DNA of 64,000 bases from an uncultured Holophagae bacterium (lineage in GTDB: Bacteria; Acidobacteriota; Thermoanaerobaculia; Thermoanaerobaculales; Sulfomarinibacteraceae), in contig CAVQXZ010000001.1 in assembly GCA_963718055.1 (NCBI GenBank), positions 848,983 to 912,982 on the forward strand, written 5' to 3'. Under the pieces are notes generated by a model. The model was not told the DNA's origin. It did no database searches and saw only the letters and a list, made by a program, of their open reading frames with translations. The number at the start of each line of letters is the position of its first letter. Position 1 is the first letter of the stretch. A program made the translations under genes and the position numbers. Shown here one piece after another: positions 1 through 64,000 of this stretch.

Positions 1-1040
1 GGGAACATGGTGTCGTAGAGCGTGATCGGCAGGGTGTTGGTCAGGGTGAAGGTCGAGTTGGCCGGGGTCGTGAAGTCGGCGTCGAACTTCCACAGGTTGA
101 GCGCGTCCTGGGGCGCGCCGTAGTTGGCACCCTGGTCCTGCGAGCCGAGGAAGTACTCGGGGCTGCCGGCCGGCGGCAGGGCGAAGCCGTCGATGTCGGC
201 GGGCAGCAGGCCGTCGCCGACGACGTACTGGGGCGAGCGGGGCACGAAGAAGGAGATGACGGTCGGCGTCGGGTTGCCGGAGACCATGTCCGCGCGGCTG
301 AGCGCGTAGACGCCGACCCCGGTGTAGCTCGCGCCGCCGGCGAACTCGCGGGTGGCGATGTAGTAGGCGTCGCTCCAGATGCCGTACTTCGGGTAGTCGG
401 GGAAGTTGGTGCCGGTCGAGATCGCCCAGCGGTAGTAGCTGCCCGTCGGGTCGCTCGTCGTCGACACGGCCACGCAGTTGTAGTAGGTCGGGCCGTTGGC
501 CGTGAACTGGGTCAGCATCCAGCGGTCGGCGAGCTGGTCGTAGAGCACGATCGGGTCGCCCTGGTTCTCGTTCTGGCAGGGGCCGCCGAAGCCGGACCAC
601 AGGGTGTTGTTGTTGGCTGGCCCGTAGGCGTTGCTGCCGTCCTTGTTGAAGACCTGGAAGCGGACGTTCGCCATCGCCACGTAGTGGTTGGGCCCGACGT
701 CGCCGACCGGGTCCGGCGGCGTGTAGCCGCCCTGGTTCGGCTGGCCGTCGAAGCTGATGAGCGGCGCCGGGATCATCTCCGGTCCGCCGGTCCAGCCCTG
801 CACGATCGGGTCGACGTCCTGCGGGCCGAGCTCGGCCGGAGGCAGCTCCGGATCATCCGAGCGCCGAGTCATGGGGTCGAGGACCGGCGGGATGTCGCGC
901 AGCGGCGGCGAGATATCGAATTTCACCACCGGCTGCAGCCCGCGGTAGATCCCGGAGACCTGGTCCTGGGCCTGGACAATCGGGGTCGCACCAGCGACCA
1001 GCAGCACTGCCACGAGCACGACACGCATCGAGGTCCTCAT
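1..1040 (-). CDS. Secreted propeller-like protein, N-terminal part only (3' end lies beyond the window edge); tandem paralog of 1455..4322
   Basis: The minus-strand frame is open from base 1 to the ATG at 1038-1040, with AGGAG 8 nt upstream. The translation MRTSMRVVLVAVLLVAGATPIVQAQDQVSGIYRGLQPVVKFDISPPLRDIPP... is collinear with the N-terminus of the 1455..4322 product (shared GDPIVLYDQxADRWMLTQF, NFPDYPKYG, GAPQDALxLWKFDADF). It is missing from the ORF track because it runs off the edge. Confidence 0.8.
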   Translation of the reverse strand, partial: MRTSMRVVLVAVLLVAGATPIVQAQDQVSGIYRGLQPVVKFDISPPLRDIPPVLDPMTRRSDDPELPPAELGPQDVDPIVQGWTGGPEMIPAPLISFDGQPNQGGYTPPDPVGDVGPNHYVAMANVRFQVFNKDGSNAYGPANNNTLWSGFGGPCQNENQGDPIVLYDQLADRWMLTQFTANGPTYYNCVAVSTTSDPTGSYYRWAISTGTNFPDYPKYGIWSDAYYIATREFAGGASYTGVGVYALSRADMVSGNPTPTVISFFVPRSPQYVVGDGLLPADIDGFALPPAGSPEYFLGSQDQGANYGAPQDALNLWKFDADFTTPANSTFTLTNTLPITLYDTMF

Positions 1041-1253
1041 CACTCTGTCTCCTTCGTGGTCGATTGGCCGGCACACGGTGTTGAATGGGGGCCGGGTCGC
1101 ACAGTGACACGGCCCACCGTGAAAGCCGGAACAATCCAAGGTCGAATCGTGGGACTTCTGCGCCGCGGTGTCAATAGGATCCGGGGGATAGGGGCTGAGG
1201 GCCAGGGGTTAGGCCCGCGCCCCCTTCCGCTTCCGCGCCCGCTTCCGGATGCT

Positions 1254-1439
1254 TTGTAGCGCAGCCTTCGAGGCTGCATGTTGTGGCGCAGCCATCCTGG
1301 CTGCAGCTGGGTTCGAGGCAGCCTGGAAGGCGCTACCCCACAAGAAAACCGCCCCGGTTTCCCGGGGCGGTCGTTGTTGTAGCGCAGGCATCCTGCCTGC
1401 CTTGTAGCACAGGCTTGTAGCGCAGGCTTCCAGCCTGCA
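1254..1439. repeat. Cluster of REP-like 25-nt hairpin units (TTGTAGCGCAGSC-N5-GSCTGCA)
   Basis: Units start at 1254, 1280, 1376, 1401 (truncated) and 1414, with an inverted variant near 1310-1335. Each has a GTAG/GTGG head followed by a 6-bp stem and 5-nt loop (GCAGCC ttcga GGCTGC; GCAGGC atcct GCCTGC). Confidence 0.7.
1341..1371 (-). terminator. Rho-independent terminator downstream of the 1455..4322 gene
   Basis: 10-bp GC stem ACCGCCCCGG / CCGGGGCGGT (1348-1357 and 1362-1371) with a 4-nt loop. On the minus strand it is followed by TTTCTTG. Confidence 0.7.
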
Positions 1440-1454
1440 CCCCCGGATAGTGGA

Positions 1455-4322
1455 CTACGGCACGGTCGCAGACCAAGCCGAGGTGTCGCCCGACTCGAAG
1501 CCGTCCTCGAAGGGCAAACCAGCGACCGTCTCGCAGTCGGTGGGGACCATGACGTTGGTGATCTCGATGTCGTCCACCCACCAACCCTGGTAGGTCACGC
1601 TGCCGTCGGTCGACAGCCGCCAGCGCAGCGTGACCTCCTGGTTGGCCCAGGCCGCAAGCGAGGCCGTGTACTGGGCCCACGTCGGCGTGCCGCTGCCGGT
1701 GAAGTAGGACCCGGTCGGCAGACCGCAGGCGTCGCTGGTGTTGGTCGAGTTGCCGGGGTAGTTCACCGGCACCTTTGCCCACGTGGAGCCGCCGTCGGTG
1801 GAGATCTCCACCACCCCCTTGTCATAGCTGTTCTCGAGCTGGTACTTCGACCAGAAGCTCAGGTCCGGGCTGCCGCCGAGCAGCATCTGGGGAGTGGTGA
1901 TGCCGGCGCAGACGTTGTTGCCATAGGTGCCGGTCAAGTAGACGTGGGGACCGAAGTTGCCCCCTGTCGTCGCGATCGACCATGGCGTCTCCGGGGTCAG
2001 AGTCGCGTCGCCAGTGTCGCCGGCATCGTCGATCCAGGTGCCGATGCTGTAGGGTCCGGTCGGCACCCCGGAGCGTTCCTCGAGGTTCTGCTCCTCGGCG
2101 CTGTTGACGGAGTCGACCGCCCGCACCACGTAGTAGTGCCGGACCTGTGACTGCAGCTCATCCGAGTCGACGAACGAGGTTCCGGTGACGCCGCTCGCCA
2201 CGCGGTTGTCGGTGCTTGGGGTGAAGCCCTGGGTCGTGGACCGGTACACGTTGTAGGTGATGCTCCCCGCGCAGCGGCTGATCGCCGGGCTCCAGCCGAG
2301 CTCAAGGGTGCACTGGTTGAACGCGGGGTTGGCCACCGTCTCGATCCCCGCGAACAGCGGCGGCAGGGTGCAGGCGCCGGTGGCAACCGCGCTGGCCTCG
2401 TTGGACGGGTCGGAGAGGCAGGCGCCGCCGTCGGACGAGCGGACCACGTAGAAGTACTCGGTGCCGCCGCTGACGTCATAGTCGGGGTAGGTGTAGCCTG
2501 CCCCGCCTCCCGAGCCCGGGCTCGAGTCCGGCACCGTGGCGATCAGGTCGTAGGGGCCACCGGAGGTGTACGAGCGGAACACCAGGTACTCGGTGATCTC
2601 AGGCGTCGCGGAGTCGTCCCAGCCGACCTCGATCAGGTTGTCGCCGCCGACCCCTGCGGAGACGATCGGGGGGACGATGACCAGCGCGCAGCCACAGCTG
2701 TCGAACTTGAAGGCGCCGATCCGCAGCCGCCAGCCGACGCTGCTCGTGGTGGGGATGTACTGGTTGACGTACCAGAAGGTGCAGTCGTCGATCGGGTCGA
2801 CGTTCATCGAGGTGTAGTCGCCCCAGCGCTGGCTGCCGGTCTGGGAGCCGGTGCCGTTGATGAACGAGGCCTCTCCCTGGGGCATTGTTCCGAGGGAGTC
2901 GCCCGACAGCCGGCCGGTGTACCACGAGCTCGGGAAGGTGCTGGTGCCGTTCGATGCGCTGTAGCCGAGCGCCATGTTGCCGGAGCTGTCCTGGGCGATG
3001 CTCCCCATCCAGCGGTGGATGCCGTCGGAGACGCCAGGCGCGTAGCTTCCCTCCTGGTAGATGAAAGGTGCGGAGCTCGGGCTGCGGATCTCCCACCAGC
3101 GGATGCCGGACATGGTGGCCGACGCCTCGATCGACTGGTTGGTGACCAGCGCCTCGTGGCTGCCGAAGTTGCGGTAGGCGAGGCGGTGCATGGGCCGCTG
3201 GCGGTAGCCGAGATGATCGATCAGGTTGGTGGTTCCCGGCTGCGGCACACAGGAACGGCCAGAGCAGAATGCCGGGATCGTGTCGTAGGCCGCGATCGGG
3301 ATGGTGTTGGACAAAATGAAGGTCGAGTTGGCCGGGGTCACGAAGTCGGCGTCGAACTTCCACAGCGTCAGCGCATCCTGGGGTGCGCCGTAGCTGGCGC
3401 CGTTGTCCATCGCGCCGAGGAAGAAGTTGGGGCTGCCGGCCGGCGGGAGGTCGTTGCCGTCCAGGTCCGAGGGCAGCAGGCCATCGCCGACGTTGAAGGC
3501 GCCGCCGGAGCTGGCCGGGGTGGCCAGGAAGGAGATGACCTGCAGGGCGGGGTTGCCCGAGATGAGATCAGCACGCTTGAGCGCGTAGGCGCCGACGCCC
3601 ACGAAGGTCGAGCCGCCGGCGAACTCGCGGGTGCTGATGTAGTAGGCGTCGGGCCAGACGCCGTACTTCGGGTAGTCGGGGAAGTTTGGTCCGGTCGAGA
3701 CCGCCCAGCGGTACCAGGCGCCGGTCGGGTCGCCGGTCTGGGACACGGCCACGCAGTTGAAGTAGGTCGGGCCGAACGACGTGAACTGAGTCAGCATCCA
3801 GCGGTCGGCGATCTGGTCGTAGAGCACGATCGGGTCGCCGGCGTTATCGTTCTGGCAGTCGCCGCCGAAGCCGGTCCACAGGGTGTTGTTGGCGGCCGGG
3901 CCGTACAGGCTGGTGCCGGCCTTATCGTAGATTTGGAAGTAGAGGTTGCTCATCGCCACGTAGTGGTTGGGCCCGATATCGCCGACCGGATCCGGCGGCG
4001 ACACGCCGGCGATGTTGCTCGGCCCATCGAAGCTGATGAGCGGCGCCGGGATCATCTCCGGTCCGCCAGCCCAGTCCTGTACGAGCGGGTCAACGTCTTG
4101 CGGCCCGAGCTCGCCGGGCGGTCCCTCCGGGTCGACCATCGCCTCGCCGCCCGCCGTGACGGGCAGCGGCGGGATGTCACGCAGCGGTGGCGAGATATCG
4201 AACTTCACCACCGGCTGCAGCCCGCGGTAGAGCGCGGAGATCTGGTCGCCGGCTTCGAGGGTTGGGCTGATGGCGAGCACGCACACGGCCGCCAGGGTCA
4301 TCAGGGCTCTGGAATCGCGCAT
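1455..4322 (-). CDS. Large secreted multidomain protein (propeller-like N-terminal half, two FN3-like modules, jelly-roll-like module) ending in the [14 protein letters not shown] tag
   Basis: ORF 1455..4430; the best start is the ATG at 4322, preceded by GGAGGAG. The signal peptide is MRDSRALMTLAAVCVLAISPTLEAG. Motifs include GDPIVLYDQIADRWMLTQF, WGDYTSMNVDP, FN3-like YLVFRSYTSGGPY / YNVYRSTTQGFTP, and VVEISTDGGSTWAKV...GWWVDDIEITNV. The C-terminus is [24 protein letters not shown]. Confidence 0.85.
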   Translation of the reverse strand: MRDSRALMTLAAVCVLAISPTLEAGDQISALYRGLQPVVKFDISPPLRDIPPLPVTAGGEAMVDPEGPPGELGPQDVDPLVQDWAGGPEMIPAPLISFDGPSNIAGVSPPDPVGDIGPNHYVAMSNLYFQIYDKAGTSLYGPAANNTLWTGFGGDCQNDNAGDPIVLYDQIADRWMLTQFTSFGPTYFNCVAVSQTGDPTGAWYRWAVSTGPNFPDYPKYGVWPDAYYISTREFAGGSTFVGVGAYALKRADLISGNPALQVISFLATPASSGGAFNVGDGLLPSDLDGNDLPPAGSPNFFLGAMDNGASYGAPQDALTLWKFDADFVTPANSTFILSNTIPIAAYDTIPAFCSGRSCVPQPGTTNLIDHLGYRQRPMHRLAYRNFGSHEALVTNQSIEASATMSGIRWWEIRSPSSAPFIYQEGSYAPGVSDGIHRWMGSIAQDSSGNMALGYSASNGTSTFPSSWYTGRLSGDSLGTMPQGEASFINGTGSQTGSQRWGDYTSMNVDPIDDCTFWYVNQYIPTTSSVGWRLRIGAFKFDSCGCALVIVPPIVSAGVGGDNLIEVGWDDSATPEITEYLVFRSYTSGGPYDLIATVPDSSPGSGGGAGYTYPDYDVSGGTEYFYVVRSSDGGACLSDPSNEASAVATGACTLPPLFAGIETVANPAFNQCTLELGWSPAISRCAGSITYNVYRSTTQGFTPSTDNRVASGVTGTSFVDSDELQSQVRHYYVVRAVDSVNSAEEQNLEERSGVPTGPYSIGTWIDDAGDTGDATLTPETPWSIATTGGNFGPHVYLTGTYGNNVCAGITTPQMLLGGSPDLSFWSKYQLENSYDKGVVEISTDGGSTWAKVPVNYPGNSTNTSDACGLPTGSYFTGSGTPTWAQYTASLAAWANQEVTLRWRLSTDGSVTYQGWWVDDIEITNVMVPTDCETVAGLPFEDGFESGDTSAWSATVP

Positions 4323-4438
4323 CGTGTAATCTCCTCCGTGGTTTTCCCTGTCGTGCGCCCGTGCCACGTTGCATCTGGCGACGGCGGGTGCCGGGCGCAT
4401 CGACCCGCCGGCGGTTAGTTTCGGGAACATGACGGGTG

Positions 4439-4467
4439 ATATTGAGATAATTTCGCGCTCTTGTCAA
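4439..4467 (-). promoter_or_regulatory. Putative sigma70-type promoter for the 1455..4322 gene
   Basis: The minus strand reads TTGACA (4462-4467), N17, CAATAT (4439-4444), in an AT-richer patch about 115 nt upstream of the start codon. Confidence 0.3.
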
Positions 4468-4609
4468 GAGTGAGACCCGGTCGCCTTCCCGATGAGCTCG
4501 ACAGGTGAGAAGGGGAAAAGGGACCAGGGAAGAGGGGAAGGGGAGACCGGGAGCGGGAAGGCCTTCTTCGTGTCTTCGAGCCTCTGTGGCCTGAGCCGGG
4601 CTGCGCATC

Positions 4610-5701
4610 CTACCTCAACCCGCGGCGCCTGCTGTTGGATTCCTCGGCTGCGGCAGAGGACGGGTGCGGCGCCAGCAGCCCGGGCAGCACGGTGCGCGCG
4701 AGGTGGCGGCTGAGCGTGGCCGCGCCGTCCCAGTTGAGGTGGGTGAGGTCGAGGAAGTCGGCGTCGGTCAGGCCGAGGGATGCAGGATCGAGCTCGATGC
4801 GCTCGAAGGAGCAGGTCTGCGCTGCACGGTCGAGGTAGCTTCGGAACTCGCTGGACTCGCCAGGCGTGGCGATCCGGCGGCCGTAGCGGTCGGCCACCGG
4901 CGGGTCGAGCACGACGAGTGGAATCCCGCGATCACGGGTGAGGCGGCAGATCGAGCGGAAGGCGGCTTCCGGCGCGCCTCCGATCTCGTACCGGTCCATG
5001 TACTCGTGTCTCCCCCACGGCAGGGCATCGCGCATCAGCTCCTGTTGCTGCTCCTCGGTGAGGTCGGAGAGCCGCCGCTGCTGCCACCGTCGCGGCCCGA
5101 ACTGTGCTCCGCGTTTTCTCGCGAGTTTCTCGATGCGGGGCTGCACGGAGTCCCAGTACAGAGCCCGGGTGGCGAACAGGGTGCAGGTGGAGAGGCCGCG
5201 GAAGGCGCCCCCGCTCGCCGCGACCAGACGCTTTCCGCTGTCGACCCACGGTGCCGCCTCGACCAGGTCGCCGAGCGAGCAGTACGATCTCAGGTCGCGC
5301 GGGACATGTCCGTGGTTCGCGTTGAGGGACGCCGGAGAGAGCTCGAGCACGACCACGGCCGGACTGCCGTTCGAGGCCACCACGTCGCGCAGCACCTGCC
5401 AGCTGGTGAAGGCGCTGGTGCCGGGCTGGCCGAGGCAAAAGGCGGTGACCGGCCGGCCGAGGCTCTCGGAGAGCGTGCCTTCGATGACCGCTGGAATCAC
5501 GGCAGTGTTGATCTTCGAGGTCCCCAGGAACAGTACGTCGGCCGCAACGCGCTGCTGCTGGTAGACGTAGATCGCGAGCGCGCGGTCGTTGGAAAAAGGG
5601 GTCCAGTAGTTGACCCGGAGCCAGCTGCTGGCCGCATTCGACAGCACGATCACGAGCACCAACCCGACGATTCGCAGCAGCCATGATCGAGTCGATGTCA
5701 T
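4610..5701 (-). CDS. Membrane-anchored SGNH/DltD/AlgJ-like acyltransferase partner of the MBOAT protein
   Basis: These are the last 364 codons of ORF 4610..7021, starting at the ATG at 5701, 11 nt after the MBOAT stop. There is an N-terminal TM anchor (WLLRIVGLVLVIVLS). LFLGTSK and C-terminal LDLTHLNWDG resemble SGNH block I and block V (DxxH). Confidence 0.6.
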   Translation of the reverse strand: MTSTRSWLLRIVGLVLVIVLSNAASSWLRVNYWTPFSNDRALAIYVYQQQRVAADVLFLGTSKINTAVIPAVIEGTLSESLGRPVTAFCLGQPGTSAFTSWQVLRDVVASNGSPAVVVLELSPASLNANHGHVPRDLRSYCSLGDLVEAAPWVDSGKRLVAASGGAFRGLSTCTLFATRALYWDSVQPRIEKLARKRGAQFGPRRWQQRRLSDLTEEQQQELMRDALPWGRHEYMDRYEIGGAPEAAFRSICRLTRDRGIPLVVLDPPVADRYGRRIATPGESSEFRSYLDRAAQTCSFERIELDPASLGLTDADFLDLTHLNWDGAATLSRHLARTVLPGLLAPHPSSAAAEESNSRRRGLR

Positions 5702-5712
5702 CTCTGACCGCC

Positions 5713-7140
5713 TCAGAACTGGAAGTAGTAGTAGGGCTGGGCCTGGCCGGAGACGAGCACCAGCAGGCCGAGAACCAACGCGACCGCCGCCCCTTGAAGG
5801 ACTGGCGACATTCCGGCGAAGCGCTCCTCGGCGCCGAGCTTCCACCTCTCGGGCGCGAAGTGGATCAGCAGCGCGACTCCGATCAGCAGCGCGAGGCGGC
5901 CGTCGATCGCCGCACCCCCAGCCAGGCCGACGCCGCGACTCACCATCGTGCGCACCGTCTCGAGGTCGGCAGCGCGGAACAGCAGGCCACCGAGCATGGT
6001 CAGGTGGAAGATCGAAAGGACGCCGAGGAGGTGGCGGGCTGGGGAGGGGACCAGCGATCGGCCGCGCCGCGTTGCCAGCGCGACCATGAACAGGTAGAGG
6101 CAGAGCAGGGCACCGTTGTAGAGGCCCCAGAGGACGAAGGTCCAGGCGGCGCCGTGCCACAGCCCGATCAACCCGAAGGTGATCAAGATGTTGACCGCGG
6201 TCCTGGCGAGGCCGCAGCGGGAGCCGCCGAGCGGAAAGTAGAGGTAGTCCCGGAACCACGTGCTCATGGTGATGTGCCAGCGCCGCCAGTAGTCGGCGAT
6301 GCTGTGGGCCTTGTAGGGCGACCGGAAGTTGATCGGAAACTCGTAGCCGAGCAGCCGGCCGGTCCCGATCGCAATGTCCGAGTAGGCTGAGAAGTCGTTG
6401 TAGATCTGGAACTTGAAGCCGTAGATCGCAGCCAGGATGGCGAGCGCTCCGTACCGCGCGGGCTCGGCGAACACGGGATCCACGAGGTACACCGCGAGAA
6501 TGTCGGCGACCAGGACCTTCTTGATGAGGCCCTTGAGGACGAGGTAGATGCCGGTGCCGGCCTGGTGTGCGGTCGCGCGGGTGGCGCCGTCGAGCTGCGG
6601 TAGGAACTGGCGGGCGCGCACGATCGGCCCCGCCACCAGCTGCGGGAAGAACGTCACGAACAGCGCGAACTCGACAAAGGTACGGCAGGGCTCGAGCTCG
6701 CGCCGGTAGATGTCGATGGTGTAGCTCATCGACTGGAAGGTGTAGAACGAGATGCCGACCGGCAGGAGCAGTCGGAGCGCGGGCAGCGACGGGTGAAGGC
6801 CGATCGTCTGGAGCAGGGCGTAGAGGTTCTCCGCGAAGAACCCGTAGTACTTGAACACGGCCAGGAGGCCGAGGTTGCCGACCACGCTCACGCCGAGCAG
6901 GATCTTCCGGCGCCTGGGGTCGACCGCGTGGTGGATCGCGCTGCCGAGGGCATAGTCGAGCACCGTGGAGTAGAGGATCAGGCCGAGATAGCGCACGTTC
7001 CACGCCCCGTAGAAGATGCACGACGCGACCAGGAGCAGCACGTGGCGGGCCTGACGGTGCCCGGCCAAAGCCCCGGCGAGGAGCAGGACCGCGATCAGAA
7101 AGAAGCCGAACTGGGCGGTGTGGAACAGCACCGCCGCCAT
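5713..7140 (-). CDS. MBOAT-family membrane O-acyltransferase (AlgI/DltB/PatA-like)
   Basis: 475-aa ORF with hallmarks FYTFQSMSYTIDIYR, FFPQLVAGPIVRA, DFSAYSDIAIG, YWRRWHITMSTWFRDYLYFPLGG and LWHGAAW (the conserved His). Confidence 0.9.
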   Translation of the reverse strand: MAAVLFHTAQFGFFLIAVLLLAGALAGHRQARHVLLLVASCIFYGAWNVRYLGLILYSTVLDYALGSAIHHAVDPRRRKILLGVSVVGNLGLLAVFKYYGFFAENLYALLQTIGLHPSLPALRLLLPVGISFYTFQSMSYTIDIYRRELEPCRTFVEFALFVTFFPQLVAGPIVRARQFLPQLDGATRATAHQAGTGIYLVLKGLIKKVLVADILAVYLVDPVFAEPARYGALAILAAIYGFKFQIYNDFSAYSDIAIGTGRLLGYEFPINFRSPYKAHSIADYWRRWHITMSTWFRDYLYFPLGGSRCGLARTAVNILITFGLIGLWHGAAWTFVLWGLYNGALLCLYLFMVALATRRGRSLVPSPARHLLGVLSIFHLTMLGGLLFRAADLETVRTMVSRGVGLAGGAAIDGRLALLIGVALLIHFAPERWKLGAEERFAGMSPVLQGAAVALVLGLLVLVSGQAQPYYYFQF

Positions 7141-7293
7141 GTGTACCCGATCACGAACGCCGCGACAAGCCGGCCCCCCTGCTTTATCCGGCGGTCATCC
7201 TGGACTGCGGAGCGTGGGCACGCCGGAAGGCCCGGCCGATCCCGCACCGGGGTATGCTGGCGGGCGGCACTCCGGGCACGAAGGGAGGGGGGC

Positions 7294-9365
7294 GTGCTGA
7301 GGGAGCTCGTGTCACGCTCGCACCGCCGGCTGGGCGCGGCGCGGCTGGCCGGCGCCGCGGTCAGCGGACTGCTCGGCCAGCTCGCGGTGCACATGCCGGG
7401 GGGGTACTTCGGCCCCGCCGACTCGACCACGATCGAGGGCCGCTGGTACGCGGCCGTAGTGGTCCTGCTGGCGGTGATCGGCAGCGACGCCTACCTGTCC
7501 CGGCGGCGCTGGCTTCCACTGGTCGTGCCAGCGCTGTACGCCCTGAACGTCGGGGTCTTCATCGCACCGCTGGCCAGCGACCCGGTGGTGGCCGGACTCG
7601 TGCTGGCCTGGAATCTCGTGCTGCTCGGCCGCTTCCTCTTCCCGCGGTCGACCACGGCGTCGGTGCGGATCGCGGCGACCGAGATCGACGTCGATGACGA
7701 CCTCGGACGCTGGCTGCTCGTCAACCTTCCGGCGGCGCGCCACCTGGCAGCGGTCGCCCTGGCGGCGACGCTTGCCGTCGTGGGCTTCGAAATCAGCGCG
7801 ATCCAGGCCGTGGAGCTGCTGACGCTGGGCGTCGACCTGGCGGTCATGGCGATCCTGACGCCGTTCCTCCTCCGGCTGGCGCGGCGCGGCGAGCGTCTGC
7901 CGTGGCTGCCCCTGCTGCTGTCCGCGGCCGCCGTTCCGGCCGTGGCGCGGCCCGCGCTGGCGCTATCGTTGCTCGCCGCCTCGCTGGCGGTCGGCCTTGC
8001 GCTGCTGGTCAGCCACACGCCGCTGTTCAGGGAGCTGCTCGATCACTTCTTCGGACGCCCGGCGCTGCTCGTTCTGGCCTCGTTCGCGGCGCTGATCGCC
8101 GTCGGCACGGTGCTGCTGAGCATGCCCGCGGCCTCCGCGACGGGGCACGGCATCGAACCGGTGGACGCCTTCTTCACGGCAACCAGCGCGAGCTGCGTCA
8201 CCGGCCTGATCGTGCTCGACACGCCGAACGATCTCTCGCTCTTCGGTCAGCTGGTGGTGCTGGCGTTGATCCAGGTTGGGGGCCTGAACATCATGGTGCT
8301 GTCGACCTTCGCGGCCATCATGGTCGGCCGCGGCCTCGGGCTGCGGGGCGAGGCGGCGATTGCCGAGCTGCTCGACATCCGGGAGAGTCGCTCCGCCTAC
8401 CGGCTGATCGTGCTCATCGTGGTGACGACCTTCACCATCGAGGCGGCCGGAGCGCTCGCGCTGGCTGCCGTCTTCCTCCGCTACACAGCATGGGCTGGGT
8501 CGAGGCGCTGTGGAAGGGCGTCTTCCATTCGGTCTCGGCGTTCTGCAACGCCGGCTTCGCCCTCCAGAGCGACTCGCTGATCCCATTCCAGCGCGACCCG
8601 GCGGTGCTGCTGACGGTCGCCTGTCTGATCACCCTCGGGGGCCTCGGATTCGCGGTGCTCGCCTTCGCGTGGCTGCGGGTCGCCGGGCGCCGGAAGATCG
8701 GGCTCGCGGTGCAGGTGCGGGTGGTGCTGGTGGCGTCGGCGGTCCTGGTCGTCGTCGGCTGGCTCACGATCGCGGCACTGGAGTGGGAGGGCTCGCTGGC
8801 CGGGTTGCCGGTCCGCGATCGCGTCCTCAATGCGTTGTTCCAGAGTGTGACCTGCCGGACCGCGGGCTTCAACTCCGTGGCGTACGACAGCCTGAACCCG
8901 GCGACGGTCCTGCTGATGATCTTCCTGATGTTCGTGGGCGCCTCGCCGGGAGGCACTGGCGGCGGGATCAAGACCACCACCCTGGTGGTGCTGTTGAGTG
9001 CTGTTCCGTCGGCCGCCAGGGGGCGGCCCGATGTGGTGCTGTTCCGGCGGCGGATCGCTGCCGGCACGGTCTACCGCAGCGCCGCGATCGCGGTGGTGGC
9101 CGTGCTGGTGGTGGCGGTAGCGGCGATGCTGCTGCTTGCCAGCCAGCAGGGCGGCTTCGAGAGTATGCTCTTCGAGGTGGTGAGCGCGTTCGGCACCGTC
9201 GGTCTCTCGCTGGGCGCGACCGCGATGCTCGACGGGTTCGGCAAGGTCGTCGTCGCCCTGGTCATGCTGGCGGGCCGGGTCGGACCGCTCGCGCTGGCAC
9301 TGCTGTTCGGCCGCGGCGGCGAGGCGCGCGTCGGCTATCCTGAGGCCAGCCTCATGGTCGGCTAG
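7294..9365 (+). CDS. trkH: TrkH/KtrB-family K+ transporter with a long N-terminal membrane extension; reading frame broken near 8478-8492
   Basis: Starts at GTG 7294 (GGAGGGGGG upstream). Frame 1 runs to about 8480, then frame 3 runs to the stop at 9365. Hallmarks are DAFFTATSASCVTGL, QVGGLNIMV, FHSVSAFCNAGFAL, GASPGGTGGGIKTTT and SAFGTVGLSLG. About 270 residues of extra TM segments precede the Trk core. Confidence 0.8.
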
Positions 9366-9375
9366 GAGGATCACC

Positions 9376-10032
9376 GTGGTGGGCCAGTTCGTGGTCATCG
9401 GTCTCGGCATCTTCGGCAGGACCGTTGCCGTCAACCTGGCCCGCAGCGGGCACTCGGTACTCGCCGTGGACCTCGACCAGCAGGAGGTGGACCGGGTGGC
9501 GCCCGAGCTCGACTCCGTGGTTCGAGCCGACACCACCGATGAGCAGGCGCTTCGCGAGCTCCGCCTCGAGCGCGTGTCGTGTGCGGTGGTTGCGATTGGC
9601 GCCCAGTCGATGGAGGCGTCGATCCTCACCACCGCCCTGCTGCGCCAGATGGGGGTGCCGCGGATCGTCGCGCGTTCGCTGAGCGAGCTGCACGCGCGGG
9701 TGCTGCGCGCGGTTGGCGCCCACGAGGTGGTCAGCCCCGAGGAGGAGATGGGCCAGCGGCTGGCCCGCCGGCTGTCGGAGCCCAACGTGCTTGAGCGTCT
9801 GGATCTCGGCGAGGACGCCGAGCTGGTCGAGCTCGCGGCCCCGGAGTCGTTCATCGGCAAGACCCTGGTCGACCTCAATGTCCGCCAGCAGTTTGGCGTC
9901 ACCGTGGTGGCGGTCCGCCGCGCCGGGTCGGTGCGCGCCAGCATCGGCACCGGCGACCGGCTGGAGCCGGGTGACGTGCTGGTGGTGATCGGTGATCCGA
10001 AAGGCGCCAGCCGGCTCGCCGCCCTGGCCTGA
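9376..10032 (+). CDS. trkA: TrkA/KtrA RCK-domain K+ uptake regulatory subunit
   Basis: Rossmann motif VVIGLGIFGRTVAVNL, followed by a TrkA-C-like segment (GKTLVDLNVRQQFGVTVVAVRR...GDVLVVIG). It starts 11 nt after the trkH stop. Confidence 0.9.
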   Translation: MVGQFVVIGLGIFGRTVAVNLARSGHSVLAVDLDQQEVDRVAPELDSVVRADTTDEQALRELRLERVSCAVVAIGAQSMEASILTTALLRQMGVPRIVARSLSELHARVLRAVGAHEVVSPEEEMGQRLARRLSEPNVLERLDLGEDAELVELAAPESFIGKTLVDLNVRQQFGVTVVAVRRAGSVRASIGTGDRLEPGDVLVVIGDPKGASRLAALA

Positions 10033-10034
10033 CC

Positions 10035-11069
10035 ATGAAGCTGGGTACGCGCCTCCAGCTCGGTTACTGGTACCTGGTCGGCCTGCTGGTTGTCTTTGCC
10101 ACCAGCGCCGCACTGTCCTTCCTGAGCCTCGGCAGGAGCATCGGCACCGTCCTCGACGAGAACTCCGAAAGTGTGCGGGCGTCGATGACGATGCTCGACG
10201 CTCTCGAGCAGGAGCGCAGTGCGCTGCTGTCGTCGCTGCTTGGCGATGCCGGAGCGCAGGCGACCCTCGAGACCTCGGAACGCGCGTTCCTGGCGGCGGT
10301 GGCGGCGGCCCGCGCCAACATCACGGCGCCGGGGGAGGCGGAGGTCATCGCCCGCATCGAGAGCGGATACGCCGAGTTCCGCGCCGCCCGTGACCTGCTG
10401 CTGGGGCCAGCCTCGGAGCAGGCCCTTCTCGCCTATCAGTCGGAGGCCTTGCCGCAGTTCATGGCGCTCAAGCAGTCGGTGGTCGACCTCCACGACCTCA
10501 ACCACCGGGCCATGGTGGAGGCGAACCAGCGCGCGCAGCGCGCGGCCCGCCGCCAGGCGGCGCTGCACGGGCTGCTCGTGGTGATCGCCTTGCTGTCGCT
10601 CGCCTTCCTGTCGCAGGCGCTCGGGCGCGGATTGCTGGCTCGGCTCGCCGAGCTGGCATCGGTTGTGCGGGCCATCGCCGCTGGCGACACCGCACGGCGG
10701 ACGGTCCCGGGCGACAGCGACGAGCTGGGGGTGGTCGCCCGGCAGATCAACGCGATGCTCGACAAGGTCCAGCAGGTGGAGAGCGAGCTCGCCGGCCGGC
10801 TCCAGCAGGACCGTCAGCTGCTGGTGGCTCTGCTCCGCCAGCTGCCGCACCCGGCCGCGCTGCTGTCGCTGAGCGGGCTGCTGGTGGCCTCGACTCTGGA
10901 GGCGAGAGACCAGGAGGCCGTCGAGGCGGTCGTCGCAGCGCTCGACGGGCTGGCGCTGCTGACCCGCGGCCGTGAGATCGAGCGGACGGCCGGCGGGCGC
11001 GAGGTCAGGTTGCGGCTGCTCGAGGCCAGCGGAGAGCGGCCGGTGGGGTGGCTGGCGACGGTCGCTTAG
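10035..11069 (+). CDS. Membrane sensor with a four-helix-bundle periplasmic region and a HAMP domain but no recognisable output domain
   Basis: Two TM segments (YWYLVGLLVVFATSAALSFLSL; LHGLLVVIALLSLAFL). The HAMP-like segment is LAELASVVRAIAAGDTARRTVPGDSDELGVVARQINAMLDKV. It starts 3 nt after the trkA stop. Confidence 0.6.
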   Translation: MKLGTRLQLGYWYLVGLLVVFATSAALSFLSLGRSIGTVLDENSESVRASMTMLDALEQERSALLSSLLGDAGAQATLETSERAFLAAVAAARANITAPGEAEVIARIESGYAEFRAARDLLLGPASEQALLAYQSEALPQFMALKQSVVDLHDLNHRAMVEANQRAQRAARRQAALHGLLVVIALLSLAFLSQALGRGLLARLAELASVVRAIAAGDTARRTVPGDSDELGVVARQINAMLDKVQQVESELAGRLQQDRQLLVALLRQLPHPAALLSLSGLLVASTLEARDQEAVEAVVAALDGLALLTRGREIERTAGGREVRLRLLEASGERPVGWLATVA

Positions 11070-11683
11070 GAGCTCGCACAGGGGCCCGTGCCCCCGCGCT
11101 CCGAGCGGGCGAGCTGGGATGCGACGAACTGCCAGTCGACCAGCTTCCAGAACGCCTCCACGTAGCGGGCGCGGGCGTTGCGGTAGTCGATGTAGTAGGC
11201 ATGCTCCCAGACGTCGCAGGTCAGCAGCGGGGTGTCGCCGGCCCGCAGCGGGTTGTCGGCGTTGGCGGTCGAGGCGACGGCGAGCGAGCCGTCGCCCCGC
11301 CGCACCAGCCACGCCCAGCCCGACCCGAAGTGGCCGACCGCGGCCGCGGTGAAACGCTCGATGAAGGCGTCGAGGCCGCCGAAGGCGTCGCCGATCCGGC
11401 GCGCCATCTCGCCGTGCGGGCCGCCCTCTTCGGCAGGGCTGAGGCAGCTCCAGTAGAAGCTGTGGTTCCAGACCTGGGCGCCGTTATTGAAGATGGCGCC
11501 GTCGGCGCTGCGGACGATCTCGTCGAGCGAGCGCTCGGCCCACGCGGTGCCCGCGCTGAGCCGGTTGAGGTTGTCGACGTAGGCGCGGTGGTGCTTGCCG
11601 TAGTGGTACTCGATGGTCTCCGGCGAGATCAGGGGCGCCAGGGCGTCCTGGCTGTACGGCAGGGCAGGCAGCGTGAAGGCCAT
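11066..11683 (-). CDS. sodB: Iron superoxide dismutase
   Basis: MAFTLPALPYSQDALAPLISPETIEYHYGKHH..., IFNNGAQVWNHSFYW, DVWEHAYYIDYRN. Confidence 0.95.
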   Translation of the reverse strand: MAFTLPALPYSQDALAPLISPETIEYHYGKHHRAYVDNLNRLSAGTAWAERSLDEIVRSADGAIFNNGAQVWNHSFYWSCLSPAEEGGPHGEMARRIGDAFGGLDAFIERFTAAAVGHFGSGWAWLVRRGDGSLAVASTANADNPLRAGDTPLLTCDVWEHAYYIDYRNARARYVEAFWKLVDWQFVASQLARSERGGTGPCASS

Positions 11684-11806
11684 GGTCCGATCCTCCGTTG
11701 CGGGTTGCTCTCTGCCATTGTACGGCCGCCAGGGCCGACGGGTCAGAACAGGAACCGGTCGCAGCGTGCCTGGTGGTGCGGCGCGGCGGCGGCAGGCGGA
11801 TCGCCC

Positions 11807-11998
11807 TCAGCCCGCCGCCCCGCCCCGGTGCCCGCCCTTGCCGGTGCCTCCCGGAAGCCGGCCCGCCTCCTTGAGGGCCCGCCGCAGCAGGAACTCGATC
11901 TGCGCGTTGACGCTGCGCAGGTCATCCCTGGCCCATCGCCGGAGGGCGTCGAGCACTGCGGGATCCGTCCGCAGCAGGAACGCGTCGCGCTCGCTCAC
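11807..11998 (-). CDS. Arc/ribbon-helix-helix family small DNA-binding protein
   Basis: 63 aa. FLLRTDPAVLDALRRWARDDLRSVNAQIEFLLRRAL matches the Arc-like pattern (F-x-L-R ... RS-x-N-a-x-I). The GTG start overlaps the stop of the upstream SPFH gene (GTGA). Confidence 0.65.
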   Translation of the reverse strand: MSERDAFLLRTDPAVLDALRRWARDDLRSVNAQIEFLLRRALKEAGRLPGGTGKGGHRGGAAG

Positions 11999-12954
11999 GT
12001 GTAGAGCGTGCCGGTGTTGATGACGGGCTGGGTGTGGCGGTCACTGCACAGCACCACCAGGAGATTCGACACCATGGCCGCTCGCCGCTCGCCGTCGAGC
12101 TCGACGACGTTCTCCTTGGCCAGGCGATCGAGAGCCATCTGGACCATCCCGACCGCGCCCTCGACGATCTTGGTGCGGGCCGCGACCACCGCCTGCGCCT
12201 GCTGCCGCTGCAGCATCGCCGCGGCGATCTCTGGGGCGTACGCGAGGTGGCTGATGCGCGCCTCGATCACCTCGACCCCGGCCTTGTCCAGCCGCTCCTG
12301 GATGTCCTGCTTGAGCTGGCTGCAGACCTCGGCGGTGCTGCCGCGCAGCGACATCTCGTGGTCCTCGCTGTCGTAGGGGTGCCGGGTGGCCAGGTTGCGC
12401 AGCGCGGCCTCGCTCTGGACCTCTACGAAGTCCTCATAGTCGTCGACCTCGAACATCGCGTGGGCCGTGTTGACGACGCGCCAGACCACGATTGCGGAGA
12501 TGTCGATCGGGTTGCCGTCGCGATCGTTGACCTTGGACGGACGGCCGTGGGTGCGGGTGCGCGCCTGCACCACCTTGCCCTGCGCGTCCTTCTGCTCCGG
12601 CGTCGGGATCGAGCCGGTTTCGAAGTTGCGGATTCGCAGGGAGATCCTCTTCTTGGAGAAGAACGGGTTGACCCAGAAGAAGCCGGAGGAGAGGGCCGAG
12701 CCCTTGTACTTCCCGAACAGCAGCAGCACCCGCGCCTGGTTCGGCGCGATCGCCATGTACCCGAACAGCGACAGCACCGCGAGCAGGAGCACCAGGATCG
12801 CGGCCGCGAGCTGGTAGCCCCATGGACCTGCGCCGTGGCGCTCGAGGCCGAGGACGGCGCCGACGAACAGCCATGGCGCGGCGACGAACAGGGCGAGCGT
12901 GATGAGCAGCGGCCCCCAGCCGCTGATCGGACGATAGGTCTTTTCTGCGGTCAT
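11995..12954 (-). CDS. SPFH/band-7 domain membrane protein
   Basis: ATG at 12954 (GGGAGG upstream). Two N-terminal TM helices are followed by an SPFH core (ARVLLLFGKYKGSALSSGFFWVNPF ... AIVVWRVVNTAHAMFEVDDY ... RISHLAYAPEIAAAMLQRQQAQAV). Confidence 0.85.
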   Translation of the reverse strand: MTAEKTYRPISGWGPLLITLALFVAAPWLFVGAVLGLERHGAGPWGYQLAAAILVLLLAVLSLFGYMAIAPNQARVLLLFGKYKGSALSSGFFWVNPFFSKKRISLRIRNFETGSIPTPEQKDAQGKVVQARTRTHGRPSKVNDRDGNPIDISAIVVWRVVNTAHAMFEVDDYEDFVEVQSEAALRNLATRHPYDSEDHEMSLRGSTAEVCSQLKQDIQERLDKAGVEVIEARISHLAYAPEIAAAMLQRQQAQAVVAARTKIVEGAVGMVQMALDRLAKENVVELDGERRAAMVSNLLVVLCSDRHTQPVINTGTLYT

Positions 12955-12982
12955 CGGAAACCTCCCGTGCTTTGCTACCAAA

Positions 12983-13011
12983 TTGATATCACAATGAAAG
13001 CAAGCTGTCAA
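12983..13011 (-). promoter_or_regulatory. Near-consensus sigma70 promoter for the SPFH-Arc operon
   Basis: The minus strand reads TTGACA (13006-13011), N17, TATCAA (12983-12988), in the only AT-rich patch of this intergenic region. Confidence 0.55.
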
Positions 13012-13212
13012 ACACGCCGCCACCCCGAGACGCCCCCAGGGTAGTCTCCGGACGTCTTCTGATGGAATTCATCTTCAATCCCTTTTCCGCACCCGGGCCC
13101 GAGCAGGCATCCGCCGGATGAACCTCATCCCCGGTCGGCCACCCGCTCGCGAAGGCGCATTGCTGGCTTCTCGGGACCGGGTGCGGAAAAGGGAAGGGTA
13201 GAATGCCGTGAT

Positions 13213-14517
13213 ATGGCGATACCCACCCTCCTCCGCCGGCTGATCTGGCTGCTCCTGATCGCTGCGATCATTGCTGTGGTCGTCGTGCTCGTCCTCAAGC
13301 GGCGTGGGGCCGTCGAGGAGTCGGCCTACCGCACGTCGCCGGTCGATCGCGGCGACATCACGATGACGGTCACCGCCACCGGCTCGCTGTCCGCCGTGAC
13401 GACGGTCCAGGTCGGCAGCCAGGTGTCGGGCATCATCCGGGCGCTGTACGCCGACTTCAACACTGCGGTGCGCGCGGGCCAGGTCCTGGCCGAGCTCGAC
13501 CCGACGCCGTTCCAGGCCCGAGTGGAGCAGCGGCGCGCCGACGTCGTCCAGGCCGAGGTCCAGCTGCGCAACGCCGAGATCGCCTTCCACCGCCAGGAGC
13601 GGCTGCTGGCCGCCGGACTGACCTCGCAGGCCGAGTACGACGCGGCCGAGGCCGCCGCCGACGGCGCCGAGGCGCTGGTCGGGCAGGCGCAGGCGGCGCT
13701 CAGCCAGTCCGAGACCGACCTCAGCTACACGGTCATCCGGTCGCCGATCGACGGGGTGGTGGTCTCGCGCCAGTACGACGTCGGCCAGACCGTGGCCGCC
13801 TCCTTCCAGGCGCCGACCCTGTTCACGATCGCCCAGGATCTGACCAGGATGCAGGTCGAGGCCGACGTCGACCAGGCCGACATCGGCCGGATCCACACCG
13901 GCCAGGTCGCGCGCTTCACCGTCGACGCGTACCCCGAGGAGGAGTTCCGCGGCACCATCACCCAGGTCCGGCTCAATGCCACGACCAACGTCAACGTCGT
14001 GACCTATCCGGTGATCATCGAGGTGGCGAACCCGGACGGCCGGCTGCGGCCCGAGATGACCGCTGACGTCACCATCGAGGTTGCGACCGTGCGTGACGTC
14101 CTGCGGGCGCCCAACGCGGCGCTTCGCTTCCGTCCGACCGAAACCGGAGACTCGGAGTCGACCGGCGGCGGGTCTGCTCGCGGCGGCGGCGCCGGCAGCA
14201 CCATGCAGGGGCCCGCAGCCGCAACCGGCCGCGGCGGCTTCCAGGGACCCCGCTCGCCGGGATCCGGCGACCGGCCAGACGCGCCTGCCGCTTCCGGGCA
14301 ACCGGGCGACGCCGAGCCCGGCGTGGTCATGCGAACGGTCTACCTTCTCGACGCGGCCGGTGCGCCGGCGCCGACCCGGATCCGCGCCGGGCTCTCCGAC
14401 GGCCGCTTCACCGAGGTCCTTGGCGGCGAGCTGAGGGAGGGCGACGCCGTCGTTGTCGGTCTTGCCACGGCGCGCGTCAACTCGACCGGCGGGCGGCCGC
14501 CGATGCGCGGGTTCTAG
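13213..14517 (+). CDS. Efflux transporter periplasmic adaptor (HlyD/MacA family)
   Basis: N-terminal anchor LIWLLLIAAIIAVVVVLVL, then VTATGSLSAVTTVQVGSQVSGII, a coiled-coil hairpin, and YTVIRSPIDGVVVSRQYDVGQTV. A Gly/Pro-rich insert lies near the C-terminus. Confidence 0.9.
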   Translation: MAIPTLLRRLIWLLLIAAIIAVVVVLVLKRRGAVEESAYRTSPVDRGDITMTVTATGSLSAVTTVQVGSQVSGIIRALYADFNTAVRAGQVLAELDPTPFQARVEQRRADVVQAEVQLRNAEIAFHRQERLLAAGLTSQAEYDAAEAAADGAEALVGQAQAALSQSETDLSYTVIRSPIDGVVVSRQYDVGQTVAASFQAPTLFTIAQDLTRMQVEADVDQADIGRIHTGQVARFTVDAYPEEEFRGTITQVRLNATTNVNVVTYPVIIEVANPDGRLRPEMTADVTIEVATVRDVLRAPNAALRFRPTETGDSESTGGGSARGGGAGSTMQGPAAATGRGGFQGPRSPGSGDRPDAPAASGQPGDAEPGVVMRTVYLLDAAGAPAPTRIRAGLSDGRFTEVLGGELREGDAVVVGLATARVNSTGGRPPMRGF

Positions 14518-15234
14518 ATGGCGCTCGTCGTGCTCGACGACGTCGTCAAGATCTACCGCATGGGCGAGGTCGAGGTGCGCGCCCTCGCCGGCGTCAGCCT
14601 GGCGGTCGAGGCCGGTGAGTTCGTCGCGATCATGGGCGCGTCCGGATCCGGCAAGTCGACCCTGATGAACATCCTCGGCTGCCTCGACCGGCCGACCTCG
14701 GGCAGCTACCGGCTCGACGGGATCGACGTCGCGTCGCTCGACTCGAATGCCCGGGCCGAGATCCGCAACGCGAAGATCGGTTTCGTGTTCCAGAGCTTCA
14801 ATCTGCTGGCGCGCACCTCGGCGCTGGAGAACGTCGAGCTGCCCCTGATCTACGGCACCGGGGCGGTCGGTGGGGGCGAACGGCTCCGCAGGTCCGCTCA
14901 GGCCCTGGCCCAGGTCGGTCTCGAGGGGCGCGAGCACCACTTCCCGTCGCAGCTGTCGGGCGGCCAGCAGCAGCGGGTGGCGATTGCCCGCGCCCTGGTC
15001 ACCGATCCGGCCATCCTGCTCGCCGACGAGCCGACCGGGAACCTCGACACCGCGACCTCGAGCGAGGTGATGCAGGTGCTGCGCGTGCTCAACGCCGCGG
15101 GCAAGACGATCATCCTGATCACCCACGAGGCGGACATCGCCGACTGGGCCAGACGCCGGGTGGTGCTGCGCGACGGCCGGATCGTCGAGGATGTCATCAC
15201 CGGCCGCGAGGTGGGCGTGGGGGGTGCCGCATGA
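14518..15234 (+). CDS. ABC transporter ATP-binding protein (MacB/LolD-type)
   Basis: Walker A GASGSGKST, signature LSGGQQQRVAIARAL, Walker B ILLADEPTGNLD. It starts directly after the adaptor stop. Confidence 0.95.
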   Translation: MALVVLDDVVKIYRMGEVEVRALAGVSLAVEAGEFVAIMGASGSGKSTLMNILGCLDRPTSGSYRLDGIDVASLDSNARAEIRNAKIGFVFQSFNLLARTSALENVELPLIYGTGAVGGGERLRRSAQALAQVGLEGREHHFPSQLSGGQQQRVAIARALVTDPAILLADEPTGNLDTATSSEVMQVLRVLNAAGKTIILITHEADIADWARRRVVLRDGRIVEDVITGREVGVGGAA

Positions 15235-16460
15235 GGATCGTGACCGTACGACTGGCCAGCATCGCCCGGGTCGGCCTCAAGGCGATCGTGCGCAACCCGA
15301 TGCGCTCGAGCCTGACCATGCTCGGGATCATCATCGGCGTCGCCTGCGTGATCACCATGGTGTCGGTGGGGACCGGCGCCTCACGGTCGGTGCAGGAGGC
15401 CATCGGCGCGCTGGGGACCAACTTCATCATGGTCATTCCCGGGGTGGTGACCCAGTCCGGCGCGCACATCCACGGCGGCGAGTCGACCCTGACCGAGGAC
15501 GACGTGGAGGCGATCCGGCGCGAGTGCCCGTCGGTCGCCTACGTTTCGGCCGGGGTCCGGACCGGCGGCCAGGTGGTGGCCGGCGGCCTCAACTGGGGCA
15601 CGACGATCTACGGCGCCGACGTCGACTGGCCGCTGATCCGCGCCTGGAACACCAGCCAGGGCGAGTTCTTCACCGCGGCCGAGGTTCGCTCGGGCGCCAA
15701 GGTATGCGTGATCGGCGCTGCGGTCGCCGAGGCCCTGTTCCCGGACGGCAAAGCGGTCGGCCAGGTGGTCCGGGTGAACAACGTGCCGTTCCACGTGCTC
15801 GGGGTGCTCGAGCGCAAGGGCGGCACCACCATGGGCACCGACCAGGATGACCAGCTGGTCGCGCCCTACACCACGGTCATGAAGCGGGTGATGGGCACGA
15901 CGCGGATCGGCATCATCTACGTCGCGGCGGTGTCGGCGGACGCGGTCGCCCGCGCCCAGGAGGAGATCGAGGCGCTGCTGCGCCAGCGCCACCGCATCGC
16001 GGAGGGCCAGCCGAGCGACTTCATGATGCGTTCCCAGGAGGAGATCGCGAGCCGTGCCGCGCAGAGCTCGCGCACCATGTCGCTGCTGCTCGGCTCGGTG
16101 GCCGCGATCTCGCTGCTGGTCGGCGGCATCGGGATCATGAACATCATGCTGGTCTCGGTCACCGAGCGGACCCGCGAGATCGGGGTGCGGCTCGCGGTCG
16201 GCGCCAAGGCGCGCCACATCCTGCTCCAGTTCCTGCTCGAGGCGGTGATCCTGTCAGTGGTCGGCGGCGGGCTCGGGGTGGTGCTCGGCTTCGGCGCGAG
16301 CCGGGTCATCTCCAAGATCGCCGGCTGGCCGACGATCGTCGGCCTGGGCTCGGTCGGCCTGGCCTTCGGCTTCGCCGCCCTGGTCGGGGTGTTCTTCGGC
16401 TTCTACCCGGCGCGCCGGGCGTCCCGGCTCGACCCGATCGAGGCCCTGCGCTACGAGTGA
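15231..16460 (+). CDS. ABC transporter permease (MacB periplasmic-core / FtsX-like)
   Basis: 409 aa. The C-terminal FtsX-type TM bundle reads GGIGIMNIMLVSVTERTREIGVRLAVGA ... FFGFYPARRASRLDPIEALRYE. ATGA overlap with the ATPase gene. Confidence 0.9.
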   Translation: MRIVTVRLASIARVGLKAIVRNPMRSSLTMLGIIIGVACVITMVSVGTGASRSVQEAIGALGTNFIMVIPGVVTQSGAHIHGGESTLTEDDVEAIRRECPSVAYVSAGVRTGGQVVAGGLNWGTTIYGADVDWPLIRAWNTSQGEFFTAAEVRSGAKVCVIGAAVAEALFPDGKAVGQVVRVNNVPFHVLGVLERKGGTTMGTDQDDQLVAPYTTVMKRVMGTTRIGIIYVAAVSADAVARAQEEIEALLRQRHRIAEGQPSDFMMRSQEEIASRAAQSSRTMSLLLGSVAAISLLVGGIGIMNIMLVSVTERTREIGVRLAVGAKARHILLQFLLEAVILSVVGGGLGVVLGFGASRVISKIAGWPTIVGLGSVGLAFGFAALVGVFFGFYPARRASRLDPIEALRYE

Positions 16461-16551
16461 CCCGCGGCTGGCCGACCGCCACGCCAGCCTCGGCTGAGCG
16501 GCCACGGTCCGCGACGGTCCAGTGTTGGGGCGCCGCGCGGACAGGCCCCGG

Positions 16552-16983
16552 TCACCGCGGACCGAAGAACGAGCGGTCGAGGGACAACCGTCCCGGGCCC
16601 AGAGCGATCAGCAGCAGCGCGATGCAGAAGTAGACCGCCGCCAGCTCTGAGCTCTGGCCGCCGGTCATCGACACGAACGGGTCGCCGCGCACGATCGCGT
16701 GGAACGAGAACGCGACGGCCATCGTTGAGGCGACGCCGAGCGAGGCCAGCGGCGTCAGGAAGCCGAGGATCCACGCCAGGCCGCCGCCGAACTCGGAGAG
16801 CGCCGCCAGCGCCTGAAAAGGGCCCGGGGCGAAGGCGTCCGGCCCCATCCAGCCGAACGGGTTCTGGATCTTCCCCCAGCCGTGCAGCATGAAGGCGAGG
16901 CCGGCCACCACCCTGAGGAACAGCAGCGCCAGGTCGGCAAAGGGTGAGTGGTCGGGGACGGAGACGAGCCGCTTGATGTCCAT
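16552..16983 (-). CDS. DoxX-family membrane protein
   Basis: ATG at 16983 (GAAGGAGG upstream). LALLFLRVVAGLAFMLHGWGKI... with four TM segments, typical of DoxX. Confidence 0.8.
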   Translation of the reverse strand: MDIKRLVSVPDHSPFADLALLFLRVVAGLAFMLHGWGKIQNPFGWMGPDAFAPGPFQALAALSEFGGGLAWILGFLTPLASLGVASTMAVAFSFHAIVRGDPFVSMTGGQSSELAAVYFCIALLLIALGPGRLSLDRSFFGPR

Positions 16984-17417
16984 CGTGCCTCCTTCATCGT
17001 GGAGCTCGGGCCGCGGTTGCGTTTTGATGACGCTTTCGTCATGACGGCATTTCTCCCGGCACCAGAACACCACCGCTCAGGGGCGATGGCTGGCCTTCCG
17101 GCGCGCGAGCTCGCGCCCCCGGTGTGTGGGAGTGTCTGATCCACTGTACTGGAAAGCCGCCGGGACGCCATCCGGATTCCATCGCCGCCCCGCGGCTCGC
17201 ATCGCTGAGCTGCAGGTGGCGTGATGGCTTCATCCTTCCGACCGGTGGCGTGTGGGCACGCAGCCCGTTCAGTTCCCAGGCCCAGGACCGGCGCGGAGGG
17301 CGTCCGTGCGCGCTCCTGTGTACTTCCCGGCCGAGTCATCGGTACCTGTGAGGTGAGCTTCGGGGGAGGGACACCGGCGGTCGCAGCCGATCGCGGCCGC
17401 GGCGGTGCATCAAGCCA

Positions 17418-19907
17418 TTGCAGTTCTTCAAGTCTGACGTGACCGACTGTCTCCAGCAGCTCTCCAAGGGCGGGGTGACCGCCGAGGAGCGCGACCGGAT
17501 GCTGGAGGTGCTGCGCCAGGCCGACAGCCTGAGACCGCGCGATGTGGTCTGGATGGCCTTTCGCCCCGATCGCGTCCTGCGCGAGGCCTGTGGCGAGCTC
17601 CTGGGGCCACATCGCACGGCCGCCACCGTGGACCGCTTCATCGCCGAGGCCCGCAACAAGTCGGAGGCCGCGCTCCGAGCCGGCGCAGCGGTGCTGTTCT
17701 CGCTTCGGATCCCGGGCGTCGAGGGTCATCTGACAGAGCGGATCGCGTCGGAACGGGAGGAGGTCAGAGAAACCGCCCGGCGCCTCGTCGCCCAGGCCCC
17801 GGTCAGCGCCGGCCTGACGCCCCTGCTCTGGCAGCTGGTCGAGCGCGGCCGGGAGACGGCAGAACGCCTGCCGTTCGTCAAACAGCTTGCCACGGCGGAG
17901 ATGTCACCGCAGGCACTCCACCGCTGGAAGAAGATTGCCGCCGACGCAGATCCCGAGATCAGGGCCGCCGCCCTCAAGGTGCTCGCCGACAGGGTGCCGG
18001 ACGAGGCCGCCGACCAGATCGTCAATCAGCTCGCCTACGTGGACTACGACACCCAGCAGCACCTGATCGAGGCCCTTGCCAAGGTGGCCCGGAGCCAGGG
18101 CCCGGCCTTCATCGACCGTCTGCTGCCCCTGATGGCCTCGGGCGAGGCCGGCATCCGCTCGGCGGTCGTGAAGATCCTCATCGAGATGGAGGATCGTCAC
18201 GAGCTCGTAAAGCGCTACCTGAAGTTTTCGAAAACGCTTGCCGGATGGGCACGGGATCGGGCCCTGGACTCGATGCGGGAGTTCGGCGAGGATCTGGTGG
18301 AGCCCACCGTCGAGCTGCTGTCGGATCCGGACGAGGAGATTCGCGCCCTGGCGCTTGCCGTGGTGGGCGCCTTCGAGGACCCGCGGATCATCCCCGCCAC
18401 CGTCGAGCTGCTCGGCGCAGAGGACTGGTGGCTGCGGGTCTGCGCCGCCGACATTCTCGGGCAGTTCAACGACCCGCGGGCGGTGGATGCCCTGATGGCG
18501 GCGCTCGACGACGCCGAGGCTCGCTGGGCCGCGGTCGAGGCGCTCGGCCGGATCGGCGACCCGCGATGCCTGCCCAGGCTGTCGAAGCTGCTCAACGATC
18601 CGGCGCCCGAAGTTCGTATCGAGGTGCTGCTGGCGCTCCCCAAGTTCAACCACCCGAAGGTCCTCGAAGCCTTGCAGCGGGTCGCCAAGTCGGATCCGCA
18701 TCGCAGCGTCCGGGCCCGCGCCCTGGAGATCGCGGAAGAGGTGGCCGGCCGGGATCAGGCGTCGATCGAGGGCGCCGAGGAGCTGCGGACCGAGATCCAG
18801 AAGGCCCAGAGCGGGGCCGGCGAGCCACAGCTCAACACCCTTCTCGCCTCCACCCGCAACCAGGGCTGCTCCGACCTTCACCTCGCAGTCTCGTGCCCGC
18901 CAATCGTGCGCCACGGAGGCGCGCTGATCAGCGCTGACGAGGCGCCGTACAACGAGCAACAGGTCGCGCGGATGATCCGCGAGGTCCTCACCGACGAGCA
19001 GTGGGCCCGGTTGGAGAAGGAGAAGCAGCTCGACTTCTGCCACTACGTCCCCGGCGCCGGACGCTACCGCTCGAACGTCTTCCTCGATCAGCGGGGCTAC
19101 AGCGCGGTCTTCCGGGTCATCCCGGACCAGCCGCCGACGATCAGCGAGATCGGCCTTCCCGGCCACCTGGCGAAGATCGCCTCGATCCACCAGGGCCTGG
19201 TCGTGGTCTGTGGCCCATCCGGGTGTGGGAAGTCCACGACTGTCGCGGCCCTGGTCAACCTGCTCAACGAGACGCGACAGCACCACGTCATCACGCTCGA
19301 GGAACCGGTAGAGTTCATCCACCCGTTCAAGAACTGCCTGATCAACCAGCGCGAGATCGGCTCGGACAGTCGCTCCTACGCACGCGCCCTGCGCGCCGCC
19401 TTGCGCGAGAACCCGGATGTCATCGTGATCGGGGACCTGCGGGACACCGAGACCGTGTCCCTGGCCCTCACCGCGGCCGAGACCGGTCATCTCGTGCTCG
19501 CGACCATGAGCTCGACCAGCGCGCCGAAGGCGATCAACCGCATCATCTCGAGCTTCTCCGCCGACGAGCAACCGCAGGTGAGGGCTGGGCTGGCCGAGTC
19601 GCTCAAGTACGTCATCGCTCAGCGGCTGCTGGCGCTCGACGGCACCAGGAAACGGGTCGCCTGCTTCGAGGTCCTGGTGGGGACAGTATCCGTGGCGCAC
19701 ATGATCACCGAGGAGAAGACCCACCAGCTTCCGTCGGCGATGCAGATCGGCAAGGCCCAGGGCATGCAGACCTTCGACGACTCTCTCCGGGAGCTGCTCC
19801 GGCTCGGCAAGATCTCGGCCGAGAGCGCGTACCTCTACGCCACGAACCGCGAGGACTTCGAAGGCCTGGTGGCGCCGGAGTTCCTCGAGTCGAGGACCTT
19901 CCGATGA
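17418..19907 (+). CDS. Fusion of a roughly 470-aa HEAT/PBS-lyase-like repeat domain to a PilT-family hexameric ATPase
   Basis: The N-terminal half carries repeated DPxxEVRxxAxxALGxxxDPRAxxxL-type units (e.g. DPDEEIRALALAVVGAFEDPRIIP, DPRAVDALMAALDD, DPAPEVRIEVLLAL, DPHRSVRARALE). The C-terminal half is PilT-like: CSDLHLAV, Walker A GPSGCGKST, ITLEEPVEF, Walker B VIVIGDLRD, LVLATMSSTSA. Confidence 0.8.
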   Translation: MQFFKSDVTDCLQQLSKGGVTAEERDRMLEVLRQADSLRPRDVVWMAFRPDRVLREACGELLGPHRTAATVDRFIAEARNKSEAALRAGAAVLFSLRIPGVEGHLTERIASEREEVRETARRLVAQAPVSAGLTPLLWQLVERGRETAERLPFVKQLATAEMSPQALHRWKKIAADADPEIRAAALKVLADRVPDEAADQIVNQLAYVDYDTQQHLIEALAKVARSQGPAFIDRLLPLMASGEAGIRSAVVKILIEMEDRHELVKRYLKFSKTLAGWARDRALDSMREFGEDLVEPTVELLSDPDEEIRALALAVVGAFEDPRIIPATVELLGAEDWWLRVCAADILGQFNDPRAVDALMAALDDAEARWAAVEALGRIGDPRCLPRLSKLLNDPAPEVRIEVLLALPKFNHPKVLEALQRVAKSDPHRSVRARALEIAEEVAGRDQASIEGAEELRTEIQKAQSGAGEPQLNTLLASTRNQGCSDLHLAVSCPPIVRHGGALISADEAPYNEQQVARMIREVLTDEQWARLEKEKQLDFCHYVPGAGRYRSNVFLDQRGYSAVFRVIPDQPPTISEIGLPGHLAKIASIHQGLVVVCGPSGCGKSTTVAALVNLLNETRQHHVITLEEPVEFIHPFKNCLINQREIGSDSRSYARALRAALRENPDVIVIGDLRDTETVSLALTAAETGHLVLATMSSTSAPKAINRIISSFSADEQPQVRAGLAESLKYVIAQRLLALDGTRKRVACFEVLVGTVSVAHMITEEKTHQLPSAMQIGKAQGMQTFDDSLRELLRLGKISAESAYLYATNREDFEGLVAPEFLESRTFR

Positions 19908-20971
19908 CCGAGGTCGGGTACCGCATCGACCGCTTCCTGCGGCTCATGAACGATCGTGGGGCATCAGACCTTCACCTGGCCGTCGGGAGGCCGCCGATGC
20001 TGCGGGTGTCGGGCGCCATGGAGCAGATCCGCTACCGGATCGTGATGGAGGCGGACTTCCAACACATGCTGCAGCCGATTGCGCCGCCCGAACGCTGGCA
20101 GGAGTTCGAGGCCACCGGTGACACCGACTTCGCCTACGAGGTGCCGAGTCTTGCCCGCTTCCGGGTCAACCTGTTCCGGCAACGGCGCGGGTCCGCGGCC
20201 GTGTTTCGGGTCATTCCCAGCACGACCATGACCGTCGACCAGCTCGGGCTGCCGCCCCAGATCCGGCGCCTGGCCGACATCGAGTCCGGCTTGGTCCTGG
20301 TCACCGGGCCCACCGGCTCGGGCAAGTCCACCACCCTTGCCGCGATCGTCGACCTGATCAACGAATCCCGCGGCTATCACATCATCACTCTCGAGGATCC
20401 CATCGAGTTCGTGCATCCCAACAAGCGCAGCCTGATGCACCAGCGCGAGATGGGAGCACACGCGACCAGCTTCAGCGAGGCCCTTCGGGCCGCCGGGCGC
20501 GAGGACCCCGATCTCGTCCTGGTGGGTGAGATGCGCGATCTCGAGACGATCTCGATGGCGCTCGCCGCCGCCGAGCGCGGCACGGTCGTGTTCGGCACCC
20601 TCCACACCAACAGCGCGGTCAAGACCATCGATCGGATCATCGGTGTGTTCCCGGCCAGCGAGCAGAACGGCATCCGCAACGTGCTCGGCGAGTCGTTGCG
20701 GGCGGTGGTCGCGCAGCAGCTCCTGCCGCGGGTCGGCGGCGGCCGGGTGGCGGCGGTAGAGATCCTGTTCTGCACCCCGGCGATCGGCAACATGATCCGC
20801 GAAGGCAACACCCGGCAGATCACCTCGGCCATCCAGACCGGCTCGAAGAGCGGGATGATCGAGATGGACACCGCTATCCGCGCCCTCTTCGACGCCGGCC
20901 TGGTCAGCGCCCGCGCCGCCTACGACAAGGCCATCAACAAGGAGCTCTTCGAGGACCTGCTGGGGAGCTGA
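19904..20971 (+). CDS. pilT: Type IV pilus retraction ATPase PilT-family protein
   Basis: ATG 19904 overlaps the previous stop (ATGA). ASDLHLAVGRPPMLRVSG, Walker A GPTGSGKST, ITLEDPIEFVH, LVLVGEMRDLETI, GTLHTNSAVKTIDRII, and AIGNMIREGN (the PilT AIRNLIRE-type motif). Confidence 0.9.
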   Translation: MTEVGYRIDRFLRLMNDRGASDLHLAVGRPPMLRVSGAMEQIRYRIVMEADFQHMLQPIAPPERWQEFEATGDTDFAYEVPSLARFRVNLFRQRRGSAAVFRVIPSTTMTVDQLGLPPQIRRLADIESGLVLVTGPTGSGKSTTLAAIVDLINESRGYHIITLEDPIEFVHPNKRSLMHQREMGAHATSFSEALRAAGREDPDLVLVGEMRDLETISMALAAAERGTVVFGTLHTNSAVKTIDRIIGVFPASEQNGIRNVLGESLRAVVAQQLLPRVGGGRVAAVEILFCTPAIGNMIREGNTRQITSAIQTGSKSGMIEMDTAIRALFDAGLVSARAAYDKAINKELFEDLLGS

Positions 20972-21214
20972 CGCGGGCCGCCGCGCCACCCGGAACCGCC
21001 CGCTCGCCTCGGCCGCGGCATCTATTGGCTGGCGCCACAGGGCAGCGGCGGACGTTGCTCACGATCCCAGAGTGGTAGCGCAGCCACTGGCGCCGCCGTG
21101 ATCCGGACTGGTAGCATCGAGATCAGCCGCGGCGAGCGAAAACCGGAGGACTGACGCGCTGGGTCAAACGACGACGGTGACGACGCCGTCGAGATCACGA
21201 TTCGCGGAGGCACC

Positions 21215-22405
21215 ATGAGTCGATGGCCGGTGCGATGGTGGGCGACGGCCGGAGCGGCAGCGGTCGCGTTCGCGGCGGTGGCCGGTGCGCAGGACATGAC
21301 CGCCGGAGTCGTGACCGACCCGCCAGCGCCGGTGGCCGGCGGCGTCGCGACCTTCACCGCCACCTACGAGAACCTGGGGCCGGGGGAAGCGGCTGACGTC
21401 AACGTGAGTGTGCTGGTCCCCATCCAGCCGCAAACCTGGCCGCCAGGGTCGGACGGCTTCGTCGCGATGATCGATTCGACCCTTGGCACCGACATCAACG
21501 GCAACCAGGTGTTCTGGAGCTTCGATACGGACTCGCTGTGCGACTACTACAAGCTGGAGCTCCAGGAGCCGAACACGACCGGCGACCAGTTCATGATCCC
21601 GAACCCTTTTCCGGCCGGGCACAGTGGATCCTTCACCTGGGAGATGCCGATCATCCCGATGGAGGGCATCGACGTCGGGCGGGTCGTCATCACCGAGCCG
21701 GAGAGCCTGCGCAACAGCTTCTCGGTCAACGGCGCGCAGTGGGTGGAGTACCCGTGGCTGCACGGCCATGCCGGCCTCTACAACCTGGTTGCGGCCGCCG
21801 GCCTGTGCGACGAGGGTGGCGCAGACTGCGCCGATCTCCAGGCCTGCATCGGCGACCGTTTGTGGGCGATCGAGCCCCTTGTAGCCGAGCTCGAGATCGG
21901 CCAGGGCAACGACGGGGAACCGACCCTTGGGTGCGGCACCCAGCTCGTCGACTTCACAGCCGGGAGGATCGCGATCCTGCGCCGAGGCGTCTGCAACTTC
22001 ACCGTCAAGTTCGAAAACGCGCAGAACGCCGGGGCTCTCGGGGTCATCCTGGTCAATGACGGCCGCTGCGGCGATGTGCCGGACGCGGATCCGGACGAGT
22101 GCACGATCACCATGGGCGGCGACCCTGGCACCGGCTATCTGCTCGATGTCCCGTCGGTGCTCATGAGCCGCCGCCAGGGCGAGGAGCTGATCTCGGCGCT
22201 GCAGGGGGGGCAACGGGTCCGCGCGGCGATCGGCGCCATTCCGGGCGACAGCGTCGACCTGTTCACGCGGGTCACCTCCGACGTGGACCCGGACCTCACC
22301 AACGACTTCGTGGTGACCAGGGTGTTGCTCGGGGACGTGGGGCTGCTGTTCGCCGATGGCTTCGAGTCCGGCGACACCTCGGTGTGGTCGGCGACCGTGC
22401 CGTAG
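21215..22405 (+). CDS. Secreted PA (protease-associated) domain protein with the C-terminal FESGDTSxWSATVP tag
   Basis: Signal peptide MSRWPVRWWATAGAAAVAFAAVAGAQD. PA-like segment FTAGRIAILRRGVCNFTVKFENAQNAGALGVILVND. Ends [24 protein letters not shown]. Confidence 0.8.
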   Translation: MSRWPVRWWATAGAAAVAFAAVAGAQDMTAGVVTDPPAPVAGGVATFTATYENLGPGEAADVNVSVLVPIQPQTWPPGSDGFVAMIDSTLGTDINGNQVFWSFDTDSLCDYYKLELQEPNTTGDQFMIPNPFPAGHSGSFTWEMPIIPMEGIDVGRVVITEPESLRNSFSVNGAQWVEYPWLHGHAGLYNLVAAAGLCDEGGADCADLQACIGDRLWAIEPLVAELEIGQGNDGEPTLGCGTQLVDFTAGRIAILRRGVCNFTVKFENAQNAGALGVILVNDGRCGDVPDADPDECTITMGGDPGTGYLLDVPSVLMSRRQGEELISALQGGQRVRAAIGAIPGDSVDLFTRVTSDVDPDLTNDFVVTRVLLGDVGLLFADGFESGDTSVWSATVP

Positions 22406-22484
22406 GAGCGCGAGGGGCATGGGCCCCTCGACGAGCGACTGGAGGCGGACTGCAGTGGGATTCGCTCTCGCTGGCACGGTCCGC

Positions 22485-23042
22485 ATGCTGCCGGCGGTGT
22501 ACGATGGAGGCGTCGTGGATTTCGAGCGAGTTCTTCGGCTGCTCAGCGGTTTCTTACAAGGGGCTTCCGTGGAGTGGGGAGTCATCGGAGGGCTCGCGAT
22601 GGCGGTTTACGGGCCGGGCAGGACGACGCTCGACGTCGACATCGTGGTCGACGGTGAGCATCAGGATGGCGTCATCGCCTTTCTCGAGTCGCAAGGCTAC
22701 ATGACGCTGCACCGGTCGACCGGCTACTCGAACCACCTCCACTCGGACCCCGACCTGGGCCGGGTGGACGTCGTGTACCTGAGGGGAGACACCAGCCGCA
22801 GTGTGCTGTCGGCGGCCACTGTAAGGCCGGGGCCCGGAGGCGCGCCGATACCGGTACCCCGCGCGGAGCACCTCGCGGCGATGAAGGCCTTCGCCATCAA
22901 CAATGACCCCCGGCGTGCAGCCCGCGAGCTTGCCGACATCCGCGACCTGCTGGCTGCGCCAGGCGTCGATCGCGATGAGGTCCGCGAGTACCTGATCCGC
23001 TATGGTCTGGAGGGTCTCCTTGACCGACTCGAAGACGCGTGA
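22485..23042 (+). CDS. Minimal nucleotidyltransferase-fold protein
   Basis: Part of ORF 22356..23042; the ATG at 22485 was chosen but the start is uncertain. GVIGGLAMAVYGPGRTTLDVDIVV fits the G-x-G...D-x-D NTase motif. Confidence 0.55.
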   Translation: MLPAVYDGGVVDFERVLRLLSGFLQGASVEWGVIGGLAMAVYGPGRTTLDVDIVVDGEHQDGVIAFLESQGYMTLHRSTGYSNHLHSDPDLGRVDVVYLRGDTSRSVLSAATVRPGPGGAPIPVPRAEHLAAMKAFAINNDPRRAARELADIRDLLAAPGVDRDEVREYLIRYGLEGLLDRLEDA

Positions 23043-23232
23043 CCGCGGGGCCCTCGACCTCGAGCGCGATCTCCCGACGACGGTCGAGGATGTTCGTGTT
23101 CTCTGGGAGTTGAGGGGAGCGCACATCGAGAACGCCCTGGTTCACGCGAACCGCCTGCTGGCGCCAGGCTGGACGCTGGCCCGGGCTGCTGCCCGGCCTC
23201 TCTTCGAAGGCTACCGACCGTTCACGCTGTAG
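23002..23232 (+). CDS. Small hypothetical protein overlapping the end of the NTase gene (possible partner)
   Basis: 76-aa ORF with non-degenerate composition (DLERDLPTTVEDVRVLWELRGAHIENALVHANRLL). The start is uncertain and I recognise no family. Confidence 0.3.
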   Translation: MVWRVSLTDSKTRDRGALDLERDLPTTVEDVRVLWELRGAHIENALVHANRLLAPGWTLARAAARPLFEGYRPFTL

Positions 23233-23777
23233 CAGTGCGCGCCGACATCGTTTCGTCTCCGTCGGCGGCGCGAGCTCCGCCTGCCTGGCATTGTCCCTTG
23301 GGGAGTCCTTCCGAGTCTTGAAAACGGGACGTCCCGCTGCGGGAGCCGACGATCACCGACAGCGGCAAGATCATCGTCGACACCAACGACAAGTACACGT
23401 TCAGGCAGCAGCCCTGGTGACCACCGCCGATTCTCTCGTTCGCCGTCAGTCCGGCCACCGCGCTCCACGATCCGGATGGCGCGACGATCGAGCCGGGTGA
23501 GGCCGAGGACGATCCGATCGAGGTCCTGATCCCGGATCCGCTCGTCGATGAAGGTGCCGACGACGGAAGAAGACCCCTCATGGCATGTCGCACGCGCTCG
23601 CACGGGGAGTCCGGCGCCGGGCGGATGGTGAGCGCTTCCGGGTCGACCTCGGGAAGCCATGCCCACTTGACACGCGCCTTCCAGTGGGTGGCACCCTTTT
23701 TTGTGAGGCCTGACACGTGCTACGCCGTCATCCTCGGACACGATTTGACCGGACGTGGCCCTCTGCGTACGCTCGGA

Positions 23778-25466
23778 ATGGCAACTCCGAGGGAGGACGC
23801 CGTGCGTGGATCCAGCAACTCCCAGAGCGATGACCGCCGTGTCGGGCTCTGCGCCCGTGCCCTCGTCGTGCTCGGGCTCGCCGCTTTCTGCGACCCGGGG
23901 GTCGCCTTCGCCACCTGCAGCGGCGCGGGCAGGGCGTGGACCTGCACGGCCGGCAGCACGCGGGCGCAGGTGCAGGCAGTGATCGACGCTGCGGAGGACG
24001 AGGCGGTCGTCACCTTCGCCGCGGGCAGCTACGACTGGACCGGTGGCGTGATCAACCTGGGAGCGATCGACGGGGTGACCCTGAGGTGCGAGACGGTCGG
24101 GACCTGCCTCGTCGCCCACGACGGAAACCTCGTGTACAAGGACTTCGTCCCGGCGGCGTCGGACCGACTGCACCGGATCACCGGGTTCTCCTTCACCGGG
24201 ACGTCGGGCACCGGCACGATCTGGTTCCTCGGTCAGAACGACCTGACCCGGATTCGGATCGACCACAACACGTTCACGGAGACGAGCGGGAGCGGATGCA
24301 AGGTGGCCGTCTTCTTCGGCGCCATCGATCCCGGCTTCGACGGCAACATGTTCGGAGTCGTGGACAACAACACGTTCACGTCCACCAGCTCGTGGAACCA
24401 CATGGGCGTCAAGAACCTGTCGGGTCAGGACGCGGCCTGGACCCTCGGCCTGCCGGGCAGCGCGCGCAACCTGTTCATCGAGGACAACGTTTTCACGTAC
24501 TCGGCCCTGAACTACAACGGCGGTTGCGGCTGCATGGATGCCTGGAACGGTGGAGCCACGGTCTTTCGGTTCAACACGACGACGAACTGCCGCGTCGTGT
24601 CCCACGGCGTCTGCCACGGAGGCCCGCCCAACTTCGAGGTCTACCACAACGACATCACGACGCCCGATGGCTACCGGAACATCCATCATCAGGGGTCGGG
24701 CGAGATGTTCGTGTTCCACAACGATCTCAACAACGGCAACGAGATCGCCCTGCTGCACTACAGATCCTGCCCCCCCGAGCAGACCGGATGCTCCATGCCG
24801 CGCTGCGACGGGAGCCAGCCGATCGACGGCAACCGGTTGCCGACCTCCACCTACTACGGCTATCCCTGCTATCGCCAGCCCGGCCGGGACGCGAGCGGCA
24901 CGCTGCGGCCGATCTTCGCCTGGGACAACGTCCACGACGGCGGCAAGTCCGACATCGACTTCCAGGACGCCTGGGGTTGCACGAACCCGTCGCCGCACGA
25001 CCACGTTCAGGCCGACCGCGACTACTACAACGCCGTCTCCGCGCAAGCGCAGATCTCGCCGACCAGCCCCTTCGACGGCACGACCGGGATGGGTTTCGGC
25101 AGCCTGGCGAACCGTCCGCCGACCTGCACGACGACCTCCGAGGCCGCGGACGCCGGCCACGGCGGAGTGGGGTACTGGGCGACCGATGTCGGCAACTGGA
25201 ACGGCGGAGCGGGGGCCGAGCAGGGCAGGCTCTATCTGTGCAGCTCCGAGGACACCTGGACCGAGTACTACGAGCCCTATCGCTACCCGCACCCGCTGCG
25301 CGGAGTGCTGCTGATCGACGGTTTCGAGTCCGGCGACACCTCGGCGTGGAGCGCAACGGTACCGTGGGAACAGTCCGAAAGCACCAGGAGGCTGCAGCCT
25401 GCTCGGGTTTGGAGGGGAGCCACGGCACCCCTTAGCGGCAGTGACAGATGGGAGGAACGGTCATGA
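23778..25466 (+). CDS. Secreted right-handed beta-helix (pectate-lyase-fold-like) protein carrying the tag, followed by a 33-codon read-through extension
   Basis: ATG 23778 in ORF 23580..25466. Signal-like RRVGLCARALVVLGLAAFCDPGVAFA. Beta-helix-like turns (ITGFSFTGTSGTGTIWF, IRIDHNTFTE, VVDNNTFTS, LFIEDNVFTY). The tag [19 protein letters not shown] is followed by TGG (25365-25367) where all paralogous tags have a stop. Confidence 0.75.
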   Translation: MATPREDAVRGSSNSQSDDRRVGLCARALVVLGLAAFCDPGVAFATCSGAGRAWTCTAGSTRAQVQAVIDAAEDEAVVTFAAGSYDWTGGVINLGAIDGVTLRCETVGTCLVAHDGNLVYKDFVPAASDRLHRITGFSFTGTSGTGTIWFLGQNDLTRIRIDHNTFTETSGSGCKVAVFFGAIDPGFDGNMFGVVDNNTFTSTSSWNHMGVKNLSGQDAAWTLGLPGSARNLFIEDNVFTYSALNYNGGCGCMDAWNGGATVFRFNTTTNCRVVSHGVCHGGPPNFEVYHNDITTPDGYRNIHHQGSGEMFVFHNDLNNGNEIALLHYRSCPPEQTGCSMPRCDGSQPIDGNRLPTSTYYGYPCYRQPGRDASGTLRPIFAWDNVHDGGKSDIDFQDAWGCTNPSPHDHVQADRDYYNAVSAQAQISPTSPFDGTTGMGFGSLANRPPTCTTTSEAADAGHGGVGYWATDVGNWNGGAGAEQGRLYLCSSEDTWTEYYEPYRYPHPLRGVLLIDGFESGDTSAWSATVPWEQSESTRRLQPARVWRGATAPLSGSDRWEERS

Positions 25467-26437
25467 CCAGACATCGCAGCCTTGTCGTCACCTGCCTCGC
25501 GTTCTCAGCCAGCCTCCTCGCGGCTACGAGCGGCAACGCACAGCTCGTCCTCGTCGACCACACCGGCACCTTTATCCACGAAATCCCCACAACCGCCATT
25601 ACCCAGGCCCAGGCCGACCTGCACGTCGCCTACGCTCACACCAGCCATGGCAGCCAGTTGATCACTGGCCTCGATGCCCTGATGAGCTACCCGCCCTTTG
25701 CCGACGCCTTCCAGTGGAGCGACGATGGCTCGGTGGGGCTCGACCTCGACGACTTCGGCATCCCCTGCAACATCCCGGATCTCAGCCAGGGCGACTACAT
25801 CGACCCATACGGTGTGACACCGTGGGTCACCTGCACCCGCACCTTCCTTGACGACCCGGCCAACACCCACGTCAACGTGATCATGTGGTCGTGGTGCAGC
25901 ATCAACGGCCACGACGCTCAGCGCTACGTCTCCAACATGGACCTCCTAGTCACCGAGTACCCGGACGTCCACTTCGTCTACATGACCGGGCACGCCGAGG
26001 GCCAGGGCGAGGATATGACCCCGGGCAGCGTCCACTACAACAACCAGCTCATCCGCCAGCACTGCGCCGCCAACGGACGCATCCTGTTCGACTTCGGGGA
26101 CATCGAGGCGTACGACCCCGACGGGGCGTACTACTGGGACCAGCACATGTACGACAACCTCGACTACGACGGTGGCAACTGGGCCCAGCAGTGGATCGCC
26201 GCCAACCCCGAGTCCGAGCTGGCCGAGCTGGTGCTCGGGGACGGCGCCGGCTACCCGGGCGTCTCGGGCTGTGCCCACTCCGACAGCCCGACTGAGGCCA
26301 ACCTCAACTGCGTGCTCAAGGGCCAGGCGTCTTGGTGGCTGTTTGCCCGCCTGGCCGGCTGGGATGGAGGTGGAGCGACCTTTGCTGATGGCTTCGAGTC
26401 CGGCGACACCTCGGCGTGGTCGGCGACGGTGCCGTAG
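25463..26437 (+). CDS. Secreted protein of unknown fold with the C-terminal tag
   Basis: ATG 25463 (GGAGG 8 nt upstream; an alternative ATG is at 25448). Signal peptide MTRHRSLVVTCLAFSASLLAATSGNAQ. Ends [24 protein letters not shown]. Confidence 0.75.
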   Translation: MTRHRSLVVTCLAFSASLLAATSGNAQLVLVDHTGTFIHEIPTTAITQAQADLHVAYAHTSHGSQLITGLDALMSYPPFADAFQWSDDGSVGLDLDDFGIPCNIPDLSQGDYIDPYGVTPWVTCTRTFLDDPANTHVNVIMWSWCSINGHDAQRYVSNMDLLVTEYPDVHFVYMTGHAEGQGEDMTPGSVHYNNQLIRQHCAANGRILFDFGDIEAYDPDGAYYWDQHMYDNLDYDGGNWAQQWIAANPESELAELVLGDGAGYPGVSGCAHSDSPTEANLNCVLKGQASWWLFARLAGWDGGGATFADGFESGDTSAWSATVP

Positions 26438-26662
26438 GCGAGGGGCGCGGCGGCCCCGTGATTCATGCCGCGCGGTGTGCGCGGCAAGGCACGATTCCTC
26501 GATCTGCCCCCGGCACGGGGGGCCATTCTGTGGCTGGCACCACACGCGCGCTGATTGAGTATTGCGTGTCGGCGGCGGGCGGCATAATGGCATAATGGTG
26601 CCGGGCACGCCATTCCGCCTTTGTTTGTTGCGTCGTCACCGGGGGGCGCCGGCCGGCTCGAA

Positions 26663-27544
26663 TCACTCCATGGCGGCGACCAGCGGCGCCAGGCCCGAGC
26701 CCTCGGGGAGGAGGATGACGGCGCCCGAGCTCTTGACGATCCGGTCGGTCTCGAGCACCTCGAACATCGTCGCCTCGATCTCCGGGTCGCGGCCGATCGT
26801 CTCGAGCGCGGCGCCGACGATCTTCGGGCGCATCGCCGCGGCGCGGCCGAACTCGACCGCCGCCTTGCGCTGCGCCGAGCTGGTGATGATGTCGACCTTG
26901 TTGGCGCCGTCCTGGCGGATCGCCGAGGTCACCTGGCGCAGCCGGTTGACCACCTTCTGCTCGATCTGCTCGATCATGCCGCGGTCGCGGAAGTGGACCT
27001 TGCGGATGTACACCGAGCCGAGCTTGTAGCCCCACTGGTGGGACAGCGGCGTCACCTCCTCGCGGACCGTGTGGCTCATCTCGTGGCGGTCGGCGAGCAT
27101 GTTGTCGAGCTGCATGTTGGACAGGCAGCGCACGGTGGCGTTCGACACGTTGGCGCGCAGCGAGCCGCGCGGGTCGACGTTCTTGAACAGGAAGGCGACC
27201 GGGTCCGAGATGTACATCTCGTACCAGATGCCGATGCCCATCGGCGCCCCTTCCTCGGAGTTGACCGCCTGCGAGCGCAGGTACTCCTGGTCGAGGCGGA
27301 GGTCGAGGGTGTAGCAGCGGCCGAGCCAGTGGACGATGAACGCCGGCACGCCGAGCCGGGTGGGCAGGAAGTACAGCCCCGGCTCGTCGATGATGCCGAG
27401 GACCTTGCCGAACAGCATGTAGACCTTGGCCTGGCGCTCGCCGACGACGACGAACCAGCCGAACAGCCGGATCAGGGCGAGCAGGATGGGCACGGCGATG
27501 AACAGACCCAGGAAGGTGACCGCCGCGGTGATGAGGAAGGTCAT
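26663..27544 (-). CDS. SPFH/band-7 domain membrane protein
   Basis: 293 aa. TM anchor TFLITAAVTFLGLFIAVPILLALI, then QAKVYMLFGKVLGIIDEPGLYFLP ... GYKLGSVYIRKVHFRD. The ATG overlaps the upstream SPFH gene stop (ATGA). Confidence 0.85.
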   Translation of the reverse strand: MTFLITAAVTFLGLFIAVPILLALIRLFGWFVVVGERQAKVYMLFGKVLGIIDEPGLYFLPTRLGVPAFIVHWLGRCYTLDLRLDQEYLRSQAVNSEEGAPMGIGIWYEMYISDPVAFLFKNVDPRGSLRANVSNATVRCLSNMQLDNMLADRHEMSHTVREEVTPLSHQWGYKLGSVYIRKVHFRDRGMIEQIEQKVVNRLRQVTSAIRQDGANKVDIITSSAQRKAAVEFGRAAAMRPKIVGAALETIGRDPEIEATMFEVLETDRIVKSSGAVILLPEGSGLAPLVAAME

Positions 27545-28534
27545 GACGCCACCTCCCGGAAGACCCGGCTGGCCTTCTCATAGAGGCCGAGCCGGACGTA
27601 GCGGCGGTAGGCCCGGAGCGCTTCGGACCCCGCCGCCTTGAGCTGGGCGAGCTCGCGGGCGAGGGCCTCGAGGGGCTCCACCTCTGCCTGCGCCTTCAGT
27701 GTCTCGATCTCCACCGCGCGTCGCGACTGGACCAGGGTCTGGTCGGCGGTGGCGCGGGCCAGGGAGATCTCGGACGAGACGTGGTTGTGGGCGGTGTTGA
27801 TGGCGGCGAGCGCGGCGTCGACGTCGGTGCGGTGGGTCGATGCCGGTGATCAGCGAGGCGTCGAGGGCGATGCCGTAGCGCGCCTCGGAGACCTTGCACT
27901 CGGCGAGCATGTGTTCGTTGAGGTCGCGCAGGTTCTTGCGCAGGTCGTTGATCGACACCCCGGCGACGGTGGAGGCGTCGACCTCCTCGCTGTCGCCGTG
28001 GACTCCCGGGCCGGTCGGCGCCTCGAAGGTGGCGATGCGCTCCCTGAGCACCGAGATGAAGTAGCCCATGACGTGGGCCAGCGGGTTCTTGACGCCGAAC
28101 AGGTAGGCGTAGAGGTTGCGCTCCGCGACCTGGAAGCGGATCTGGCCGGTGAGCCCGGTGTTGAGCTGATCCTTGGTGACCGCCTCCAGCACCGTGCCGC
28201 CGTCGTTGGCGGTGGCGCTCTCGGGGTCGTAGGCCATGCTGACGGTCTCGGTCGCCACCGAGACCTTGTAGATCTTCTCCCAGGGCATCTTGAAGTAGGG
28301 TCCGCCGGGCGGGATCACCCGGAGCAGCGGGAAGGCGTAGCGCGCACGCTCGTCGGCGTCGAAGCCGGCGCCGAGCTCGCCGTCGGTCACCGTCGCCGTG
28401 CCCAGACGCTGCGCTCTTCCGAACACCGTCTTGATAGCGCGCTCGTTCTGGTCGACGGTGTAGATCCCACCGACTACGTAGCGCACCACGAACCAGGCGA
28501 GAAACCCCGCCATCATCCCGGCCAGCAACGACAT
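27541..28534 (-). CDS. SPFH/band-7 domain protein; frame broken near 27826-27832
   Basis: ATG 28534 (AAGGAGG upstream). MSLLAGMMAGFLAWFVVRYVVGGIYTVDQNERAIKTVFGR... runs to ...ASLITGIDPP in one frame. The convincing coiled-coil tail DVDAALAAINTAHNHVSSEISLARATADQTLVQSRRAVEIETLKAQAEVEPLEALARELAQLKAAG...REVAS-stop lies in the next frame. The span length is 3n+1. Confidence 0.8.
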
Positions 28535-28787
28535 GCCGTCCTCCTTTCGGGTTGGGTCCCGGAGTCGTCTGGAGTCGGATCTTACCGGAGGATCGGCGAA
28601 TGTGGTGTGAAGAGATTGCGGCTCGACTCCAGGCGGTCGATCTGAGGGCGCAACCGGCGCCCCGTCGCGACGAACGCGGAGGGCGACGACCCTCGGGGAC
28701 CACCTCGCGAATAGTGCCAGGCGCGCCAGGATCGCGGCAGGGCGCGCCGAGCAGCTGGAGCCTGCCGACCCCCGTGGTGGTTTCCTG

Positions 28788-28816
28788 ATGACATCTGGGT
28801 CACCCAGGAGTATGTT
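28788..28816 (+). promoter_or_regulatory. Putative promoter of the first LVIVD gene
   Basis: ATGACA (28788-28793), N17, TATGTT (28811-28816), followed by GAG. The same layout and downstream ..TTGAG.. box occur at 30482 and 31246. Confidence 0.4.
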
Positions 28817-28854
28817 GAGAACAAGCGAACAAGCCTTCACAGAGGGGGGACACC

Positions 28855-29883
28855 ATGAAGAGCCCGCGGCCCGCGTGTCGGTTGGTGGCGCTTCTCGGGA
28901 TCGGTGCGGGTGTGCTCGCAACGCCGGTCGGTGCGCAGGGGTGCCCGGAGCTGGTCGGCTCCTACGGCACGCCGGGGGTCGCCTACGTCGTCGCGGTAGC
29001 CGGCTCCTACGCTTATGTGGTGGGCTACGCCGCCGGCCTGCGGGTGATCGACGTCTCCAACCCCGCGGCGCCGTTCGAGGTCGGCTCCTACGACACGCCG
29101 GGTTTCGCCTACGGCGTCGCCGTTGCCGGCTCCTACGCTTATGTGGCGGACGAGGACGCCGGCCTGCGGGTGATCGACGTCTCCAACCCCGCGGCGCCGT
29201 TCGAGGTCGGCTCCTACGACACGCCGGGGTGGGCCCTGGGAGTCGCCGTTGCCGGCTCCTACGCTCATGTGGCGGGCTACCACGCCGGCCTCCGGGTCGT
29301 GGACGTCTCCAACCCCGCGGCGCCGTTCGAGGTCGGCTTCTGCGACACGCCGGGGTACGCCTTCAGCGTCGCCGTTGACGGCTCCTACGCCTACGTGGCG
29401 GACGATTACGTCGGCCTGCGCGTGATCGATGTCTCCAACCCCGCGGCGCCGTTCGAGGTCGGCTCCTACGACACGCCGGGGAACGCCTATGGCGTCGCCG
29501 TTGACGGCTCCTACGCCTGCGTGGCGGACGGGTACTACGGCCTGCGGGTGGTCGACGTCTCCAACCCCGCGGCGCCGTTCGAGGTCGGCTCCTCCGACAC
29601 GCCGGGGTACGCCTGGGGCGTCGCCGTTGCCGGCTCCTACGCCTACGTGGCGGAAGACCTCGCCGGCCTGCGGGTGATCGACGTCTCCGACCCCGCGGCG
29701 CCGTTCGAGGTCGGCTCCTACGACACGCCGGGGAACGCCTACGGCGTCGCCGTTGACGGCTCCTACGCGTACGTGGCGGATGGGACCGTCGGCCTGGAAG
29801 TCCTGACCAGCTGCGAGGGCCTCCTCTTCCACGACGACTTCGAGTCCGGCGACACCTCGGCGTGGAGCGCGACGGTGCCGTAG
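28855..29883 (+). CDS. LVIVD-repeat beta-propeller protein (seven 42-aa blades) with the C-terminal tag
   Basis: Signal peptide [29 protein letters not shown]. The repeated unit is [39 protein letters not shown]. Ends [24 protein letters not shown]. Confidence 0.9.
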
Positions 29884-29920
29884 GCTGTCGGACACCCCAT
29901 TCGTAAGCGTGGAGGTAACC

Positions 29921-30325
29921 ATGGCTTCTGGCAGACGGCGCTTGCCCTCCTCATCGGAAGAACCCGTTCTATGGCTGCTGTACTGGACACCGCGAGTGCT
30001 CTGCATCCTGTATGCCGCGTTCATCAGCATCTTCGCAGCGGACGTCTTCGGTGGGGGCGTAGGCTTCTGGCAGACGGCGCTTGCCCTCCTCATCCATCTC
30101 ATCCCGACCTTCCTCATGGTCGCGGTGCTTGTCGTCTCCTGGCGCCGTGAGTGGATCGGAGGAGTGGTGTACATCGCGTTGGCGGCGCTGTGGGTCATCT
30201 GGGCGTGGAACAAGCCTTTCTTCGGATGGGTGCCGCTCCTCCTGATAGCGGGGCCCCTGGTGGTGACCGGCGTGCTCTTCCTGCTCAACTGGCGTTACCG
30301 CAAGGAGCTTCGCCCCACCGCCTGA
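29921..30325 (+). CDS. Small four-TM membrane protein of unknown function
   Basis: ATG 29921 with GGAGG at 29911-29915. Hydrophobic segments are VLCILYAAFISIFAADVF, ALALLIHLIPTFLMVAVLVV, VVYIALAALWVIWAW and LLLIAGPLVVTGVLFLL. Confidence 0.6.
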   Translation: MASGRRRLPSSSEEPVLWLLYWTPRVLCILYAAFISIFAADVFGGGVGFWQTALALLIHLIPTFLMVAVLVVSWRREWIGGVVYIALAALWVIWAWNKPFFGWVPLLLIAGPLVVTGVLFLLNWRYRKELRPTA

Positions 30326-30481
30326 GCTCGAGCGCAAGCACCGAGGGGCGACGAACCGCGCCGACGAGGCTCTCAGGCGATCGCGGACCCACGACCCCAA
30401 CGTGAACTGACCGCCAGGCGCGGCAGGCTGCGCTGAGCCGCGCGCACAATCAAATCCGCACATTGTCCGCATGTTTTCCTG

Positions 30482-30510
30482 TTGACTTTCGAGTTATCGC
30501 GACCCACATT
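30482..30510 (+). promoter_or_regulatory. Putative promoter of the second (decayed) LVIVD gene
   Basis: TTGACT (30482-30487), N17, CACATT (30505-30510), followed by GAGTGCA. Confidence 0.4.
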
Positions 30511-30548
30511 GAGTGCAAGCTAACAAGCCTTCAGACGAGGGGGACGCC

Positions 30549-31260
30549 ATGAAGAGCCCGCGGCCCGCGTGTCGGTTGGTGGCGCTCCTGGGGATTGGTG
30601 TAGGTGTACTCGCGACGCCAGCGCTCGCGCAGGACTGCCCAGCGTTCGTTGGATCTGTCGAAATTGAAACGGGGGTGGTTTACCCCAGAGGGGCCGTTGC
30701 GGTATCCGACGGCTATGCATACGTTGCAGCCAACTCGGCGGGACTGCGAGTGATCGACGTGAGGATGCCGTCGACACCGATAGAGGTCGGCTCTCTCGAT
30801 ACCCCGGGTGATGCCATGAATCTGGCGGTCTCCGGAAGCCACGTCTTCGTCGCGGATGGCTCCAGCTTCAGCACGCGTGTGATCGACGTGAGCATACCGT
30901 CTGCGCCGGTTGAGGTTGGGGTCATCGACATGGCGTACAGCCCGAGGGAGTCGACGAGTTGCGTGAGCGACTACGCGTACGGTCGCGGAAGGCTTCCTGG
31001 CCTGGGATTGCATGTCATCGACGTGAGCTCGCCCTCGGCCCCGGTGGAGGTTGGCTTGATCGACGCGCCAGGGTCTCGCCAGGGGTGTCGCGGTGTCCAA
31101 CGGTTACGCCTATGTCGTGCGAGTGACTGGGGCAAAAGATTAGCAGTCTCCACCGCTGATTGACGTCAGCACGCCCTCGGCTCCGGTCGAGATCGGCTTC
31201 GCCGATATTGCGCCGAGCCGCGATGGCCCCCTCCCCATCTCCCTGTTGACAATCCCTTAG
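30549..31260 (+). pseudogene. Decayed LVIVD-repeat paralog (frame shifts, internal stop, no C-terminal tag)
   Basis: The N-terminus [36 protein letters not shown] is nearly identical to the 28855 gene, including its upstream leader. The repeats degrade after about 31070: GLARGVAVSNGYAYVV is in another frame and ends at TAG 31140, and a further [17 protein letters not shown] blade lies in yet another frame up to TAG 31258-31260. Confidence 0.7.
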
Positions 31261-31274
31261 CCGGGACACAGATT
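31246..31274 (+). promoter_or_regulatory. Putative promoter of the third LVIVD gene, embedded in the tail of the pseudogene
   Basis: TTGACA (31246-31251), N17, CAGATT (31269-31274), followed by GAGAGCA. Confidence 0.45.
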
Positions 31275-31310
31275 GAGAGCACGGTAGCAATCGGCAGAAA
31301 GGGGAAACCC

Positions 31311-32356
31311 GTGAGCAGCCACATGCCCGTGACCCACGTGGTGGCGCTCGTCGTGATCGGAGTGTCTGTACTTGCGGTGCCGGCGCTTGCAGACTGCCCA
31401 GAGTTCGTGGGGTGGGTTGACACTCCGGGCAGCGCCCGCGGCGTTGCCGTTTCGGGCAGCCGCGCCTACGTCGCGGACGGGGAGGAGGGTCTTCGCGTGA
31501 TCGACATTGGCAACCCCTCGGCCCCGGTAGAGGTCGGCTTCGTCGACACACCGGGCGCCGAGGACGTCGCGGTATCGGGCGGCTACGCGTACGTCGCGGG
31601 GGGGGGGGCCTTCGGGTGATCGACGTGAGCGTGCCGTCTGCTCCGGTGGAGGTGGGATTCCTCGGCACTTCGGGGTCCGCCGTGGACGTTGCGGTGTCGG
31701 GCAACTACGCATACCTCGCCGACTGGACGCCAGGCTTTCGGGTGATCGACGTCAGCACCCCCTCAGCCCCGGTGGAGGTGGGATTCCTCGACAATCCCCC
31801 TTGGGCCGGGGGCGTCGCGGTGTCGGGCAGCTACGCGTACGTCACGTACGGCTGGGTTTCCAATTACTTTTGCGTGATCGACGTCAGCATGCCGTCGGCC
31901 CCGGTGGAGGTGGCTGTCCTCGAAACTCCCGGTTGGCCCCAGGCCGTCGCGGTCGAGGGCGGCTACGCGTACGTCGTGGCGTGGGAGGAAGTCCCTTGCG
32001 AGTCAGGTCTCTCTGTGATCGACGTGAGCAATCCCTCGGCCCCGGTGCAAGTAGGGTTTGCCGATACTCCGGGTGTCCCCCCCCTCGCCGTCGCGGTGTC
32101 GGGCAGCTACGCGTACGTCGCGAACGGGGAGGATGGTTTCCGCGTGATCGACGTGAGCAACCCCTCGGCCCCTGTGCAAGTAGGGGTTGCCGATACTCCG
32201 GGTGTCGCCCTCGACGTCGCGGTATCGGGCGGCTACGCGTACCTCGCCGACTCGTCCGCCGGTCTCGCCGTCTTCTTGGAGTGCCCGCTCGGGTGGGTGT
32301 TCGGGGACGGTTTCGAGTCCGGCGACACCTCGGCGTGGAGCGCAACGGTGCCGTAG
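31311..32356 (+). CDS. LVIVD-repeat beta-propeller protein with the C-terminal tag; interrupted by an 11-G homopolymer (31598-31608)
   Basis: ORFs 31311..31619 and 31616..32356 are two halves of one repeat protein. The first ends ...[17 protein letters not shown] inside the G-run; one more G would read ...[17 protein letters not shown]. Signal peptide [20 protein letters not shown]. Ends [24 protein letters not shown]. Confidence 0.8.
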
Positions 32357-32358
32357 GC

Positions 32359-32733
32359 CTACTGCATCACCTCGCTGCAGTCATCAACCTCCGCGTCGAC
32401 GACCTTCCCGCCAGCCGGCAGTGCCAACACCGGCTGGGGCTGGACGTAGAGCAGTTCCTCGTACGCCACCCGGTCATCGTCTGATGCGACGAAGTCCTTC
32501 CGAATGTGCACGACGATCTCCGGCCCCCGTGGGTGGTCCGCCTCGCCGGTGAGCTTTGCCTCAAGCTCCACGATCCGACGAAGCTCGGACGCTGCCCGGA
32601 GGATCTCCGCCGAGTTCCCCAGCTGCTCGGCGCACTCCATCACGCGGTCGACCCGGCGGTGCAGCTCGCGGGCCTTCTCGAGGGTGGCCCGGCGGAGCGG
32701 GGCCGGAGAGGGGGACGGGCGGCGTACAGCCAT
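32359..32733 (-). CDS. Hypothetical protein (124 aa)
   Basis: ATG 32733 within ORF 32359..32940. Balanced composition (LEKARELHRRVDRVMECAEQLGNSAEILRAASELRRIVELEAKLTGE...). The upstream part of the long ORF is translation of the tandem repeat. I recognise no family. Confidence 0.4.
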   Translation of the reverse strand: MAVRRPSPSPAPLRRATLEKARELHRRVDRVMECAEQLGNSAEILRAASELRRIVELEAKLTGEADHPRGPEIVVHIRKDFVASDDDRVAYEELLYVQPQPVLALPAGGKVVDAEVDDCSEVMQ

Positions 32734-32784
32734 CCGCCGGTGACGGTGGGGCGCCGCGCCCGCAGGGCGCGAGCCACCTGACGT

Positions 32785-32986
32785 TTGCGCCGTGACAAGC
32801 TGGACTTCGCCGTGTGCCCGGCTTCGCCTTTGGCTTCCGGCTTCGCGTGCCGCTTCGCCGTGACAAGTCGCCGTGACAAGCCAGCTACGCCGTGTGCCCG
32901 GCTTCGCGTGCCGCTTCGCCGTGACAAGTCGCCGTGACAAGCCAGCTACGCCGTGTGCCCGGCTTCGCTTTCAGCTACGCCGTGGC
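32785..32986. repeat. Tandem array (61-bp period, about 3.3 copies) rich in CGCCGTGACAAG / CGCCGTGTGCCCGG iteron-like words
   Basis: CTACGCCGTGTGCCCGGCTTCGCGTGCCGCTTCGCCGTGACAAGTCGCCGTGACAAGCCAG recurs at 32885 and 32946, with a longer variant from about 32805. The 12-mer CGCCGTGACAAG occurs five times. Confidence 0.8.
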
Positions 32987-33021
32987 ATTTCCTTTCTCGG
33001 CCGCCGGCCGAGAAAGGAAAT
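32987..33021 (-). terminator. Perfect 16-bp hairpin immediately 3' of tRNA-Lys
   Basis: ATTTCCTTTCTCGGCC gcc GGCCGAGAAAGGAAAT (32987-33002 / 33006-33021). It abuts the tRNA 3' end. There is no clear U-tract. Confidence 0.5.
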
Positions 33022-33093
33022 GGGCCGTCCGGGATTTGAACCCGGGACCACCGGATTAAAAGTCCGATGCTCTACCAGCTGAGCTAACGGCCC
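33021..33093 (-). tRNA. tRNA-Lys (anticodon TTT)
   Basis: The reverse complement reads GGGCCGTTAGCTCAGCTGGTAGAGCATCGGACTTTTAATCCGGTGGTCCCGGGTTCAAATCCCGGACGGCCCA. It forms a cloverleaf with anticodon loop CTTTTAA. CCA is not encoded. Confidence 0.95.
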
Positions 33094-33129
33094 GCCGGAT
33101 CTCCAATGTAGCGCCCGCCGCCGGGAGGT

Positions 33130-34479
33130 TCAAGCCGAGCCGGCGCCGGCAGCCGCCATCACCTCGGCGAAACGGCGGGCGATGGGATGGTCGCCGCGCA
33201 CCATGGTCTCCTCGCGGCGCGGGCCGGTCGACACGAGCACGATCGGCACCCCGACGTGGCGTTCGAGGTAGCGCAGGTAGTCGCGGGCCGCGGGCGGCAG
33301 CTCGGTCGCGTGCGTCAGACCGGCGGTGCTCGCCTGCCAGCCGCGGCGCTCCTCGTAGCGCGGCCGGGCGGCGGCCACCAGTGCGGGATCCGCCGGCACG
33401 CTGTCCAATGTCGTGCCGTCCGGAAGCTCGTAGGCCACAGCCACCTTGATCGTGGCCAGCGTGTCGAGCACGTCGAGCTTGGTCAGGGCGATGGCATCGA
33501 TGCCGGCCGTGTGCGCCGCGAAGCGGGCGGCGACCGCGTCAAACCAGCCGCAGCGGCGGGGCCGGCCGGTGGTGGTGCCGAACTCGGCGCCGCGCTCGCG
33601 CAGGCCGTCGCCGATGGCGTCGCTGAGCTCGGTGGGGAAGGGGCCGCTGCCGACGCGGGTGACGTAGGCCTTCAGCACGCCGACCACCGGGCCCAGCAGC
33701 TGCGGCGAAATGCCGCAGGAGGCGGCCGCGGTTGCCGGCAGGCAGTCCGAGGAGGTGACGAAGGGGTAGGTGCCCCACCAGCGGTCGAGCAGAACGCCCT
33801 GCGCGCCCTCGAAGAGGATCGGCTGGCCGGCCGCGACGTGGCGCCGGATCTCCGGGCCCACCTCCTTGAGCAGCGGGGCGATCCACTCGGCGGCGCGACC
33901 GAGTGACTCGAGCGCAGCGTCGACGTCGACCGGCGCGGCGCCGTACAGGCTGACCAGCTCGCGGTTGTGCTCGTCCATCAGCGCGCGCGCTTCGGCCGCC
34001 AGCCGCTTACCGTCCGCCAGCAGATAAGCGCGCAGGCCGCGCCGCTGCGCCTGGTCCTGGTAGGCGGGGCCGATGCCGCGGCCGGTGGTGCCGATCTTGG
34101 CGGACCCGGCGGCCTGCTCGCGGACTCCGTCGAGGGCCTGGTGGGTGGGGAGGATCAGCGACGCGCGCGGCGACACGAAGACCCGGCCCTCGGTGCCGAT
34201 GCCCTCGGCGGCGAGGCGGTCGATCTCGGAGACCAGGAACGTGGGGTCGATGACCATCCCTGCCGCCAGGTAGCAGGTGACGCTGGCGTGGATGACCCCG
34301 GACGGGATCAGGTGGAGCGCGAACCTGCGGTCGCCGAAGCGCACGGTGTGGCCAGCGTTGTGGCCGCCGTTGTAGCGGATCACCACGGGGTAGCCCGCCG
34401 ACAGCAGGTCGACGACCTTGCCCTTGCCCTCGTCACCCCACTGGCCACCGACGATCATCAGGGAGCGGTCAGGATCCAC
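33130..34479 (-). CDS. purA: Adenylosuccinate synthetase
   Basis: QWGDEGKGKVVD, YNGGHNAGHTV, GTTGRGIGPAY, TTGRPRRCGWFD. GTG 34479 is preferred (GGAGG 5 nt upstream); an alternative ATG is at 34458. Confidence 0.95.
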   Translation of the reverse strand: MDPDRSLMIVGGQWGDEGKGKVVDLLSAGYPVVIRYNGGHNAGHTVRFGDRRFALHLIPSGVIHASVTCYLAAGMVIDPTFLVSEIDRLAAEGIGTEGRVFVSPRASLILPTHQALDGVREQAAGSAKIGTTGRGIGPAYQDQAQRRGLRAYLLADGKRLAAEARALMDEHNRELVSLYGAAPVDVDAALESLGRAAEWIAPLLKEVGPEIRRHVAAGQPILFEGAQGVLLDRWWGTYPFVTSSDCLPATAAASCGISPQLLGPVVGVLKAYVTRVGSGPFPTELSDAIGDGLRERGAEFGTTTGRPRRCGWFDAVAARFAAHTAGIDAIALTKLDVLDTLATIKVAVAYELPDGTTLDSVPADPALVAAARPRYEERRGWQASTAGLTHATELPPAARDYLRYLERHVGVPIVLVSTGPRREETMVRGDHPIARRFAEVMAAAGAGSA

Positions 34480-34570
34480 CTCGGCCTCCGAAAGTGCATG
34501 ATACCGTGAAACCCGTCGCCGCCAAAGCCATCCATGGACTGCAGATACGCTCCATCGACTCCGGGCTACA

Positions 34571-35305
34571 ATGCCGCACAAGATGGCAGACACCGGCCGC
34601 CAGCCGCCCACGTTCTACCACCGCCTCGCCGAACCGGGCAGGCGCTCCGGCGGGCGCAGGCGCAGCTTCGGCAGCTGGCTGCGGCGGCGCTTCGTGGTCG
34701 GGTTCCTGGTTGCCCTGCCGCTGGTCGTCACGCTGTTCTTCGCGCGCTTCCTGTTCCAGCTCTTCGATCGCTGGTTCCGGCCGGTCTCGTACCAGATCTT
34801 CGGCCGCGAGATCCCGGGCCTCGGCCTGCTGTTGGTCCTGGCCGTCATGTTGCTGCTCGGCGTCATCGCCACCAACGTGGTCGGCGGCCGGCTGCTGGCG
34901 TTTCTGGAGCGGCTCATGGCCAGGGTGCCGCTGCTCAGCCCGATCTACCAGAGCGCGCGGCAGGTCACCGAGGCGATCCAGATCGGCGACACGGCCAAGT
35001 TCCGAAAGGTCGTACTGATCGAGTTCCCAGGCCCGGGCCTGACCTCGGTCGGTTTCGTCACCAGCGAGACCGGCGTCCCGACGTCGCTGTGCCCCGAACC
35101 GGCATACCTCGTCTTTGTGCCGACCACGCCAAACCCGACCACCGGCTTCCTGGTCACGGTGCCCAAGCGGTCGGTGAAGGTCCTCGACGTGCCGATCGAG
35201 GACGGAGTCAAGATGGTGATGTCGGGCGGCCTCCTGGTACCCCCTTCGCTGCTCGGACCAGTGGCCGAGGGCCCGCAGCTACCGGCGACTGGGGACGAAC
35301 CCTGA
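34571..35305 (+). CDS. DUF502-family membrane protein
   Basis: FVVGFLVALPLVVTLFFARFLFQLFD, IPGLGLLLVLAVMLLLG, PLLSPIYQSARQV and FVPTTPNPTTGFLVTVPK are the characteristic DUF502 blocks. Confidence 0.85.
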   Translation: MPHKMADTGRQPPTFYHRLAEPGRRSGGRRRSFGSWLRRRFVVGFLVALPLVVTLFFARFLFQLFDRWFRPVSYQIFGREIPGLGLLLVLAVMLLLGVIATNVVGGRLLAFLERLMARVPLLSPIYQSARQVTEAIQIGDTAKFRKVVLIEFPGPGLTSVGFVTSETGVPTSLCPEPAYLVFVPTTPNPTTGFLVTVPKRSVKVLDVPIEDGVKMVMSGGLLVPPSLLGPVAEGPQLPATGDEP

Positions 35306-35427
35306 TCGAACCGTGCCGGTCGGCTGCACGGGGCGGACCTCGACGAGCGCTCCGGGGCAGGGTCGGTGTCTGGCTCGTCCTGGTCCTGTACACGGCGGTG
35401 GCGATCGCGACCGTTCTCCGGCACGAG

Positions 35428-36942
35428 ATGTGGCGCGACGAGATCCACGCCTGGCAGGCCGTGGCGGCCTCGGGCTCACTCGTGGAGCTGGCAGCCAACG
35501 TGCGCTCCGAGGGGCACCCCGGGCTGTGGTTCCTGCTGCTGTACCCGATCAGCCGTGTGACCACCGATCCGGGCGCGATGCAGCTCGTCCACCTCGGGAT
35601 CGCGCTCGCCGTGGCTGCCGCGGTGTTGCTGGCGGCGCCCCTGCCCGCCGGCTGGCGCGCACTGTTCGCTTTCGGTTACTTCCCCCTGTACGAGTACGCG
35701 GTCATCAGCAGGAACTACGCCGTCGGCGCGCTGCTGCTGTTCATCTTCTGTGCCCTGTATCGAAAGCGTGACGAGCGACCGCTGGTGCTTGCCGGCGTGC
35801 TGTTCCTGCTCGCGCAGGCCAGTGCCGCCGCCCTGATTCTGAGCTTCTCGCTCGGACTGATGTGGCTTGCTGACGCGTGGTCCTCGCGCCGCATGGTGCA
35901 CACCCGCCCCGCCCCGGCCAGGGCGGCACTCGCGCTGTGGCTGGTCGGGATCGTGGTGAGCGTCTGGCAGCTGTCGGGTGCTCGCCTCGTGATGCAGCAG
36001 GCCAACCCCGGAAGGAGAATGCACCTCCAGCCTTTCGACATCGAGAGGATCTTCGACCACACGTATGTGCTCGATGTTCTGGCGACGCCCTGGCAGGGTC
36101 TCGTGCCTCTGCCCAGGCTGCGGTTCGCCTTCTGGAACAGCAACATCCTCGACGGGGTGGCTGGCGGCGACATCTTGCAGGCGGTGCTCTCAATCGGGCT
36201 GCTGATACTACTTGGTACCCTCTTCATCCGCTGTAGGCCGGCGTTGCTGTTCTACGTCGCCGGATCGAGCGGCCTGTTGGCGTTCTCGTGGCTGGTGTAT
36301 CGGGGGGGCTTGCGCCACCATGGACACCACCTGCTGCTGCTGATGGCGGCGCTGTGGTTGACCCGCGTGATGGGGCGAAGCGAGGCCGCTGACGGAGCGC
36401 CTTCGCGGTCCGTCGAAGGCCTGCCGCGGCGTGCAGCGCTGGTCGGCGTGCTGCTGATCGCGAATGTGGTTGCCGGCGGCTATGCGGTGGTGAGAGAGTG
36501 GCATGACCCCTTCTCGGCCGGCCAGGAAGTGGCGAGGTTCATCCGCGCTCAGGGGCTCGCCGGGCTGCCGATCGTCGGCCAGCGAGATGTCGAGGCTGCC
36601 GTGGTCGCAGGCTACCTCGGCCAACCCATCTACTGTCAGGCCCTCGGCCGTGAGGTCCCCTTCATCCGCTGGAGCCTCGCCTCACGTCGCCCGATCGAGG
36701 ATTCCGAGGCGCTTCGGCAGGCCCGTTTCTTGGCCGAGGAGAGGCGAAGCGAGGTGCTGATCCTGCTGCGCGCTCGCGGACAAGCTCAGCCAGATCGGGT
36801 CGACGGCGCGGTCTGGGCTGGCCACTTCCCCCGCAGCATCGTGCCGAGCGAGCGTTTTGAGCTCTACCTCGTGCCGCGGCCCGGGCCGGCCGCCCAGTTG
36901 TCCGGGGCCGCACCCGACCCCAGCCCCGTACCTCGCGGGTGA
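35428..36942 (+). CDS. Polytopic membrane protein, glycosyltransferase-39/ArnT-like topology with a C-terminal soluble domain; true start probably upstream
   Basis: Frame-1 ORF (part of 34534..36942). The first in-frame ATG is at 35428, but a clear TM helix (VGVWLVLVLYTAVAIATVL) is encoded upstream with no canonical in-frame start. GTG 35313 lies in another frame. Confidence 0.6.
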   Translation: MWRDEIHAWQAVAASGSLVELAANVRSEGHPGLWFLLLYPISRVTTDPGAMQLVHLGIALAVAAAVLLAAPLPAGWRALFAFGYFPLYEYAVISRNYAVGALLLFIFCALYRKRDERPLVLAGVLFLLAQASAAALILSFSLGLMWLADAWSSRRMVHTRPAPARAALALWLVGIVVSVWQLSGARLVMQQANPGRRMHLQPFDIERIFDHTYVLDVLATPWQGLVPLPRLRFAFWNSNILDGVAGGDILQAVLSIGLLILLGTLFIRCRPALLFYVAGSSGLLAFSWLVYRGGLRHHGHHLLLLMAALWLTRVMGRSEAADGAPSRSVEGLPRRAALVGVLLIANVVAGGYAVVREWHDPFSAGQEVARFIRAQGLAGLPIVGQRDVEAAVVAGYLGQPIYCQALGREVPFIRWSLASRRPIEDSEALRQARFLAEERRSEVLILLRARGQAQPDRVDGAVWAGHFPRSIVPSERFELYLVPRPGPAAQLSGAAPDPSPVPRG

Positions 36943-37024
36943 CGCCGGCGGCCGCCGCTTCTCCCGAGAAAAGTTGAGCCGGAGGGCGAACCCACCGGCT
37001 CGAGAGGGGTTGAAGGAAGGAGGG

Positions 37025-37666
37025 TCAGCTGGTCGCGACGCGCGCCCCGAAGAACTCGCGGAGGTCGATCTTGTCGTCCCGCAGCTTCTCGGGCGGCGCG
37101 GTGATGTAGTTGTAGCGGCGGCCGTACTTGAGCAGCGTCCGCTCGAGCATGCGCCGGCCGCGGTAGAGGCGCGACATGACGGTGCCGACCGGCACCTCGA
37201 GGATGTCGGCGATCTCCCTGTACGAGAAACCTTCGAGATCGGCCAGCAGCACGACCATCTTATAGTCGTGGGGCAGGCGGACGAGGGTCGTGCGCACCTC
37301 GTGATCCAACTCCGAGGACAGCAGGCCGGACTCGGGATCGATGAAGGCGCCCTGCGCCGCTTCCATCAGCGTCTCCTCGAGGCCTTCCTGGACCTCGTCG
37401 AAGTCGACCCTGGGCGGCTGCAGCTTGCGCTTGCGGTAGGAGTTGATGAAGGTGTTCTTCATGATCTTGAACAGCCAGGCCTTGAAGTTGGTGCCTTCGG
37501 CGAATCGCTGGTAGTACTTGAAAGCCTTCAGGTAGGTCTCCTGGAGCAGGTCCTCGGCGTCCTCGACCGAACGCGTCATGCGCAGCGCGCTCTTGAAGAG
37601 CTGGTCGCGATAGGGCAGGGTCCCGGAGCTGAAGTCCCACATTTTCGGTTCCGCGGTGATTGCCAT
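37025..37666 (-). CDS. ECF-type RNA polymerase sigma-70 family factor
   Basis: ATG 37666 (GGAGG upstream). Region 2 is DAEDLLQETYLKAFKYYQRFAEGTNFKAWLFKIMKNTFINSYRKR. Region 4 is VVLLADLEGFSYREIADILEVPVGTVMSRLYRGRRML. There is a C-terminal extension of about 30 aa. Confidence 0.9.
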   Translation of the reverse strand: MAITAEPKMWDFSSGTLPYRDQLFKSALRMTRSVEDAEDLLQETYLKAFKYYQRFAEGTNFKAWLFKIMKNTFINSYRKRKLQPPRVDFDEVQEGLEETLMEAAQGAFIDPESGLLSSELDHEVRTTLVRLPHDYKMVVLLADLEGFSYREIADILEVPVGTVMSRLYRGRRMLERTLLKYGRRYNYITAPPEKLRDDKIDLREFFGARVATS

Positions 37667-37890
37667 CGTGGCCTCCAGTTGGAGCACGATACACAATTGA
37701 AACATTCATGTCAATACCTGAATCTGAAGATTCTTCTGGAGCCGACTGTTGCATTCACGAAACAACTTGGAGGACGAAACTCCGAGATGGGTGCCCGTCG
37801 GGGCCGAAGCCCCCGGTACTTCGTACCGCATTGGTTCTTGGGGCGGGTGTGGTGGGCGGAGGCGGGGACGGACGGCGGCCGTGAACTCCT

Positions 37891-37994
37891 CGTCAGGATG
37901 CGCGCAGCGCATCCATTGCGATCGTGTGGGGCAGGGGCCAAGCACAACCACTCCACCAGGAGCGCACACAGGGGCTTATGCCCCACACGATCGC
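37891..37994 (+). repeat. Copy A of a structured dispersed repeat of about 105 nt (palindrome GGATGCGCGCAGCGCATCC plus a long GTGTGGGGCA...TGCCCCACAC hairpin)
   Basis: Its reverse complement aligns along its full length with 57715..57828 (e.g. GTGTGGGGCA, CAGGAGCGC(G)CACAGG, GCCCCACAC and the 19-nt palindrome at 37896-37914). Confidence 0.75.
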
Positions 37995-38001
37995 AAAGCA
38001 A

Positions 38002-38027
38002 GGCCGGGGCTCTGCCGAGCCCCGGCC
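38002..38027 (-). terminator. Terminator hairpin after atpE
   Basis: GGCCGGGGCTC tgcc GAGCCCCGGCC, 24 nt downstream of the atpE stop. On the minus strand it is followed by TTGCTTTG. Confidence 0.6.
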
Positions 38028-38050
38028 GTCAGGTGCGCGTCGTGTGCCGA

Positions 38051-38365
38051 TCAGGCGAGGATCAGGAAGGCGATGATCAGCGCGTAGATGACCAGCGACT
38101 CGATGAGCGCGAGGCCGATGATCATCGTGATCCGGATCGGTCCGACGGCGCCCGGGTTGCGGCCGATGGCCTCGCAGGCCGCCGACAGGCCGCGGCCCTG
38201 ACCGAGCGAGCCGCCCGCCGCCGCGATGCCGATCGCAAAGGCCGCGCCGATGTACTGGAAGATGTTCTTGCCGGCAGGCGCGGCACTGTGCTCCTGCGCG
38301 AAGGCGGGCGCGGCCAGGGCCAAGGCCACCACGACAAGGGCCAGGATTGCAAGACGTCGATTCAT
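38051..38365 (-). CDS. atpE: F0F1 ATP synthase subunit c, with a signal-peptide-like N-terminal extension
   Basis: Hairpin core GAAFAIGIAAAGGSLGQGRG ... RNPGA ... MIIGLALIESLVIYALIIAFLIL, preceded by MNRRLAILALVVVALALAAPAFAQE. Confidence 0.9.
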   Translation of the reverse strand: MNRRLAILALVVVALALAAPAFAQEHSAAPAGKNIFQYIGAAFAIGIAAAGGSLGQGRGLSAACEAIGRNPGAVGPIRITMIIGLALIESLVIYALIIAFLILA

Positions 38366-38395
38366 ACGGTCCTCCTCGATGATTCGTTCTATTCG

Positions 38396-39142
38396 CTAGT
38401 GCTCCTCGGCACTCACGGCGCCGTTGAGATAGGACATTGTCAGCATGATGAAGATGAACGCCTGGAGCAGCGCCCCGAAGATCCCGAGACCCATCATCGG
38501 CCACGGCACGATCAGCGGGAACAGGAAGAAGAAGATCCCGGTGGCGGTGTGCTCGCCGAAGATGTTGCCGAACAGCCGCAGCGCGAGTGACAGGATGCGG
38601 GCGAGGTGCGAGATGACCTCGATCGGGATCATCAGCGGCGCCAGCAGCGGCAGCGGGCCCATGAAGTGCTTGCCGTACTTGAGGCCGTTGTCCTTGAAGC
38701 CGACCACGTTGTAGAACAGAAAGGCGGTGATCGACAGGGCGAAGGTGGTGTTGGGGTTGGCGGTCGGCGGCTGCACGAAGAAGAAGAGCCCGAAGATGTT
38801 GCAGGTGAAGATGAAGACCGCGAGACCGCCGATGAACGGCAGGAAGCGCTTGCCGAAGCCATCGCCGACGACGTCGTCGACCAGGCCCTCGAGGCCGGAG
38901 ACGAGCAGCTCCAACATCTGCTGGAGCTTCCCGGGAGCAGTGACCGACAGCCGGCGGCTGATCGGAATCAGGACGACGGCGATCAGCAGGACCGCGAACA
39001 TCGTCATGATCACGTGGTCCGGCAGCCAGTAGCCCTGGTCGGTGATGCCCAGCAGCTCCTGGTAGCGGGCGCTCGGCTCACCGAACAGCGCCCTCAGTAG
39101 GGCGTTGACCGGCTTGTAGAGGAACGAGACCGGATGGTGCAA
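38396..39142 (-). CDS. atpB: F0F1 ATP synthase subunit a
   Basis: LSLALRLFGNIFGEH (the conserved Arg in LRLFGN), PLLAPLMIPIEVISHLAR, and five to six TM helices. Confidence 0.9.
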   Translation of the reverse strand: MHHPVSFLYKPVNALLRALFGEPSARYQELLGITDQGYWLPDHVIMTMFAVLLIAVVLIPISRRLSVTAPGKLQQMLELLVSGLEGLVDDVVGDGFGKRFLPFIGGLAVFIFTCNIFGLFFFVQPPTANPNTTFALSITAFLFYNVVGFKDNGLKYGKHFMGPLPLLAPLMIPIEVISHLARILSLALRLFGNIFGEHTATGIFFFLFPLIVPWPMMGLGIFGALLQAFIFIMLTMSYLNGAVSAEEH

Positions 39143-39143
39143 C

Positions 39144-39599
39144 TCAACCTCCCCCGACCCCGGGCCGGCGCAGCCCCTCCACGATCAGGGCAACCACCAA
39201 GGTCGAGAATCCAAGCGCGACCGCCACAAAGTCGATTCCGGGCACGATCAACAGAGCCACAATACCGCCGGCGAAAAGGGCGAGCCGTCGTCCGATGGTC
39301 AGCACCGACCGGCGATCGAACCGTGGTCGTCCCGGCTGGAGGACCCGCTGCAGCAGCCCTTCGAGCGAGCGGAAGTTGATGATAGCCACCGCTGCCGCCA
39401 CCGTCAAGCTGACGGCTGCTGGGAGCGATTTTCTCAAGATCAGCTCGCCAAGCGCACCAACTGTCGCGAGCAGAGCCGCCCTCCAGACCACCCGCCGGAC
39501 GGAGAAGCCCTCCCCCTCGGAGGGCGAGGGCCCCAGGGCCTCGCCGTCAGGCCCCATCGCCGCGCCCTTGCTGCGCGTCCTCGTCCTCCTCCTCGTCAT
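39144..39599 (-). CDS. atpI: ATP synthase protein I-like small membrane protein
   Basis: It sits directly before atpB. Hydrophobic segments are AALLATVGALGELIL, AVSLTVAAAVAIINF, LALFAGGIVALLIV and VAVALGFSTLVVALIV. The start is uncertain (39599 or 39557). Confidence 0.6.
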   Translation of the reverse strand: MTRRRTRTRSKGAAMGPDGEALGPSPSEGEGFSVRRVVWRAALLATVGALGELILRKSLPAAVSLTVAAAVAIINFRSLEGLLQRVLQPGRPRFDRRSVLTIGRRLALFAGGIVALLIVPGIDFVAVALGFSTLVVALIVEGLRRPGVGGG

Positions 39600-39922
39600 C
39601 GTCGGGAGGGTAGACCCGAAGGCCGAGCTCCGGGCGGAGCTGGTCCTCCTCCGAGCGGCTGGCCTGGGCGGTGATCCGAAACAGGTTGACGAATCCCGCC
39701 GCGATCCCGAACACGCTGAACACGATGGTCAGCCACGGCCCGGTGGCGAGGTGGCGGTCGAGAAACCGCCCGAAGAAGTAGCCGATGGCGATCGCCACCG
39801 GGAACTGGATGCCGACGATTGACGACGTTGAGCCAGGTGCCCGCCGCCCGGAACTGCCGTCCCCGGTCGTCCCGGCTGCCGCCCGGCGGTCGCGGCTCCT
39901 GCCCGGGGGCGCCGGCCGTCAT
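39547..39922 (-). CDS. AtpZ/AtpI-family (ATPase_gene1-like) small membrane protein; probable frame break near 39819
   Basis: Core IVGIQFPVAIAIGYFFGRFLDRHLATGPWLTIVFSVFGIAAGFVNLFR. The listed ORF starts at a GTG inside the first helix. ATG 39922 overlaps the nuoN stop (ATGA) and reads MTAGAPGQEPRPPGG...AAGTWLNVV in the neighbouring frame. The span length is 3n+1. Confidence 0.6.
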
Positions 39923-41386
39923 CCCGACGACCCCACGCCGAGCGCCTGCAGGCCGCCCTTGGCCCACTCGACCAGCGGTCCTGGCCACACGCCGATCGCC
40001 AGGGTGACCAGGGCGCAGACCCCGATCATCGCCTCGGTCCAGCGATCGCGCAGCAGCGTCGCCGGCTGCGGCGCCCTCGTCATCCTTGAGGTACATTTGA
40101 ACGACGATCCGGAAGTAGTAGTACAGGCTGACCGCTGACATCACGACCGCGATCACGGTCAGCACGACGCAGCCGGCCTCCATTGCCGCGGCAAACACGT
40201 AGAGCTTGCCCATGAAGCCGCCGGTCGGCGGGATACCGGCCAGCGCCAGCATGAACCACAGCATGAGGGCGGCGGCGCCGGGATGGCGCCGGGAGAGGCC
40301 GGCGTAGTCGGCGATCGTCTCGCCGGCATAGCCCTTGGACTCGAGCAGGATCACGAAGCCGAACGCGCCGAGGTTCATGAACGCGTAGACGGCCATGTAC
40401 ATCAGGACCGCCCACAGGCCGGTCCCGCTGGCCGCCACCAGGCCCATCAGCGCGTAGCCGGCGTGGGCGATCGACGAGTAGGCGAGCATCCGCTTGACGT
40501 TGTTCTGGGTGAGCGCGGCGATGTTGCCGTAGATCATGGTCGCCGCGGAGGCGATCCACAGGATGGTTTGCCAGGCCTCAACCTCGGGCGCGAACGCGAT
40601 CACGAACAGCCGCAGGAACATGGCGAAGGCCGCCGCCTTCGGGCCGACCGACATGAAGGCGGTGACCGGCGTCGGCGCGCCCTCGTAGGCGTCGGGCGTC
40701 CAGACGTGGAAGGGCACGGCGGCGACCTTGAAGAGCATGCCGAAGGCGACCAGCAGGATGCCGAGCAGCAGCGTCGGGTTGTCCTGCGGCACCGCGGCCA
40801 GGCCGCGCCGGATGGTCGCGAGGTCGAGGCTCCCGGTGGTGCCGTAGACCAGCGAGATGCCGTACAGCAGCACCCCCGACGACAGCGCGCCGAGCACGAA
40901 GTACTTGACCGCGCCCTCGTTCGACTTGGTCTCGAGCTTGAAGTAGCCGACCAACACGTAGACCGACAGCGCCATCAGCTCGAGCCCAACGTAGAGGCTG
41001 ACCAGGTTGGCGCCGGAGGCCATGATGAACATGCCGACGGTGGCGAACAGCACGAGCGCCGAGAACTCGCCGGCGCCGTAGCCCGCGCGCTCGAGGAAGC
41101 CGGCCGCCATCAGCAGGGCCACCGCCGAGGTGGCGAGCATCAGCAGCTTGATGAACACGCCGAGCTGGTCGATCACGAGCATCTCGCCGAGGATCCGCTC
41201 GGGTGCCCCAGCAGCGCGCGCGAACAGGATGACGAGCACCGCGGTCACGCCCAGGGCGGCGACCGCCGACACGATCAGCGGCCGGGTGCCCTGCCGGCCG
41301 AGCGAGATGCCGGCGAGCATCAGCGCGAAGCCGACGGCCGCCAGGAAGATCTCGGGGATCAGCGGCACAAAGTCTGCAAGCGGCAT
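39919..41386 (-). CDS. nuoN: NADH-quinone oxidoreductase subunit N; frame break near 40068-40075
   Basis: MPLADFVPLIPEIFLA..., FKVAAVPFHVWTPDAYEGAPTPVTAF, NVKRMLAYSSIAHAGY. The last 50 residues (PQPATLLRDRWTEAMIGVCALVTLAIGVWPGPLVEWAKGGLQALGVGSSG-stop at 39919) are in another frame. The span length is 3n+1. Confidence 0.85.
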
Positions 41387-41389
41387 GCG

Positions 41390-43008
41390 CTACTCCTCGG
41401 CGGCCCCGTGATGGGTCTCGGGCACCGCCGCGATCGCCGCCACGGCGCCGGCGGCGGTCTCGCGCTCGGGCATGGCGACGGCCACCCGCTGCAGCACGCG
41501 GTCGACGGTCGGCTCCATCAGGCGGAAGAACGGCTTCGGGTAGAGGCCGATCCAGAACGCCATGCACGATGAGCGGAATGACGGTCCACTGCTCGCGCAG
41601 GTTGAGGTCGGTGAGGCCCTTGTTCTTGTCGTTGGTGATCTCGCCGAAGAAGACGCGCTGGTACATCCACAGCAGGTAGCGCCGCGCCGAGCACGATGCC
41701 GGTGGAGGCGAACAGCGCCCACACCCAGGAGTGGTGGAAGACGCCGATCAGGATCGTGAACTCGCCGATGAAGCCGTTGAGCGTCGGCAGCCCGAGCGAC
41801 GACAGCGCGATGATCATGAAGAAGGTCGCGTACAGGGGCATCACCTTGGCGATCCCTCCGTACTCCGAGATCATCCGGTTGTGCCGGCGCTCGTAGACCA
41901 TGCCGACGAGCAAGAAGAGCGCGCCGGTCGAGATGCCGTGGTTGATCATCTGCAGGATCGCGCCGCGCAGGCCGGGGGCGTTGAGCGCGAACATGCCGAG
42001 CGTGATGAAGCCCATGTGGCTGACGCTGGAGTAGGCGACCAGCTTTTTCATGTCCTTCTGGGCCATCGACACCAGCGCACCGTAGATGATCGCGATGATC
42101 GACAGCAGGCCGACCCAGCCGACCGCCTTGACCGTGGCGTCGGGCAGCAGCGGCAGCGAGAAGCCGGACGAAGCCGTAGGTGCCCATCTTCAGCAGGACG
42201 CCGGCCAGGATCACCGAGCCGGCGGTCGGCGCCTCGACGTGGGCGTCGGGAAGCCAGGTGTGGAACGGGAACATCGGCACCTTGATCGCGAAACCGACGA
42301 AGAAGGCGAGGAAGACCCAGAACTGGAGGCCGCCGGGCATCTGGGCGCCGCCTGATAGAGCGCCGGGATCTCGAAGGTGGCCGGGTTGCCGAGGCCGGGC
42401 AGGCCGACCGTCGCGAGCCCGCCGGCGTTGTAGAAGTAGAGTGCCAGGATGCCGACCAGCATCAGCACCGACCCTACCAGGGTGTAGAGGAAGAACTTGA
42501 TCGCCGCGTAGAGCTTGCGCGGTCCGCCCCAGACCCCGATCAGGAAGTACATCGGGACCAGCATCACTTCCCAGAAGACGTAGAAGAGGATGAAGTCGAG
42601 GGCGCAGAAGACCCCGAGCATGCCGGTCTGCAGGAGGAGCAGGAAGATGTAGTACTCCTTCTGGCGCTCGGTGATGGCCGTGAACGAGCTGTAGACCGAG
42701 ATGAACCCGAGCAGCGTGGTCAGCAGGATCAGCAGGATCGAGAAGCCGTCGACCCCGAAGATGTACTGCACGCCGAACGACGGAATCCAGTCTCCCTTGG
42801 AGGCGAACTGGAACTCCGCCCCGCCGGGTGAGTAGAGGAACCACAGCGGGATCGAGATCAGGAAGTCGAGGCCGGTGACGATCGTGGCGAACCACTTGAT
42901 GGCGCCGGAGTTCTCCTTCTTGACGAAGAAGACGATGGCCAGGGCCCCGGCCAACGGGAGATAGCAGATCAGGTTGAGCAGCCAGCCGTACTGGAAGTCG
43001 TAGTGCAT
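41390..43008 (-). CDS. nuoM: NADH-quinone oxidoreductase subunit M; four frame breaks (about 42347, 42166, 41680, 41565)
   Basis: Five collinear pieces lie in three frames:
- [21 protein letters not shown]...FEIPALYQ
- [60 protein letters not shown]
- [52 protein letters not shown]...IVLGAA
- [38 protein letters not shown]
- [20 protein letters not shown]... Confidence 0.85.
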
Positions 43009-43019
43009 CCTTGGCTCCG

Positions 43020-45135
<2,116 letters not shown>

Positions 45136-45138
45136 CCG

Positions 45139-45437
45139 CTAGCTCCGCATCTCGCTGGCCTCGTCGAGGGCCACCGTGTCCTTGAGGCGGACGAGGGCGA
45201 TGATCAGCCCGAGGCCGATGGCGGCCTCGGCGGCGGCGATCGTGATCACGAAGATCGCGAGGATCTGTCCGGCCAGGTCGCCGAGCCGGTAGGAGAAGGC
45301 GACCAGGTTGAGGTTGACGGCGTTGAAGATGAGCTCGAGCGACATCAGCACGGTGATGAAGTTGCGCCGCATCATCACGCCGATGACGCCGAGCGAGAAC
45401 AGGATGAGCGACAGCAGCACGTAGTGAGTGGCGGTGA

Positions 45438-45441
<4 letters not shown>
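45139..45441 (-). CDS. nuoK: NADH-quinone oxidoreductase subunit K
   Basis: GTG 45441 overlaps the nuoJ stop (GTGA). HYVLLSLILFSLGVIGVMMRRN, LMSLELIFNAVNLNLVAF, AAAEAAIGLGLIIAL. Confidence 0.9.
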
Positions 45442-46010
<569 letters not shown>

Positions 46011-46041
46011 CACTCTCCTCCTCCCGGACCGGCACAGCCGG

Positions 46042-46605
46042 TCAGGGCGTCGGCTCCCCGGAGGCGTCGTTCGTCGCTGGCTCGCTCGTGGGCCTGCGGC
46101 CCATCGGATCCTTCGGGTCCTGGCCCTCGGCAGGGCTGCGCACGCCGGGGAAGGGCTGCACGCCCTGCCAGGTGAACAGCCGCTGCTTGTCGAAGTAGAG
46201 CCCATCGTTGCGCTCGTACACCGCGCCCTCGTAGGTCTTCGAGGTCAGCCAGATCGAGGGTGGCTCGGTCGGGCAGGCCTCCTCGCAGAGGCCGCAGAAC
46301 ATGCACCGCTTGACGTCGATGTCGTAGCGGGTGATGACCTTCTTCTTCTTCTTGGTCTCGGGGTTGATCTCGACCTTGTCGGCCAGGTAGATGATCTCGA
46401 TCGGGCACGCCTTGGCGCACAGCGCGCAGTCGATGCAGCGCTCGGAGTCGTAGCCGAACATGCCGCGGAAGCGGTCCGTGGGCTCCAGCCTCTTCTCCGG
46501 GTACTGCACGGTCTCCTTGCGCTTGAGCAGGTAGCCGCCGGTCACCGCGAGGCCCTTGAACAGGTCGATCGGGATCAGCCTGGACAAGAAGTCCTTCAAC
46601 CGCAT
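46042..46605 (-). CDS. nuoI: NADH-quinone oxidoreductase subunit I (two 4Fe-4S motifs) with a C-terminal extension
   Basis: CIDCALCAKACP and CMFCGLCEEACP ferredoxin motifs. A Pro/Gly-rich tail follows residue 150. Confidence 0.95.
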   Translation of the reverse strand: MRLKDFLSRLIPIDLFKGLAVTGGYLLKRKETVQYPEKRLEPTDRFRGMFGYDSERCIDCALCAKACPIEIIYLADKVEINPETKKKKKVITRYDIDVKRCMFCGLCEEACPTEPPSIWLTSKTYEGAVYERNDGLYFDKQRLFTWQGVQPFPGVRSPAEGQDPKDPMGRRPTSEPATNDASGEPTP

Positions 46606-46609
46606 CGCG

Positions 46610-47659
46610 TCATCCCTTCAGGACCAGCACGCCGATGCCGACCAGCAGCACGTTGGCCAGCGACAGCGGGAGCAGCCATTTCCAGCCCACGGCCATGAGC
46701 TGGTCGAAGCGGTAGCGCGGGAAGGTCCCGCGGAACCAGATGTAGACGAAGATGAAGATCATCACCTTGGTCAGGTACCAGAGGAACGGGGGGATCCACG
46801 ACAGCACGGGCGACTGCCAGAGCCCTGCCAGGAGGTTGGGGAAGGGCGGCAGCCAGCCGCCGAAGAACAGGATCACCGCCAGCGACGACACCACCAGCAT
46901 GTTCATGTACTCGGCGAGGAAGAAGAACGCGAACTTCATCCCCGAGTACTCGGTGTGGAAGCCGCCGACCAGCTCGGACTCGGCCTCCGGCAGGTCGAAG
47001 GGGTTGCGGTTGGTCTCGGCGACGCCGCAGATGAAGTAGATGCCGAAGCCGAGGATGCCGGGGATGAAGAACCAGATGCCGGCGTCGCGCTGGGCCTCGA
47101 CGATGCCGACGAGCGACAGCGTGCCGGACATCAGCAGCACCGACACCACGGCGAAGCCCAGCGGCACCTCGTAGGAGACGAGCTGGGCCGCCGACCGCAG
47201 CCCGCCCATCAGGGAGAACTTGTTGTTCGACGACCAACCGCCGAGGATGATGCCGTAGATCGCGATCGACGACACCCCGAGCACGAACAGGATGGCGATG
47301 TTGATGTCGGCGATGAACGACGTGATCGGCACGCCGGCGACGGTGAAGGTCTCGCCGAAGGGGATCACCGCCCAGACCAGGAACGACGGCACGAAGATCA
47401 GGATCGGTGCCAGCATGAACACGAAGCGCTCCGCCTTGGCGGGCACCAGGTCCTCCTTGGCGAACAGCTTGAACACGTCGGCGATCGGCTGCAGCAGGCC
47501 GCGGGGGCCGACCCGGTTGGGCCCGATCCTGACCTGCATCCAGGCCAGGACCTTGCGCTCGGCAAGGGTCAGGTAGGCGACGATCCCGAGCAGCACCAGC
47601 AGGATCACGACGGTCTGGGCGAGCGGGACGACAACGTACCGGATCAGCGGATCGGTCAT
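46610..47659 (-). CDS. nuoH: NADH-quinone oxidoreductase subunit H
   Basis: ATG 47659 overlaps the nuoD stop (ATGA). AERKVLAWMQVRIGPNRVGPRGLLQPIADVFKLF, VAETNRNPFDLPEAESELVGGFHTEYSGMKFA. Confidence 0.95.
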   Translation of the reverse strand: MTDPLIRYVVVPLAQTVVILLVLLGIVAYLTLAERKVLAWMQVRIGPNRVGPRGLLQPIADVFKLFAKEDLVPAKAERFVFMLAPILIFVPSFLVWAVIPFGETFTVAGVPITSFIADINIAILFVLGVSSIAIYGIILGGWSSNNKFSLMGGLRSAAQLVSYEVPLGFAVVSVLLMSGTLSLVGIVEAQRDAGIWFFIPGILGFGIYFICGVAETNRNPFDLPEAESELVGGFHTEYSGMKFAFFFLAEYMNMLVVSSLAVILFFGGWLPPFPNLLAGLWQSPVLSWIPPFLWYLTKVMIFIFVYIWFRGTFPRYRFDQLMAVGWKWLLPLSLANVLLVGIGVLVLKG

Positions 47660-48780
47660 CGGTCGATCTCTCCGAGGACGATGTCGAGGGTTCCGATCAC
47701 CGCGACCAGGTCGGCCACGAGGTGACCCCGGACCATGTCGGGCAGCAGCTGCAGGTTGACGAACGACGGCGGCCGCACCCGGCAACGGTAGGGCTCGGTG
47801 GCCTTGTCGGTGGTCACGATGAAGTAGCCGAGCTCGCCCTTGGGCGCTTCGACCGAACCGTAGACCATGCCGTCGCGGGCCCGCAGCACCTTCGGGATCT
47901 TGGCAATGACCGGGCCGTCGGGCAGCCGGTCGAGGCACTGGCGCAGGATGCGGACCGACTGCCGCATTTCGACCATCCGCACCAGGTAGCGGTCGTAGGT
48001 GTCGCCGTTCTTGCCGATCGGAATCTCGAAGTCGATCTCGTCGTAGCGGTCGTAGGGGAAAACCTTCCGGATGTCCCAGCGAACCCCGGAGCCGCGCAGC
48101 GGCGGACCGGTGAGGCCCCAGTCGATGGCGTCCTCGGGCGACACCACGCCGATGCCGATGGTCCGCTTCTTCCAGATCCGGTTGTTGGTCAGCAGCTGCT
48201 CGTACTCGTCGATGTGGGCCGGGAACGCGTCGACCAGGGCCGAGCACCGCTCGACCCAGCCCGCGGGCAGTTCGAACGGCACGCCGCCGATCTTCATCGT
48301 GTTCAGCGTCAGCCGCGCGCCGCAGTACTCCTCGAACAGGTCGAGGATCGCGTCGCGCTCGCGAAAGGTGTAGAAGAAGGGGGTGATGGCCCCGATGTCG
48401 ATGGCGTGGGTGGCCAGCCAGACCAGGTGCGACGCCAGCCGCTGGAGCTCGGCCAGCATCATCCGGATGTAGGCGGCGCGCGGCGGAATCGTGATTCCCA
48501 GCAGCTTCTCCATCGCGACGCAGAAACCCTGGTTGTTGGTTGCTGCGGCGACGTAGTCCATCCGGTCGGTGTGCGGGATGCATTGCGGGAACGGCATCGT
48601 CTCGAACAGCTTCTCGGTGCCGCGGTGGAGGTAGCCGATGATCGGCTTGGCGTCGACGATCTTCTCGCCGTCGAGCTTGAGCTGGACGCGCAGCACGCCG
48701 TGGGTGGCCGGGTGCTGCGGGCCGAAGCTGAGCTCCATCTCCTCGACGTCGAACAGCGAAGGGAGCCGTCGATCGGTCAT
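47656..48780 (-). CDS. nuoD: NADH-quinone oxidoreductase subunit D
   Basis: ATG 48780 overlaps the nuoC stop (ATGA). FGPQHPATHGVLR, GYLHRGTEKL, TDRMDYV, and PKGELGYFIVT...RCRVRPPSFVNLQ. Confidence 0.95.
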   Translation of the reverse strand: MTDRRLPSLFDVEEMELSFGPQHPATHGVLRVQLKLDGEKIVDAKPIIGYLHRGTEKLFETMPFPQCIPHTDRMDYVAAATNNQGFCVAMEKLLGITIPPRAAYIRMMLAELQRLASHLVWLATHAIDIGAITPFFYTFRERDAILDLFEEYCGARLTLNTMKIGGVPFELPAGWVERCSALVDAFPAHIDEYEQLLTNNRIWKKRTIGIGVVSPEDAIDWGLTGPPLRGSGVRWDIRKVFPYDRYDEIDFEIPIGKNGDTYDRYLVRMVEMRQSVRILRQCLDRLPDGPVIAKIPKVLRARDGMVYGSVEAPKGELGYFIVTTDKATEPYRCRVRPPSFVNLQLLPDMVRGHLVADLVAVIGTLDIVLGEIDR

Positions 48781-49585
48781 GACTCCCCCTTGGCGTCGGC
48801 CTTGGGCTCGGGCTGCTCGAGCTCCTCGGGGCGCAGTGGCCCGCCGCCCGGTGGGTAGACGTCCGGGTAGATGGCGGCGCCGGTGTCGATCCCCTCGACC
48901 GGGAAGTCTTTGCGCAGCGGATGGCCGTTGAAGCCTTCCCAGGTGAGAATGCGCTCGAGGGCCGGGTGGCCTTCGAAGTGGATCCCGAACATGTCGAAGA
49001 CCTCGCGCTCGAGCCAGTTGGCGGTCCGCCACACGCCGGTGACCGATGCGATCGAGGGCTCCGCGGGGAGGGCGGCGAGCAGGCGGATCCGCTTGGAGTC
49101 GTCGAAGCGGTGCATCCAGTAAACGACGTCGAAGCGACCCTGCTCGCGCTCGCGCCAGTCGATCGCCGTCAGGTCGACCAGAAACTTGAATCCGCGCCCG
49201 GTCTTGAGGGCGCGGCAGATGTCGACGATCTTGCCGGCGGGGACCGTCACCGTGACATCGCCCGCAAAGCGGTCCGCGGCGAGCACCGAGCCGTCGACCG
49301 CGGCCGCCAGCGCCGCCACGTCCGGGTCGGCCGAGGCGTCCTCGTGCTCGGGGGTGACCGGCTTGGTCTCCCACGGCTGCTTGGGCTCCTCGGGCGCCGC
49401 CTCCTTGGCGGCCTTGGCGGCCGCGGCCTTGGCCTTGGCCGCGGCGATCTTGGCCGCCTTCTCCTCGTCGGTCGGCGCGGCCTTGGGGGCCTCCCCGCTC
49501 GCGGGGGCAGCGTCCGGCGCGGCGCCGGCCGGCTTCTCGGGGGCGCCCGGTGGGTGGTCGGGGGGGTCTTCTCGTTGTCGCTCAT
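48777..49585 (-). CDS. nuoC: NADH-quinone oxidoreductase subunit C with a Lys/Ala/Pro-rich N-terminal extension; frame break in a 7-nt homopolymer (49560-49566)
   Basis: The core is ORF 48777..49319 (DLTAIDW, WRTANWLEREVFDMFGIHFEGHP). Upstream, the same frame stays coding-like (EKPAGAAPDAAPASGEAPKAAPTDEEKAAKIAAAKAKAAAAKAAKEAAPEEPKQPWETKPV). ATG 49585 (MSDNEK) joins it if the C7 run were C8. The alternative is an internal GTG start at 49319. Confidence 0.8.
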
Positions 49586-49592
49586 GGCTGCC

Positions 49593-50081
49593 TCACGAGG
49601 CCCGGCGCCGCGCGATGGTCATCCGGTCGATCTTGCGCTGCAGCTGCATCAGGCCGTAGAGCAGCGCCTCCGGCCGTGGCGGGCAGCCCGGAATGAACAC
49701 GTCGACCGGCATCAGCCGGTCCACGCCCTGGGTCACGGCGTAGGTCCGGTAGGGGCCGCCACAGGTCGCGCACGAGCCCATGGCGATGACCCACTTCGGC
49801 TCCGCCATCTGGTGGTAGAGGCGCTTGACGATCGGCGCCATCTTCTCGGTGACGGTGCCGGAGACGATCATCAGGTCGGCCTGCCGCGGGGTGCCCCGGA
49901 ACACCTCGGCACCGAAGCGCGCCATGTCGAAGCGCGGGTCGAGCACCGCCATCATCTCGATGGCGCAGCAGGCGAGACCGAACTGCATCGGCCACAGCGA
50001 GCTGCGGCGTGCCCAGTTGAAGAGAAGGTCGTACGAGGTGGTGATGATGTTGCGGTCGAAGCGACCCTCGATCAGGCCCAT
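49593..50081 (-). CDS. nuoB: NADH-quinone oxidoreductase subunit B
   Basis: ATG 50081. [45 protein letters not shown], and [15 protein letters not shown]. Confidence 0.95.
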
Positions 50082-50428
50082 TCCAGCGCCCCCCTCCGCC
50101 ATGCGTACACGTAGCCGACGAGCAGGATCGCCAGGAAGACGACCATCTCGATGAAGCCGAACAGCGCCAGCCGCTCGAACATCACCGCCCACGGGAAGAG
50201 GAAGATGGTCTCCACGTCGAAGACCACGAACAGCACCGCGATCAGGTAGTAGCGGATGGAGAAGCGGGTGTCGAGGGCGAGGGTCGGCGCCTTCACCCCG
50301 CACTCGTAGGGCTCGCTCTTCACCGGGTCCGCCGAGCCGGCCCGCACCACCGCTGCGAGCAGCAAAGCGATGATCGGGAACGAGATGGCGACCAGGATGA
50401 AGACCAGGATGGGGATGTAATGCGCCAT
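50072..50428 (-). CDS. nuoA: NADH-quinone oxidoreductase subunit A
   Basis: [34 protein letters not shown]. Confidence 0.95.
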
Positions 50429-50749
50429 AGACCCCCCTCGACAGGGCCGGCCTATTCTAGTGCCGCCAGACCTCGTGTCAACGATTTCACGAGGCCCGCA
50501 GATGGAGCCGGAGGCTCGCGACCTTCGGCTGCCACGTCGACACGGGCCGTGGGTCGTGGATCGTGGCGAATCGCATCCGCCCGCTTCCGCATCGGCGCCC
50601 GAGTGTTCACTGCGACTCCCGGCGGTCCGGCTGGCAGCGCCACCGCACCGGCCGGTGCCTGGCTGGATCCTCCACCTCGATGCCCGTCGGACGCGGCAAC
50701 CGGCGCGGGCGAGGGGATCGCCAGCCCGGTCCGGCGGGGACGCCGGCCT

Positions 50750-52296
50750 TCAACCTCCTCTCGCCCCGCCCGCCTCCCGGTCGAGGCTGCGGTAAGCAAT
50801 CGCCTCGGCGACGTGGGCGGCGGAGATCGACTCGGCGTCGGCGAGGTCCGCGATCGAGCGCGCCACCCGCAGGATCCGATGCCAGGCCCGCGCCGACAGG
50901 CCGAGCGCCCGGCTCGCCTGCTCGAGCAGCCGCCGGCCGTCGTCGTCGGGGCGCGCCCATCGCCGGATCGCGTCCGGTCCCATGTCGGCGTTGCAGCGCA
51001 GGCCGCCCTCCGCGAGCCGGGCGGCTTGGCGCTGCCTGGCCGCCCACACGCGCTCGGCGACGGCGCGCGAAGGCTCCCCCCGACGGTCGTCGGCGAGGGC
51101 CCGCCACGGCACGGCCGGCACCTGGACCTGGAGGTCGATCCGGTCGACGAGCGGTCCAGACAGGCGGGACCGGTAGCGGTGGACGGCGTGCGGCGTGCAC
51201 AGGCAGTCGCGGCGGTCGTCGCCGAGGTGGCCGCAGGGGCACGGGTTGGCGGCGGCCACCAGCTGGAAGCCGGCCGGGAAGCTGAGGCTCGAGCGGGCCC
51301 GCGACACCGTGACCACACGGTCCTCGAGCGGCTGGCGGAGGCCCTCGAGGGCGTCGCGCCGGAACTCGGTGAGCTCGTCGAGGAAGAGCACGCCGTTGTG
51401 GGCCAGGGAGACCTCGCCCGGCTGAGGGTTGGCGCCGCCGCCGACCAGGGCGGCCAGCGACACCGTGTGGTGGGGCGCCCGGAACGGCCGCCACTCGAGC
51501 AGGCCCGAGGGCCGCGGCACCCGGGTCGACACCGAGTAGACGCAGGTCGTCTCGATCGCCTCCTCCGCCGTCAGCGGCGGGAGGATGCCGGGCAGGCGCC
51601 GGGCCAGCATCGACTTGCCGCTGCCCGGGGGGCCCATCAGCAGCAGGTGGTGGCCGCCGGCCGCCGCCACCTCGAGGGCGCGCCGGGCCTGCTCCTGGCC
51701 GACCACGTCGGCGAGGTCGGGCTGGGGGGCGGCAGCGGGCTCCGGCCGTGCCCATCGCCGGGGGCTTCGGGCTCGAACCGCGTCCCGGACCGCAGGTACT
51801 CCACGACCTGGCCGAGGGTGGCGGCCGCCACGACCTCGATACCCGCCACCACGCCGGCCTCGCGCGCGTTGGCGGCCGGCAGCACGATCTCGGGGACGCC
51901 GTGGTCGCGCGCGGCGAGCGCGATCGGCAGCACGCCCCGCACCGGCTGCAGCCGCCCCTCGAGCGACAGCTCCCCGAGCAGCAGCCGGTTGGCGAGGCGG
52001 TCGATCGGGAGGTGCCCGGCGGCGGCCAGGAAGGCCACGGCCATCGGCAGGTCGAGGGTGGCACCCTCCTTGCGCTCGTCGGCCGGCGCCAGGTTGATGA
52101 CCACGTTGGCCGGCTCGGAGCGTCGGCCGAGATGGCGGATGGCGGAGAAGATCCGTTCGCGGGCCTCGCGGACCGCGGTGTCCGGCAAGCCGACCACGGT
52201 GACCGACGGCATTTGGGCGCGGATCCGGTCGACCTCGACGGTCACGAACAGCGCGCCGATGCCGCGCGCCGTGGCGGAGTAGGCCTTGGCGAGCAC
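50750..52296 (-). CDS. comM: YifB/ComM-family Mg-chelatase-like AAA+ ATPase; frame break near 51744-51747
   Basis: GTG 52296 (GGGAGG upstream). The N-terminal Lon-like domain (FVTVEVDRIRAQMPSVTVVGLPDTAVREARERI, DLPMAVAFLAAAG) is in one frame. The AAA core is in the next: LADVVGQEQARRALEVAAAGGHHLLLMGPPGSGKSMLARRLPGILPPL, NGVLFLDELTEF, ANPCPCG, and DRIDLQV. The span length is 3n+2. Confidence 0.85.
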
Positions 52297-52367
52297 ACGA
52301 ACCTCCCTTCGTGAATGAAGCCCTCGCTCGCGGCATCCCGGTGGAGCCGCGTCACTTCTCTTAAGGA

Positions 52368-52390
52368 GTTGAACGTTGAACGTTGAACGT
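52368..52390. repeat. Tandem heptamer (GTTGAAC)x3
   Basis: GTTGAACGTTGAACGTTGAACGT read directly. It lies 72-94 nt upstream of the comM start on the opposite strand and contains two AACGTT palindromes. Confidence 0.7.
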
Positions 52391-52425
52391 GGGGGCCGCG
52401 CTCGTGGTCTGACTGCCTTCATCAT

Positions 52426-52505
52426 TTCCAGAATCCGTCCGCGGCCGGAGGGGACCCTGATCATGAGACTCGGGCCGGGGGGTCGGCCGCGGTCGGATTC
52501 TGGAA
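52426..52505. repeat. Long inverted repeat (22-bp arms, 21/22 complementary, 36-nt loop) between comM and ssrA
   Basis: TTCCAGAATCCGTCCGCGGCCG (52426-52447) pairs with CGGCCGCGGTCGGATTCTGGAA (52484-52505). Confidence 0.7.
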
Positions 52506-52528
52506 GGGTGGGTGGGTGGGCGGGGGAG

Positions 52529-52537
52529 TGCTACAAT
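52529..52537 (+). promoter_or_regulatory. Putative extended -10 element for ssrA
   Basis: TGCTACAAT (the TGn-TACAAT pattern) ends 21 nt before the mature tmRNA 5' end. No good -35 is visible. Confidence 0.4.
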
Positions 52538-52557
52538 CTTCGCGACCGTTGAATCAT

Positions 52558-52905
52558 GGGGGCGTCCAGGGTTCGACGGGGGACAAGTCCGGCTGTCGGC
52601 AGCGTGTCGAGGTCCACCCGCTCGTATCAGGGTGGAACAACACAACAGCCAACAGCAACTACGCTCTGGCCGCGTAAGTCGGCCACGTCGCTCCCGAGGC
52701 TCCGCCCGTCGGCCTGGGTTCGGCGCTGCTTGACGGGCTGGGTCGCCGCGAAGCCCGGGCGCGGTGACCGAGAACTCACGGGCTGGCCCTGCGGAGCGGT
52801 TGCCCGCTGACCGACCGCGGGGCGAGATCAACTAGCGGGCTGCGCACGGAGAAGCCGCCGGCCGGAGTCCCTCGGACGTGGGTTCGATTCCCACCGCCTC
52901 CACCA
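52558..52905 (+). ncRNA. ssrA: tmRNA (SsrA); encoded tag ends ...ANSNYALAA-stop
   Basis: The 5' end GGGGGCGTCCAGGGTTCGACGGGG pairs with the 3' end ...GGACGTGGGTTCGATTCCCACCGCCTCCACCA (acceptor stem with G3:U, T-arm, CCA). The internal ORF reads GCC AAC AGC AAC TAC GCT CTG GCC GCG TAA. Confidence 0.95.
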
Positions 52906-52917
52906 GGTCCTCTTTTC

Positions 52918-54348
52918 ATGCAGCGACGCCATGCCGTGATGCTCGCCCTGATCCTGTGTGTGGGATCGGCGATGGCGCAGGAGCAGCCGGGCTCCGGCGC
53001 GACGATCGAGTTCCGCTTCGGCGAGCGGTCGCTGACGGCGGCGAGCCTCGGGTCGCGGGTCGAGATCATGCCGGTGCTGGCGCTGGTCGGCGCTGAGGCC
53101 AGCTTTTCGGCGGCCGCCGACACCTACAGCGTGACCTACCAGGGGCACGTGATCCAGTTCGCGGTCGGCCGCCGCTTCGTCCTCGTCGACGGCAAGCTCC
53201 AGGAGGCCCCTGATCAGCCCGCCGCGTCGCCGGGCGGCGTGGCGGCGAGCGTCGACTTTCTCGAGCAGGTCCTGCTCGGGCCGATCGGCTTCCACCTCGA
53301 GCCGGCACCTGCCGGCTACCAGATTGTGGCCGGCGCCCGGTTTTCCGAGCCGGTGACCATCCGCCCGGCGGCCGCCGACTTCGGAGCGACCACGACCCTG
53401 GTGCTCACCCTCGACCGTCCGGTCAAGGCCACGGTCCTGGACACCACGGACGGGCTGGTGGTCCGGTTCCCGGATGCCTCGCCCCGGATCGACAACTCGC
53501 TGCCCTTCCGGTCGCAGCGGGTGGTCGCGCTCACCAGCCGCGGCCAGGAGCTCGTCGTCCGCGCGCAGAGCGGGATCGGCCTGCTCAACTGGCACACGCT
53601 GACCGGGCCCGACCGTGTGATCATCGAGCTCGGCTCGGTGCAGGCGTCGGCCGCGCCGGTTCCGGCCGATATCGCCGAGCGCGCCGGCCCGCGGCCGATC
53701 GTCATCGACCCGGGCCACGGCGGGAGCGACACCGGGGCGGTGTCGGGCAGCGGGACGGTCGAGAAGGATGTGGTGCTGTCGGTCGCCCGCCGGCTGGCCG
53801 GCATCCTCGCCGGCCAGGGCCACACGGTGCGGCTCACCCGTCCCGGCGACGAGGCGCGGGGCCTGACCGATCGCACCGCGCTGGCCAACCGCGTCGATGC
53901 AGTCGCCTTCGTGTCGCTGCATGCCAACGCGTCGACCGTGGCATCGGTGCAGGGTGCCGAGACCTACTACATGAGCCTCGACGACAGCTCGACCGATGAG
54001 CACGCCGCCGCCACGGCCCAGCTCGAGAACTTCGCCGATACCGGCGGCGCCCGATCCGACCTCGATCTGATCCTCTGGGATCTCGCGCAGGCCGAGGTGC
54101 TCAACCAGAGCGCCGAGCTCGCGCTGGCGGTGCAGAACCGGCTCAACGAGCGCCTCGGGCTCAAGGACCGCGGCGTCAAGCAGGCTCCCTTTGCCGTCCT
54201 GACCGGCGCCACGATGCCGGCGATCCTGGTCGAGATCGGCTTCCTCTCCAACCCCGCCGAAGCGCAGCAGCTCGAGAGTGCGGATCACCAACAGCGGCTC
54301 GCCGAGGCCCTCGCGTTCGGCATCGACGACTTCGTGCGGTCGCGATGA
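52918..54348 (+). CDS. N-acetylmuramoyl-L-alanine amidase (Amidase_3/AmiC-like) with an N-terminal AMIN-like region
   Basis: IVIDPGHGGSDTGAV, AFVSLHANA, GAETYY, DRGVKQAPFAVLTGATMPAILVEIGFLSNPAEA. Confidence 0.9.
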   Translation: MQRRHAVMLALILCVGSAMAQEQPGSGATIEFRFGERSLTAASLGSRVEIMPVLALVGAEASFSAAADTYSVTYQGHVIQFAVGRRFVLVDGKLQEAPDQPAASPGGVAASVDFLEQVLLGPIGFHLEPAPAGYQIVAGARFSEPVTIRPAAADFGATTTLVLTLDRPVKATVLDTTDGLVVRFPDASPRIDNSLPFRSQRVVALTSRGQELVVRAQSGIGLLNWHTLTGPDRVIIELGSVQASAAPVPADIAERAGPRPIVIDPGHGGSDTGAVSGSGTVEKDVVLSVARRLAGILAGQGHTVRLTRPGDEARGLTDRTALANRVDAVAFVSLHANASTVASVQGAETYYMSLDDSSTDEHAAATAQLENFADTGGARSDLDLILWDLAQAEVLNQSAELALAVQNRLNERLGLKDRGVKQAPFAVLTGATMPAILVEIGFLSNPAEAQQLESADHQQRLAEALAFGIDDFVRSR

Positions 54349-54906
54349 GCAGGCGCGTCCTCCTCATCCTGTTGGCGGCGCTGGTTGCTGTCGCGGTCCT
54401 GGTGTGGGTGCTGCGCAGCGGACCCTCCCGCATTGCCCTGCAACGCCGAAACGGCTGAGCTGCGGATCCCGCCGACCCCCACGCCGGCCCCGACCCAGCG
54501 GATCATGCTGCTGTTCGCCGGCGCCGACGGCCAGCTGCACCCCGAGCTGCGGGAGGTGCCGCTGCCGGCCGAGGTCCACGAGCGGGCACGGGTGGTGGTT
54601 CGCGAGCTGCTGGCAGGGCCGACCGCCGGCCTCGCGCCGGTGGTGCCCTACCCGGCCGAGGTCAGCGCCGTGTTCGTCGACCAGTCCGGCCTCGCGTTCA
54701 TCGACATCACCGCGCCGCCCACGCCGCTTCAGGGCAGCAACATCGAGCTGATGCTGGTCTACGGGGTGGTCGACTCGGTGCTGCTCAACTGCCCGGAGCT
54801 GCGGGCGGTGCAGATCCTGTTCGGGGGCGCCGAGGTGCCAACGCTGACCGGTCACCTCGACCTGTCGAAGCCGCTCGTGCTCAACCGGCGGTTCATCGCC
54901 TCATGA
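54345..54906 (+). CDS. GerMN-domain protein; probable frame break between the signal anchor and the domain (about 54415-54445)
   Basis: ATG 54345 overlaps the amidase stop (ATGA) and encodes MSRRVLLILLAALVAVAVLVWVL, then stops after 37 codons. The GerMN body (RIMLLFAGADGQLHPELREVPLP...ARVVVRELLAGP...AFIDIT...LMLVYGVVDSVLLNCPELRAVQILFGG) is in the +1 frame (ORF 54385..54906). Confidence 0.7.
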
Positions 54907-55703
54907 TGGACTTCGCTCGACCCCCGATCGGCGTGTTCGACTCCGGCGTCGGTGGCCTGACGGTGCTGCAGGAGATCCGCAAGCGATTGCCGGGCGAGGA
55001 CTACCTTTACCTTGGCGACACGGCGCGCCTGCCCTACGGCAGCAAGTCCCCGGCGACGGTCCAGCGCTACGCCCTCAACGCCGCCCGGCACCTGGTCGGC
55101 CGCGGGGTCAAGCTGCTGGTGGTGGCGTGCAACACCGCGTCGTCGTACGCGCTCGACGAGGTCGCCGCCGCCTGCCCGGTGCCGGTGGTTGGCGTGGTCG
55201 AGCCGGGCGTGCGGGCGGCGCTCGCCTCGCGCGCCCGGCGCATCGGGGTCATCGGAACTGAGGGCACGGTGCGCTCGGAGGCCTACCAACGGGCGCTCCG
55301 GCGAGCCGACCCGACGGTCATGATCGAGGCGGCCGCGTGCCCGCTGTTCGTGCCGCTCGCCGAGGAAGGCTGGAGCGATCACCCGGTGACCGATCTGGTG
55401 GCCGAGCACTACCTGCGCCCACTGCTGGATCGTGGCATCGAGGCACTGATCCTCGGCTGCACCCACTACCCGTTGCTGCGGCCGTCGCTCGAGCGGGTGG
55501 TTGGGCGGGAGGTCCGCCTGATCGACTCCGCGACCTCGGTGGCCGCTTCCGTGGTCGCGGACTACGGCGGCATGATGGACACCTGGTACGGGGAGGAGGG
55601 CGACGTGCACCTGCAGCTCAGCGACGCCTCCGACCGCTTTCTCGGTATCACCCGCCGGATCCTCGGCCGCGACCCCGAGCACCTCGAGGTCGTGGACATT
55701 TAG
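54903..55703 (+). CDS. murI: Glutamate racemase
   Basis: IGVFDSGVGGLTVL, YLGDTARLPYG, LLVVACNTAS, and LILGCTHYPLL. Confidence 0.95.
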   Translation: MMDFARPPIGVFDSGVGGLTVLQEIRKRLPGEDYLYLGDTARLPYGSKSPATVQRYALNAARHLVGRGVKLLVVACNTASSYALDEVAAACPVPVVGVVEPGVRAALASRARRIGVIGTEGTVRSEAYQRALRRADPTVMIEAAACPLFVPLAEEGWSDHPVTDLVAEHYLRPLLDRGIEALILGCTHYPLLRPSLERVVGREVRLIDSATSVAASVVADYGGMMDTWYGEEGDVHLQLSDASDRFLGITRRILGRDPEHLEVVDI

Positions 55704-55830
55704 GAGCGGGTAGGGCATAGGCCCCTCGGCGCACGCGGGTCGTAGGCCTCGGGGTGTGCGTGAGGCGTCGCGGTCGCTGGCTGGCCTACGCCCCACGCGC
55801 GCCGAGAAGGATGCGCTGCGCGCATCCAGA
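55701..55830 (+). repeat. Copy C of the structured repeat, starting at the murI TAG stop
   Basis: TAGGAGCGGGTAGGGCATAGGCCCCTCGG...GCCCCACGCGCGCCGAGAAGGATGCGCTGCGCGCATCC has the same head, hairpin layout and 19-nt palindrome (55809-55827) as 57715..57828. Confidence 0.7.
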
Positions 55831-55947
55831 AGGAGTTCGTACCGCAGTGGCCGTCCGACAACAACTCGGTCAACCACGTCCGCCGAAAGGCGAATGAGGT
55901 ACGAACTTCTAGCCACTTTGCGTGAATTCTGAGAGTCCCCACTCCAT

Positions 55948-56053
55948 CACCAGGATGCGCGCAGCGCATCCTCGGGAGATTGGAGGGCAGAGGCCACGCG
56001 CACGCGACGGCATCTGGACAACGTTGGGGGGCCTATGCCCTTCAATCTCCTAG
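55948..56053 (-). repeat. Copy D of the structured repeat (inverted), starting at the vapC TAG stop
   Basis: The minus strand reads TAGGAGATTGAAGGGCATAGGCCCCCC...GGATGCGCTGCGCGCATCC (palindrome 55953-55971). Its TAG is the stop codon of the 56050..56463 gene. Confidence 0.65.
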
Positions 56054-56463
56054 CCGATCACTCGAAGGCCGCTCGCCCTGGCGGCGGTCGCCAGCGCCTG
56101 GTCGTGGGTCGCCATCACGAGCGGGGAACCGGCCTGCTCTGCCCACATCAGGGCGGTCGCCAGGTGGATCGCGTCGAGCGTTCCCAGGTTCGTGGGCATC
56201 GGCTGCGAGGCGCGGGCAAGCACAGGCCGTGTGAGCTCGACGATCTCGAGTGATTCGAGGAGTCGAAACACCGCCTCGCGGCGAATGGCGATTTCATGGT
56301 CGTCCAGCGACTCGACGAGCCGCAGCCGGTCGAGGGTGCGAAGGCACTCCACCTCGACGAGGCGCGAGGCGACGCCGTCCTCGATCTCGGCCCACTGCGC
56401 CAGGGCATCGGACTGGCCGAGCACGACCCGCAGCAGAACCGACGAGTCGAGATAGGCGATCAC
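56050..56463 (-). CDS. vapC: PIN-domain toxin (VapC family)
   Basis: MIAYLDSSVLL (first acidic residue), EVECLR, and LGTLDAIHLATAL (conserved D). 137 aa. Overlaps the antitoxin stop. Confidence 0.85.
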   Translation of the reverse strand: MIAYLDSSVLLRVVLGQSDALAQWAEIEDGVASRLVEVECLRTLDRLRLVESLDDHEIAIRREAVFRLLESLEIVELTRPVLARASQPMPTNLGTLDAIHLATALMWAEQAGSPLVMATHDQALATAARASGLRVIG

Positions 56464-56720
56464 CGGTTTCCCTGCCGCTCCTCGAGCAGGAGCTCGACCA
56501 CGTCCCGCTCGATCCCGAGCGGCGACGGCAGCGAAACCTCGCGCAGGCGGGGGGTGGACGGTGGCGGCCTGCGGATGACCAGCGGCGACGTGTCATCGTA
56601 CGGGACCAGGCGGGCGACCGGGGTGTTACGGTCGAGCACGGTGATCGACTCGCCACGGCGGACCCGCCGCAGGTGCTCGCTCAGGCGGCTCTTGAGGTCG
56701 GCGATTCGGACATCCGTCAT
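56460..56720 (-). CDS. Type II antitoxin (Phd/YefM-like)
   Basis: MTDVRIADLKSRLSEHLRRVRRGESITVLDRNTPVARLVP. It is 86 aa (or 88 aa from ATG 56726). 4-nt overlap with vapC. Confidence 0.75.
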   Translation of the reverse strand: MTDVRIADLKSRLSEHLRRVRRGESITVLDRNTPVARLVPYDDTSPLVIRRPPPSTPRLREVSLPSPLGIERDVVELLLEERQGNR

Positions 56721-56755
56721 GACCATAAGATAACCATTTATGGTCACAAGATCAA
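56721..56755 (-). promoter_or_regulatory. Putative promoter and inverted-repeat operator of the antitoxin-vapC operon
   Basis: The minus strand reads TTGATC (56750-56755), N17, TATCTT (56727-56732), only 6 nt before the ATG, which would give a possibly leaderless mRNA. The inverted repeat GACCATAA-N9-TTATGGTC spans 56721-56745. Confidence 0.35.
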
Positions 56756-56976
56756 TGCGGTCGATCCTGTGACCCGTCAGATGAGAAAAGGACGCCAGGA
56801 TCTGGGGTTGCGAATCGAGCCTGCCGTTGGGCGCCCGGTTTGGCGACGGTCCCAAGCTCCCAGCCCCGCAGGACGGGCGCGAGTCGGATCCGGAGGCCGC
56901 GGCTCGAGGTCGGCACGCGTTCGACGGATCGGCTGACGGCGGATCCTGTACCCTGTGCCTGAAGCGAGGACCGACC

Positions 56977-57717
56977 ATGAGACCAGACGGCCGCCGGTCT
57001 GACCAGATCCGAGCCCCCCAGATCACGCCCGGGTTCATCCGCTACGCCGAGGGCAGCGTGCTGTGGCGCGCGGGCGACACCATGGTGCTGTGCAACGCAA
57101 GCTTCGACGACAAGACCGCGCCCTTCCTGCGCGGATCCGGCGAGGGTTGGGTGACCGCGGAGTACGCGATGCTGCCGCGCGCCACCGACACCCGTGGCGA
57201 CCGCAGGCCGTCGGGCCGGTCGCAGGAAATCCAGCGGCTGATCGGCCGCGCGCTGCGCGCTGCGGTGCGCCGCGACCGCATGGGCGAGCGCTCGATCATC
57301 GTCGACTGCGATGTGCTGCAGGCCGATGGGTCGACGCGTACCGCGAGCGTGTCGGGAGGCTGGGTGGCGCTGGTGCTCGCTCTGGCGCGTCTCCACGAGC
57401 AGGGCGTCATGCCGGAGTGGCCGCTCGCCGCGCAGGTCGCGGCGGTGGCGGTCGGGGTCATCGGCGGCGAGGCGCGGGCCGACCTCGACTACGGCGAGGA
57501 TTTCGACTGCGACGTCGACCTCAACCTGGTCTACACCGCCGGCGGCAGGCTGGTGGAGATCCAGGGCACGGCCGAGGGCCGCCCATTCACGCGCGGCGAG
57601 CTCGAGACGGTTCTCGAGGTCGGCTGGGCCGGCGCCCAGCAGGTCCTGGCCGCCCAGCGTGAGGTCGTCGCACCCCGCCTGGATGAGCTCGGCTTGAGCT
57701 TCCCCACGGACCGGTAG
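56977..57717 (+). CDS. rph: Ribonuclease PH
   Basis: MRPDGRRSDQIR, AEGSVL, GWVTAEYAMLPRAT, and QADGSTRTASVSGGWVAL. Confidence 0.95.
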   Translation: MRPDGRRSDQIRAPQITPGFIRYAEGSVLWRAGDTMVLCNASFDDKTAPFLRGSGEGWVTAEYAMLPRATDTRGDRRPSGRSQEIQRLIGRALRAAVRRDRMGERSIIVDCDVLQADGSTRTASVSGGWVALVLALARLHEQGVMPEWPLAAQVAAVAVGVIGGEARADLDYGEDFDCDVDLNLVYTAGGRLVEIQGTAEGRPFTRGELETVLEVGWAGAQQVLAAQREVVAPRLDELGLSFPTDR

Positions 57718-57828
57718 GAGCGTGTGGGGCACAGGCACCTGTGCGCGCTCCTGATGAGGCCGTTGTGGTTGGCCTTTGCCCCACACGCTCCTCGGGATGC
57801 GCTGCGCGCATCCTGACGATGGAGAGTC
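57715..57828 (+). repeat. Copy B of the structured repeat, starting at the rph TAG stop
   Basis: TAGGAGCGTGTGGGGCACAGGCACCTGTGCGCGCTCCTGATGAGGCCGTTGTGGTTGGCCTTTGCCCCACACGCTCCTCGGGATGCGCTGCGCGCATCCTGACG. It aligns over its full length with the reverse complement of 37891..37994. Confidence 0.75.
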
Positions 57829-58009
57829 GCTTCTATGATCGATGGTGGAAGGTGAGTTCCTGCCGCGTTACCTAAGAACGCGCGCCCTTTCGTCAGCTCC
57901 ACAGATGAGCTGCCCTGTCAGCACACCCCTCGAGCGCCCACCCCCGGGGCTTGCGTGCGTGCCACACGTCGCTTACCGGCCCTCGGCGGCTGTCGAATCG
58001 ACGAATAAG

Positions 58010-58040
58010 AACGTACGTGATTAGACTGGACGTACGTACG
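58010..58040 (+). promoter_or_regulatory. Candidate operator: duplicated ACGTACGT palindromes upstream of the second antitoxin-vapC operon
   Basis: AACGTACGTgattagactgGACGTACGTACG read directly, followed by TAAGAT (58045-58050) and GGTGGAGG before the start codon. Confidence 0.35.
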
Positions 58041-58066
58041 GGACTAAGATATGCTCACGGTGGAGG

Positions 58067-58294
58067 ATGGCCATGGTGCTGACCGCCTCAAAGCTGCGGG
58101 AGAACATCTACCAGATCCTGGACGAGGTCCTGGAGACCGGGTTGCCTGTGGAGGTCCGGCGCAAGGGCAGAATGGTGAGGATCGTTCCGGCCGAGGCGGT
58201 GCCCAAGCTATCGCGGCTGCCGCGCCGCGACTTTCTGCGGGTCGACCCTGAGGCGATCGTCCACCTCGACTGGTCGGGTGAGTGGCGGCCATGA
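58067..58294 (+). CDS. Type II antitoxin (Phd/YefM-like)
   Basis: MVLTASKLRENIYQILDEVLETGLPVEVRRKGRMVRIVP. ATG 58073 has better SD spacing than 58067. The stop overlaps the vapC ATG (ATGA). Confidence 0.75.
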   Translation: MAMVLTASKLRENIYQILDEVLETGLPVEVRRKGRMVRIVPAEAVPKLSRLPRRDFLRVDPEAIVHLDWSGEWRP

Positions 58295-58671
58295 TCTACC
58301 TCGACACGCACGTCGTCGCCTGGCTGTACTCCGGTGACCTGGGACTCCTGCCGGAGGGGGTTCGCGACCTGCTGGAAGGAGAGGAGCTCGTCATCTCGCC
58401 GATGGTGGAGCTCGAGCTGCAGTACCTGTACGAGTCGGGGCGCACGACCCAGCCCGGGCGAGTCGTTGTGGACGCCCTCGACGGGGAGATCGGTCTGTCG
58501 CGGTGCGGGCTGCCCTTCGGCCAGGTGGTCGCGGCAGCGCTGGACCAGGGCTGGACGCGGGACCCGTTCGACCGGGTCATCGTCGCGCAGGCGCGCGCGC
58601 GCCGGCTGCCGTTACTCACCAGGGATCAGACCATCCGGGACCACTACCGCGAGGCGATCTGGATCGACTGA
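58291..58671 (+). CDS. vapC: PIN-domain toxin (VapC family)
   Basis: MIYLDTHVVAWL, ISPMVELELQYL, TRDPFDRVIVAQA, and LLTRDQTI. Confidence 0.85.
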   Translation: MIYLDTHVVAWLYSGDLGLLPEGVRDLLEGEELVISPMVELELQYLYESGRTTQPGRVVVDALDGEIGLSRCGLPFGQVVAAALDQGWTRDPFDRVIVAQARARRLPLLTRDQTIRDHYREAIWID

Positions 58672-58699
58672 GGCGCGCCCAGCAGGGCGGGTGCGGATC

Positions 58700-58815
58700 C
58701 GGCTTCGTGCTCTGCACTACGCCGTGACGGGTCCGGCTTCCGGCTTCGCTCGCAGCTTCGCTGGGACACGTCGCCTTCCGGCACCGTCCCGCGGACTAGG
58801 CCGTGACAAGTCGCC
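58700..58815. repeat. Solo copy of the CGCCGTGAC / GGCTTCCGGCTTCGC repeat family seen at 32785..32986
   Basis: CTACGCCGTGACGGGTCCGGCTTCCGGCTTCGC ... GGCCGTGACAAGTCGCC shares several 10-16-nt words with the tRNA-Lys-adjacent array. It lies about 170 nt upstream of the tRNA cluster. Confidence 0.55.
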
Positions 58816-58986
58816 GGGATGAGAGCGGGCCAAGTGCGGCGCGTTCACCTTGGAGCTTCGGGCTTTACGCTCGCGAGACGTGGCCTTGAGCGGCGGCGCG
58901 CACGTTGACACCCCCGAGGCCCGAAACATATACTCACCCTTCGTTCGGAAGGGTCGGTCTTTGACACGTCGGAGCGGACGAGGCGT

Positions 58987-59063
<77 letters not shown>

Positions 59064-59087
59064 TCCCACCCCGAAGCGGAGAGCCAC

Positions 59088-59164
<77 letters not shown>

Positions 59165-59181
59165 GATGACGTCGCCGATGT

Positions 59182-59258
59182 GGTGGGCGTAGCTCAGTTG
59201 GTAGAGCACAGGATTGTGGCTCCTGTGGCCGTGGGTTCGATCCCCATCGCCCACCCCA
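59182..59258 (+). tRNA. tRNA-His (anticodon GTG) with G-1
   Basis: GGTGGGCGTAGCTCAGTTGGTAGAGCACAGGATTGTGGCTCCTGTGGCCGTGGGTTCGATCCCCATCGCCCACCCCA. The extra 5' G lies opposite C73. CCA is encoded. Confidence 0.93.
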
Positions 59259-59291
59259 GTTCTTTCGAAAGCCAGCCTCAGGCCACCATGT

Positions 59292-59368
59292 GCGCCCGTA
59301 GCTCAGATGGATAGAGCGTCAGACTCCGGATCTGAAGGTCGCTGGTTCGAATCCAGTCGGGCGTACCA
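59292..59368 (+). tRNA. tRNA-Arg (anticodon CCG)
   Basis: GCGCCCGTAGCTCAGATGGATAGAGCGTCAGACTCCGGATCTGAAGGTCGCTGGTTCGAATCCAGTCGGGCGTACCA. Anticodon loop CTCCGGA. CCA is encoded. Confidence 0.93.
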
Positions 59369-59379
59369 CTCTCCCCACA

Positions 59380-60561
59380 TCACGGGACCGCCGTGCTCCA
59401 GGCTGAGGTGTCGCCGGACTCGAAACCGTCGCTGAACAGAGGCAGCAGCTCGAGGGTGGCGCGCCGCGGCGGCAGCACCACCGGCCGGATGCCGTCATCC
59501 GCCGTGATCAGGAAGACGTCGACGCCGGGGAGGCCGGTCTCGGTCAGAGCCACCTCGTAGCTGCCGTCGCCCACATCGACGATGTCGCCGATGGTCGTGA
59601 CCTGGTCGCTCTCGGGCGCGTGCTCCACGTTGAAGGCCTGGACGCCGTGGCCGAGCAGCACGCCCTGCCAGTCCTTCAGCTCCACCCGCAGCGACCACTC
59701 ATTCCCTGGGTCGTCGATATCGGTGAAGGAGACCAGCGACGCGATGGCGTCGGGACGGCCCAGCAAGTCGAGGCGGGCGTCGTCGAACAGCGCCTGGAGC
59801 TGGAACACCGGATCGGGGGCCGAAGCTTGCTGGTAGGCGACGTTGAAGGCCATGAAGTAGTCGCCGTCGGCACAGCCGCCAGCATTGCAGACCGCGTCGT
59901 CAGTGTCTCCGAAGCGGGAGATCAGAATGTACCCGATGTGGGCGGATTTCTCGAAGCTGGGAGGCGGCGATCCACAGCCGGTCGGATTGCCAGGGTCGCA
60001 CGAGCAGCGGCCGTCGCCGCCCATGGAACGGGCTGCCTCCATGGCGGCCATCGTCCTCGCGGGAAGGTCCCCCGGCGTGTTGACGAAGGCGTCCTCGGCC
60101 AGGGTGATGACCGGGCTGCCCGTGAGCACATTTCCCTGGATCGCGTAGTGCACGCTGCCGATGCTCCCCACCACGCCCCCGGCGTACGCCCCGCAGCTCG
60201 CGCCGGTGTGGGTGGCCGACGTTCCGACCGTCGTCTCGGCGACGCCGTGCTGATGGAACTGGGAGGAGGGGAGGGCAATGAGCTGGGCGACGATCTCCTG
60301 CGCGGTCTGCCCGGCAAGGAAGCCGTTCCACATGATGAGGCGTCGCTGTCCCGTGCTGTCGACGTAGGACTGGGCAGCCCCGCCGCCCTTGCCGACGACG
60401 ATGGCCGGCGTCAACGCTCTGAGATCGTAAGAGGTCAGGCAGGTCGCCGAGGCGACCACGACCTCCTGGGTCTCCGCGTCGGCGGCCACGATCGACCAAG
60501 TCGCGCCAGCCGGTTGAGCAGCGAGCGCCGCGAGCGCCACGAACAGAGTCACCTGACGCAT
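59380..60561 (-). CDS. Secreted DUF1028-type Ntn-hydrolase-fold protein with an extra C-terminal domain and the tag
   Basis: ATG 60561 in ORF 59380..60675. Signal peptide MRQVTLFVALAALAAQPAGA, then TWSIVAAD (N-terminal Thr nucleophile pattern), GGGAAQSYV, and YAIQGNVLTG. Ends [25 protein letters not shown]. Confidence 0.75.
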   Translation of the reverse strand: MRQVTLFVALAALAAQPAGATWSIVAADAETQEVVVASATCLTSYDLRALTPAIVVGKGGGAAQSYVDSTGQRRLIMWNGFLAGQTAQEIVAQLIALPSSQFHQHGVAETTVGTSATHTGASCGAYAGGVVGSIGSVHYAIQGNVLTGSPVITLAEDAFVNTPGDLPARTMAAMEAARSMGGDGRCSCDPGNPTGCGSPPPSFEKSAHIGYILISRFGDTDDAVCNAGGCADGDYFMAFNVAYQQASAPDPVFQLQALFDDARLDLLGRPDAIASLVSFTDIDDPGNEWSLRVELKDWQGVLLGHGVQAFNVEHAPESDQVTTIGDIVDVGDGSYEVALTETGLPGVDVFLITADDGIRPVVLPPRRATLELLPLFSDGFESGDTSAWSTAVP

Positions 60562-60610
60562 CAGGCACCCCCCTGAGAATCTCGGGACGCGTTCCAGTCT
60601 GCCACAGCTG

Positions 60611-62491
60611 CTAAGGGAACGTCGCGCTCCAGGTCGAGGTGTCGCCGGACTCGAAGCCGTCAGCAAAGACGCCACATTCGCGGAAGATCTCCATACCGCC
60701 GGGACCGACGACGATCACCTGCCCCTCCGCGGTGACGACACCATAGGCTTCGCGCAATGTCTGAGCGAAACCGATCTCGGAGGGGCTCACGGGTGCGGAG
60801 ACGTCGATCACTCGAAGTCCGGCCGTGTTGGCGGCGACGTATGCGACGCTGCCGGCGACCGCCACTCCGTATGCGGTGTTCTGCCACGAGATCAGGCCCA
60901 CCTGGACGGGGTCGGCGGGGTCGGAGATGTCGATCACAACCAGGCCGTTTCCGCCGTCGGCGACATACGCGTACGCCCCGCTGACGGCCACTCCCCAGGC
61001 GAAACCTAGGGTGTCGGCGTATCCCACCTCGACCGGTGAAAACGGCTCGCTCACGTCGATCACCCGCAGGCCGTTCAGGTAGTCGGCGACGTAGGCGTAG
61101 CCACCCGAGACAACCACGTCCATAGCGATGTTCGGAGTGTCAACGGCGCCCACCTCGATCGGGTTTGCCGGAACCGAAACGTCGATCACTCGCAGGCCAG
61201 CAGGGCCTTCCGCAACGTACGCGTAGCTGCCGGAGACGGCCACGCCTCGGCTCTCGCCAGGCGTGCCGACGTAGGTCACCTCGAAGGGGATCGAAGGTGT
61301 CGAGACGTCGATCACCCGGAGGCCGGCCGTGAAGCCGGCGACGTACGCGTAGGCGCCGGAAACAGCCACGTCCTCGGCCCATCCAACGGTGTTGATGAAG
61401 CCCACCTCGATGGGGTCCTTGGGCGTCGAGACGTCGATCACGCGCAGGCCATCACTGCGATCTGCGACGTACGCAAAGCCGCCAGAGCTCGTCACATTGA
61501 CGCCAGCCCCCTTGGTGTCGAGGAAGCTCAGCTCGAATGGGTTGGCAGGCGCCGAGGTATCGACCACCCGCAGCCCGTCATCGCCGTCAGCGACCCAGGC
61601 GATGGACCCTGAGACCGTGACGCCGAACGCGATGGCCCCCATGTCCAGCCAGCCCACCTCGACCGGGTTCGAGGGCGTGGACACGTCGAAGACGTGCAGG
61701 CCGGAGGTGCCATCAGCGATGAAGGCGAGGCTACCCGCGACAGCGACTCCCCTGGCCAGGTCCGGTGTGCTGTGGGAACCCACCTCGACGGGAGCCGAGG
61801 GATTGGTCACGTCGATCACCCGCAGTCCGGCGTTACCGTCCGCGACGTAGGCGTGGCCGCCGGCGACAGCCACGCCTGCCGCCCATCCCGGGGTGTCGAC
61901 GAAACCCACCTCGGTCGGATTGGATGGCGAGGACACGTTGATCACGCGAAGGCCCCCGCTGTCGTAATCTGCGACATAAGCGAAACTCCCCGAGACAGTC
62001 ACGCCTTGGCTTGTCCCTGGGGTGTCGACGAAGCCCACCTCGATCGGCGATGACGGCACGCTCACGTCGATTACGCGCAGGCCGTCGTTGCCGGCTGCGA
62101 CATAGGCGTAGCTGCCGTCCGTGGCCACGCCAGTGGCGTAATCCGGTGTCTGGATCGAGCCCACCTCGATCGGTCTTCCTGGCGTCGCGATGTCGACGAT
62201 GTACAGGCCTGCATAGCCAACCGCGACGTAGGCGTAGCCGCCGGCAACGGCCACACCAGTGACGCTATTCGGAAGCTCGACGTGGCCGACATACCGTGGC
62301 GCCTCGGCGTCAGATACATCGGCGACGTGCAGCACGAAGCCGCCGCCGAAGTACGCGTAGCTGCCGGACACCTCCACTGCTTGGGCCTCCCCGTATGGCC
62401 ACCGGCCGACCGGCTCCGGGCAGTCGTCCGCAAAGGTCGGGACCGCACAGGCCACGACGAGACAGGCGGCGAACTCGGCGATTCGTGACAT
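60611..62491 (-). CDS. LVIVD-repeat protein (about 14 blades, likely a double propeller) with the C-terminal tag
   Basis: Signal peptide MSRIAEFAACLVVACAVPTFADDC. Repeated [39 protein letters not shown] units. Ends [25 protein letters not shown]. Confidence 0.9.
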   Translation of the reverse strand: MSRIAEFAACLVVACAVPTFADDCPEPVGRWPYGEAQAVEVSGSYAYFGGGFVLHVADVSDAEAPRYVGHVELPNSVTGVAVAGGYAYVAVGYAGLYIVDIATPGRPIEVGSIQTPDYATGVATDGSYAYVAAGNDGLRVIDVSVPSSPIEVGFVDTPGTSQGVTVSGSFAYVADYDSGGLRVINVSSPSNPTEVGFVDTPGWAAGVAVAGGHAYVADGNAGLRVIDVTNPSAPVEVGSHSTPDLARGVAVAGSLAFIADGTSGLHVFDVSTPSNPVEVGWLDMGAIAFGVTVSGSIAWVADGDDGLRVVDTSAPANPFELSFLDTKGAGVNVTSSGGFAYVADRSDGLRVIDVSTPKDPIEVGFINTVGWAEDVAVSGAYAYVAGFTAGLRVIDVSTPSIPFEVTYVGTPGESRGVAVSGSYAYVAEGPAGLRVIDVSVPANPIEVGAVDTPNIAMDVVVSGGYAYVADYLNGLRVIDVSEPFSPVEVGYADTLGFAWGVAVSGAYAYVADGGNGLVVIDISDPADPVQVGLISWQNTAYGVAVAGSVAYVAANTAGLRVIDVSAPVSPSEIGFAQTLREAYGVVTAEGQVIVVGPGGMEIFRECGVFADGFESGDTSTWSATFP

Positions 62492-62611
62492 CGAATGCTC
62501 TGGGTTCCAAGGTAATGGCTGCGGCGCCCGGTGTCCAGGCCCGCCGGGTCGCCTGGAACGACGGCTGGATGGGGGAGTCGCGCGGCGGCTGACCGGATAT
62601 CATGGACCGGC

Positions 62612-64000
62612 ATGTCGAAGTACGCCGGCACCTTCCTGATCGCCGCGGCCACCCTGGCGATCGAGATCAGCCTGATCCGCATCCTCAGCGTGGTCACCTG
62701 GTACTACCTCGCCTTCTTCGGGATCTCGCTGGCCATGGTGGGGATGACCGGCGGTGCGCTCGCCGTCTACTTCAGACCGGGGTGGTTCAAGGGGGCGGCC
62801 GGATCGGCTCACCTGGCACGAGCCTGCCTCCTGTTCGCGTGGATGACCCCCGTCGCGCTGCTCGTCGTCTGCTTCAATCCGCTGCTCGCGCGGCCGGACC
62901 TGCAGTTCTGGAGCCTGCTGATCACGGCCCTGGCCTGGACGGTTCCGTTCTTCCTTTCCGGCATCGCGATCTCGGGGGTGCTGACCCGGTCCGGCCTGCC
63001 AATCGGGGCGATCTACGGCGCCGACCTCTGCGGCGCGGCCTCGGGGTGTCTGTTGGTGCTGGCCGGCCTCGCCGTTGCCGACCCGATGTCCCTGGTGCTC
63101 GGTTGTGCTGCGGCCGGCGCCATGGCGGCGCTGGTTTACGGTCTGGGTGACGCCGCTGCGCGCATCGAGCGGAGGCTCGCGGCCGCGACAGCGCTGGTGC
63201 TCGCCGCCGGCGCAGTGCTCAATGCCGCTTCCGTCTCAGGGATCAGGCCGCATTACGTCAAGAACATCCGCGTCGATCTCACGGCCACAACCCTCGAGCG
63301 CTGGAACTCCTACTCGCAGGTCCGGATGGGCCCGCTCATCCGCGGCCTGACGCAGTCCTGGGGGCAGGGCGCCCGTACCCGCCCGTGGCGTGCCGACGCG
63401 GAGCTCTACAAGCTGACCATCGACGGCGCCGCCGCCACCTACATGCAGCGGATGCGCGGGCCGGACGACGTGGCGAATCTGCGGGACGACGTCACCAACT
63501 TCGGGCACCATCTCGGCCGCCGCGGGCTGGCGTGCATCGTCGGCGTCGGCGGCGGCCGCGACGTCCAGGCGGCGGTGCTCTTCGGTTACCCGAGGGTGCT
63601 CGGGATCGAGCTCAACTCGATCTTCATCGACCTGCTGACCGGGGACTATGCGGCCTTTGCGGGCCTCGCCGGCCGGCCGGACGTGGAGCTGGTCGCCGAC
63701 GAGGCGCGGAGCTTCCTGACCCGGACCGGCGAGCCGTGCACCTGGATCCAGATGTCCCTCATCGACACCTGGGCGGCGACGGCGGCCGGAGCCTTCAGCC
63801 TGTCCGAGAACGCGCTCTACACGATCGAGGCCTTCCGGATGCTGTACGGGAAGCTCGCCGATGACGGCATGCTGTCGGTCTCCCGTTGGTACCACGAGGA
63901 GCAGGAGTTCGAGACCATCCGCCTGATGGGCCTGGTGATGACGACGCTGCTCGAGTCCGGCGTGGGCGAGCCATCGAGGCACGTCCTGATCGTCCGCGGC
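62612..64000 (+). CDS. Polytopic membrane protein fused to a spermidine-synthase-like class I methyltransferase-fold domain (3' end beyond the window)
   Basis: The frame from ATG 62612 stays open to the window end, so it is not in the ORF track. MSKYAGTFLIAAATLAIEISLIRILSVVTWYYLAFFGISLAMVGMTGGA... is followed by several TM helices, then LACIVGVGGGRDVQAAVLFG (GxGxG-type), and DVELVADEARSFL...IQMSLIDTW. Confidence 0.6.
   Translation, partial: MSKYAGTFLIAAATLAIEISLIRILSVVTWYYLAFFGISLAMVGMTGGALAVYFRPGWFKGAAGSAHLARACLLFAWMTPVALLVVCFNPLLARPDLQFWSLLITALAWTVPFFLSGIAISGVLTRSGLPIGAIYGADLCGAASGCLLVLAGLAVADPMSLVLGCAAAGAMAALVYGLGDAAARIERRLAAATALVLAAGAVLNAASVSGIRPHYVKNIRVDLTATTLERWNSYSQVRMGPLIRGLTQSWGQGARTRPWRADAELYKLTIDGAAATYMQRMRGPDDVANLRDDVTNFGHHLGRRGLACIVGVGGGRDVQAAVLFGYPRVLGIELNSIFIDLLTGDYAAFAGLAGRPDVELVADEARSFLTRTGEPCTWIQMSLIDTWAATAAGAFSLSENALYTIEAFRMLYGKLADDGMLSVSRWYHEEQEFETIRLMGLVMTTLLESGVGEPSRHVLIVRG

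Follow-up and report, generated by a model that had tools for sequence, protein, structure and literature searches.

The HEAT-repeat::PilT fusion and the canonical PilT encoded directly behind it are a conserved gene pair of Acidobacteriota and no oddity of one genome. We propose, with a probability of roughly 55%, that the products of these two genes, ORF1 and ORF2, form a paired motor, specific to this phylum, for the retraction of type IVa pili. The module is most likely a variant, so far uncharacterised, of the PilT/PilU-type retraction motor with two ATPases, and no new secretion device.

The cooperation of two retraction ATPases is a live question in the field of type IV pili, for which a single paradigm, PilT/PilU, has been available so far. 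The module would add another two-ATPase arrangement, derived independently of the first and found widely across a major soil phylum. The fusion carries natural "mutations" at H229 and E204, the very positions changed in experiments, together with a large scaffold domain, and a sister family with a canonical catalytic site serves as a built-in evolutionary control.

Organization of the module

The module was found in a window of 64,000 nucleotides, by which the whole analysed stretch of DNA is meant; its features are collected in Table 1. A preliminary description of this DNA had recognised two genes, HEAT::PilT and PilT, joined by an ATGA overlap, and placed them between a divergent DoxX gene and the first of several genes for tagged exoproteins. 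Coordinates, lengths and Pfam/NCBIfam domains all agree with this picture, and both flanks were recovered as described. The region separating DoxX from ORF1 is presumed to contain the promoter of the two-gene operon; scans of positions 16400-21400 revealed no sigma-70-like promoter, terminator or Rfam family. The window had also been reported to be free of other pilus or secretion genes, and Pfam scans of approximately 45 of its ORFs were indeed negative for pilB/C/M-Q, pilin, secretin and gsp. Membership in a defence system was considered and rejected, PADLOC returning only generic HEAT and P-loop matches. In high-GC genomes, over-extended ORFs inflate the protein lengths obtained in the representative search (an example here is the 656-aa ORF at 19001-20971); such lengths were therefore not taken as evidence of a fusion without a Pfam check.

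Table 1. Features of the HEAT-PilT/PilT module and its flanks (positions in the window)
Feature	Position	Strand	Details and basis
DoxX gene	16552-17073	-	upstream flank, divergent
Divergent intergenic region, DoxX to ORF1	17074..17417	+	344 bp; read from sequence
ORF1, HEAT-solenoid::PilT-family ATPase fusion	17418..19907	+	829 aa, TTG start
N-terminal alpha-solenoid, ~14 HEAT-like repeats (aa 1-445)	17418..18752	+	AF2 model, Pfam, Foldseek
Solenoid-ATPase linker (aa 446-470)	18753..18827	+	poorly conserved alignment columns, AF2 secondary structure, translation
PilT-type ATPase domain of ORF1 (aa 471-829)	18828..19907	+	TIGR01420, phmmer, Foldseek
Walker A of ORF1, GPSGCGKST	19212..19238	+	Lys invariant in 76/76 loci
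Asp673 of ORF1 (= PaPilT E204, catalytic Glu), inside DVIVIGDLRD	19434..19436	+	
His box of ORF1, AAETGHLVLATMSST	19473..19517	+	His691 (= H222) retained, Ser698 (= H229) replaces His
AIRNLIRE equivalent of ORF1, SVAHMITE, degenerate	19689..19712	+	helix retained
ATGA stop/start overlap, ORF1-ORF2 coupling	19904..19907	+	read from sequence
ORF2, canonical PilT	19904..20971	+	355 aa
PA-domain ORF with tag at its end	21215-22405		downstream flank of module

The fusion protein ORF1

AlphaFold2 (AF2) models ORF1 as an alpha-solenoid throughout residues 1-445, followed by a linker and a PilT fold; the relative placement of the domains in this model is unreliable, since the single-chain pTM is 0.56. 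The model of the N-terminal domain is all helical, with about 28 helices and a pLDDT of 89.2. The domain belongs to the HEAT/PBS-lyase-type solenoids both by its tandem helix-turn-helix repeats and by Pfam matches above cutoff: HEAT_2 is found with 127.7 bits (E 2e-37) in three stretches and HEAT_PBS with 49.6 bits, recognition being confined to roughly residues 160-440. Foldseek matches the model to alphaRep, the PP2A A subunit, CAND1 and karyopherins, all of them generic protein-binding scaffolds.

The remainder of ORF1 carries Pfam T2SSE and scores 397.7 bits against NCBIfam TIGR01420 (pilT_fam) over residues 472-813, with a cutoff of 319.1. By phmmer it is closer to PaPilT (3JVU, 312.7 bits) than to PilU (9N32, 225.9 bits), its Foldseek TM to PilT4 and PaPilT is 0.84-0.91, and PilTs are the closest solved structures to both ORF1 and ORF2. 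Models of other secretion ATPases stay far below their cutoffs (GspE 106.8 against 630, DotB 122 against 463), and the cutoff was reached for none of GspE, PilB, DotB, VirB11 and TadA.

Residues expected of the TIGR01420 family for nucleotide binding and as arginine fingers are present in ORF1, and those corresponding to E204 and H229 are replaced. In the best 80 loci, 76 fusion ATPase domains were long enough for scoring; their mean pairwise identity is 0.74. K136, E159, E163, D198, R80, R82 and R97 are invariant in all of them and also in 68 downstream PilTs, and R206 is invariant in the fusions as well. Position 204 is occupied by Glu in 54 and by Asp in 22 of the 76 loci (Asp in 59 of the 120 best protein matches), Asp being the residue of the clade to which the window belongs. 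Position 229, in PilT the histidine coordinating the gamma-phosphate (bioRxiv 10.1101/672212), is Asn in 55 loci, Ser in 21 and His in none. Asn or Ser at this site may still allow hydrolysis, and for that reason attenuated ATP turnover of ORF1 is put forward purely as a prediction from sequence.

The catalytic peculiarities of ORF1 lie in the His box (Ser698) and in Walker B (Asp673), both overlooked in the preliminary description, which had stressed an unusual Walker A and a missing AIRNLIRE helix. The Walker A reads GPSGCGKST as reported; it is a clade variant and hardly unusual: the family consensus is GPSGSGKST, Cys occurs in 9/76 loci, and Lys and Thr never vary. The AIRNLIRE motif is degenerate, with SVANMIRD as the consensus of the fusion family, and the helix itself is in place. 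Published modelling places AIRNLIRE where PilT contacts PilC, and PilU does not conserve the motif (bioRxiv 10.1101/2025.10.30.685630).

The downstream PilT

ORF2 had been called a standard PilT, rightly so: it scores 436.9 bits against TIGR01420 (cutoff 319.1) and 370.5 bits against PaPilT in phmmer, and it possesses a canonical Walker A (GPTGSGKST), the catalytic glutamate (Glu209, equivalent to E204) and the H229 equivalent (His234). Its AIGNMIRE, identical to AIRNLIRE at six of eight positions and conserved among 68 orthologues, is the motif of PilT proper. Thr227 stands in place of H222, and the downstream PilT family is canonical except for this position, where Thr or Ser is found. A survey of the PilT domains of the 150 nearest representatives shows a residue other than His (Leu, Met, Val, Ile, Gln or Asn) at position 222 in about 32 of about 160 aligned domains.

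Conservation of the gene pair

The fusion is encoded in at least 130 species-level genomes of Acidobacteriota, the best 80 of which are all MAGs. The lineages concerned are Holophagae, Thermoanaerobaculia, Vicinamibacteria, Ca. Sulfomarinibacteraceae and "gp7" bins. The best 120 homologues of ORF1 are 56-97% identical to it and share its HEAT and T2SSE Pfam content; nearly all are 818-866 aa long, with outliers of 696, 743, 801 and 998 aa. Nearly every locus with room for it keeps the downstream PilT, which is 70-94% identical to ORF2 in 68 of the best 80 loci. The junction of the two genes was measurable in 62 of these loci: it is -4 nt in 25 and -1 nt in 16 (41 together), and reaches at most +16 nt in 11 more.

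All-against-all clustering of approximately 940 ORFs from 84 loci detected no conserved neighbour besides the pair itself. Apart from the pair, nothing recurs in more than 14 of 80 loci, the value reached by a Ser/Thr kinase-WD40 protein; a small secreted protein follows with 12 loci. MacAB efflux genes occur near the module in 5-7 loci in varying orientation, and their presence was judged likely to be due to chance. The module is annotated everywhere merely as "PilT/PilU family ATPase", and within the library searched, literature on HEAT plus PilT, or on PilT in Acidobacteria, yielded nothing relevant and no description of the module.

Linkage to pilus genes

Among the approximately 80 loci of the window's family, pilB, pilC, secretin, prepilin peptidase or a PilW-like gene lies within 10 kb of the module in five; about 75 have no pilus gene within this distance. 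In L079, L083 and L060, the module divergently adjoins pilC and pilB (MshEN), with a secretin gene in addition in L079 and L083, and in L078 and L070 the nearby pilus genes encode a prepilin peptidase and a PilW-like protein. Genes for PilT and PilU are commonly unlinked from the remaining pil genes.

A sister family of HEAT-PilT plus PilT pairs, found in Thermoanaerobaculia (P0244 family), is located inside type IVa pilus clusters in all five loci examined (L084-L088), next to minor pilins, major pilins, prepilin peptidase and PilS/PilR-like genes. The sister fusions resemble those of the window's family in length (~825-830 aa) and in a homologous N-terminal domain (29% over 305 aa), and their downstream PilTs share with ORF2 the 4-nt overlap and a non-His residue at position 222. 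The catalytic sites differ: K136, E204, H222 and H229 are kept in 113 of 118 sister fusions, whereas the window's family lacks H229 and often has E204D. The surroundings differ too, the sister modules residing within pilus clusters and the window's family being mostly unlinked from pilus genes. Sample IDs of seven contigs, compared to see whether the two HEAT-PilT families occur together in one genome, showed no coincidence between the families.

The module had initially been regarded as an orphan with a non-pilus client. Because pilT and pilU are often unlinked, five of about 80 loci are linked to pilus genes and the sister family resides in pilus clusters, the orphan reading is not supported. 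A fusion that is common and always embedded in ordinary type IV pilus loci had been named beforehand as the finding that would overturn it. This is largely what was found: the fusion is common, and its embedding in pilus loci applies to part of the family only.

Proposed mechanism and alternatives

ORF2, with its complete catalytic set and AIRNLIRE-like motif, is predicted to be the working PilT; docking on the PilC platform and pilus depolymerisation would be its tasks. ORF1 would be an accessory PilT paralogue, probably held at a fixed ratio to ORF2 by translational coupling. It appears able to bind nucleotide, as judged from the retained Walker A Lys, Asp box, Arg fingers and Walker B Asp, and the altered catalytic centre suggests that its turnover may be reduced or changed. 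With its degenerate PilC-facing motif and the HEAT solenoid at its N-terminus, ORF1 would not engage the platform itself; we infer that it interacts physically with ORF2 and acts through it. By analogy with PilU, ORF1 most likely assembles into a hexameric ring of its own that stacks on PilT. Six HEAT arms might project from this ring on the cytoplasmic side and offer regulators or localisation factors a place to dock. An adaptor-regulated or heterohexameric motor had already been suggested in the preliminary description. A paired or adaptor-bearing motor remains reasonable, since the coupled ATPases are co-inherited and HEAT repeats are a generic binding scaffold; the non-pilus client attached to the suggestion is not supported.

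A more specialised role is conceivable, if rather doubtful: HEAT-PilT' might be an independently evolved analogue of PilU, a catalytically retuned stacked ring whose six HEAT arms would make up a cytoplasmic docking hub linking pilus retraction to partners, e.g. polarity, signalling or cargo factors. Such a ring could possibly belong to a specialised or non-pilus type IV filament, as the family drifted away from pilus loci and its canonical sister stays inside them. It is unlikely that ORF1 and ORF2 instead share one A3B3 ring, the heterohexamer of the preliminary description, with the HEAT-bearing altered subunit alternating with the canonical one. Such a ring would suit the strict pairing and the translational coupling, which implies 1:1 synthesis; residues of the packing-unit interface (T216/S, E219, R239, E258 and R294) are kept in both proteins, and tandem single-chain PilT'-PilT proteins are known. 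The loss of histidines also looks reciprocal, ORF1 keeping H222 and lacking H229 and ORF2 showing the opposite. However, the H222 half of this reciprocity is within ordinary PilT variation, on account of which the reciprocity was downgraded as evidence of trans-complementation. In PilT-like ATPases a single protomer supplies most of the active site, which would leave complementary losses without repair in trans. The arms, three or six in number and 445 residues long, could also collide with the machine from the N-face of the ring that engages the platform. Heterohexamers of PilT and PilU, moreover, have been tested and argued against (PMC6762196).

The paired motor was also weighed against two further readings. 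That ORF1 is no motor subunit but a pseudo-ATPase, a nucleotide-sensing regulator or sequestering partner gating or localising the ORF2 PilT, is improbable, even though H229 is lost in all members, E204 is Asp in about half, AIRNLIRE is degenerate and HEAT scaffolds are typical of adaptors. Invariant nucleotide-binding and Arg-finger residues and the strong constraint on the ATPase domain (0.74) are more readily explained by a functioning ATPase than by a relic, and the sister family of identical architecture has a fully canonical catalytic site. Least credible, and very improbable, is a module uncoupled from pili and serving another client, be it a different type IV filament or the tagged exoproteins and their export. 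Pilus genes are absent from the window and from most loci of the family, and in the window the module is immediately upstream of the tagged-protein genes; yet this adjacency is lost in L005, the closest relative, and in the other Holophagae loci. In L005 the module proteins are 89-94% identical to those of the window, but the genes downstream differ and synteny is lost; the link to the tagged exoproteins, described from the beginning as only positional, is not kept even there. A regex search over six-frame translations detected the C-terminal tag in only two other loci, although the module spans several acidobacterial lineages. The informative neighbours are pilus genes, and the generic PADLOC matches also speak against a non-pilus client.

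Comparison with known systems

PilU is an accessory ATPase that depends on PilT, on which it stacks head to tail, and it has no AIRNLIRE (PMC6762196; bioRxiv 10.1101/2025.10.30.685630). Like the PilT-PilU pairs of V. cholerae, P. aeruginosa and A. baylyi, the module consists of two adjacent, co-transcribed PilT-family paralogues, one a canonical AIRNLIRE-bearing, platform-engaging ATPase and the other with a degenerate AIRNLIRE and proposed to work solely through the first. The gene order differs, the accessory gene being upstream in the module and downstream in pilT-pilU. In comparison with PilU, ORF1 adds a 445-residue N-terminal HEAT solenoid and lacks both the C-terminal extension and the gamma-phosphate His. 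A PilU was defined by a sequence nearer to PilU, by a C-terminal tail wrapping PilT together with the residues D2/E53 and R35/K36, by a non-conserved AIRNLIRE and by a position in one operon with pilT. ORF1 shares the degenerate AIRNLIRE and, in reversed order, an ATGA-overlapping operon partner. Beyond the point where PaPilT ends it has only about 15 residues, too few for the PilU tail, and ORF2 carries Glu and Gln in place of R35 and K36, the residues with which PilT binds PilU. ORF1 was ruled out as a PilU orthologue by its higher score to PilT than to PilU, the short tail, the unmatched partner residues and the gene order.

Regulatory or docking N-terminal domains on a hexameric ATPase of T2SSE fold are also present in PilB and MshE (MshEN) and in Thermus PilF (GSPII domains). 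These are assembly ATPases whose N-domains bind nucleotide or c-di-GMP, whereas ORF1 is a retraction-type ATPase with a HEAT solenoid and no recognised ligand site.

Single-chain PilT'-PilT proteins (P0123, P0131, P0132, P0134, P0135 and P0142, and P0121 with PATAN-PilT'-PilT architecture) have the divergent ATPase first and the canonical one second, as in the operon described here. Their first ATPase sometimes lacks H229, and the second bears an AIRNLIRE-like motif. They differ from the module in being covalent, devoid of HEAT repeats and uncharacterised; their shared order points to a fixed 1:1 partnership of the two ATPases.

The gene pair and its predicted domains

A HEAT::PilT fusion gene (ORF1), coupled through the tetranucleotide ATGA to a canonical pilT (ORF2), had been claimed in the preliminary description of the window, and domains, scores and overlap all confirm it. 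Both genes display the codon-position GC bias typical of real genes (GC content of the window is 68%). Pfam assigns HEAT_2, HEAT_PBS and HEAT repeats together with T2SSE to ORF1, and T2SSE to ORF2. The NCBIfam model of the PilT/PilU family, TIGR01420, scores 397.7 bits for ORF1 and 436.9 bits for ORF2 (cutoff 319.1); GspE, PilB, DotB, VirB11, TadA and FlaI models stay far under their cutoffs for the pair.

In the AlphaFold2 model of ORF1 (pLDDT 81.5, 61-sequence alignment), a continuous alpha-solenoid (residues 1-445) is joined by a linker (446-470) to a PilT fold (471-829); modelled by itself, the N-domain reaches pLDDT 89.2. The modelled C-terminal domain resembles Geobacter PilT4 and P. aeruginosa PilT (Foldseek target-normalised TM 0.84-0.91), and the N-domain matches generic HEAT/ARM scaffolds only (alphaRep, PP2A A subunit, CAND1, karyopherins). 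The HEAT domain contains an invariant patch, FSKTLAGWARDRALDSM (residues 270-286), and a DWW motif (336-338).

The reading frame of ORF2 stays open for about 900 nt further upstream, giving a longer ORF that covers part of ORF1 in a different frame. Over-extended ORF calls in high-GC genomes inflate the lengths of public PilT clusters (for example protein representatives P0124-P0129) and can mimic N-terminal fusions.

Features of the window and of related loci (L numbers)
Feature	Sequence	Position (nt)	Strand	Remark
ORF1	window	17418-19907	+	829 aa, TTG start
ATGA	window	19904-19907	+	shared ORF1 stop and ORF2 start, read in sequence
ORF2	window	19904-20971	+	355 aa
Upstream-extended ORF2 frame	window	19001-20971	+	656 aa
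MacA/MacB-type ABC efflux genes	window	13213-16460
MacA/MacB-type ABC efflux genes	L002/L003	17393-22051
SecA, split into two ORFs	L090	7541-9957		44 bp upstream of HEAT-PilT gene
SecA	L002/L003 (Vicinamibacteria)	931-3330		about 6.7 kb upstream of HEAT-PilT gene
AbiEii-like or other nucleotidyltransferase-like ORF	window	22419-23042	+	between two tagged-exoprotein genes
C-terminal tag	window	22358, 25320, 26390, 32309	+
C-terminal tag	window	3343, 4574, 62499	-
ORF extending beyond its tag	window	23580-25466		37 further codons

Conservation of the pair

A protein search with ORF1 returned 768 matches at E<=1e-10. HEAT+T2SSE architecture is present in all of the best 120 (56-97% identity), nearly all of them 818-866 aa long; where these are named, it is only as 'PilT' or 'PilT/PilU family ATPase', and the named carriers are Holophagae, Thermoanaerobaculia and Vicinamibacteria MAGs. 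When an alignment of the N-domain was scanned against one genome per species, at least 130 genomes were found to encode the domain; carriers of the module include the closed chromosomes OY970284.1 and OY970380.1. Except for two short contigs, probably mis-binned, the 80 best matches come from Acidobacteriota MAGs, with no cultured carrier of the module among them. Their N-domains are 45-89% identical to that of the window, which is nearest to Holophagae (74-88%).

Downstream of the fusion, 68 of the best 80 loci encode a PilT 70-94% identical to ORF2. L070 is the one clear locus with room for such a gene that does not have it; L045, L046 and L055 look frameshifted. Both genes are intact enough in 62 loci for the spacing between them to be measured: 25 of these have -4 nt, 16 have -1 nt and another 11 do not exceed +16 nt. 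Mean pairwise identity is highest in the downstream PilT (0.78), with 0.74 in the fusion ATPase domain. Clustering of all neighbouring ORFs revealed no other conserved neighbours, the next clusters being present in 14/80 and 12/80 loci. The pair is the conserved unit, and the fusion is strictly coupled to a canonical PilT in several acidobacterial lineages: Holophagae, Thermoanaerobaculia, Vicinamibacteria, Ca. Sulfomarinibacteraceae and 'gp7' bins.

In 5-7 of the 80 loci, among them L013 and L081, MacA/MacB-type genes are present no more than 10 kb from the module. These loci belong to Holophagae, Ca. Sulfomarinibacteraceae and Vicinamibacteria, and the orientation of the genes varies; this recurrence is probably due to chance, as Acidobacteriota have many MacB paralogues. 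SecA genes precede the HEAT-PilT gene in two loci.

Catalytic residues

Residue numbers follow P. aeruginosa PilT (PaPilT), with which we aligned the 68 downstream PilTs and 76 of the best 80 fusions, those whose ATPase domain was long enough to score; the others are cut by contig ends or frameshifted.

Catalytic residues and AIRNLIRE motif of fusion ATPase domains (76 loci) and downstream PilTs (68 loci), PaPilT numbering
Position	Element	Fusion	Downstream PilT
K136	Walker A Lys	invariant	invariant
E159, E163	Asp box	invariant	invariant
R80, R82, R97	Arg fingers	invariant	invariant
D198, R206, D207	Walker B region	invariant	invariant
E204	catalytic Glu	Glu 54, Asp 22; window Asp673	Glu invariant
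H222	His box	His invariant	Thr 67, Ser 1
H229	gamma-phosphate His	Asn 55, Ser 21, His 0; window Ser698	His invariant
288-295	AIRNLIRE	consensus SVANMIRD; window SVAHMITE	AIGNMIRE

The histidines of the His box are thus lost reciprocally, H229 from the fusion and H222 from its partner. The best 120 protein matches agree, with Asn (78), Ser (41) or Asp (1) at position 229 and Asp at position 204 in 59. We give the ORF2 side of the reciprocal loss no weight, because position 222 also varies in the 150 nearest 50%-identity representatives of ORF2, where about 32 of approximately 160 aligned domains carry Leu, Met, Val, Ile, Gln or Asn. A residue other than His at position 229 is rare in the same set, occurring mainly in first halves of tandem PilT'-PilT proteins.

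The Walker A sequence of ORF1, GPSGCGKST, was read correctly at the outset but is hardly an oddity: the consensus in the family is GPSGSGKST, of which the window has a clade variant. The AIRNLIRE-type helix does occur in ORF2, and what had been taken for its lack in ORF1 is a degenerate equivalent.

Pilus linkage and the sister family

As first described, the window itself is free of other pilus or secretion genes: Pfam scans of approximately 45 of its ORFs detected no pilin, PilB/C/M-Q, secretin or Gsp genes, and the products recognized include TrkAH, SOD, SPFH proteins, MacAB-type efflux, DoxX, LVIVD-repeat proteins and complex I. Location of pilT/pilU apart from other pil genes is normal. 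In three loci of the window's own family, L079, L083 and L060, the module divergently adjoins genes for PilC (T2SSF) and a PilB-like protein (MshEN+T2SSE); beyond these, L079 and L083 have three unknown ORFs and then a secretin. In two more, L078 and L070, genes for a prepilin peptidase and a PilW-like protein lie no more than 10 kb away.

The search of protein representatives brought out a sister family as well, built on P0244 (829 aa, N-domain 29% identical to that of the window over 305 residues); it numbers 125 members or more, from Thermoanaerobaculia and other Acidobacteriota. With K, E, H and H in 113/118, the catalytic residues of this family are fully canonical. All five sister loci examined have the same downstream PilT with 4-nt overlap (Leu222 and His229 in the translated locus L084), and a type IVa pilus cluster surrounds the module in each. 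These clusters comprise a GspH/FimT-like gene, N-methyl minor pilins, PilW, PilX_N, one to three T2SSG-type pilins, a protein of about 1800-1950 aa, a PilS-like kinase, a sigma54 response regulator and prepilin peptidase A24.

Two different sister modules (L085 and L086) occur on separate contigs of one Thermoanaerobaculia MAG sample (ERZ25039463), each with its own pilin, prepilin-peptidase and minor-pilin genes. A 917-aa protein of lower GC, P0229, combines five stretches of HEAT_2 with PilT and a canonical His box, and resembles the N-domain of the window at repeat level only; given this protein, HEAT-PilT fusions may have arisen more than once.

Tagged exoproteins

The tag GFESGDTS[AVT]WS is found in at least seven window ORFs, including PA-domain, LVIVD-repeat and InhA-like MAM proteins. 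In six, a stop comes four residues after the tag; the longer extension in the remaining one could stem from loss of the stop or from a frameshift. A nucleotidyltransferase-like ORF is interspersed among these genes. The closest relative, L005, has module proteins 89-94% identical and syntenic TrkA, SOD and SPFH genes upstream, with unrelated genes downstream, and L006 and L026 are the only other loci with the tag. Export of the tagged proteins by the module is thus not supported, and their link was rightly called only positional, the adjacency not being conserved.

A proposed two-ATPase motor and its known relatives

The module is real, conserved and uncharacterised, and its best reading is a new form of the two-ATPase motor that retracts type IVa pili. 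Three new facts interest us most: absence of the gamma-phosphate His from every HEAT-fused subunit of the window's family, presence of a canonical sister module inside pilus loci, and the strict coupling to canonical PilT. By analogy with PilT/PilU, ORF2 would be the motor engaging the platform, and ORF1, with its degenerate AIRNLIRE, bulky N-terminal solenoid and retuned active site, an accessory ring acting through ORF2; the HEAT arms at the N-terminus of ORF1 would be directed into the cytoplasm.

The two proteins might instead form a mixed heterohexamer, which we consider unlikely, or ORF1 might have a regulatory, non-motor role, for which we see a slightly smaller chance. The non-pilus client proposed at first is highly improbable, since some loci of the same family contain pilus genes and the sister modules examined lie inside type IVa clusters.

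Among known systems, PilT/PilU comes closest to such a retraction motor. There, PilU is an ATPase that depends on PilT and has no AIRNLIRE; its hexamer is stacked head-to-tail under that of PilT, and AIRNLIRE has been modelled at the PilT-PilC interface (PMC6762196; bioRxiv 10.1101/2025.10.30.685630). However, ORF1 is nearer to PilT than to PilU and is devoid of the PilU C-terminal tail, and the PilU-partner residues of PilT are not conserved in ORF2. ORF1 is thus no orthologue of PilU; if the analogy holds, their likeness would be convergent. Further relatives are single-chain tandem PilT'-PilT proteins of about 710-740 aa (P0123, P0131, P0132, P0134, P0135, P0142), whose first half is divergent, sometimes without the H229 equivalent, and second half canonical, and a 1024-aa DUF4388(PATAN)-PilT'-PilT protein (P0121). 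In both, the divergent half comes first, matching the order of ORF1 and ORF2, and the proposed arrangement of accessory ORF1 and motor ORF2 is consistent with this order.

Follow-up and report, generated by a model that had tools for sequence, protein, structure and literature searches.

Why do eight genes encoding proteins of unrelated folds, all within one 64-kb window (the whole stretch of DNA analysed here), end in nearly the same peptide, and what could such a tag do?

Eight tagged genes in the window

A six-frame search, combined with translations and a listing of codons, confirmed the coordinates of all eight copies given in a preliminary description of this DNA. The shared C-terminal peptide is approximately 19 residues long and begins with isoleucine, leucine or valine. 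A degenerate DNA pattern covering 12 residues of the tag matched the window eight times, and gave no match in 100 dinucleotide-preserving shuffles. By inspection the N-termini of all eight proteins read as Sec signal peptides, as had been claimed, each with a basic n-region, a hydrophobic core and an AxA-type site. The tagged genes, and a partial paralogue, are as follows:

1455..4322, minus strand: gene 1, 955 aa; Sec signal peptide, large N-terminal region, InhA-like MAM / choice-of-anchor J jelly roll, then tag (1458..1517); stop TAG
21215..22405, plus strand: gene 2, 396 aa; signal peptide, PA domain, then tag (22343..22402); stop TAG
23778..25466, plus strand: gene 3; beta-helix-like, without a family match; tag at 25308..25364
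25463..26437, plus strand: gene 4, 324 aa; passenger without a family match, its confident model weakly resembling SGNH/GDSL hydrolases; tag at 26375..26434; stop TAG
28855..29883, plus strand: gene 5, 342 aa; LVIVD beta-propeller (choice-of-anchor B); tag at 29821..29880; stop TAG
31311..32356, plus strand: gene 6; LVIVD, broken by a frameshift within a run of 11 G (31598-31608); tag at 32294..32353; stop TAG
59380..60561, minus strand: gene 7, 393 aa; DUF1028 (Ntn-hydrolase-like) domain and a C-terminal extension before the tag (59383..59442); stop TGA
60611..62491, minus strand: gene 8, 626 aa; LVIVD propeller of 13 repeats; tag at 60614..60673; stop TAG
3..1043, minus strand: paralogue of gene 1, N-terminal part only; the C-terminus lies beyond the window

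It can be seen that LVIVD / choice-of-anchor B passengers account for three of the eight (genes 5, 6 and 8); tagged passengers match the NCBIfam 'choice-of-anchor' B and J models. The window also carries housekeeping genes; no obvious dedicated processing enzyme had been recognised in it earlier.

In gene 3 the codon following the tag is not a stop but TGG (25365-25367), a single transition away from TAG, which is the stop codon in six of the seven other tagged genes. The reading frame continues for 33 codons past the tag, to 25466, and overlaps the start of gene 4. The gene is called in the same read-through form on a JGI contig from a separate assembly (99.4% identity).

Synonymous codon variation among the window copies had been taken as a sign that selection acts on the peptide. 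Such variation exists but is small, and the central 21 nt hardly vary because preferred GC-rich codons are used. Other genomes, however, bear out a protein-level signal: the tag is conserved with differing codons across genomes of 41–68% GC, and the copy from Marinicella (41% GC) differs from those in the window at most synonymous sites. Since the codons diverge in this way, the conserved entity is the peptide itself.

Breadth and conservation of the tag

The tag extends far beyond the window, as the preliminary description had anticipated. A profile of it matches 6,920 protein clusters (50% identity) at E<=1e-3, and it lies at the extreme C-terminus in about half of the best 150 of these clusters. 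A scan of GTDB species genomes gave at least 115 loci with at least 146 terminal tags. Almost all of the listed loci are from Thermoanaerobaculia, 'Holophagae', Multivoradales or Sulfomarinibacteraceae MAGs, and the few from outside the Acidobacteriota are from Myxococcota, Gemmatimonadota and the cultured gammaproteobacterium Marinicella litoralis. Searches with whole proteins and with 33-aa tails alone (E<=10) matched the tag to no Pfam or NCBIfam model, in line with its not having been recognised earlier as any named sorting signal, and a full-text literature search returned no relevant paper.

The core consensus is hydrophobic-F-x-D-G-F-E-x-G-D-x-x-x-W, which in the window continues S-A-T-V-P and then ends. 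Among 79 orthologues picked by passenger similarity alone, the core positions are retained in 77 (hydrophobic), 79 (F), 74 (D), 75 (G), 79 (F), 78 (E), 74 (G) and 79 (W) sequences. The passengers of these proteins are merely 60–75% identical, so that the tail is more conserved than what it is attached to. The ATVP ending is specific to the lineage; the tails of one orthologue family stop 0–10 residues past the tryptophan, and in Gammaproteobacteria the tail is reduced to F-x-N-G-F-E followed by one to three residues. The variable stretch after the tryptophan and the short gammaproteobacterial form indicate that what is recognised could be a smaller element than supposed.

The motif had been described as always directly preceding the stop codon. 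This holds for most copies, 113 of the 120 best profile matches ending exactly at WSATVP (Acidobacteriota lineage), but not for gene 3, nor for the copies that are found in tandem (P0153 and P0158), embedded in linkers (P0131, P0139 and P0151) or, in one case, at the N-terminus directly after the signal peptide (L065). The tandem, linker and N-terminal copies fit a binding module better than an obligately terminal processing signal.

Relationship to the first strand of a jelly roll

A likeness to the first strand of LamG/jelly-roll domains had been pointed out previously, and this proved to be the most informative lead. The motif recurs in Actinobacteria-like, Chloroflexi-like and phage proteins, where it forms strand 1 and the calcium loop of a Cip1/CBM22/LamG-like jelly roll of approximately 190 aa. 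The invariant residues of the tag (F, E, G and W, with a near-invariant D) also head this domain family, which matches Cip1 (3zyp) from residue 3 with an E value of 1.5e-10, as well as CBM22 and LamG chains. In Cip1 the segment corresponds to strand 1 and the loop Phe6-Trp15, and the structural calcium is bound by Asp5, Glu7 and Asp206 of the last strand (PMC3764139).

On sequence grounds the tag is therefore homologous to the N-terminal element of these jelly rolls (Cip1, CBM22, CBM4_9 and LamG types; PDB 3zyp and 4xup), sharing with them the pattern F-x-D-x-F-E-x-G-x(4-5)-W. It differs in lacking the other 170–200 or so residues, among them the C-terminal Asp ligand and those of the 'grip' loop, and in being C-terminal on unrelated passengers where the jelly-roll element heads a domain. 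Orphan tails align to positions 1–16 only of the full-domain HMM, the tag in the window stands alone, and the remainder of the domain was not seen downstream of tags in any frame. Full domains are essentially absent from tag-rich loci. It had been foreseen that the motif might be an internal first strand elsewhere and the window genes truncations; the first part is correct, but selection has kept the orphan element in thousands of independent proteins, so that simple truncation does not account for the window genes.

Anchor exchange and candidate roles for the tag

In two orthologous passenger families the place of the tag is taken in other lineages by other anchors. In the SGNH-like family its alternatives are a PEP-CTERM-like transmembrane tail (P0323), dockerin-like tails (P0354 and P0360) and an Arg-rich basic tail of opposite charge; in the DUF1028 family they are PF00404 dockerins (Planctomycetota) and a MAM-like domain. 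An AlphaFold2 model of gene 4 (120-sequence alignment) has pLDDT above 90 for the passenger and of 51–60 for residues 301–324, which lack secondary structure; the tag is thus predicted to be unstructured and not packed on its passenger. No confident fold was obtained for the isolated tail by AlphaFold2.

The peptide seems to be a targeting or docking tag not described before, and we put the probability that it is a module acting in trans on exported proteins, with a presumed cognate receptor, at roughly 55%. Compared on sequence, dockerins (PF00404), which fill its slot in orthologues of two passenger families, offer a close parallel: they too are short, acidic, calcium-associated and without a catalytic domain of their own, are usually C-terminal on diverse secreted enzymes and are occasionally duplicated. 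The tag has no sequence similarity to them, nor an EF-hand-like duplicated segment, is about a third of their length and has no known cohesin-like partner. The analysis found no receptor, no sortase-like enzyme and no component of a translocon: clustering of neighbouring genes (the 115 listed loci and the window) returned kinases and ABC ATPases only, and a 'headless' jelly-roll HMM found no suitable match in about 1 Mb of tag-rich DNA or beside viral orphan tags.

A classical C-terminal sorting or secretion signal is a less probable alternative. Here a dedicated machine would read the tail in the periplasm and then remove or modify it, the resemblance to a jelly-roll strand being ancestry only; an outer-membrane translocon or a transpeptidase would be candidates for it, by analogy with T9SS C-terminal domains and PorU. 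Over 95% of orphan copies lie at the very C-terminus, Trp+5 being the favoured length, and this near-exclusive position suits a sorting signal equally well. The tag also resembles the PEP-CTERM/exosortase, LPXTG/sortase, GlyGly-CTERM/rhombosortase, MYXO-CTERM and IPTL-CTERM signals in being C-terminal on many unrelated Sec-exported proteins per genome over a restricted, coherent taxonomic range, a feature that, with the high copy number, recalls T9SS cargo as well. Passenger families are common to both ('choice-of-anchor' B and J, M36-type PA domains), and a PEP-CTERM-like tail stands in for the tag in one orthologue. However, the tag has neither a membrane helix nor a basic tail, lacks the arrangement of a signature motif before a transmembrane helix and basic cluster, is unmatched by NCBIfam models, and has no associated sortase-type enzyme, with no candidate processing enzyme near any of about 150 tagged genes. 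T9SS C-terminal domains (types A and B) are likewise tags without a membrane helix on Sec-exported cargo, possibly read in the periplasm, but they are beta-sandwiches of 70–100 residues belonging to Bacteroidota and relatives, whereas the tag comprises 7–19 residues, is mainly acidobacterial and has no model match. Tandem, linker and N-terminal copies also count against a sorting signal, as does the exact retention of jelly-roll structural and calcium residues, none of which an unrelated recognition site would need.

It is improbable that the tag is a calcium-dependent adhesive or self-associating tail without a protein receptor, in which the acidic D-x-x-E-x-x-D would bridge via calcium to lipopolysaccharide, exopolysaccharide or other tails and so keep exoenzymes in the cell's matrix. 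The tail's net charge of about -3 to -4, its retention of calcium ligands from the parent fold, the alternation with an oppositely charged Arg-rich tail in one family, the avidity that tandem copies would add and the failure to find a receptor are in its favour. Nevertheless, the aromatic residues (F, F and W) vary no more than the acidic ones, which favours a shaped hydrophobic pocket over ionic bridging, and a peptide this short has too few ligands to bind calcium tightly. That the tag is a non-functional remnant, left by repeated truncation of C-terminal jelly rolls or by miscalled gene ends, is very improbable: the motif does head a full domain elsewhere, and some copies in Chloroflexi-like proteins only seem terminal because the contig ends there, but one boundary is common to thousands of independent proteins, the tail is better conserved than its passengers and persists despite differing codon usage, no remains of the domain follow it in any frame, and tag-rich loci are essentially without full domains.

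As a trans-acting docking module, the tail would most likely bind as an added beta-strand, together with calcium, in a jelly-roll-like pocket, because the residues it retains are precisely those that do not vary in the N-terminal strand and calcium loop of jelly rolls of the Cip1, CBM22 and LamG types. Donor-strand complementation, in which a terminal strand completes the beta-sandwich of a partner (chaperone-usher pili, and C-terminal strand insertion in the type V pili of Bacteroidota), is a precedent for a strand acting in trans. There, homologous pilins polymerise, whereas here hundreds of unrelated cargoes would each donate the strand, and no acceptor was found for it.

We infer that Sec would carry the passenger over the inner membrane, that the acidic, flexible tail would stay unfolded relative to it, and that binding of the tail by a cognate receptor would target the cargo to, or hold it at, the cell envelope or an extracellular assembly. 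The receptor-bound tail would then do what dockerins or membrane-anchor sorting signals do for orthologues from other phyla, in a system used in large numbers by Thermoanaerobaculia-type Acidobacteriota and more sparsely by some Myxococcota, Gemmatimonadota and Gammaproteobacteria.

Tagged genes and their stop codons

A six-frame motif search recovered eight copies of the tag in the window, each of which lies at or adjoins the C-terminus of its gene when translated, and the motif D-[GD]-F-E-S-G-D-T-S-x-W-S, written as a degenerate DNA pattern, matched eight times in the window compared with no match in 100 dinucleotide-preserving shuffles. The preliminary description had eight unrelated secreted proteins ending alike; the eight copies were confirmed, and family searches placed the protein bodies preceding them (the passengers) in unrelated folds, as listed below.

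Tagged genes of the window, with passenger assignments from family search.
1455..4322, minus strand: InhA-like MAM / choice-of-anchor J protein with tag
21215..22405, plus strand: PA-domain protein with tag
23778.., plus strand: protein without family match, with tag
25463..26437, plus strand: 324-aa protein without family match, with tag
28855..29883, plus strand: LVIVD / choice-of-anchor B propeller with tag
31311..32356, plus strand: LVIVD / choice-of-anchor B propeller with tag
59380..60561, minus strand: DUF1028 protein with tag
60611..62491, minus strand: LVIVD / choice-of-anchor B propeller with tag

Inspection of the translations indicated a Sec signal peptide at the N-terminus of all eight proteins. 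NCBIfam 'choice-of-anchor' models match three of the passengers, and the PA domain of 21215..22405 matches sortase-dependent M36 families. The three tagged LVIVD proteins (28855..29883, 31311..32356 and 60611..62491) each have a cysteine 1–3 residues past the predicted signal-peptide cleavage site (AQGC, ALADC, FADDC) and another 1–5 residues ahead of the conserved Phe of the tag, a pairing that suggests a disulfide closing the propeller, with the tag starting directly after it. A further LVIVD gene at 30513-31163 begins with nearly the same signal peptide as 28855..29883 and lacks a tag in all frames; its C-terminal part is out of frame, and it is probably truncated or frameshifted.

The motif had been described as always directly preceding the stop codon. 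This holds for seven of the eight genes and fails for gene 23778.., where the tag is followed by TGG at 25365-25367 (TAG in the paralogues) and the open reading frame extends by 33 codons, overlapping the start of the next gene. TGG is one transition away from TAG, the stop codon of six of the seven other tagged genes (e.g. 22403-22405, 26435-26437 and 29881-29883) vs 12 of 48 other called genes in the window. The same read-through gene call is present on a separately assembled 5.4-kb JGI contig that is 99.4% identical (L116, 788-2386, reached via the retrieved protein P0243). The unrelated fragment P0036 likewise reads ...TVPW.... A second tagged gene, 31311..32356, is frameshifted within a run of 11 G residues at 31598-31608, the longest homopolymer in the window, and one G fewer would restore the frame; the tract could stem from a mistake in the assembly or from phase variation of a surface protein by slipped-strand mispairing. 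A GC3 frame plot shows nuo subunits and an SPFH protein switching coding frame along their length (41390-50428 and 27578-28921), which suggests assembly indel errors in housekeeping genes and tempers our reading of the two tagged-gene defects.

Among the 115 tagged loci listed elsewhere (see below), stop codons after the tag are TGA (70), TAG (59) and TAA (17), so TAG is enriched after the tag but not obligatory. Stop-codon recoding was ruled out by this mixture of stops over the 115 loci, together with the lack of conserved DNA downstream.

Spread, conservation and replacement of the tail

Because the central 21 nt of the window tags are almost invariant and consist of preferred GC-rich codons, the evidence for a signal acting at the peptide level is weak when drawn from the window alone. 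In the tag of Marinicella litoralis KMM 3900 (41% GC), carried by protein WP_099018929.1, which is annotated only as hypothetical, most synonymous sites differ from those of the window copies. The earlier claim that selection acts on the protein and not on copied DNA is thus borne out by codon divergence in other genomes rather than by the window. A DNA repeat or mobile cassette was also considered and ruled out, as the DNA following the tags is not conserved and the codons differ between genomes.

Searched for in other genomes, as the preliminary description had proposed, the tag was found far beyond the window. A profile of the tail retrieved 1,648 short proteins or fragments, and 113 of the best 120 stop exactly at the shared tag end; HMMER, run without filters on 1.84 billion cluster representatives, returned 6,920 clusters at E ≤ 1e-3; and a pattern anchored on the stop codon, applied to a single genome for each GTDB species, gave at least 115 tagged loci. 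Nearly all of the loci listed are from metagenome-assembled genomes (MAGs) that bear the label Thermoanaerobaculia, 'Holophagae', Multivoradales, Sulfomarinibacteraceae or Acidobacteriota. The other carriers among them are one MAG each of Deltaproteobacteria, Polyangiaceae, Gemmatimonadota, Bryobacterales and Gammaproteobacteria, and the cultured M. litoralis KMM 3900. A crude hydropathy test found an N-terminal hydrophobic segment in about 70 of the 97 complete tagged ORFs of these loci, and the remainder mostly look like over-extended start calls. One Thermoanaerobaculia ORF (L091, 2791-7491) contains an internal IPTL-CTERM-like signal (EIPTLGGVGLAFLALALLAAGALLLRRRG) followed in frame by another segment resembling a signal peptide and then by a giant beta-helix protein; it could represent two fused genes or a missed stop, and its sequence indicates that other sorting signals coexist with the tag in these genomes.

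Conservation was assessed in 120 orthologues of the 324-aa passenger (25463..26437; the SGNH-like family) picked by passenger similarity only, which avoids circularity. The tail is present in 79 of them, and although the passengers of these 79 are only 60–75% identical, the core residues are almost always kept (hydrophobic 77, F 79, D 74, G 75, F 79, E 78, G 74 and W 79). By contrast, the part following the Trp varies from 0 to 10 residues with a mode of 5, and endings include SATVP, SASSM, SQ, D and Q. In DUF1028 orthologues (the family of 59380..60561) from Wenzhouxiangellaceae and similar Gammaproteobacteria, only ...F-F-x-N-G-F-E and one to three further residues are left. The variable post-Trp part and these minimal tails indicate that the conserved unit is a strand plus a Glu-bearing loop, and the A-T-V-P ending is a habit of the lineage.

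Where the tag is missing, other C-terminal modules can occupy its place. In the SGNH-like family it is replaced by a PEP-CTERM-like tail with a transmembrane helix and basic end in the orthologue P0323, by dockerin-like tails in P0354 (PF00404) and P0360, and by longer extensions in others. The full tag is present in 56 of 120 DUF1028 orthologues; many Planctomycetota members of that family have PF00404 dockerins, and one group has a MAM-like domain. The tail is therefore interchangeable with dockerins and membrane-anchor signals, and this interchange is the strongest evidence here that it may be a targeting or anchoring module.

A second recurrent short tail stands in the tag's place in about a quarter of the orthologues of 25463..26437 (e.g. 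P0275, P0294, P0297, P0302 and P0306). It reads ...LAGW-x-P-x(3-6)-[VI]-R-R-x-[ST]-G-R-R-V-x-P(-x-P), is Arg-rich and basic without a membrane helix, and occurs in Thermoanaerobaculales; it has no match among precomputed Pfam assignments and is absent from the window and locus ORFs.

Relation to jelly-roll domains and to known sorting signals

Representative hits to the motif fall into two classes, terminal, with exactly five residues between the Trp and the end of the protein, and internal. The internal class comprises large Actinobacteria-like and Chloroflexi-like proteins in which the motif repeats every ~190–290 residues, with the last copy ~170–190 residues from the C-terminus, so that each copy opens a repeated domain. 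A single homologous family accounts for 66 of 67 such units. Sub-threshold Pfam matches place the motif at positions 1–4 of CBM_4_9, Polysacc_lyase and Laminin_G_3, and a profile of 16 diverse units matches the Cip1 structure 3zyp from its third residue (E 1.5e-10) as well as CBM22 modules and laminin G domains. In Cip1 this segment forms strand 1 (Ile2-Asp4) and the loop Phe6-Trp15, and the ligands of the structural calcium are the main-chain oxygen of Asp5, the side chain of Glu7, two residues of the 'grip' loop and Asp206 of the last strand (PMC3764139).

Every orphan tail aligns to positions 1–16 of the full-domain HMM and nowhere else, and the residues kept in the tails are those invariant in the full domain family. 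The tag thus has the N-terminal element of the Cip1/CBM22/CBM4_9/LamG jelly roll, F-x-D-x-F-E-x-G...W, whereas the remaining ~170–200-aa beta-sandwich with its C-terminal Asp calcium ligand is absent: the stop codon lies five residues past the Trp, and nothing domain-like follows in any frame. The tail is for this reason an orphan fragment and not a member of the domain family, homologous to the first strand and calcium loop of a jelly roll but here without the jelly roll. The resemblance to a LamG/jelly-roll first strand noted from the sequence alone was therefore correct.

Both arrangements occur on phage contigs, where the motif heads a jelly-roll domain at the very N-terminus in 27 of 34 hits and is a terminal orphan in seven small signal-peptide proteins. 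Many of the phage proteins (L117-L150, from IMG/VR) have I-F-S-D-G-F-E-S-G-D-F-S-x-W at the head of a Cip1/LamG-like jelly roll, no more than 5–8 residues from the start codon, and in others it follows a conserved ~90-aa N-terminal segment (...REYLAQFFT). The motif-headed phage proteins are probably tail-fibre or receptor-binding proteins.

Structure prediction with AlphaFold2 and a 120-sequence alignment gave a pLDDT above 90 for the 324-aa passenger, which has weak Foldseek similarity to SGNH/GDSL esterases. The tail (residues 301–324) was modelled at pLDDT 51–60 with no secondary structure and unpacked against the passenger, and an isolated 36-aa tail gave a pLDDT of 62 with no hairpin or confident fold. 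These models are weak evidence for a peptide that may need a partner.

No Pfam-A or NCBIfam (release 20) model matched the tail, either in whole proteins (NCBIfam, E ≤ 1) or in 33-aa tails alone (E ≤ 10), in scans where HMMER filters can drop very weak matches. This accords with the initial impression that the tag fits no named sorting signal. PEP-CTERM, LPXTG, GlyGly-CTERM, MYXO-CTERM and IPTL-CTERM signals combine a signature motif, a transmembrane helix and a basic cluster and have curated NCBIfam/TIGRFAM models, whereas the tag has no hydrophobic run, no Arg or Lys and no such match; no dedicated sortase, exosortase or rhombosortase was seen within the window and the 8-kb loci. The C-terminal domain of type IX secretion (T9SS) is a 70–100-aa beta-sandwich matching TIGR04183 or PF18962, in contrast to 18–20 residues that match no Pfam or NCBIfam model and are modelled as unstructured. 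Dockerins have two ~22-aa calcium-binding EF-hand-like segments, and PF00404 matches no window protein, although it does match the orthologues that have true dockerins. Type I substrates have no N-terminal Sec signal and often carry RTX repeats upstream, whereas all eight tagged proteins are Sec-type by inspection and none has RTX repeats. The beta-signal of outer-membrane proteins is a C-terminal aromatic residue closing a beta-barrel; the tails end in Pro, and their passengers are soluble folds. C-terminal tags on exported proteins are familiar as such, and it is the architecture of this one that, judged from its sequence, is unlike every described class tested. When the PDB was searched by sequence with the tail profile, nothing came up beyond chance matches of 8–10 residues, and full-text searches for the peptide string or for Thermoanaerobaculia and secretion found no relevant description. 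Within the libraries and literature searched we found no description of the tag.

Search for a partner and proposed mode of action

The other genes of the window (the nuo operon, purA, two PilT-type ATPases, SOD, a MacB-type ABC exporter, SPFH proteins, an amidase, tRNAs and tmRNA) are housekeeping genes and yielded no partner candidate and, as the preliminary description had indicated, no dedicated processing enzyme. All-against-all clustering of 604 ORFs from the 115 listed loci and the window found no recurrent partner gene; Ser/Thr kinases with TPR repeats, ABC ATPases, sulfatase-like proteins and sensor proteins recur as neighbours, and none of them was considered to be related to an extracellular tag or to qualify as its partner. 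At 10 of the 115 loci (L010, L052, L062, L069, L086, L096, L109, L115 and others) a kinase with a long TPR region is encoded no more than 8 kb from a tagged gene, probably due simply to the abundance of the family in these genomes.

We infer that the tail acts in trans as a targeting or docking tag. The favoured binding mode is strand addition into a jelly-roll-like pocket with calcium, because precisely those residues that shape the parent element and bind its calcium are retained in the tail, and a recognition site unrelated to the fold would not need them. In its fullest form this would be a natural split-domain docking system, categorically new, to which we give a probability of roughly one in five: hundreds of unrelated exoproteins per genome would present the tag as a detachable first jelly-roll strand with its calcium loop, the receptor, a 'headless' jelly roll situated on the cell envelope, would gain its missing part from the tag in trans, and calcium would clamp the Glu and Asp of the tag to the C-terminal Asp of the receptor. 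The outcome would be a display system like cohesin-dockerin, built on strand complementation, that would also take in the minimal F-x-N-G-F-E tails of Gammaproteobacteria. The domain HMM minus its first 16 residues found no such receptor in ~1 Mb of tag-rich DNA or beside the viral orphan tags, a weak negative result since a single-copy receptor would probably be missed in a search of this extent; its sole match was an ordinary LamG domain inside one tagged protein (at locus L072).

The leading alternative is a conventional sorting or secretion signal that would be recognised in the periplasm and perhaps also removed there; the near-exclusive terminal position and high copy number agree well with it. 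However, the tag occurs in tandem in the proteins P0153 and P0158, in linkers in P0131, P0139 and P0151, and directly after the signal peptide at locus L065, and such placements are easier to reconcile with a binding module than with a processing signal. Another possibility is adhesion mediated by calcium, with no protein receptor involved. The tail is short, acidic and free of a membrane helix, and is under strong purifying selection at the end of very many Sec-exported proteins, which differ in fold and come from a coherent group of lineages. A non-functional remnant is very unlikely.

Judging by how the records of these loci are titled, Thermoanaerobaculia and their relatives among the Acidobacteriota are widespread and mostly uncultured. 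The 64-kb window alone has eight tagged genes, and tagged clusters number in the thousands, so that a large share of the secreted and surface proteome of these bacteria seems to carry an address signal that goes unrecognised by every annotation pipeline. An HMM of the tag would label thousands of 'hypothetical' proteins as exported cargo and enable a partner search by phylogenetic profiling, and M. litoralis KMM 3900 offers an experimental handle as a cultured carrier. If strand complementation holds, it would be a new way of building a docking system and would provide a short peptide/receptor pair ready for protein engineering; if the tag is a sorting signal, it would point to an undescribed envelope-targeting pathway.

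Follow-up and report, generated by a model that had tools for sequence, protein, structure and literature searches.

The 64-kb stretch of DNA analysed here as a whole (hereafter the window) contains several copies of what is, on balance, probably a modular, non-autonomous REP/BIME-like family of mobile DNA of Thermoanaerobaculia/Holophagae-type Acidobacteriota, with insertion adjacent to TAG and movement probably due to an HUH enzyme. The family is a variant of the REP/BIME theme, for which the placement on stop TAGs is already known from Proteobacteria, and not a new kind of system. Its left junction is sharp and lies immediately 3' of TAG, without duplication, and the phenomenon of a repeat terminus that equals a TAG stop codon is extended here to Acidobacteriota (Thermoanaerobaculia).

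A unit of the family has a long imperfect hairpin H (~78 nt), in which pairing starts at the G of the flanking TAG. Next to H comes a perfect palindrome P of 19 nt (GGATGCGC-NNN-GCGCATCC), which is invariant, unrelated to H in sequence and size, and succeeded by TGACGA, AGAAGG and similar sequences. The basic unit measures ~97-100 nt, with a range of 94-102 nt among units, and the family overall spans 100-130 nt. The palindrome has four exact matches in the window (P1 to P4 in Table 1), each adjoining a long hairpin, versus a mean of 0.13 in shuffled sequences, none of which reaches four; the combination of the two structures, pointed out in an earlier note on this DNA, is thus real. All copies fold much more stably than their shuffled versions (z = -4.0 to -8.3; hairpin stability -55 to -80 kcal/mol), and the two strands fold equally well. 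The covariance-model search of the window reported only four strong copies (112, 92, 86 and 64 bits), and the tally for the 64 kb amounts to four intact copies, one decayed copy and one doubtful remnant. The family is modular, with variant hairpins H2 and Y and an optional 3' module X, and composite H-P-H' layouts, in which two hairpins face each other across one palindrome as do a REP and its inverted partner in a BIME, occur twice in the window (55701-55911 and 37824-37995) and in the related loci L046, L057, L063, L032, L048 and L040. The first 38 nt alone can form a hairpin of REP size, which is never the repeat unit by itself, and neither is P (19 nt). Membership in a known ncRNA family, considered earlier, finds no support in Rfam, where no match was obtained at gathering thresholds and relaxed thresholds yielded chance-level matches only.

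Table 1. Positions of the repeat copies, their modules and the associated genes in the window.
Feature	Position	Strand	Remarks
possible remnant (TAGGAGCTCGCACAGGGGCCCGTGCCCCCGCGCTCC)	11067-11130	+	at TAG stop of gene ending 11069; z = 2.3 only
PA-domain gene	21215-22405	+	ends with TAG, the first triplet of copy E
copy E, decayed	22403-22470	+	its TAG ends the PA-domain gene; head hairpin intact; 18.8 bits
degenerate Y-type hairpin, on the other side of P4 from copy D and turned towards it (ACTTCGTACCGCATTGG...GGCCGTGAACTCC)	37824-37895	+	weak match
copy D, short type	37896-37995	-	92 bits; P4 37896-37914; not on a stop codon
murI	54903-55703	+	ends with TAG, the first triplet of copy A
copy A, long type	55701-55827	+	TAG 55701-55703 is the murI stop
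copy A parts	head 55701-55726; H2 55727-55806; palindrome P1 55809-55827	+	
inverted sister-subtype hairpin Y (GGAGTTCGTACCGCA...GGTACGAACTTC)	55828-55911	-	starts TAGAAGTTCG on the minus strand; P1 in common
spacer, Y hairpin to P2	55912-55952		extra 90-nt insertion at left edge in L155
copy B, short type	55953-56052	-	TAG 56052-56050 is the vapC stop; 85.7 bits; P2 55953-55971
PIN/vapC	56050-56463	-	ends with TAG, the first triplet of copy B
RNase PH (rph)	56977-57717	+	ends with TAG, the first triplet of copy C
copy C, short type, near consensus	57715-57813	+	TAG 57715-57717 is the rph stop; 111.9 bits
copy C parts	long hairpin 57717-57792; palindrome P3 57795-57813	+	
X module, optional 3' extension (TGACGATGG.GAGT.GCTTCT.ATGAT.GATGG...GAGTTCCTGCC)	57814-57866	+	
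tail between X module and L151-matching sequence	57867-57931	+	no repeat match elsewhere

The Pfam analysis confirms the murI, PIN/vapC, RNase PH and PA-domain gene calls, and the abutment of the repeats on the stop codons of these four genes, reported in the earlier note, holds for each of them; only the start of the vapC copy had been misplaced by one position, at 56053. Copy C (folding -70.2 kcal/mol, z = -8.3) is followed by the X module, which is common to L003, L007, L025, L026, L029, L030 and L036 (the BLAST match with L036 reaches 57866). Copy A, 97% identical to a copy in the MAG PQAJ (L065), has a 26-nt head and then the other hairpin, H2 (CGGCGCACGCGGGTCGTAGGCC...GGCCTACGCCCCACGCGCGCCG), while copy B carries a compensated stem variant in its long hairpin (GGAGATTGAAGGGCA/TGCCCTCCAATCTCC); the closing stem GTGTGGGGCA/TGCCCCACAC, once described as common to all copies, is found in copies C and D and not in A and B. 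The region of ~115 nt with lower GC content between murI and vapC does exist, but it is itself a family member, the inverted Y hairpin (covariance-model match 55809-55911, minus strand, 47.6 bits), and the 11-bp inverted repeat described in it is present with matches at only 10 of 11 positions. In the sister subtype Y, GTACCGCA replaces GTGGGGCA, and this module also lies 3' of the palindrome in at least seven other loci (L019, L023, L032, L040, L046, L048 and L063). Copy D has a mutated head (TGCGATCG) with TGC instead of TAG and a compensated 18-bp closing stem, and is located ~55 nt downstream of an ATP-synthase-c gene (TGA stop), past that gene's own hairpin; the degenerate Y-type hairpin opposite to it gave a weak covariance-model match (37861-37914, plus strand, 20 bits). 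Copy E, first taken for a fragment consisting of the head only, does retain the head (22/26 bases, z = 5.6 versus shuffles), but is a decayed copy, in which GGGATTCGCTC may be what is left of the palindrome. Whether the sequence at 11067-11130 is a further remnant of the family is uncertain.

Beyond the window, at least 31 loci with copies were found in the MAG CAVWIJ01 and at least 12 in PQAJ01, both labelled Holophagae, and further copies are present in other Acidobacteriota and Thermoanaerobaculales MAGs. Between genomes the copies are 79-97% identical, compared to ~75% for the flanking coding sequence. Searches of viral contigs with the 19-mer returned no match. The idea that the copies are unrelated native terminator hairpins, alike by chance or convergence, has in its favour the fact that G+C-rich hairpins are common after genes and nothing else; it is refuted by the four exact 19-mers, by identities of 85-97% over 100-130 nt among unrelated loci and genomes, and by the presence and absence of the element among close relatives, and its probability is negligible.

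The association with TAG, in which a resemblance to REP elements had been seen before, is borne out by the analysis of 56 copies: the head reads TAG in 41 of them and is one base away in most of the others (e.g. TGG, CAG, TCG). When an ORF with a coding signature is required, an in-frame stop codon coincides with the start of the copy in 31 of the 56, and in five others a stop codon lies between -9 and +3 nt, which brings the stop-associated copies to 36/56, 31 of these 36 being in exact register. The proposed tabulation of stop-codon distances thus reveals a clear preference for abutment: TAG-headed copies sit on stop codons in 31 of 41 cases (76%), versus 113 of 2381 (4.7%) for all TAGs in the same DNA subjected to the same test, and in the syntenic locus L156 stop codons constitute 4 of the 33 TAGs outside coding sequence. 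Copies on stop TAGs are in excess ~5-fold over other non-genic TAGs and 16-fold over TAGs overall. The base that precedes TAG varies (C in 12, G in 9, T in 6 and A in 1 of 28 units), so that the tag appears to be TAG rather than GTAG, and the GTAG alternative suggested earlier is not supported.

Empty orthologous sites were compared for rph, whose orthologues were obtained by protein search and contig look-ups. Three element-free orthologues of 92-96% identity (L147, L148, L150) end in TAG, as does the more distant, syntenic and likewise element-free rph in L156, which makes four clean empty sites in total; in another element-free locus, L151, TAG is directly followed by GAGCGCCCACC, which matches the window from 57932 onward. 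As the empty sites end in TAG, this triplet was there before the element, whose insertion point is 0-5 nt 3' of it. The notion that the element "supplies or preserves" the stop codon can hence be kept for rph in its second part only. Three further loci (L149, L152, L153) carry the same rph insertion with differing internal deletions. No record corresponded to the exact RNase PH sequence of the window, and the metagenome scan with RNase PH returned one relative of 72% identity and others of 50-56%, too distant for the analysis of empty sites.

These data bear on the usual reading of "REP termini provide the stop codon", namely that the TAG is part of the element and is donated by it to the gene after insertion in any frame at or just before the native stop, with only in-frame survivors retained. 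The situation at murI and vapC gives it some support. The murI unit is present in the window, L155 (with a head as in copy A and an interior of the short type), L162 and L156, and the sole empty murI site, that of L154, has undergone rearrangement. The MurI protein ends VVDI in the window, L155 and L162, but has one residue more in L154 and L156 (ending VVDIS). Copy B at vapC is shared with L155, and vapC ends with TAG there and in the window; it is absent from L156 and L162, where vapC ends with TGA, and also from L154, where vapC ends with TAG. Additionally, copies that are not on stop codons keep TAG, or TGG, CAG or TCG, at this position, which suggests that the TAG either travels along or is always found at the edge. 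We regard the murI and vapC comparisons as ambiguous, and at these two sites the element may have brought its own TAG. As a general explanation, however, donation of the stop is unlikely: all four clean empty rph sites, that of the outgroup L156 included, have TAG at the same codon, L154 is element-free and yet has TAG at both murI and vapC, and insertion in random frames predicts many offset copies inside genes or just downstream of them, whereas 31 of the 36 stop-associated copies are exactly in register. Furthermore, TAG is used by roughly 12 of the ~42 genes in the window, and three TAG sites would coincide by chance in ~2% of cases.

The target site is not duplicated, and the ends of the element do not resemble each other. 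Among 29 TAG-headed units, TA follows the palindrome in one, TAG occurs within 6 nt of it in none, and the head 5-mer is repeated in one; in L156 the murI unit is followed directly by the native spacer, without TA or TAG. A candidate TAG...TAAG duplication at rph was rejected, as the similarity of the tail to the flanks of the empty sites is no better than in shuffles, and the GAGCG/GAGCC direct repeats at the junctions of rph in the window and of murI in L156 have no counterpart in 28 of 29 other units, for which reason we treat them as chance or as microhomology in a deletion. The loci L004 and L037 were dropped as a filled/empty pair, their divergence being too great to place the junctions. 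A classical TA-duplicating MITE with terminal inverted repeats (IS630/Tc1-like, GGAG...CTCC), whose insertion into the TA of a stop codon would regenerate TAG, might be suspected from the H-P-H' composites, which read TA-GGAG...CTCC-TA (window 55701-56052, L046, L057), and from a separate family Z in a related MAG, which behaves in this way at CTAG sites, stop codons included. Solo H+P units, however, have TA after them in only 1 of 29 cases and ends (GGAGCG.../...GCGCATCC) that do not form a proper inverted repeat, L156 has no TA between the palindrome and the vapC stop, and the reconstructed empty sites of the composites either lose both stops (L046) or need overlapping convergent genes, whereas in relatives murI and vapC are separated by a 35-nt spacer or by a whole gene. 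For solo units the TA-duplication reading is largely refuted, and overall we find it very improbable.

The pattern of substitutions in the stems is informative about the level at which the structure is maintained. Compensatory changes were found in 11 of 16 pairs of the long hairpin, compared to 2.6 +/- 1.3 in shuffles, with 0/500 reaching the observed value; 95.8% of the alignment cells are in paired state, and changes on one side only hardly occur. The stems change from one Watson-Crick pair to another with nearly no G-U intermediates, and the mismatches on the sense strand are 17 A.C versus 4 G.T. No T-tract follows any of the copies, and terminator-like sites are lacking in 55400-58300. 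Taken together, compensation without G-U, the decay of orthologous copies and the lack of T-tracts point to a constraint that acts on the folded DNA rather than on an RNA terminator, and, judging by the asymmetry of the wobble pairs, the strand that folds is more likely the complement of the one that has TAG 5' of the element.

The same observations apply to a functional 3'-UTR RNA element (a terminator, a block to exonucleases or a regulator of translation termination), for which selection on the RNA would be primary and mobility secondary. Such a role would agree with copies that are co-oriented with the upstream gene, start at its stop codon and form very stable hairpins, and the excess on stop codons over other non-genic TAGs would fit positive selection. 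REPs of E. coli stabilise the upstream mRNA, and Liang, Rudd and Deutscher are said to have found in 2015 that REPs within ~15 nt of a stop can stall ribosomes. On the other hand, the scarcity of G-U and the predominance of A.C mismatches are the reverse of what selection at the RNA level predicts, the two strands fold equally well, copy D and others are located away from gene ends, and the rph copies are deleted piecemeal and absent from close relatives, which makes a strong requirement unlikely. With no T-tracts in addition, the terminator or mRNA stabiliser proposed as one option in the earlier note receives no positive support, and we consider a primary role in RNA improbable.

We propose that the element moves as folded single-stranded DNA, and that an HUH enzyme of the tyrosine type (RAYT/IS200-IS605 superfamily), presumably encoded elsewhere in the genome, cuts and joins it beside the short flanking TAG. 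Insertions at the many intragenic TAGs would be removed by purifying selection. The surviving copies accumulate on TAG stops, where an insertion does not alter the protein and the 3' UTR then begins with the hairpins; effects on mRNA 3' ends or translation termination, if any, would be a by-product. With RayT of E. coli as the query, tblastn produced no credible match in the window or in 65 related loci (~5% of each related genome), the sole hit (L014) being inside a TPR/cNMP-binding protein, and the RAYT/IS200-like gene anticipated earlier was thus not found in these sequences; guide-target complementarity of the IS200/IS605 type was not identified either. This mechanism alone does not explain the excess on stop TAGs over other non-genic TAGs. 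True targeting of stop codons, with machinery that recognises more than the TAG trinucleotide, would account for both the 5-fold and the 16-fold excess, with a feature of gene ends, e.g. a native hairpin 3' of the stop, as a candidate cue, or alternatively single-stranded DNA exposed where transcription and translation terminate; we give it a rather slim chance.

Among known systems, the closest are REPs, BIMEs and REPINs. Like them, the family is dispersed in high copy number, palindromic, provided with a conserved TAG-containing 5' tag (unpaired in REPs), and found as single units or inverted pairs separated by linkers, with structure kept more than sequence. Both are located 3' of genes, in particular where two genes converge, and the tag is often the TAG stop: for GTAG REPs, the distance to the ends of convergent ORFs is <20 bp, and the TAG stops are in many cases provided by the REPs (PMC3733652), the supply of stop codons by GTAG REPs having already been reported (Di Nocera 2013). 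The differences are that the tag here is NTAG instead of GTAG, with the G of TAG already paired in the long stem, that the hairpin is ~78 nt instead of the 20-50 nt of canonical REPs, and that a second, invariant palindrome of 19 nt accompanies it in every case, with the extra modules X, H2 and Y. The host is a member of Acidobacteriota (Thermoanaerobaculia), no RAYT was found in the window and the 65 loci, and the association with stops is quantified and accompanied by empty sites with a pre-existing TAG.

The transposases of IS200/IS605 elements bind subterminal hairpins and cut beside a conserved flanking target tetranucleotide (PMC6006769). As in IS608 and ISDra2, the insertion is directly 3' of a short motif and in fixed orientation, without target-site duplication or terminal inverted repeats and with subterminal hairpins at both ends (PMC6006769, PMC8266576). 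The target here, however, is only 3 nt, no tnpA or tnpB is found nearby, and no guide tetranucleotides were identified. The end hairpins of IS608 are similar to each other, whereas H and P are unrelated, and the suggested folding of the opposite strand is a poor simple fit to the IS608 geometry. TIRYT elements ("TIRtrons") and HuH-Y enzymes of class 3 come from the same phylum (Di Nocera 2013; Quentin 2018) and include Y1 enzymes flanked by long or atypical structures, some with moderately abundant repeats; their motifs GGGGWSAS and 5' foot CnGA do not consistently match either our head (GGGGCAyAGG) or the bases that precede P, and the sequences covered here contain no such gene. Small structured repeats are also found among TA-duplicating MITEs (Correia/NEMIS, Nezha, IS630-derived) and in family Z; in TA-poor, G+C-rich genomes they often insert into the TA of stop codons and restore the stop, but they differ in the TA duplication and proper terminal inverted repeats that our family lacks and family Z has. 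ERIC/IRU and MIRU are repeats of 100-130 nt in transcribed intergenic regions, and in MIRUs the ends overlap with the stop and start codons of adjacent genes; neither resembles the family in sequence or architecture, and MIRUs are tandem and linked to the coding phase, while the lengths of our units are not restricted to multiples of three.

The way in which REP-like repeats spread has yet to be settled (PMC8266576). Compared to canonical 30-nt REPs, the family has the advantage of an alignable length and of filled, empty and decaying alleles of one and the same site in public metagenomes. If the targeting of stops is true, the ends of ORFs would be a built-in "safe harbour" for this mobile element, which could then serve as a tractable model for the spread of REP-like repeats. 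Should mRNA decay or termination depend on the hairpins, a common 3' UTR would be shared by hundreds of genes per genome. For annotation, the units mark true gene ends, break short-read assemblies and, where translated through, can be mistaken for 3' extensions of ORFs.

A few other candidates were considered and rejected. The locus L050 could be taken for an autonomous element, but a CDF transporter and an inorganic pyrophosphatase, and no transposase, lie between its facing palindromes; one transporter gene in this locus ends within a copy. A read-through or recoding signal (PYLIS/SECIS-like) does not agree with unit lengths of 94-102 nt, which are not multiples of three. In copy C the frame that begins at TAG is open for 33 codons, up to a TGA after the palindrome; this TGA is accounted for by the palindrome stem, which it lengthens (TCG...TGA). 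The AGGAG of the head was dismissed as a Shine-Dalgarno sequence of a mini-ORF, given a spacing to GTG of 1-3 nt and a frame that differs between the GGGCA and GGGGCA variants. A native overlap of a stop codon with a Shine-Dalgarno sequence, unrelated to the family, is present elsewhere in the window (TAGGAGGATCACCGTG at 9363).

The palindrome GGATGCGC-NNN-GCGCATCC occurs exactly four times in the window (37896, 55809, 55953 and 57795; shuffle mean 0.13), and a long hairpin precedes each of them in constant orientation. The repeat family that the earlier note had described at stop codons is confirmed with minor corrections. As single strands, the intact units A to D (see Table) fold with -55 to -81 kcal/mol (z of -4 to -8.3 relative to shuffles), and both strands are equally stable. 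In 4/4 genes (murI, vapC, rph and the PA-domain gene) the first triplet of a copy is the TAG stop codon; the copy of the PA-domain gene, at 22403, is decayed but still recognisable (z = 5.6). Copy D, located between the genes for ATP synthase c and an ECF sigma factor, does not belong to this set of four; its TAG is lost and it does not lie at a stop codon. In the unfiltered covariance-model scan of the entire window, no strong matches other than these copies were obtained. According to the same model (47.6 bits), the 'core' between murI and vapC belongs to a sister subtype: it is a hairpin in inverted orientation and has the first palindrome in common with copy A, and a weaker inverted sister hairpin is found across the palindrome beside copy D. 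The Rfam search of the copies revealed no match to a known ncRNA family, and no T-tract was seen 3' of any copy, which leaves the suggested terminator role unsupported.

Table. Repeat units, associated genes and further features (window coordinates, except for the Z family, which is located in MAG CAVWIJ01)
Feature	Position	Strand	Remark
Copy A	55701-55827	+	127-nt variant
Copy B	56052-55953	-	~100-nt unit
Copy C	57715-57813	+	~100-nt unit
Copy D	37995-37896	-	~100-nt unit
MurI gene	54903-55703		Pfam
PIN/VapC toxin gene	56050-56463	-	Pfam
RNase PH gene	56977-57717		Pfam
PA-domain protein gene	21215-22405		Pfam
Genes with common C-terminal end	22405, 26437, 29883, 32356	+	
Genes with common C-terminal end	1455, 60611	-	
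Sequence related to common C-terminal end	25298-25368; 59381-59439		
Z copies, outside window	L006 ~6530-6765; L015 ~2590-2830; L016 ~870-1105; L023 ~6890-7130		
Z copies, outside window	L025; L046; L064 ~1140-1380		

A scan with the 19-mer, using one genome per species, identified at least 65 loci, of which at least 31 are in MAG CAVWIJ01 and at least 12 in PQAJ01 (both labelled Holophagae). Among the matches listed, further loci come from Acidobacteriota and Thermoanaerobaculales/Thermoanaerobaculia MAGs, while the rest, which have no hairpin, match by chance; the proteins of the window group with Thermoanaerobaculales MAGs. Between genomes the copies are 79-97% identical, compared to ~75% for the flanking coding DNA. 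The family is modular: the long hairpin H (consensus TAGGAGCGTGTGGGGCATAGGCCCCTG...GGCCTCTGCCCCACACGCTCCTCG) is combined with the invariant 19-nt palindrome P, in the long type a different hairpin (H2) takes the place of the greater part of H, the subtype Y of H carries GTACCGCA/TGCGGTAC, and a 3' extension (X) comprises 30-55 nt. Layouts of the H -> P <- H' kind resemble the REP and inverted REP of a BIME. The murI sites of the window (55701-55827) and of the related locus L155 (1183-1281) have an unusual head in common (GAGCGGGT(A/T)GGGCA), but their interiors differ (H2 hairpin in the window, short-type hairpin in L155), which indicates that modules were exchanged in place. In another locus, L050, a minus-strand cation-diffusion-facilitator gene (4875-5798) terminates within an element copy (4799-4911), hence its final codons are element-derived.

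The units are non-coding (94 to 102 nt), and abutting a stop codon is characteristic of the family. With a strict test (>=60 open codons upstream, GC3 >=0.85, GC3 minus GC2 >=0.25), an in-frame stop codon was found to form the start of 31 of 56 copies and to lie within -9 to +3 nt in 5 more (e.g. TTC TGA followed by AGGAGCG, or ACC TAG followed by AGGAGCG). TAG is the first triplet of 41 copies and serves as a stop codon in 31 of them (76%), whereas the test is passed by only 113 of the 2381 TAGs (4.7%) that these loci contain; this supports the TAG specificity proposed earlier. In one syntenic locus of 20.8 kb for which genes were called, 4/33 TAGs outside coding sequence are stops. Copies away from stops start with TAG or its one-base variants (TGG, CAG, TCG), as expected if the triplet is selected only when used as a stop. 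Composites with stop codons at both ends bridge several convergent gene pairs (murI/vapC in the window, others in L046 and L057).

Contigs of close RNase PH orthologues (92-96% identity) allowed filled and empty gene ends to be compared. In L150, L147 and L148, and also in L156, which is syntenic but more distant, rph lacks the element and ends with AGG/AGC/AGT TAG, followed by common native sequence. In L151 the end reads GAC AGA TAG GAGCGCCCACCTCC... and what comes next matches the window from 57932 onwards (CCCCTC followed by GAGCGCCCACCCCC...), so the window contains 214 extra bases directly after TAG, with a junction that the shared GAGCG makes ambiguous over 5 nt. Since the element-free orthologues end in TAG, the TAG at rph is older than the element. 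At murI, TAG and then a unit are found in the window, L155, L162 and L156 (the last standing for six assemblies of one species); in L156 a native spacer of 35 nt and then the vapC stop come directly after the unit, and the right junction has neither TA nor TAG. In L154 both murI and vapC lack elements and end with TAG, but this is not a clean empty site because the locus is rearranged, with an extra gene (AAA_14/DUF4143) inserted between them. Without the element vapC ends with TGA in L156 and L162, and this comparison is ambiguous. Among 29 TAG-headed units, TA follows the palindrome in one, TAG occurs within 6 nt in none, and the head 5-mer recurs in one; there is no target-site duplication.

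This absence stands out against Z, a second repeat family of MAG CAVWIJ01 (~215-230 nt, termini GCCCGGATATCTCACC...GGTGAGATATCCGGGC), whose flanks (C-TA...TA-G) exhibit a TA duplication inside CTAG and which behaves as a classical IS630-type MITE. Z copies often adjoin TAG stop codons, and in L064, L006 and L016 the insertion lies within the TA of a TAG that heads an H unit. Thus, in these TA-poor genomes different mobile elements commonly land on stop codons.

The last three residues of RNase PH (window 57706-57714; L147-L153, L156) are variable (TDR, ADR, AEI, AES, ADL, TER, SER and others) at 92-96% overall identity. The rph junction of L149 reads GAC CTA TAA CCTA TAGGAGCG, as if another insertion or excision had occurred at TA. 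Two Phd/YefM-PIN toxin-antitoxin pairs are located on either side of rph (56050-56730 and 58067-58671), the downstream one being reduced to an antitoxin-like gene in L147 and L156. The murI-rph neighbourhood is a rearrangement hot spot.

The long hairpin has 16 pairs, and among 28 short units 11 of these pairs exhibit two-sided, pairing-preserving changes (shuffled expectation 2.6 +/- 1.3; observed level reached in 0/500), and the signal collapses in slid registers. One-sided (G-U type) stem changes are almost absent, and in an alignment of 40 copies from the window and related loci the stem mismatches, read in the gene sense, comprise 17 A.C/C.A versus 4 G.T/T.G. Selection acting on the sense RNA would be expected to give the reverse bias, and this asymmetry, together with the scarcity of one-sided changes, suggests a constraint on the complementary DNA strand. 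At the rph end, one insertion has been eroded via three different internal deletions in relatives (L149, L152, L153). Altogether, compensation, few G-U changes, the A.C excess and the rph erosion suggest that the hairpins matter to the element, most likely as folded DNA in mobilisation, rather than to the host mRNA.

The units exhibit a short conserved left-flank motif predating the insertion, hairpins at both ends and a constant orientation, they lack target-site duplication and terminal inverted repeats, and their structure is kept via compensatory change. These features are hallmarks of single-stranded DNA elements mobilised by HUH tyrosine enzymes, namely IS200/IS605 transposases and REP-associated RAYTs (PMC6006769; PMC8266576). 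On the basis of these shared hallmarks we propose that a HUH tyrosine superfamily enzyme, encoded elsewhere, could mobilise the units as single-stranded DNA, and that selection would spare them where they are harmless, i.e. behind TAG stop codons, a position that leaves the ORF intact. Neither the window nor the 65 related loci yielded a HUH-type gene. Unlike in IS608, the two end hairpins differ from each other, the motif has 3 nt, and the opposite strand is the one suggested by the wobble asymmetry. Stop TAGs outnumber other non-genic TAGs at the copies by more than simple tolerance predicts; this may be due to harm from insertions in 5' regulatory regions, to an advantage of 3'-end positions, or to an additional determinant of the target.

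The phenomenon itself is already known: Di Nocera et al. reported GTAG-tagged REPs in >80 species, including REPs between convergent genes at <20 bp from both ORF ends, which often supply the TAG stop, and Acidobacteria Y1 transposases flanked by long inverted repeats (PMC3733652), while Quentin et al. described an Acidobacteria class 3 HuH-Y group with atypical flanking structures. Compared to GTAG REPs, this family differs in an architecture that joins a 78-nt hairpin to the invariant 19-nt palindrome and has exchangeable modules, in its NTAG tag (C 12, G 9, T 6 and A 1 preceding TAG in TAG-headed units), in host clade and in the strength of the stop-codon association, and it adds empty-site evidence for a pre-existing TAG. 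It appears to work like a REP; we do not class it as a strict REP because its size lies outside the definition, its tag conserves only the TAG of GTAG, and a RAYT link would be putative. We regard the H/P family as a new, well-marked variant of REP/BIME-type elements, of value for insertion junctions that are unusually clear for this class of repeats.

Elsewhere in the window, at least six genes, including those of PA-domain and LVIVD-repeat proteins, have their last 16-20 residues in common (72-86% DNA conservation), which looks like a putative sorting or anchoring tag. The LVIVD repeats (126 nt, 42 aa) form long arrays in several neighbouring genes on both strands (28827-32250, 60750-62390). 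A 41-nt motif (GGCTTCCGGCTTCGCGTGCCGCTTCGCCGTGACAAGTCGCC) is present in three copies with 61-nt spacing beside tRNA-Lys (33021-33093, minus strand; motif within 32832-32994) and in one copy (58735-58775) upstream of a tRNA-Pro/Arg/His/Arg cluster (58987-59368). The tmRNA gene (52558-52905; tag peptide ANSNYALAA) is positioned ~2 kb upstream of the murI operon.
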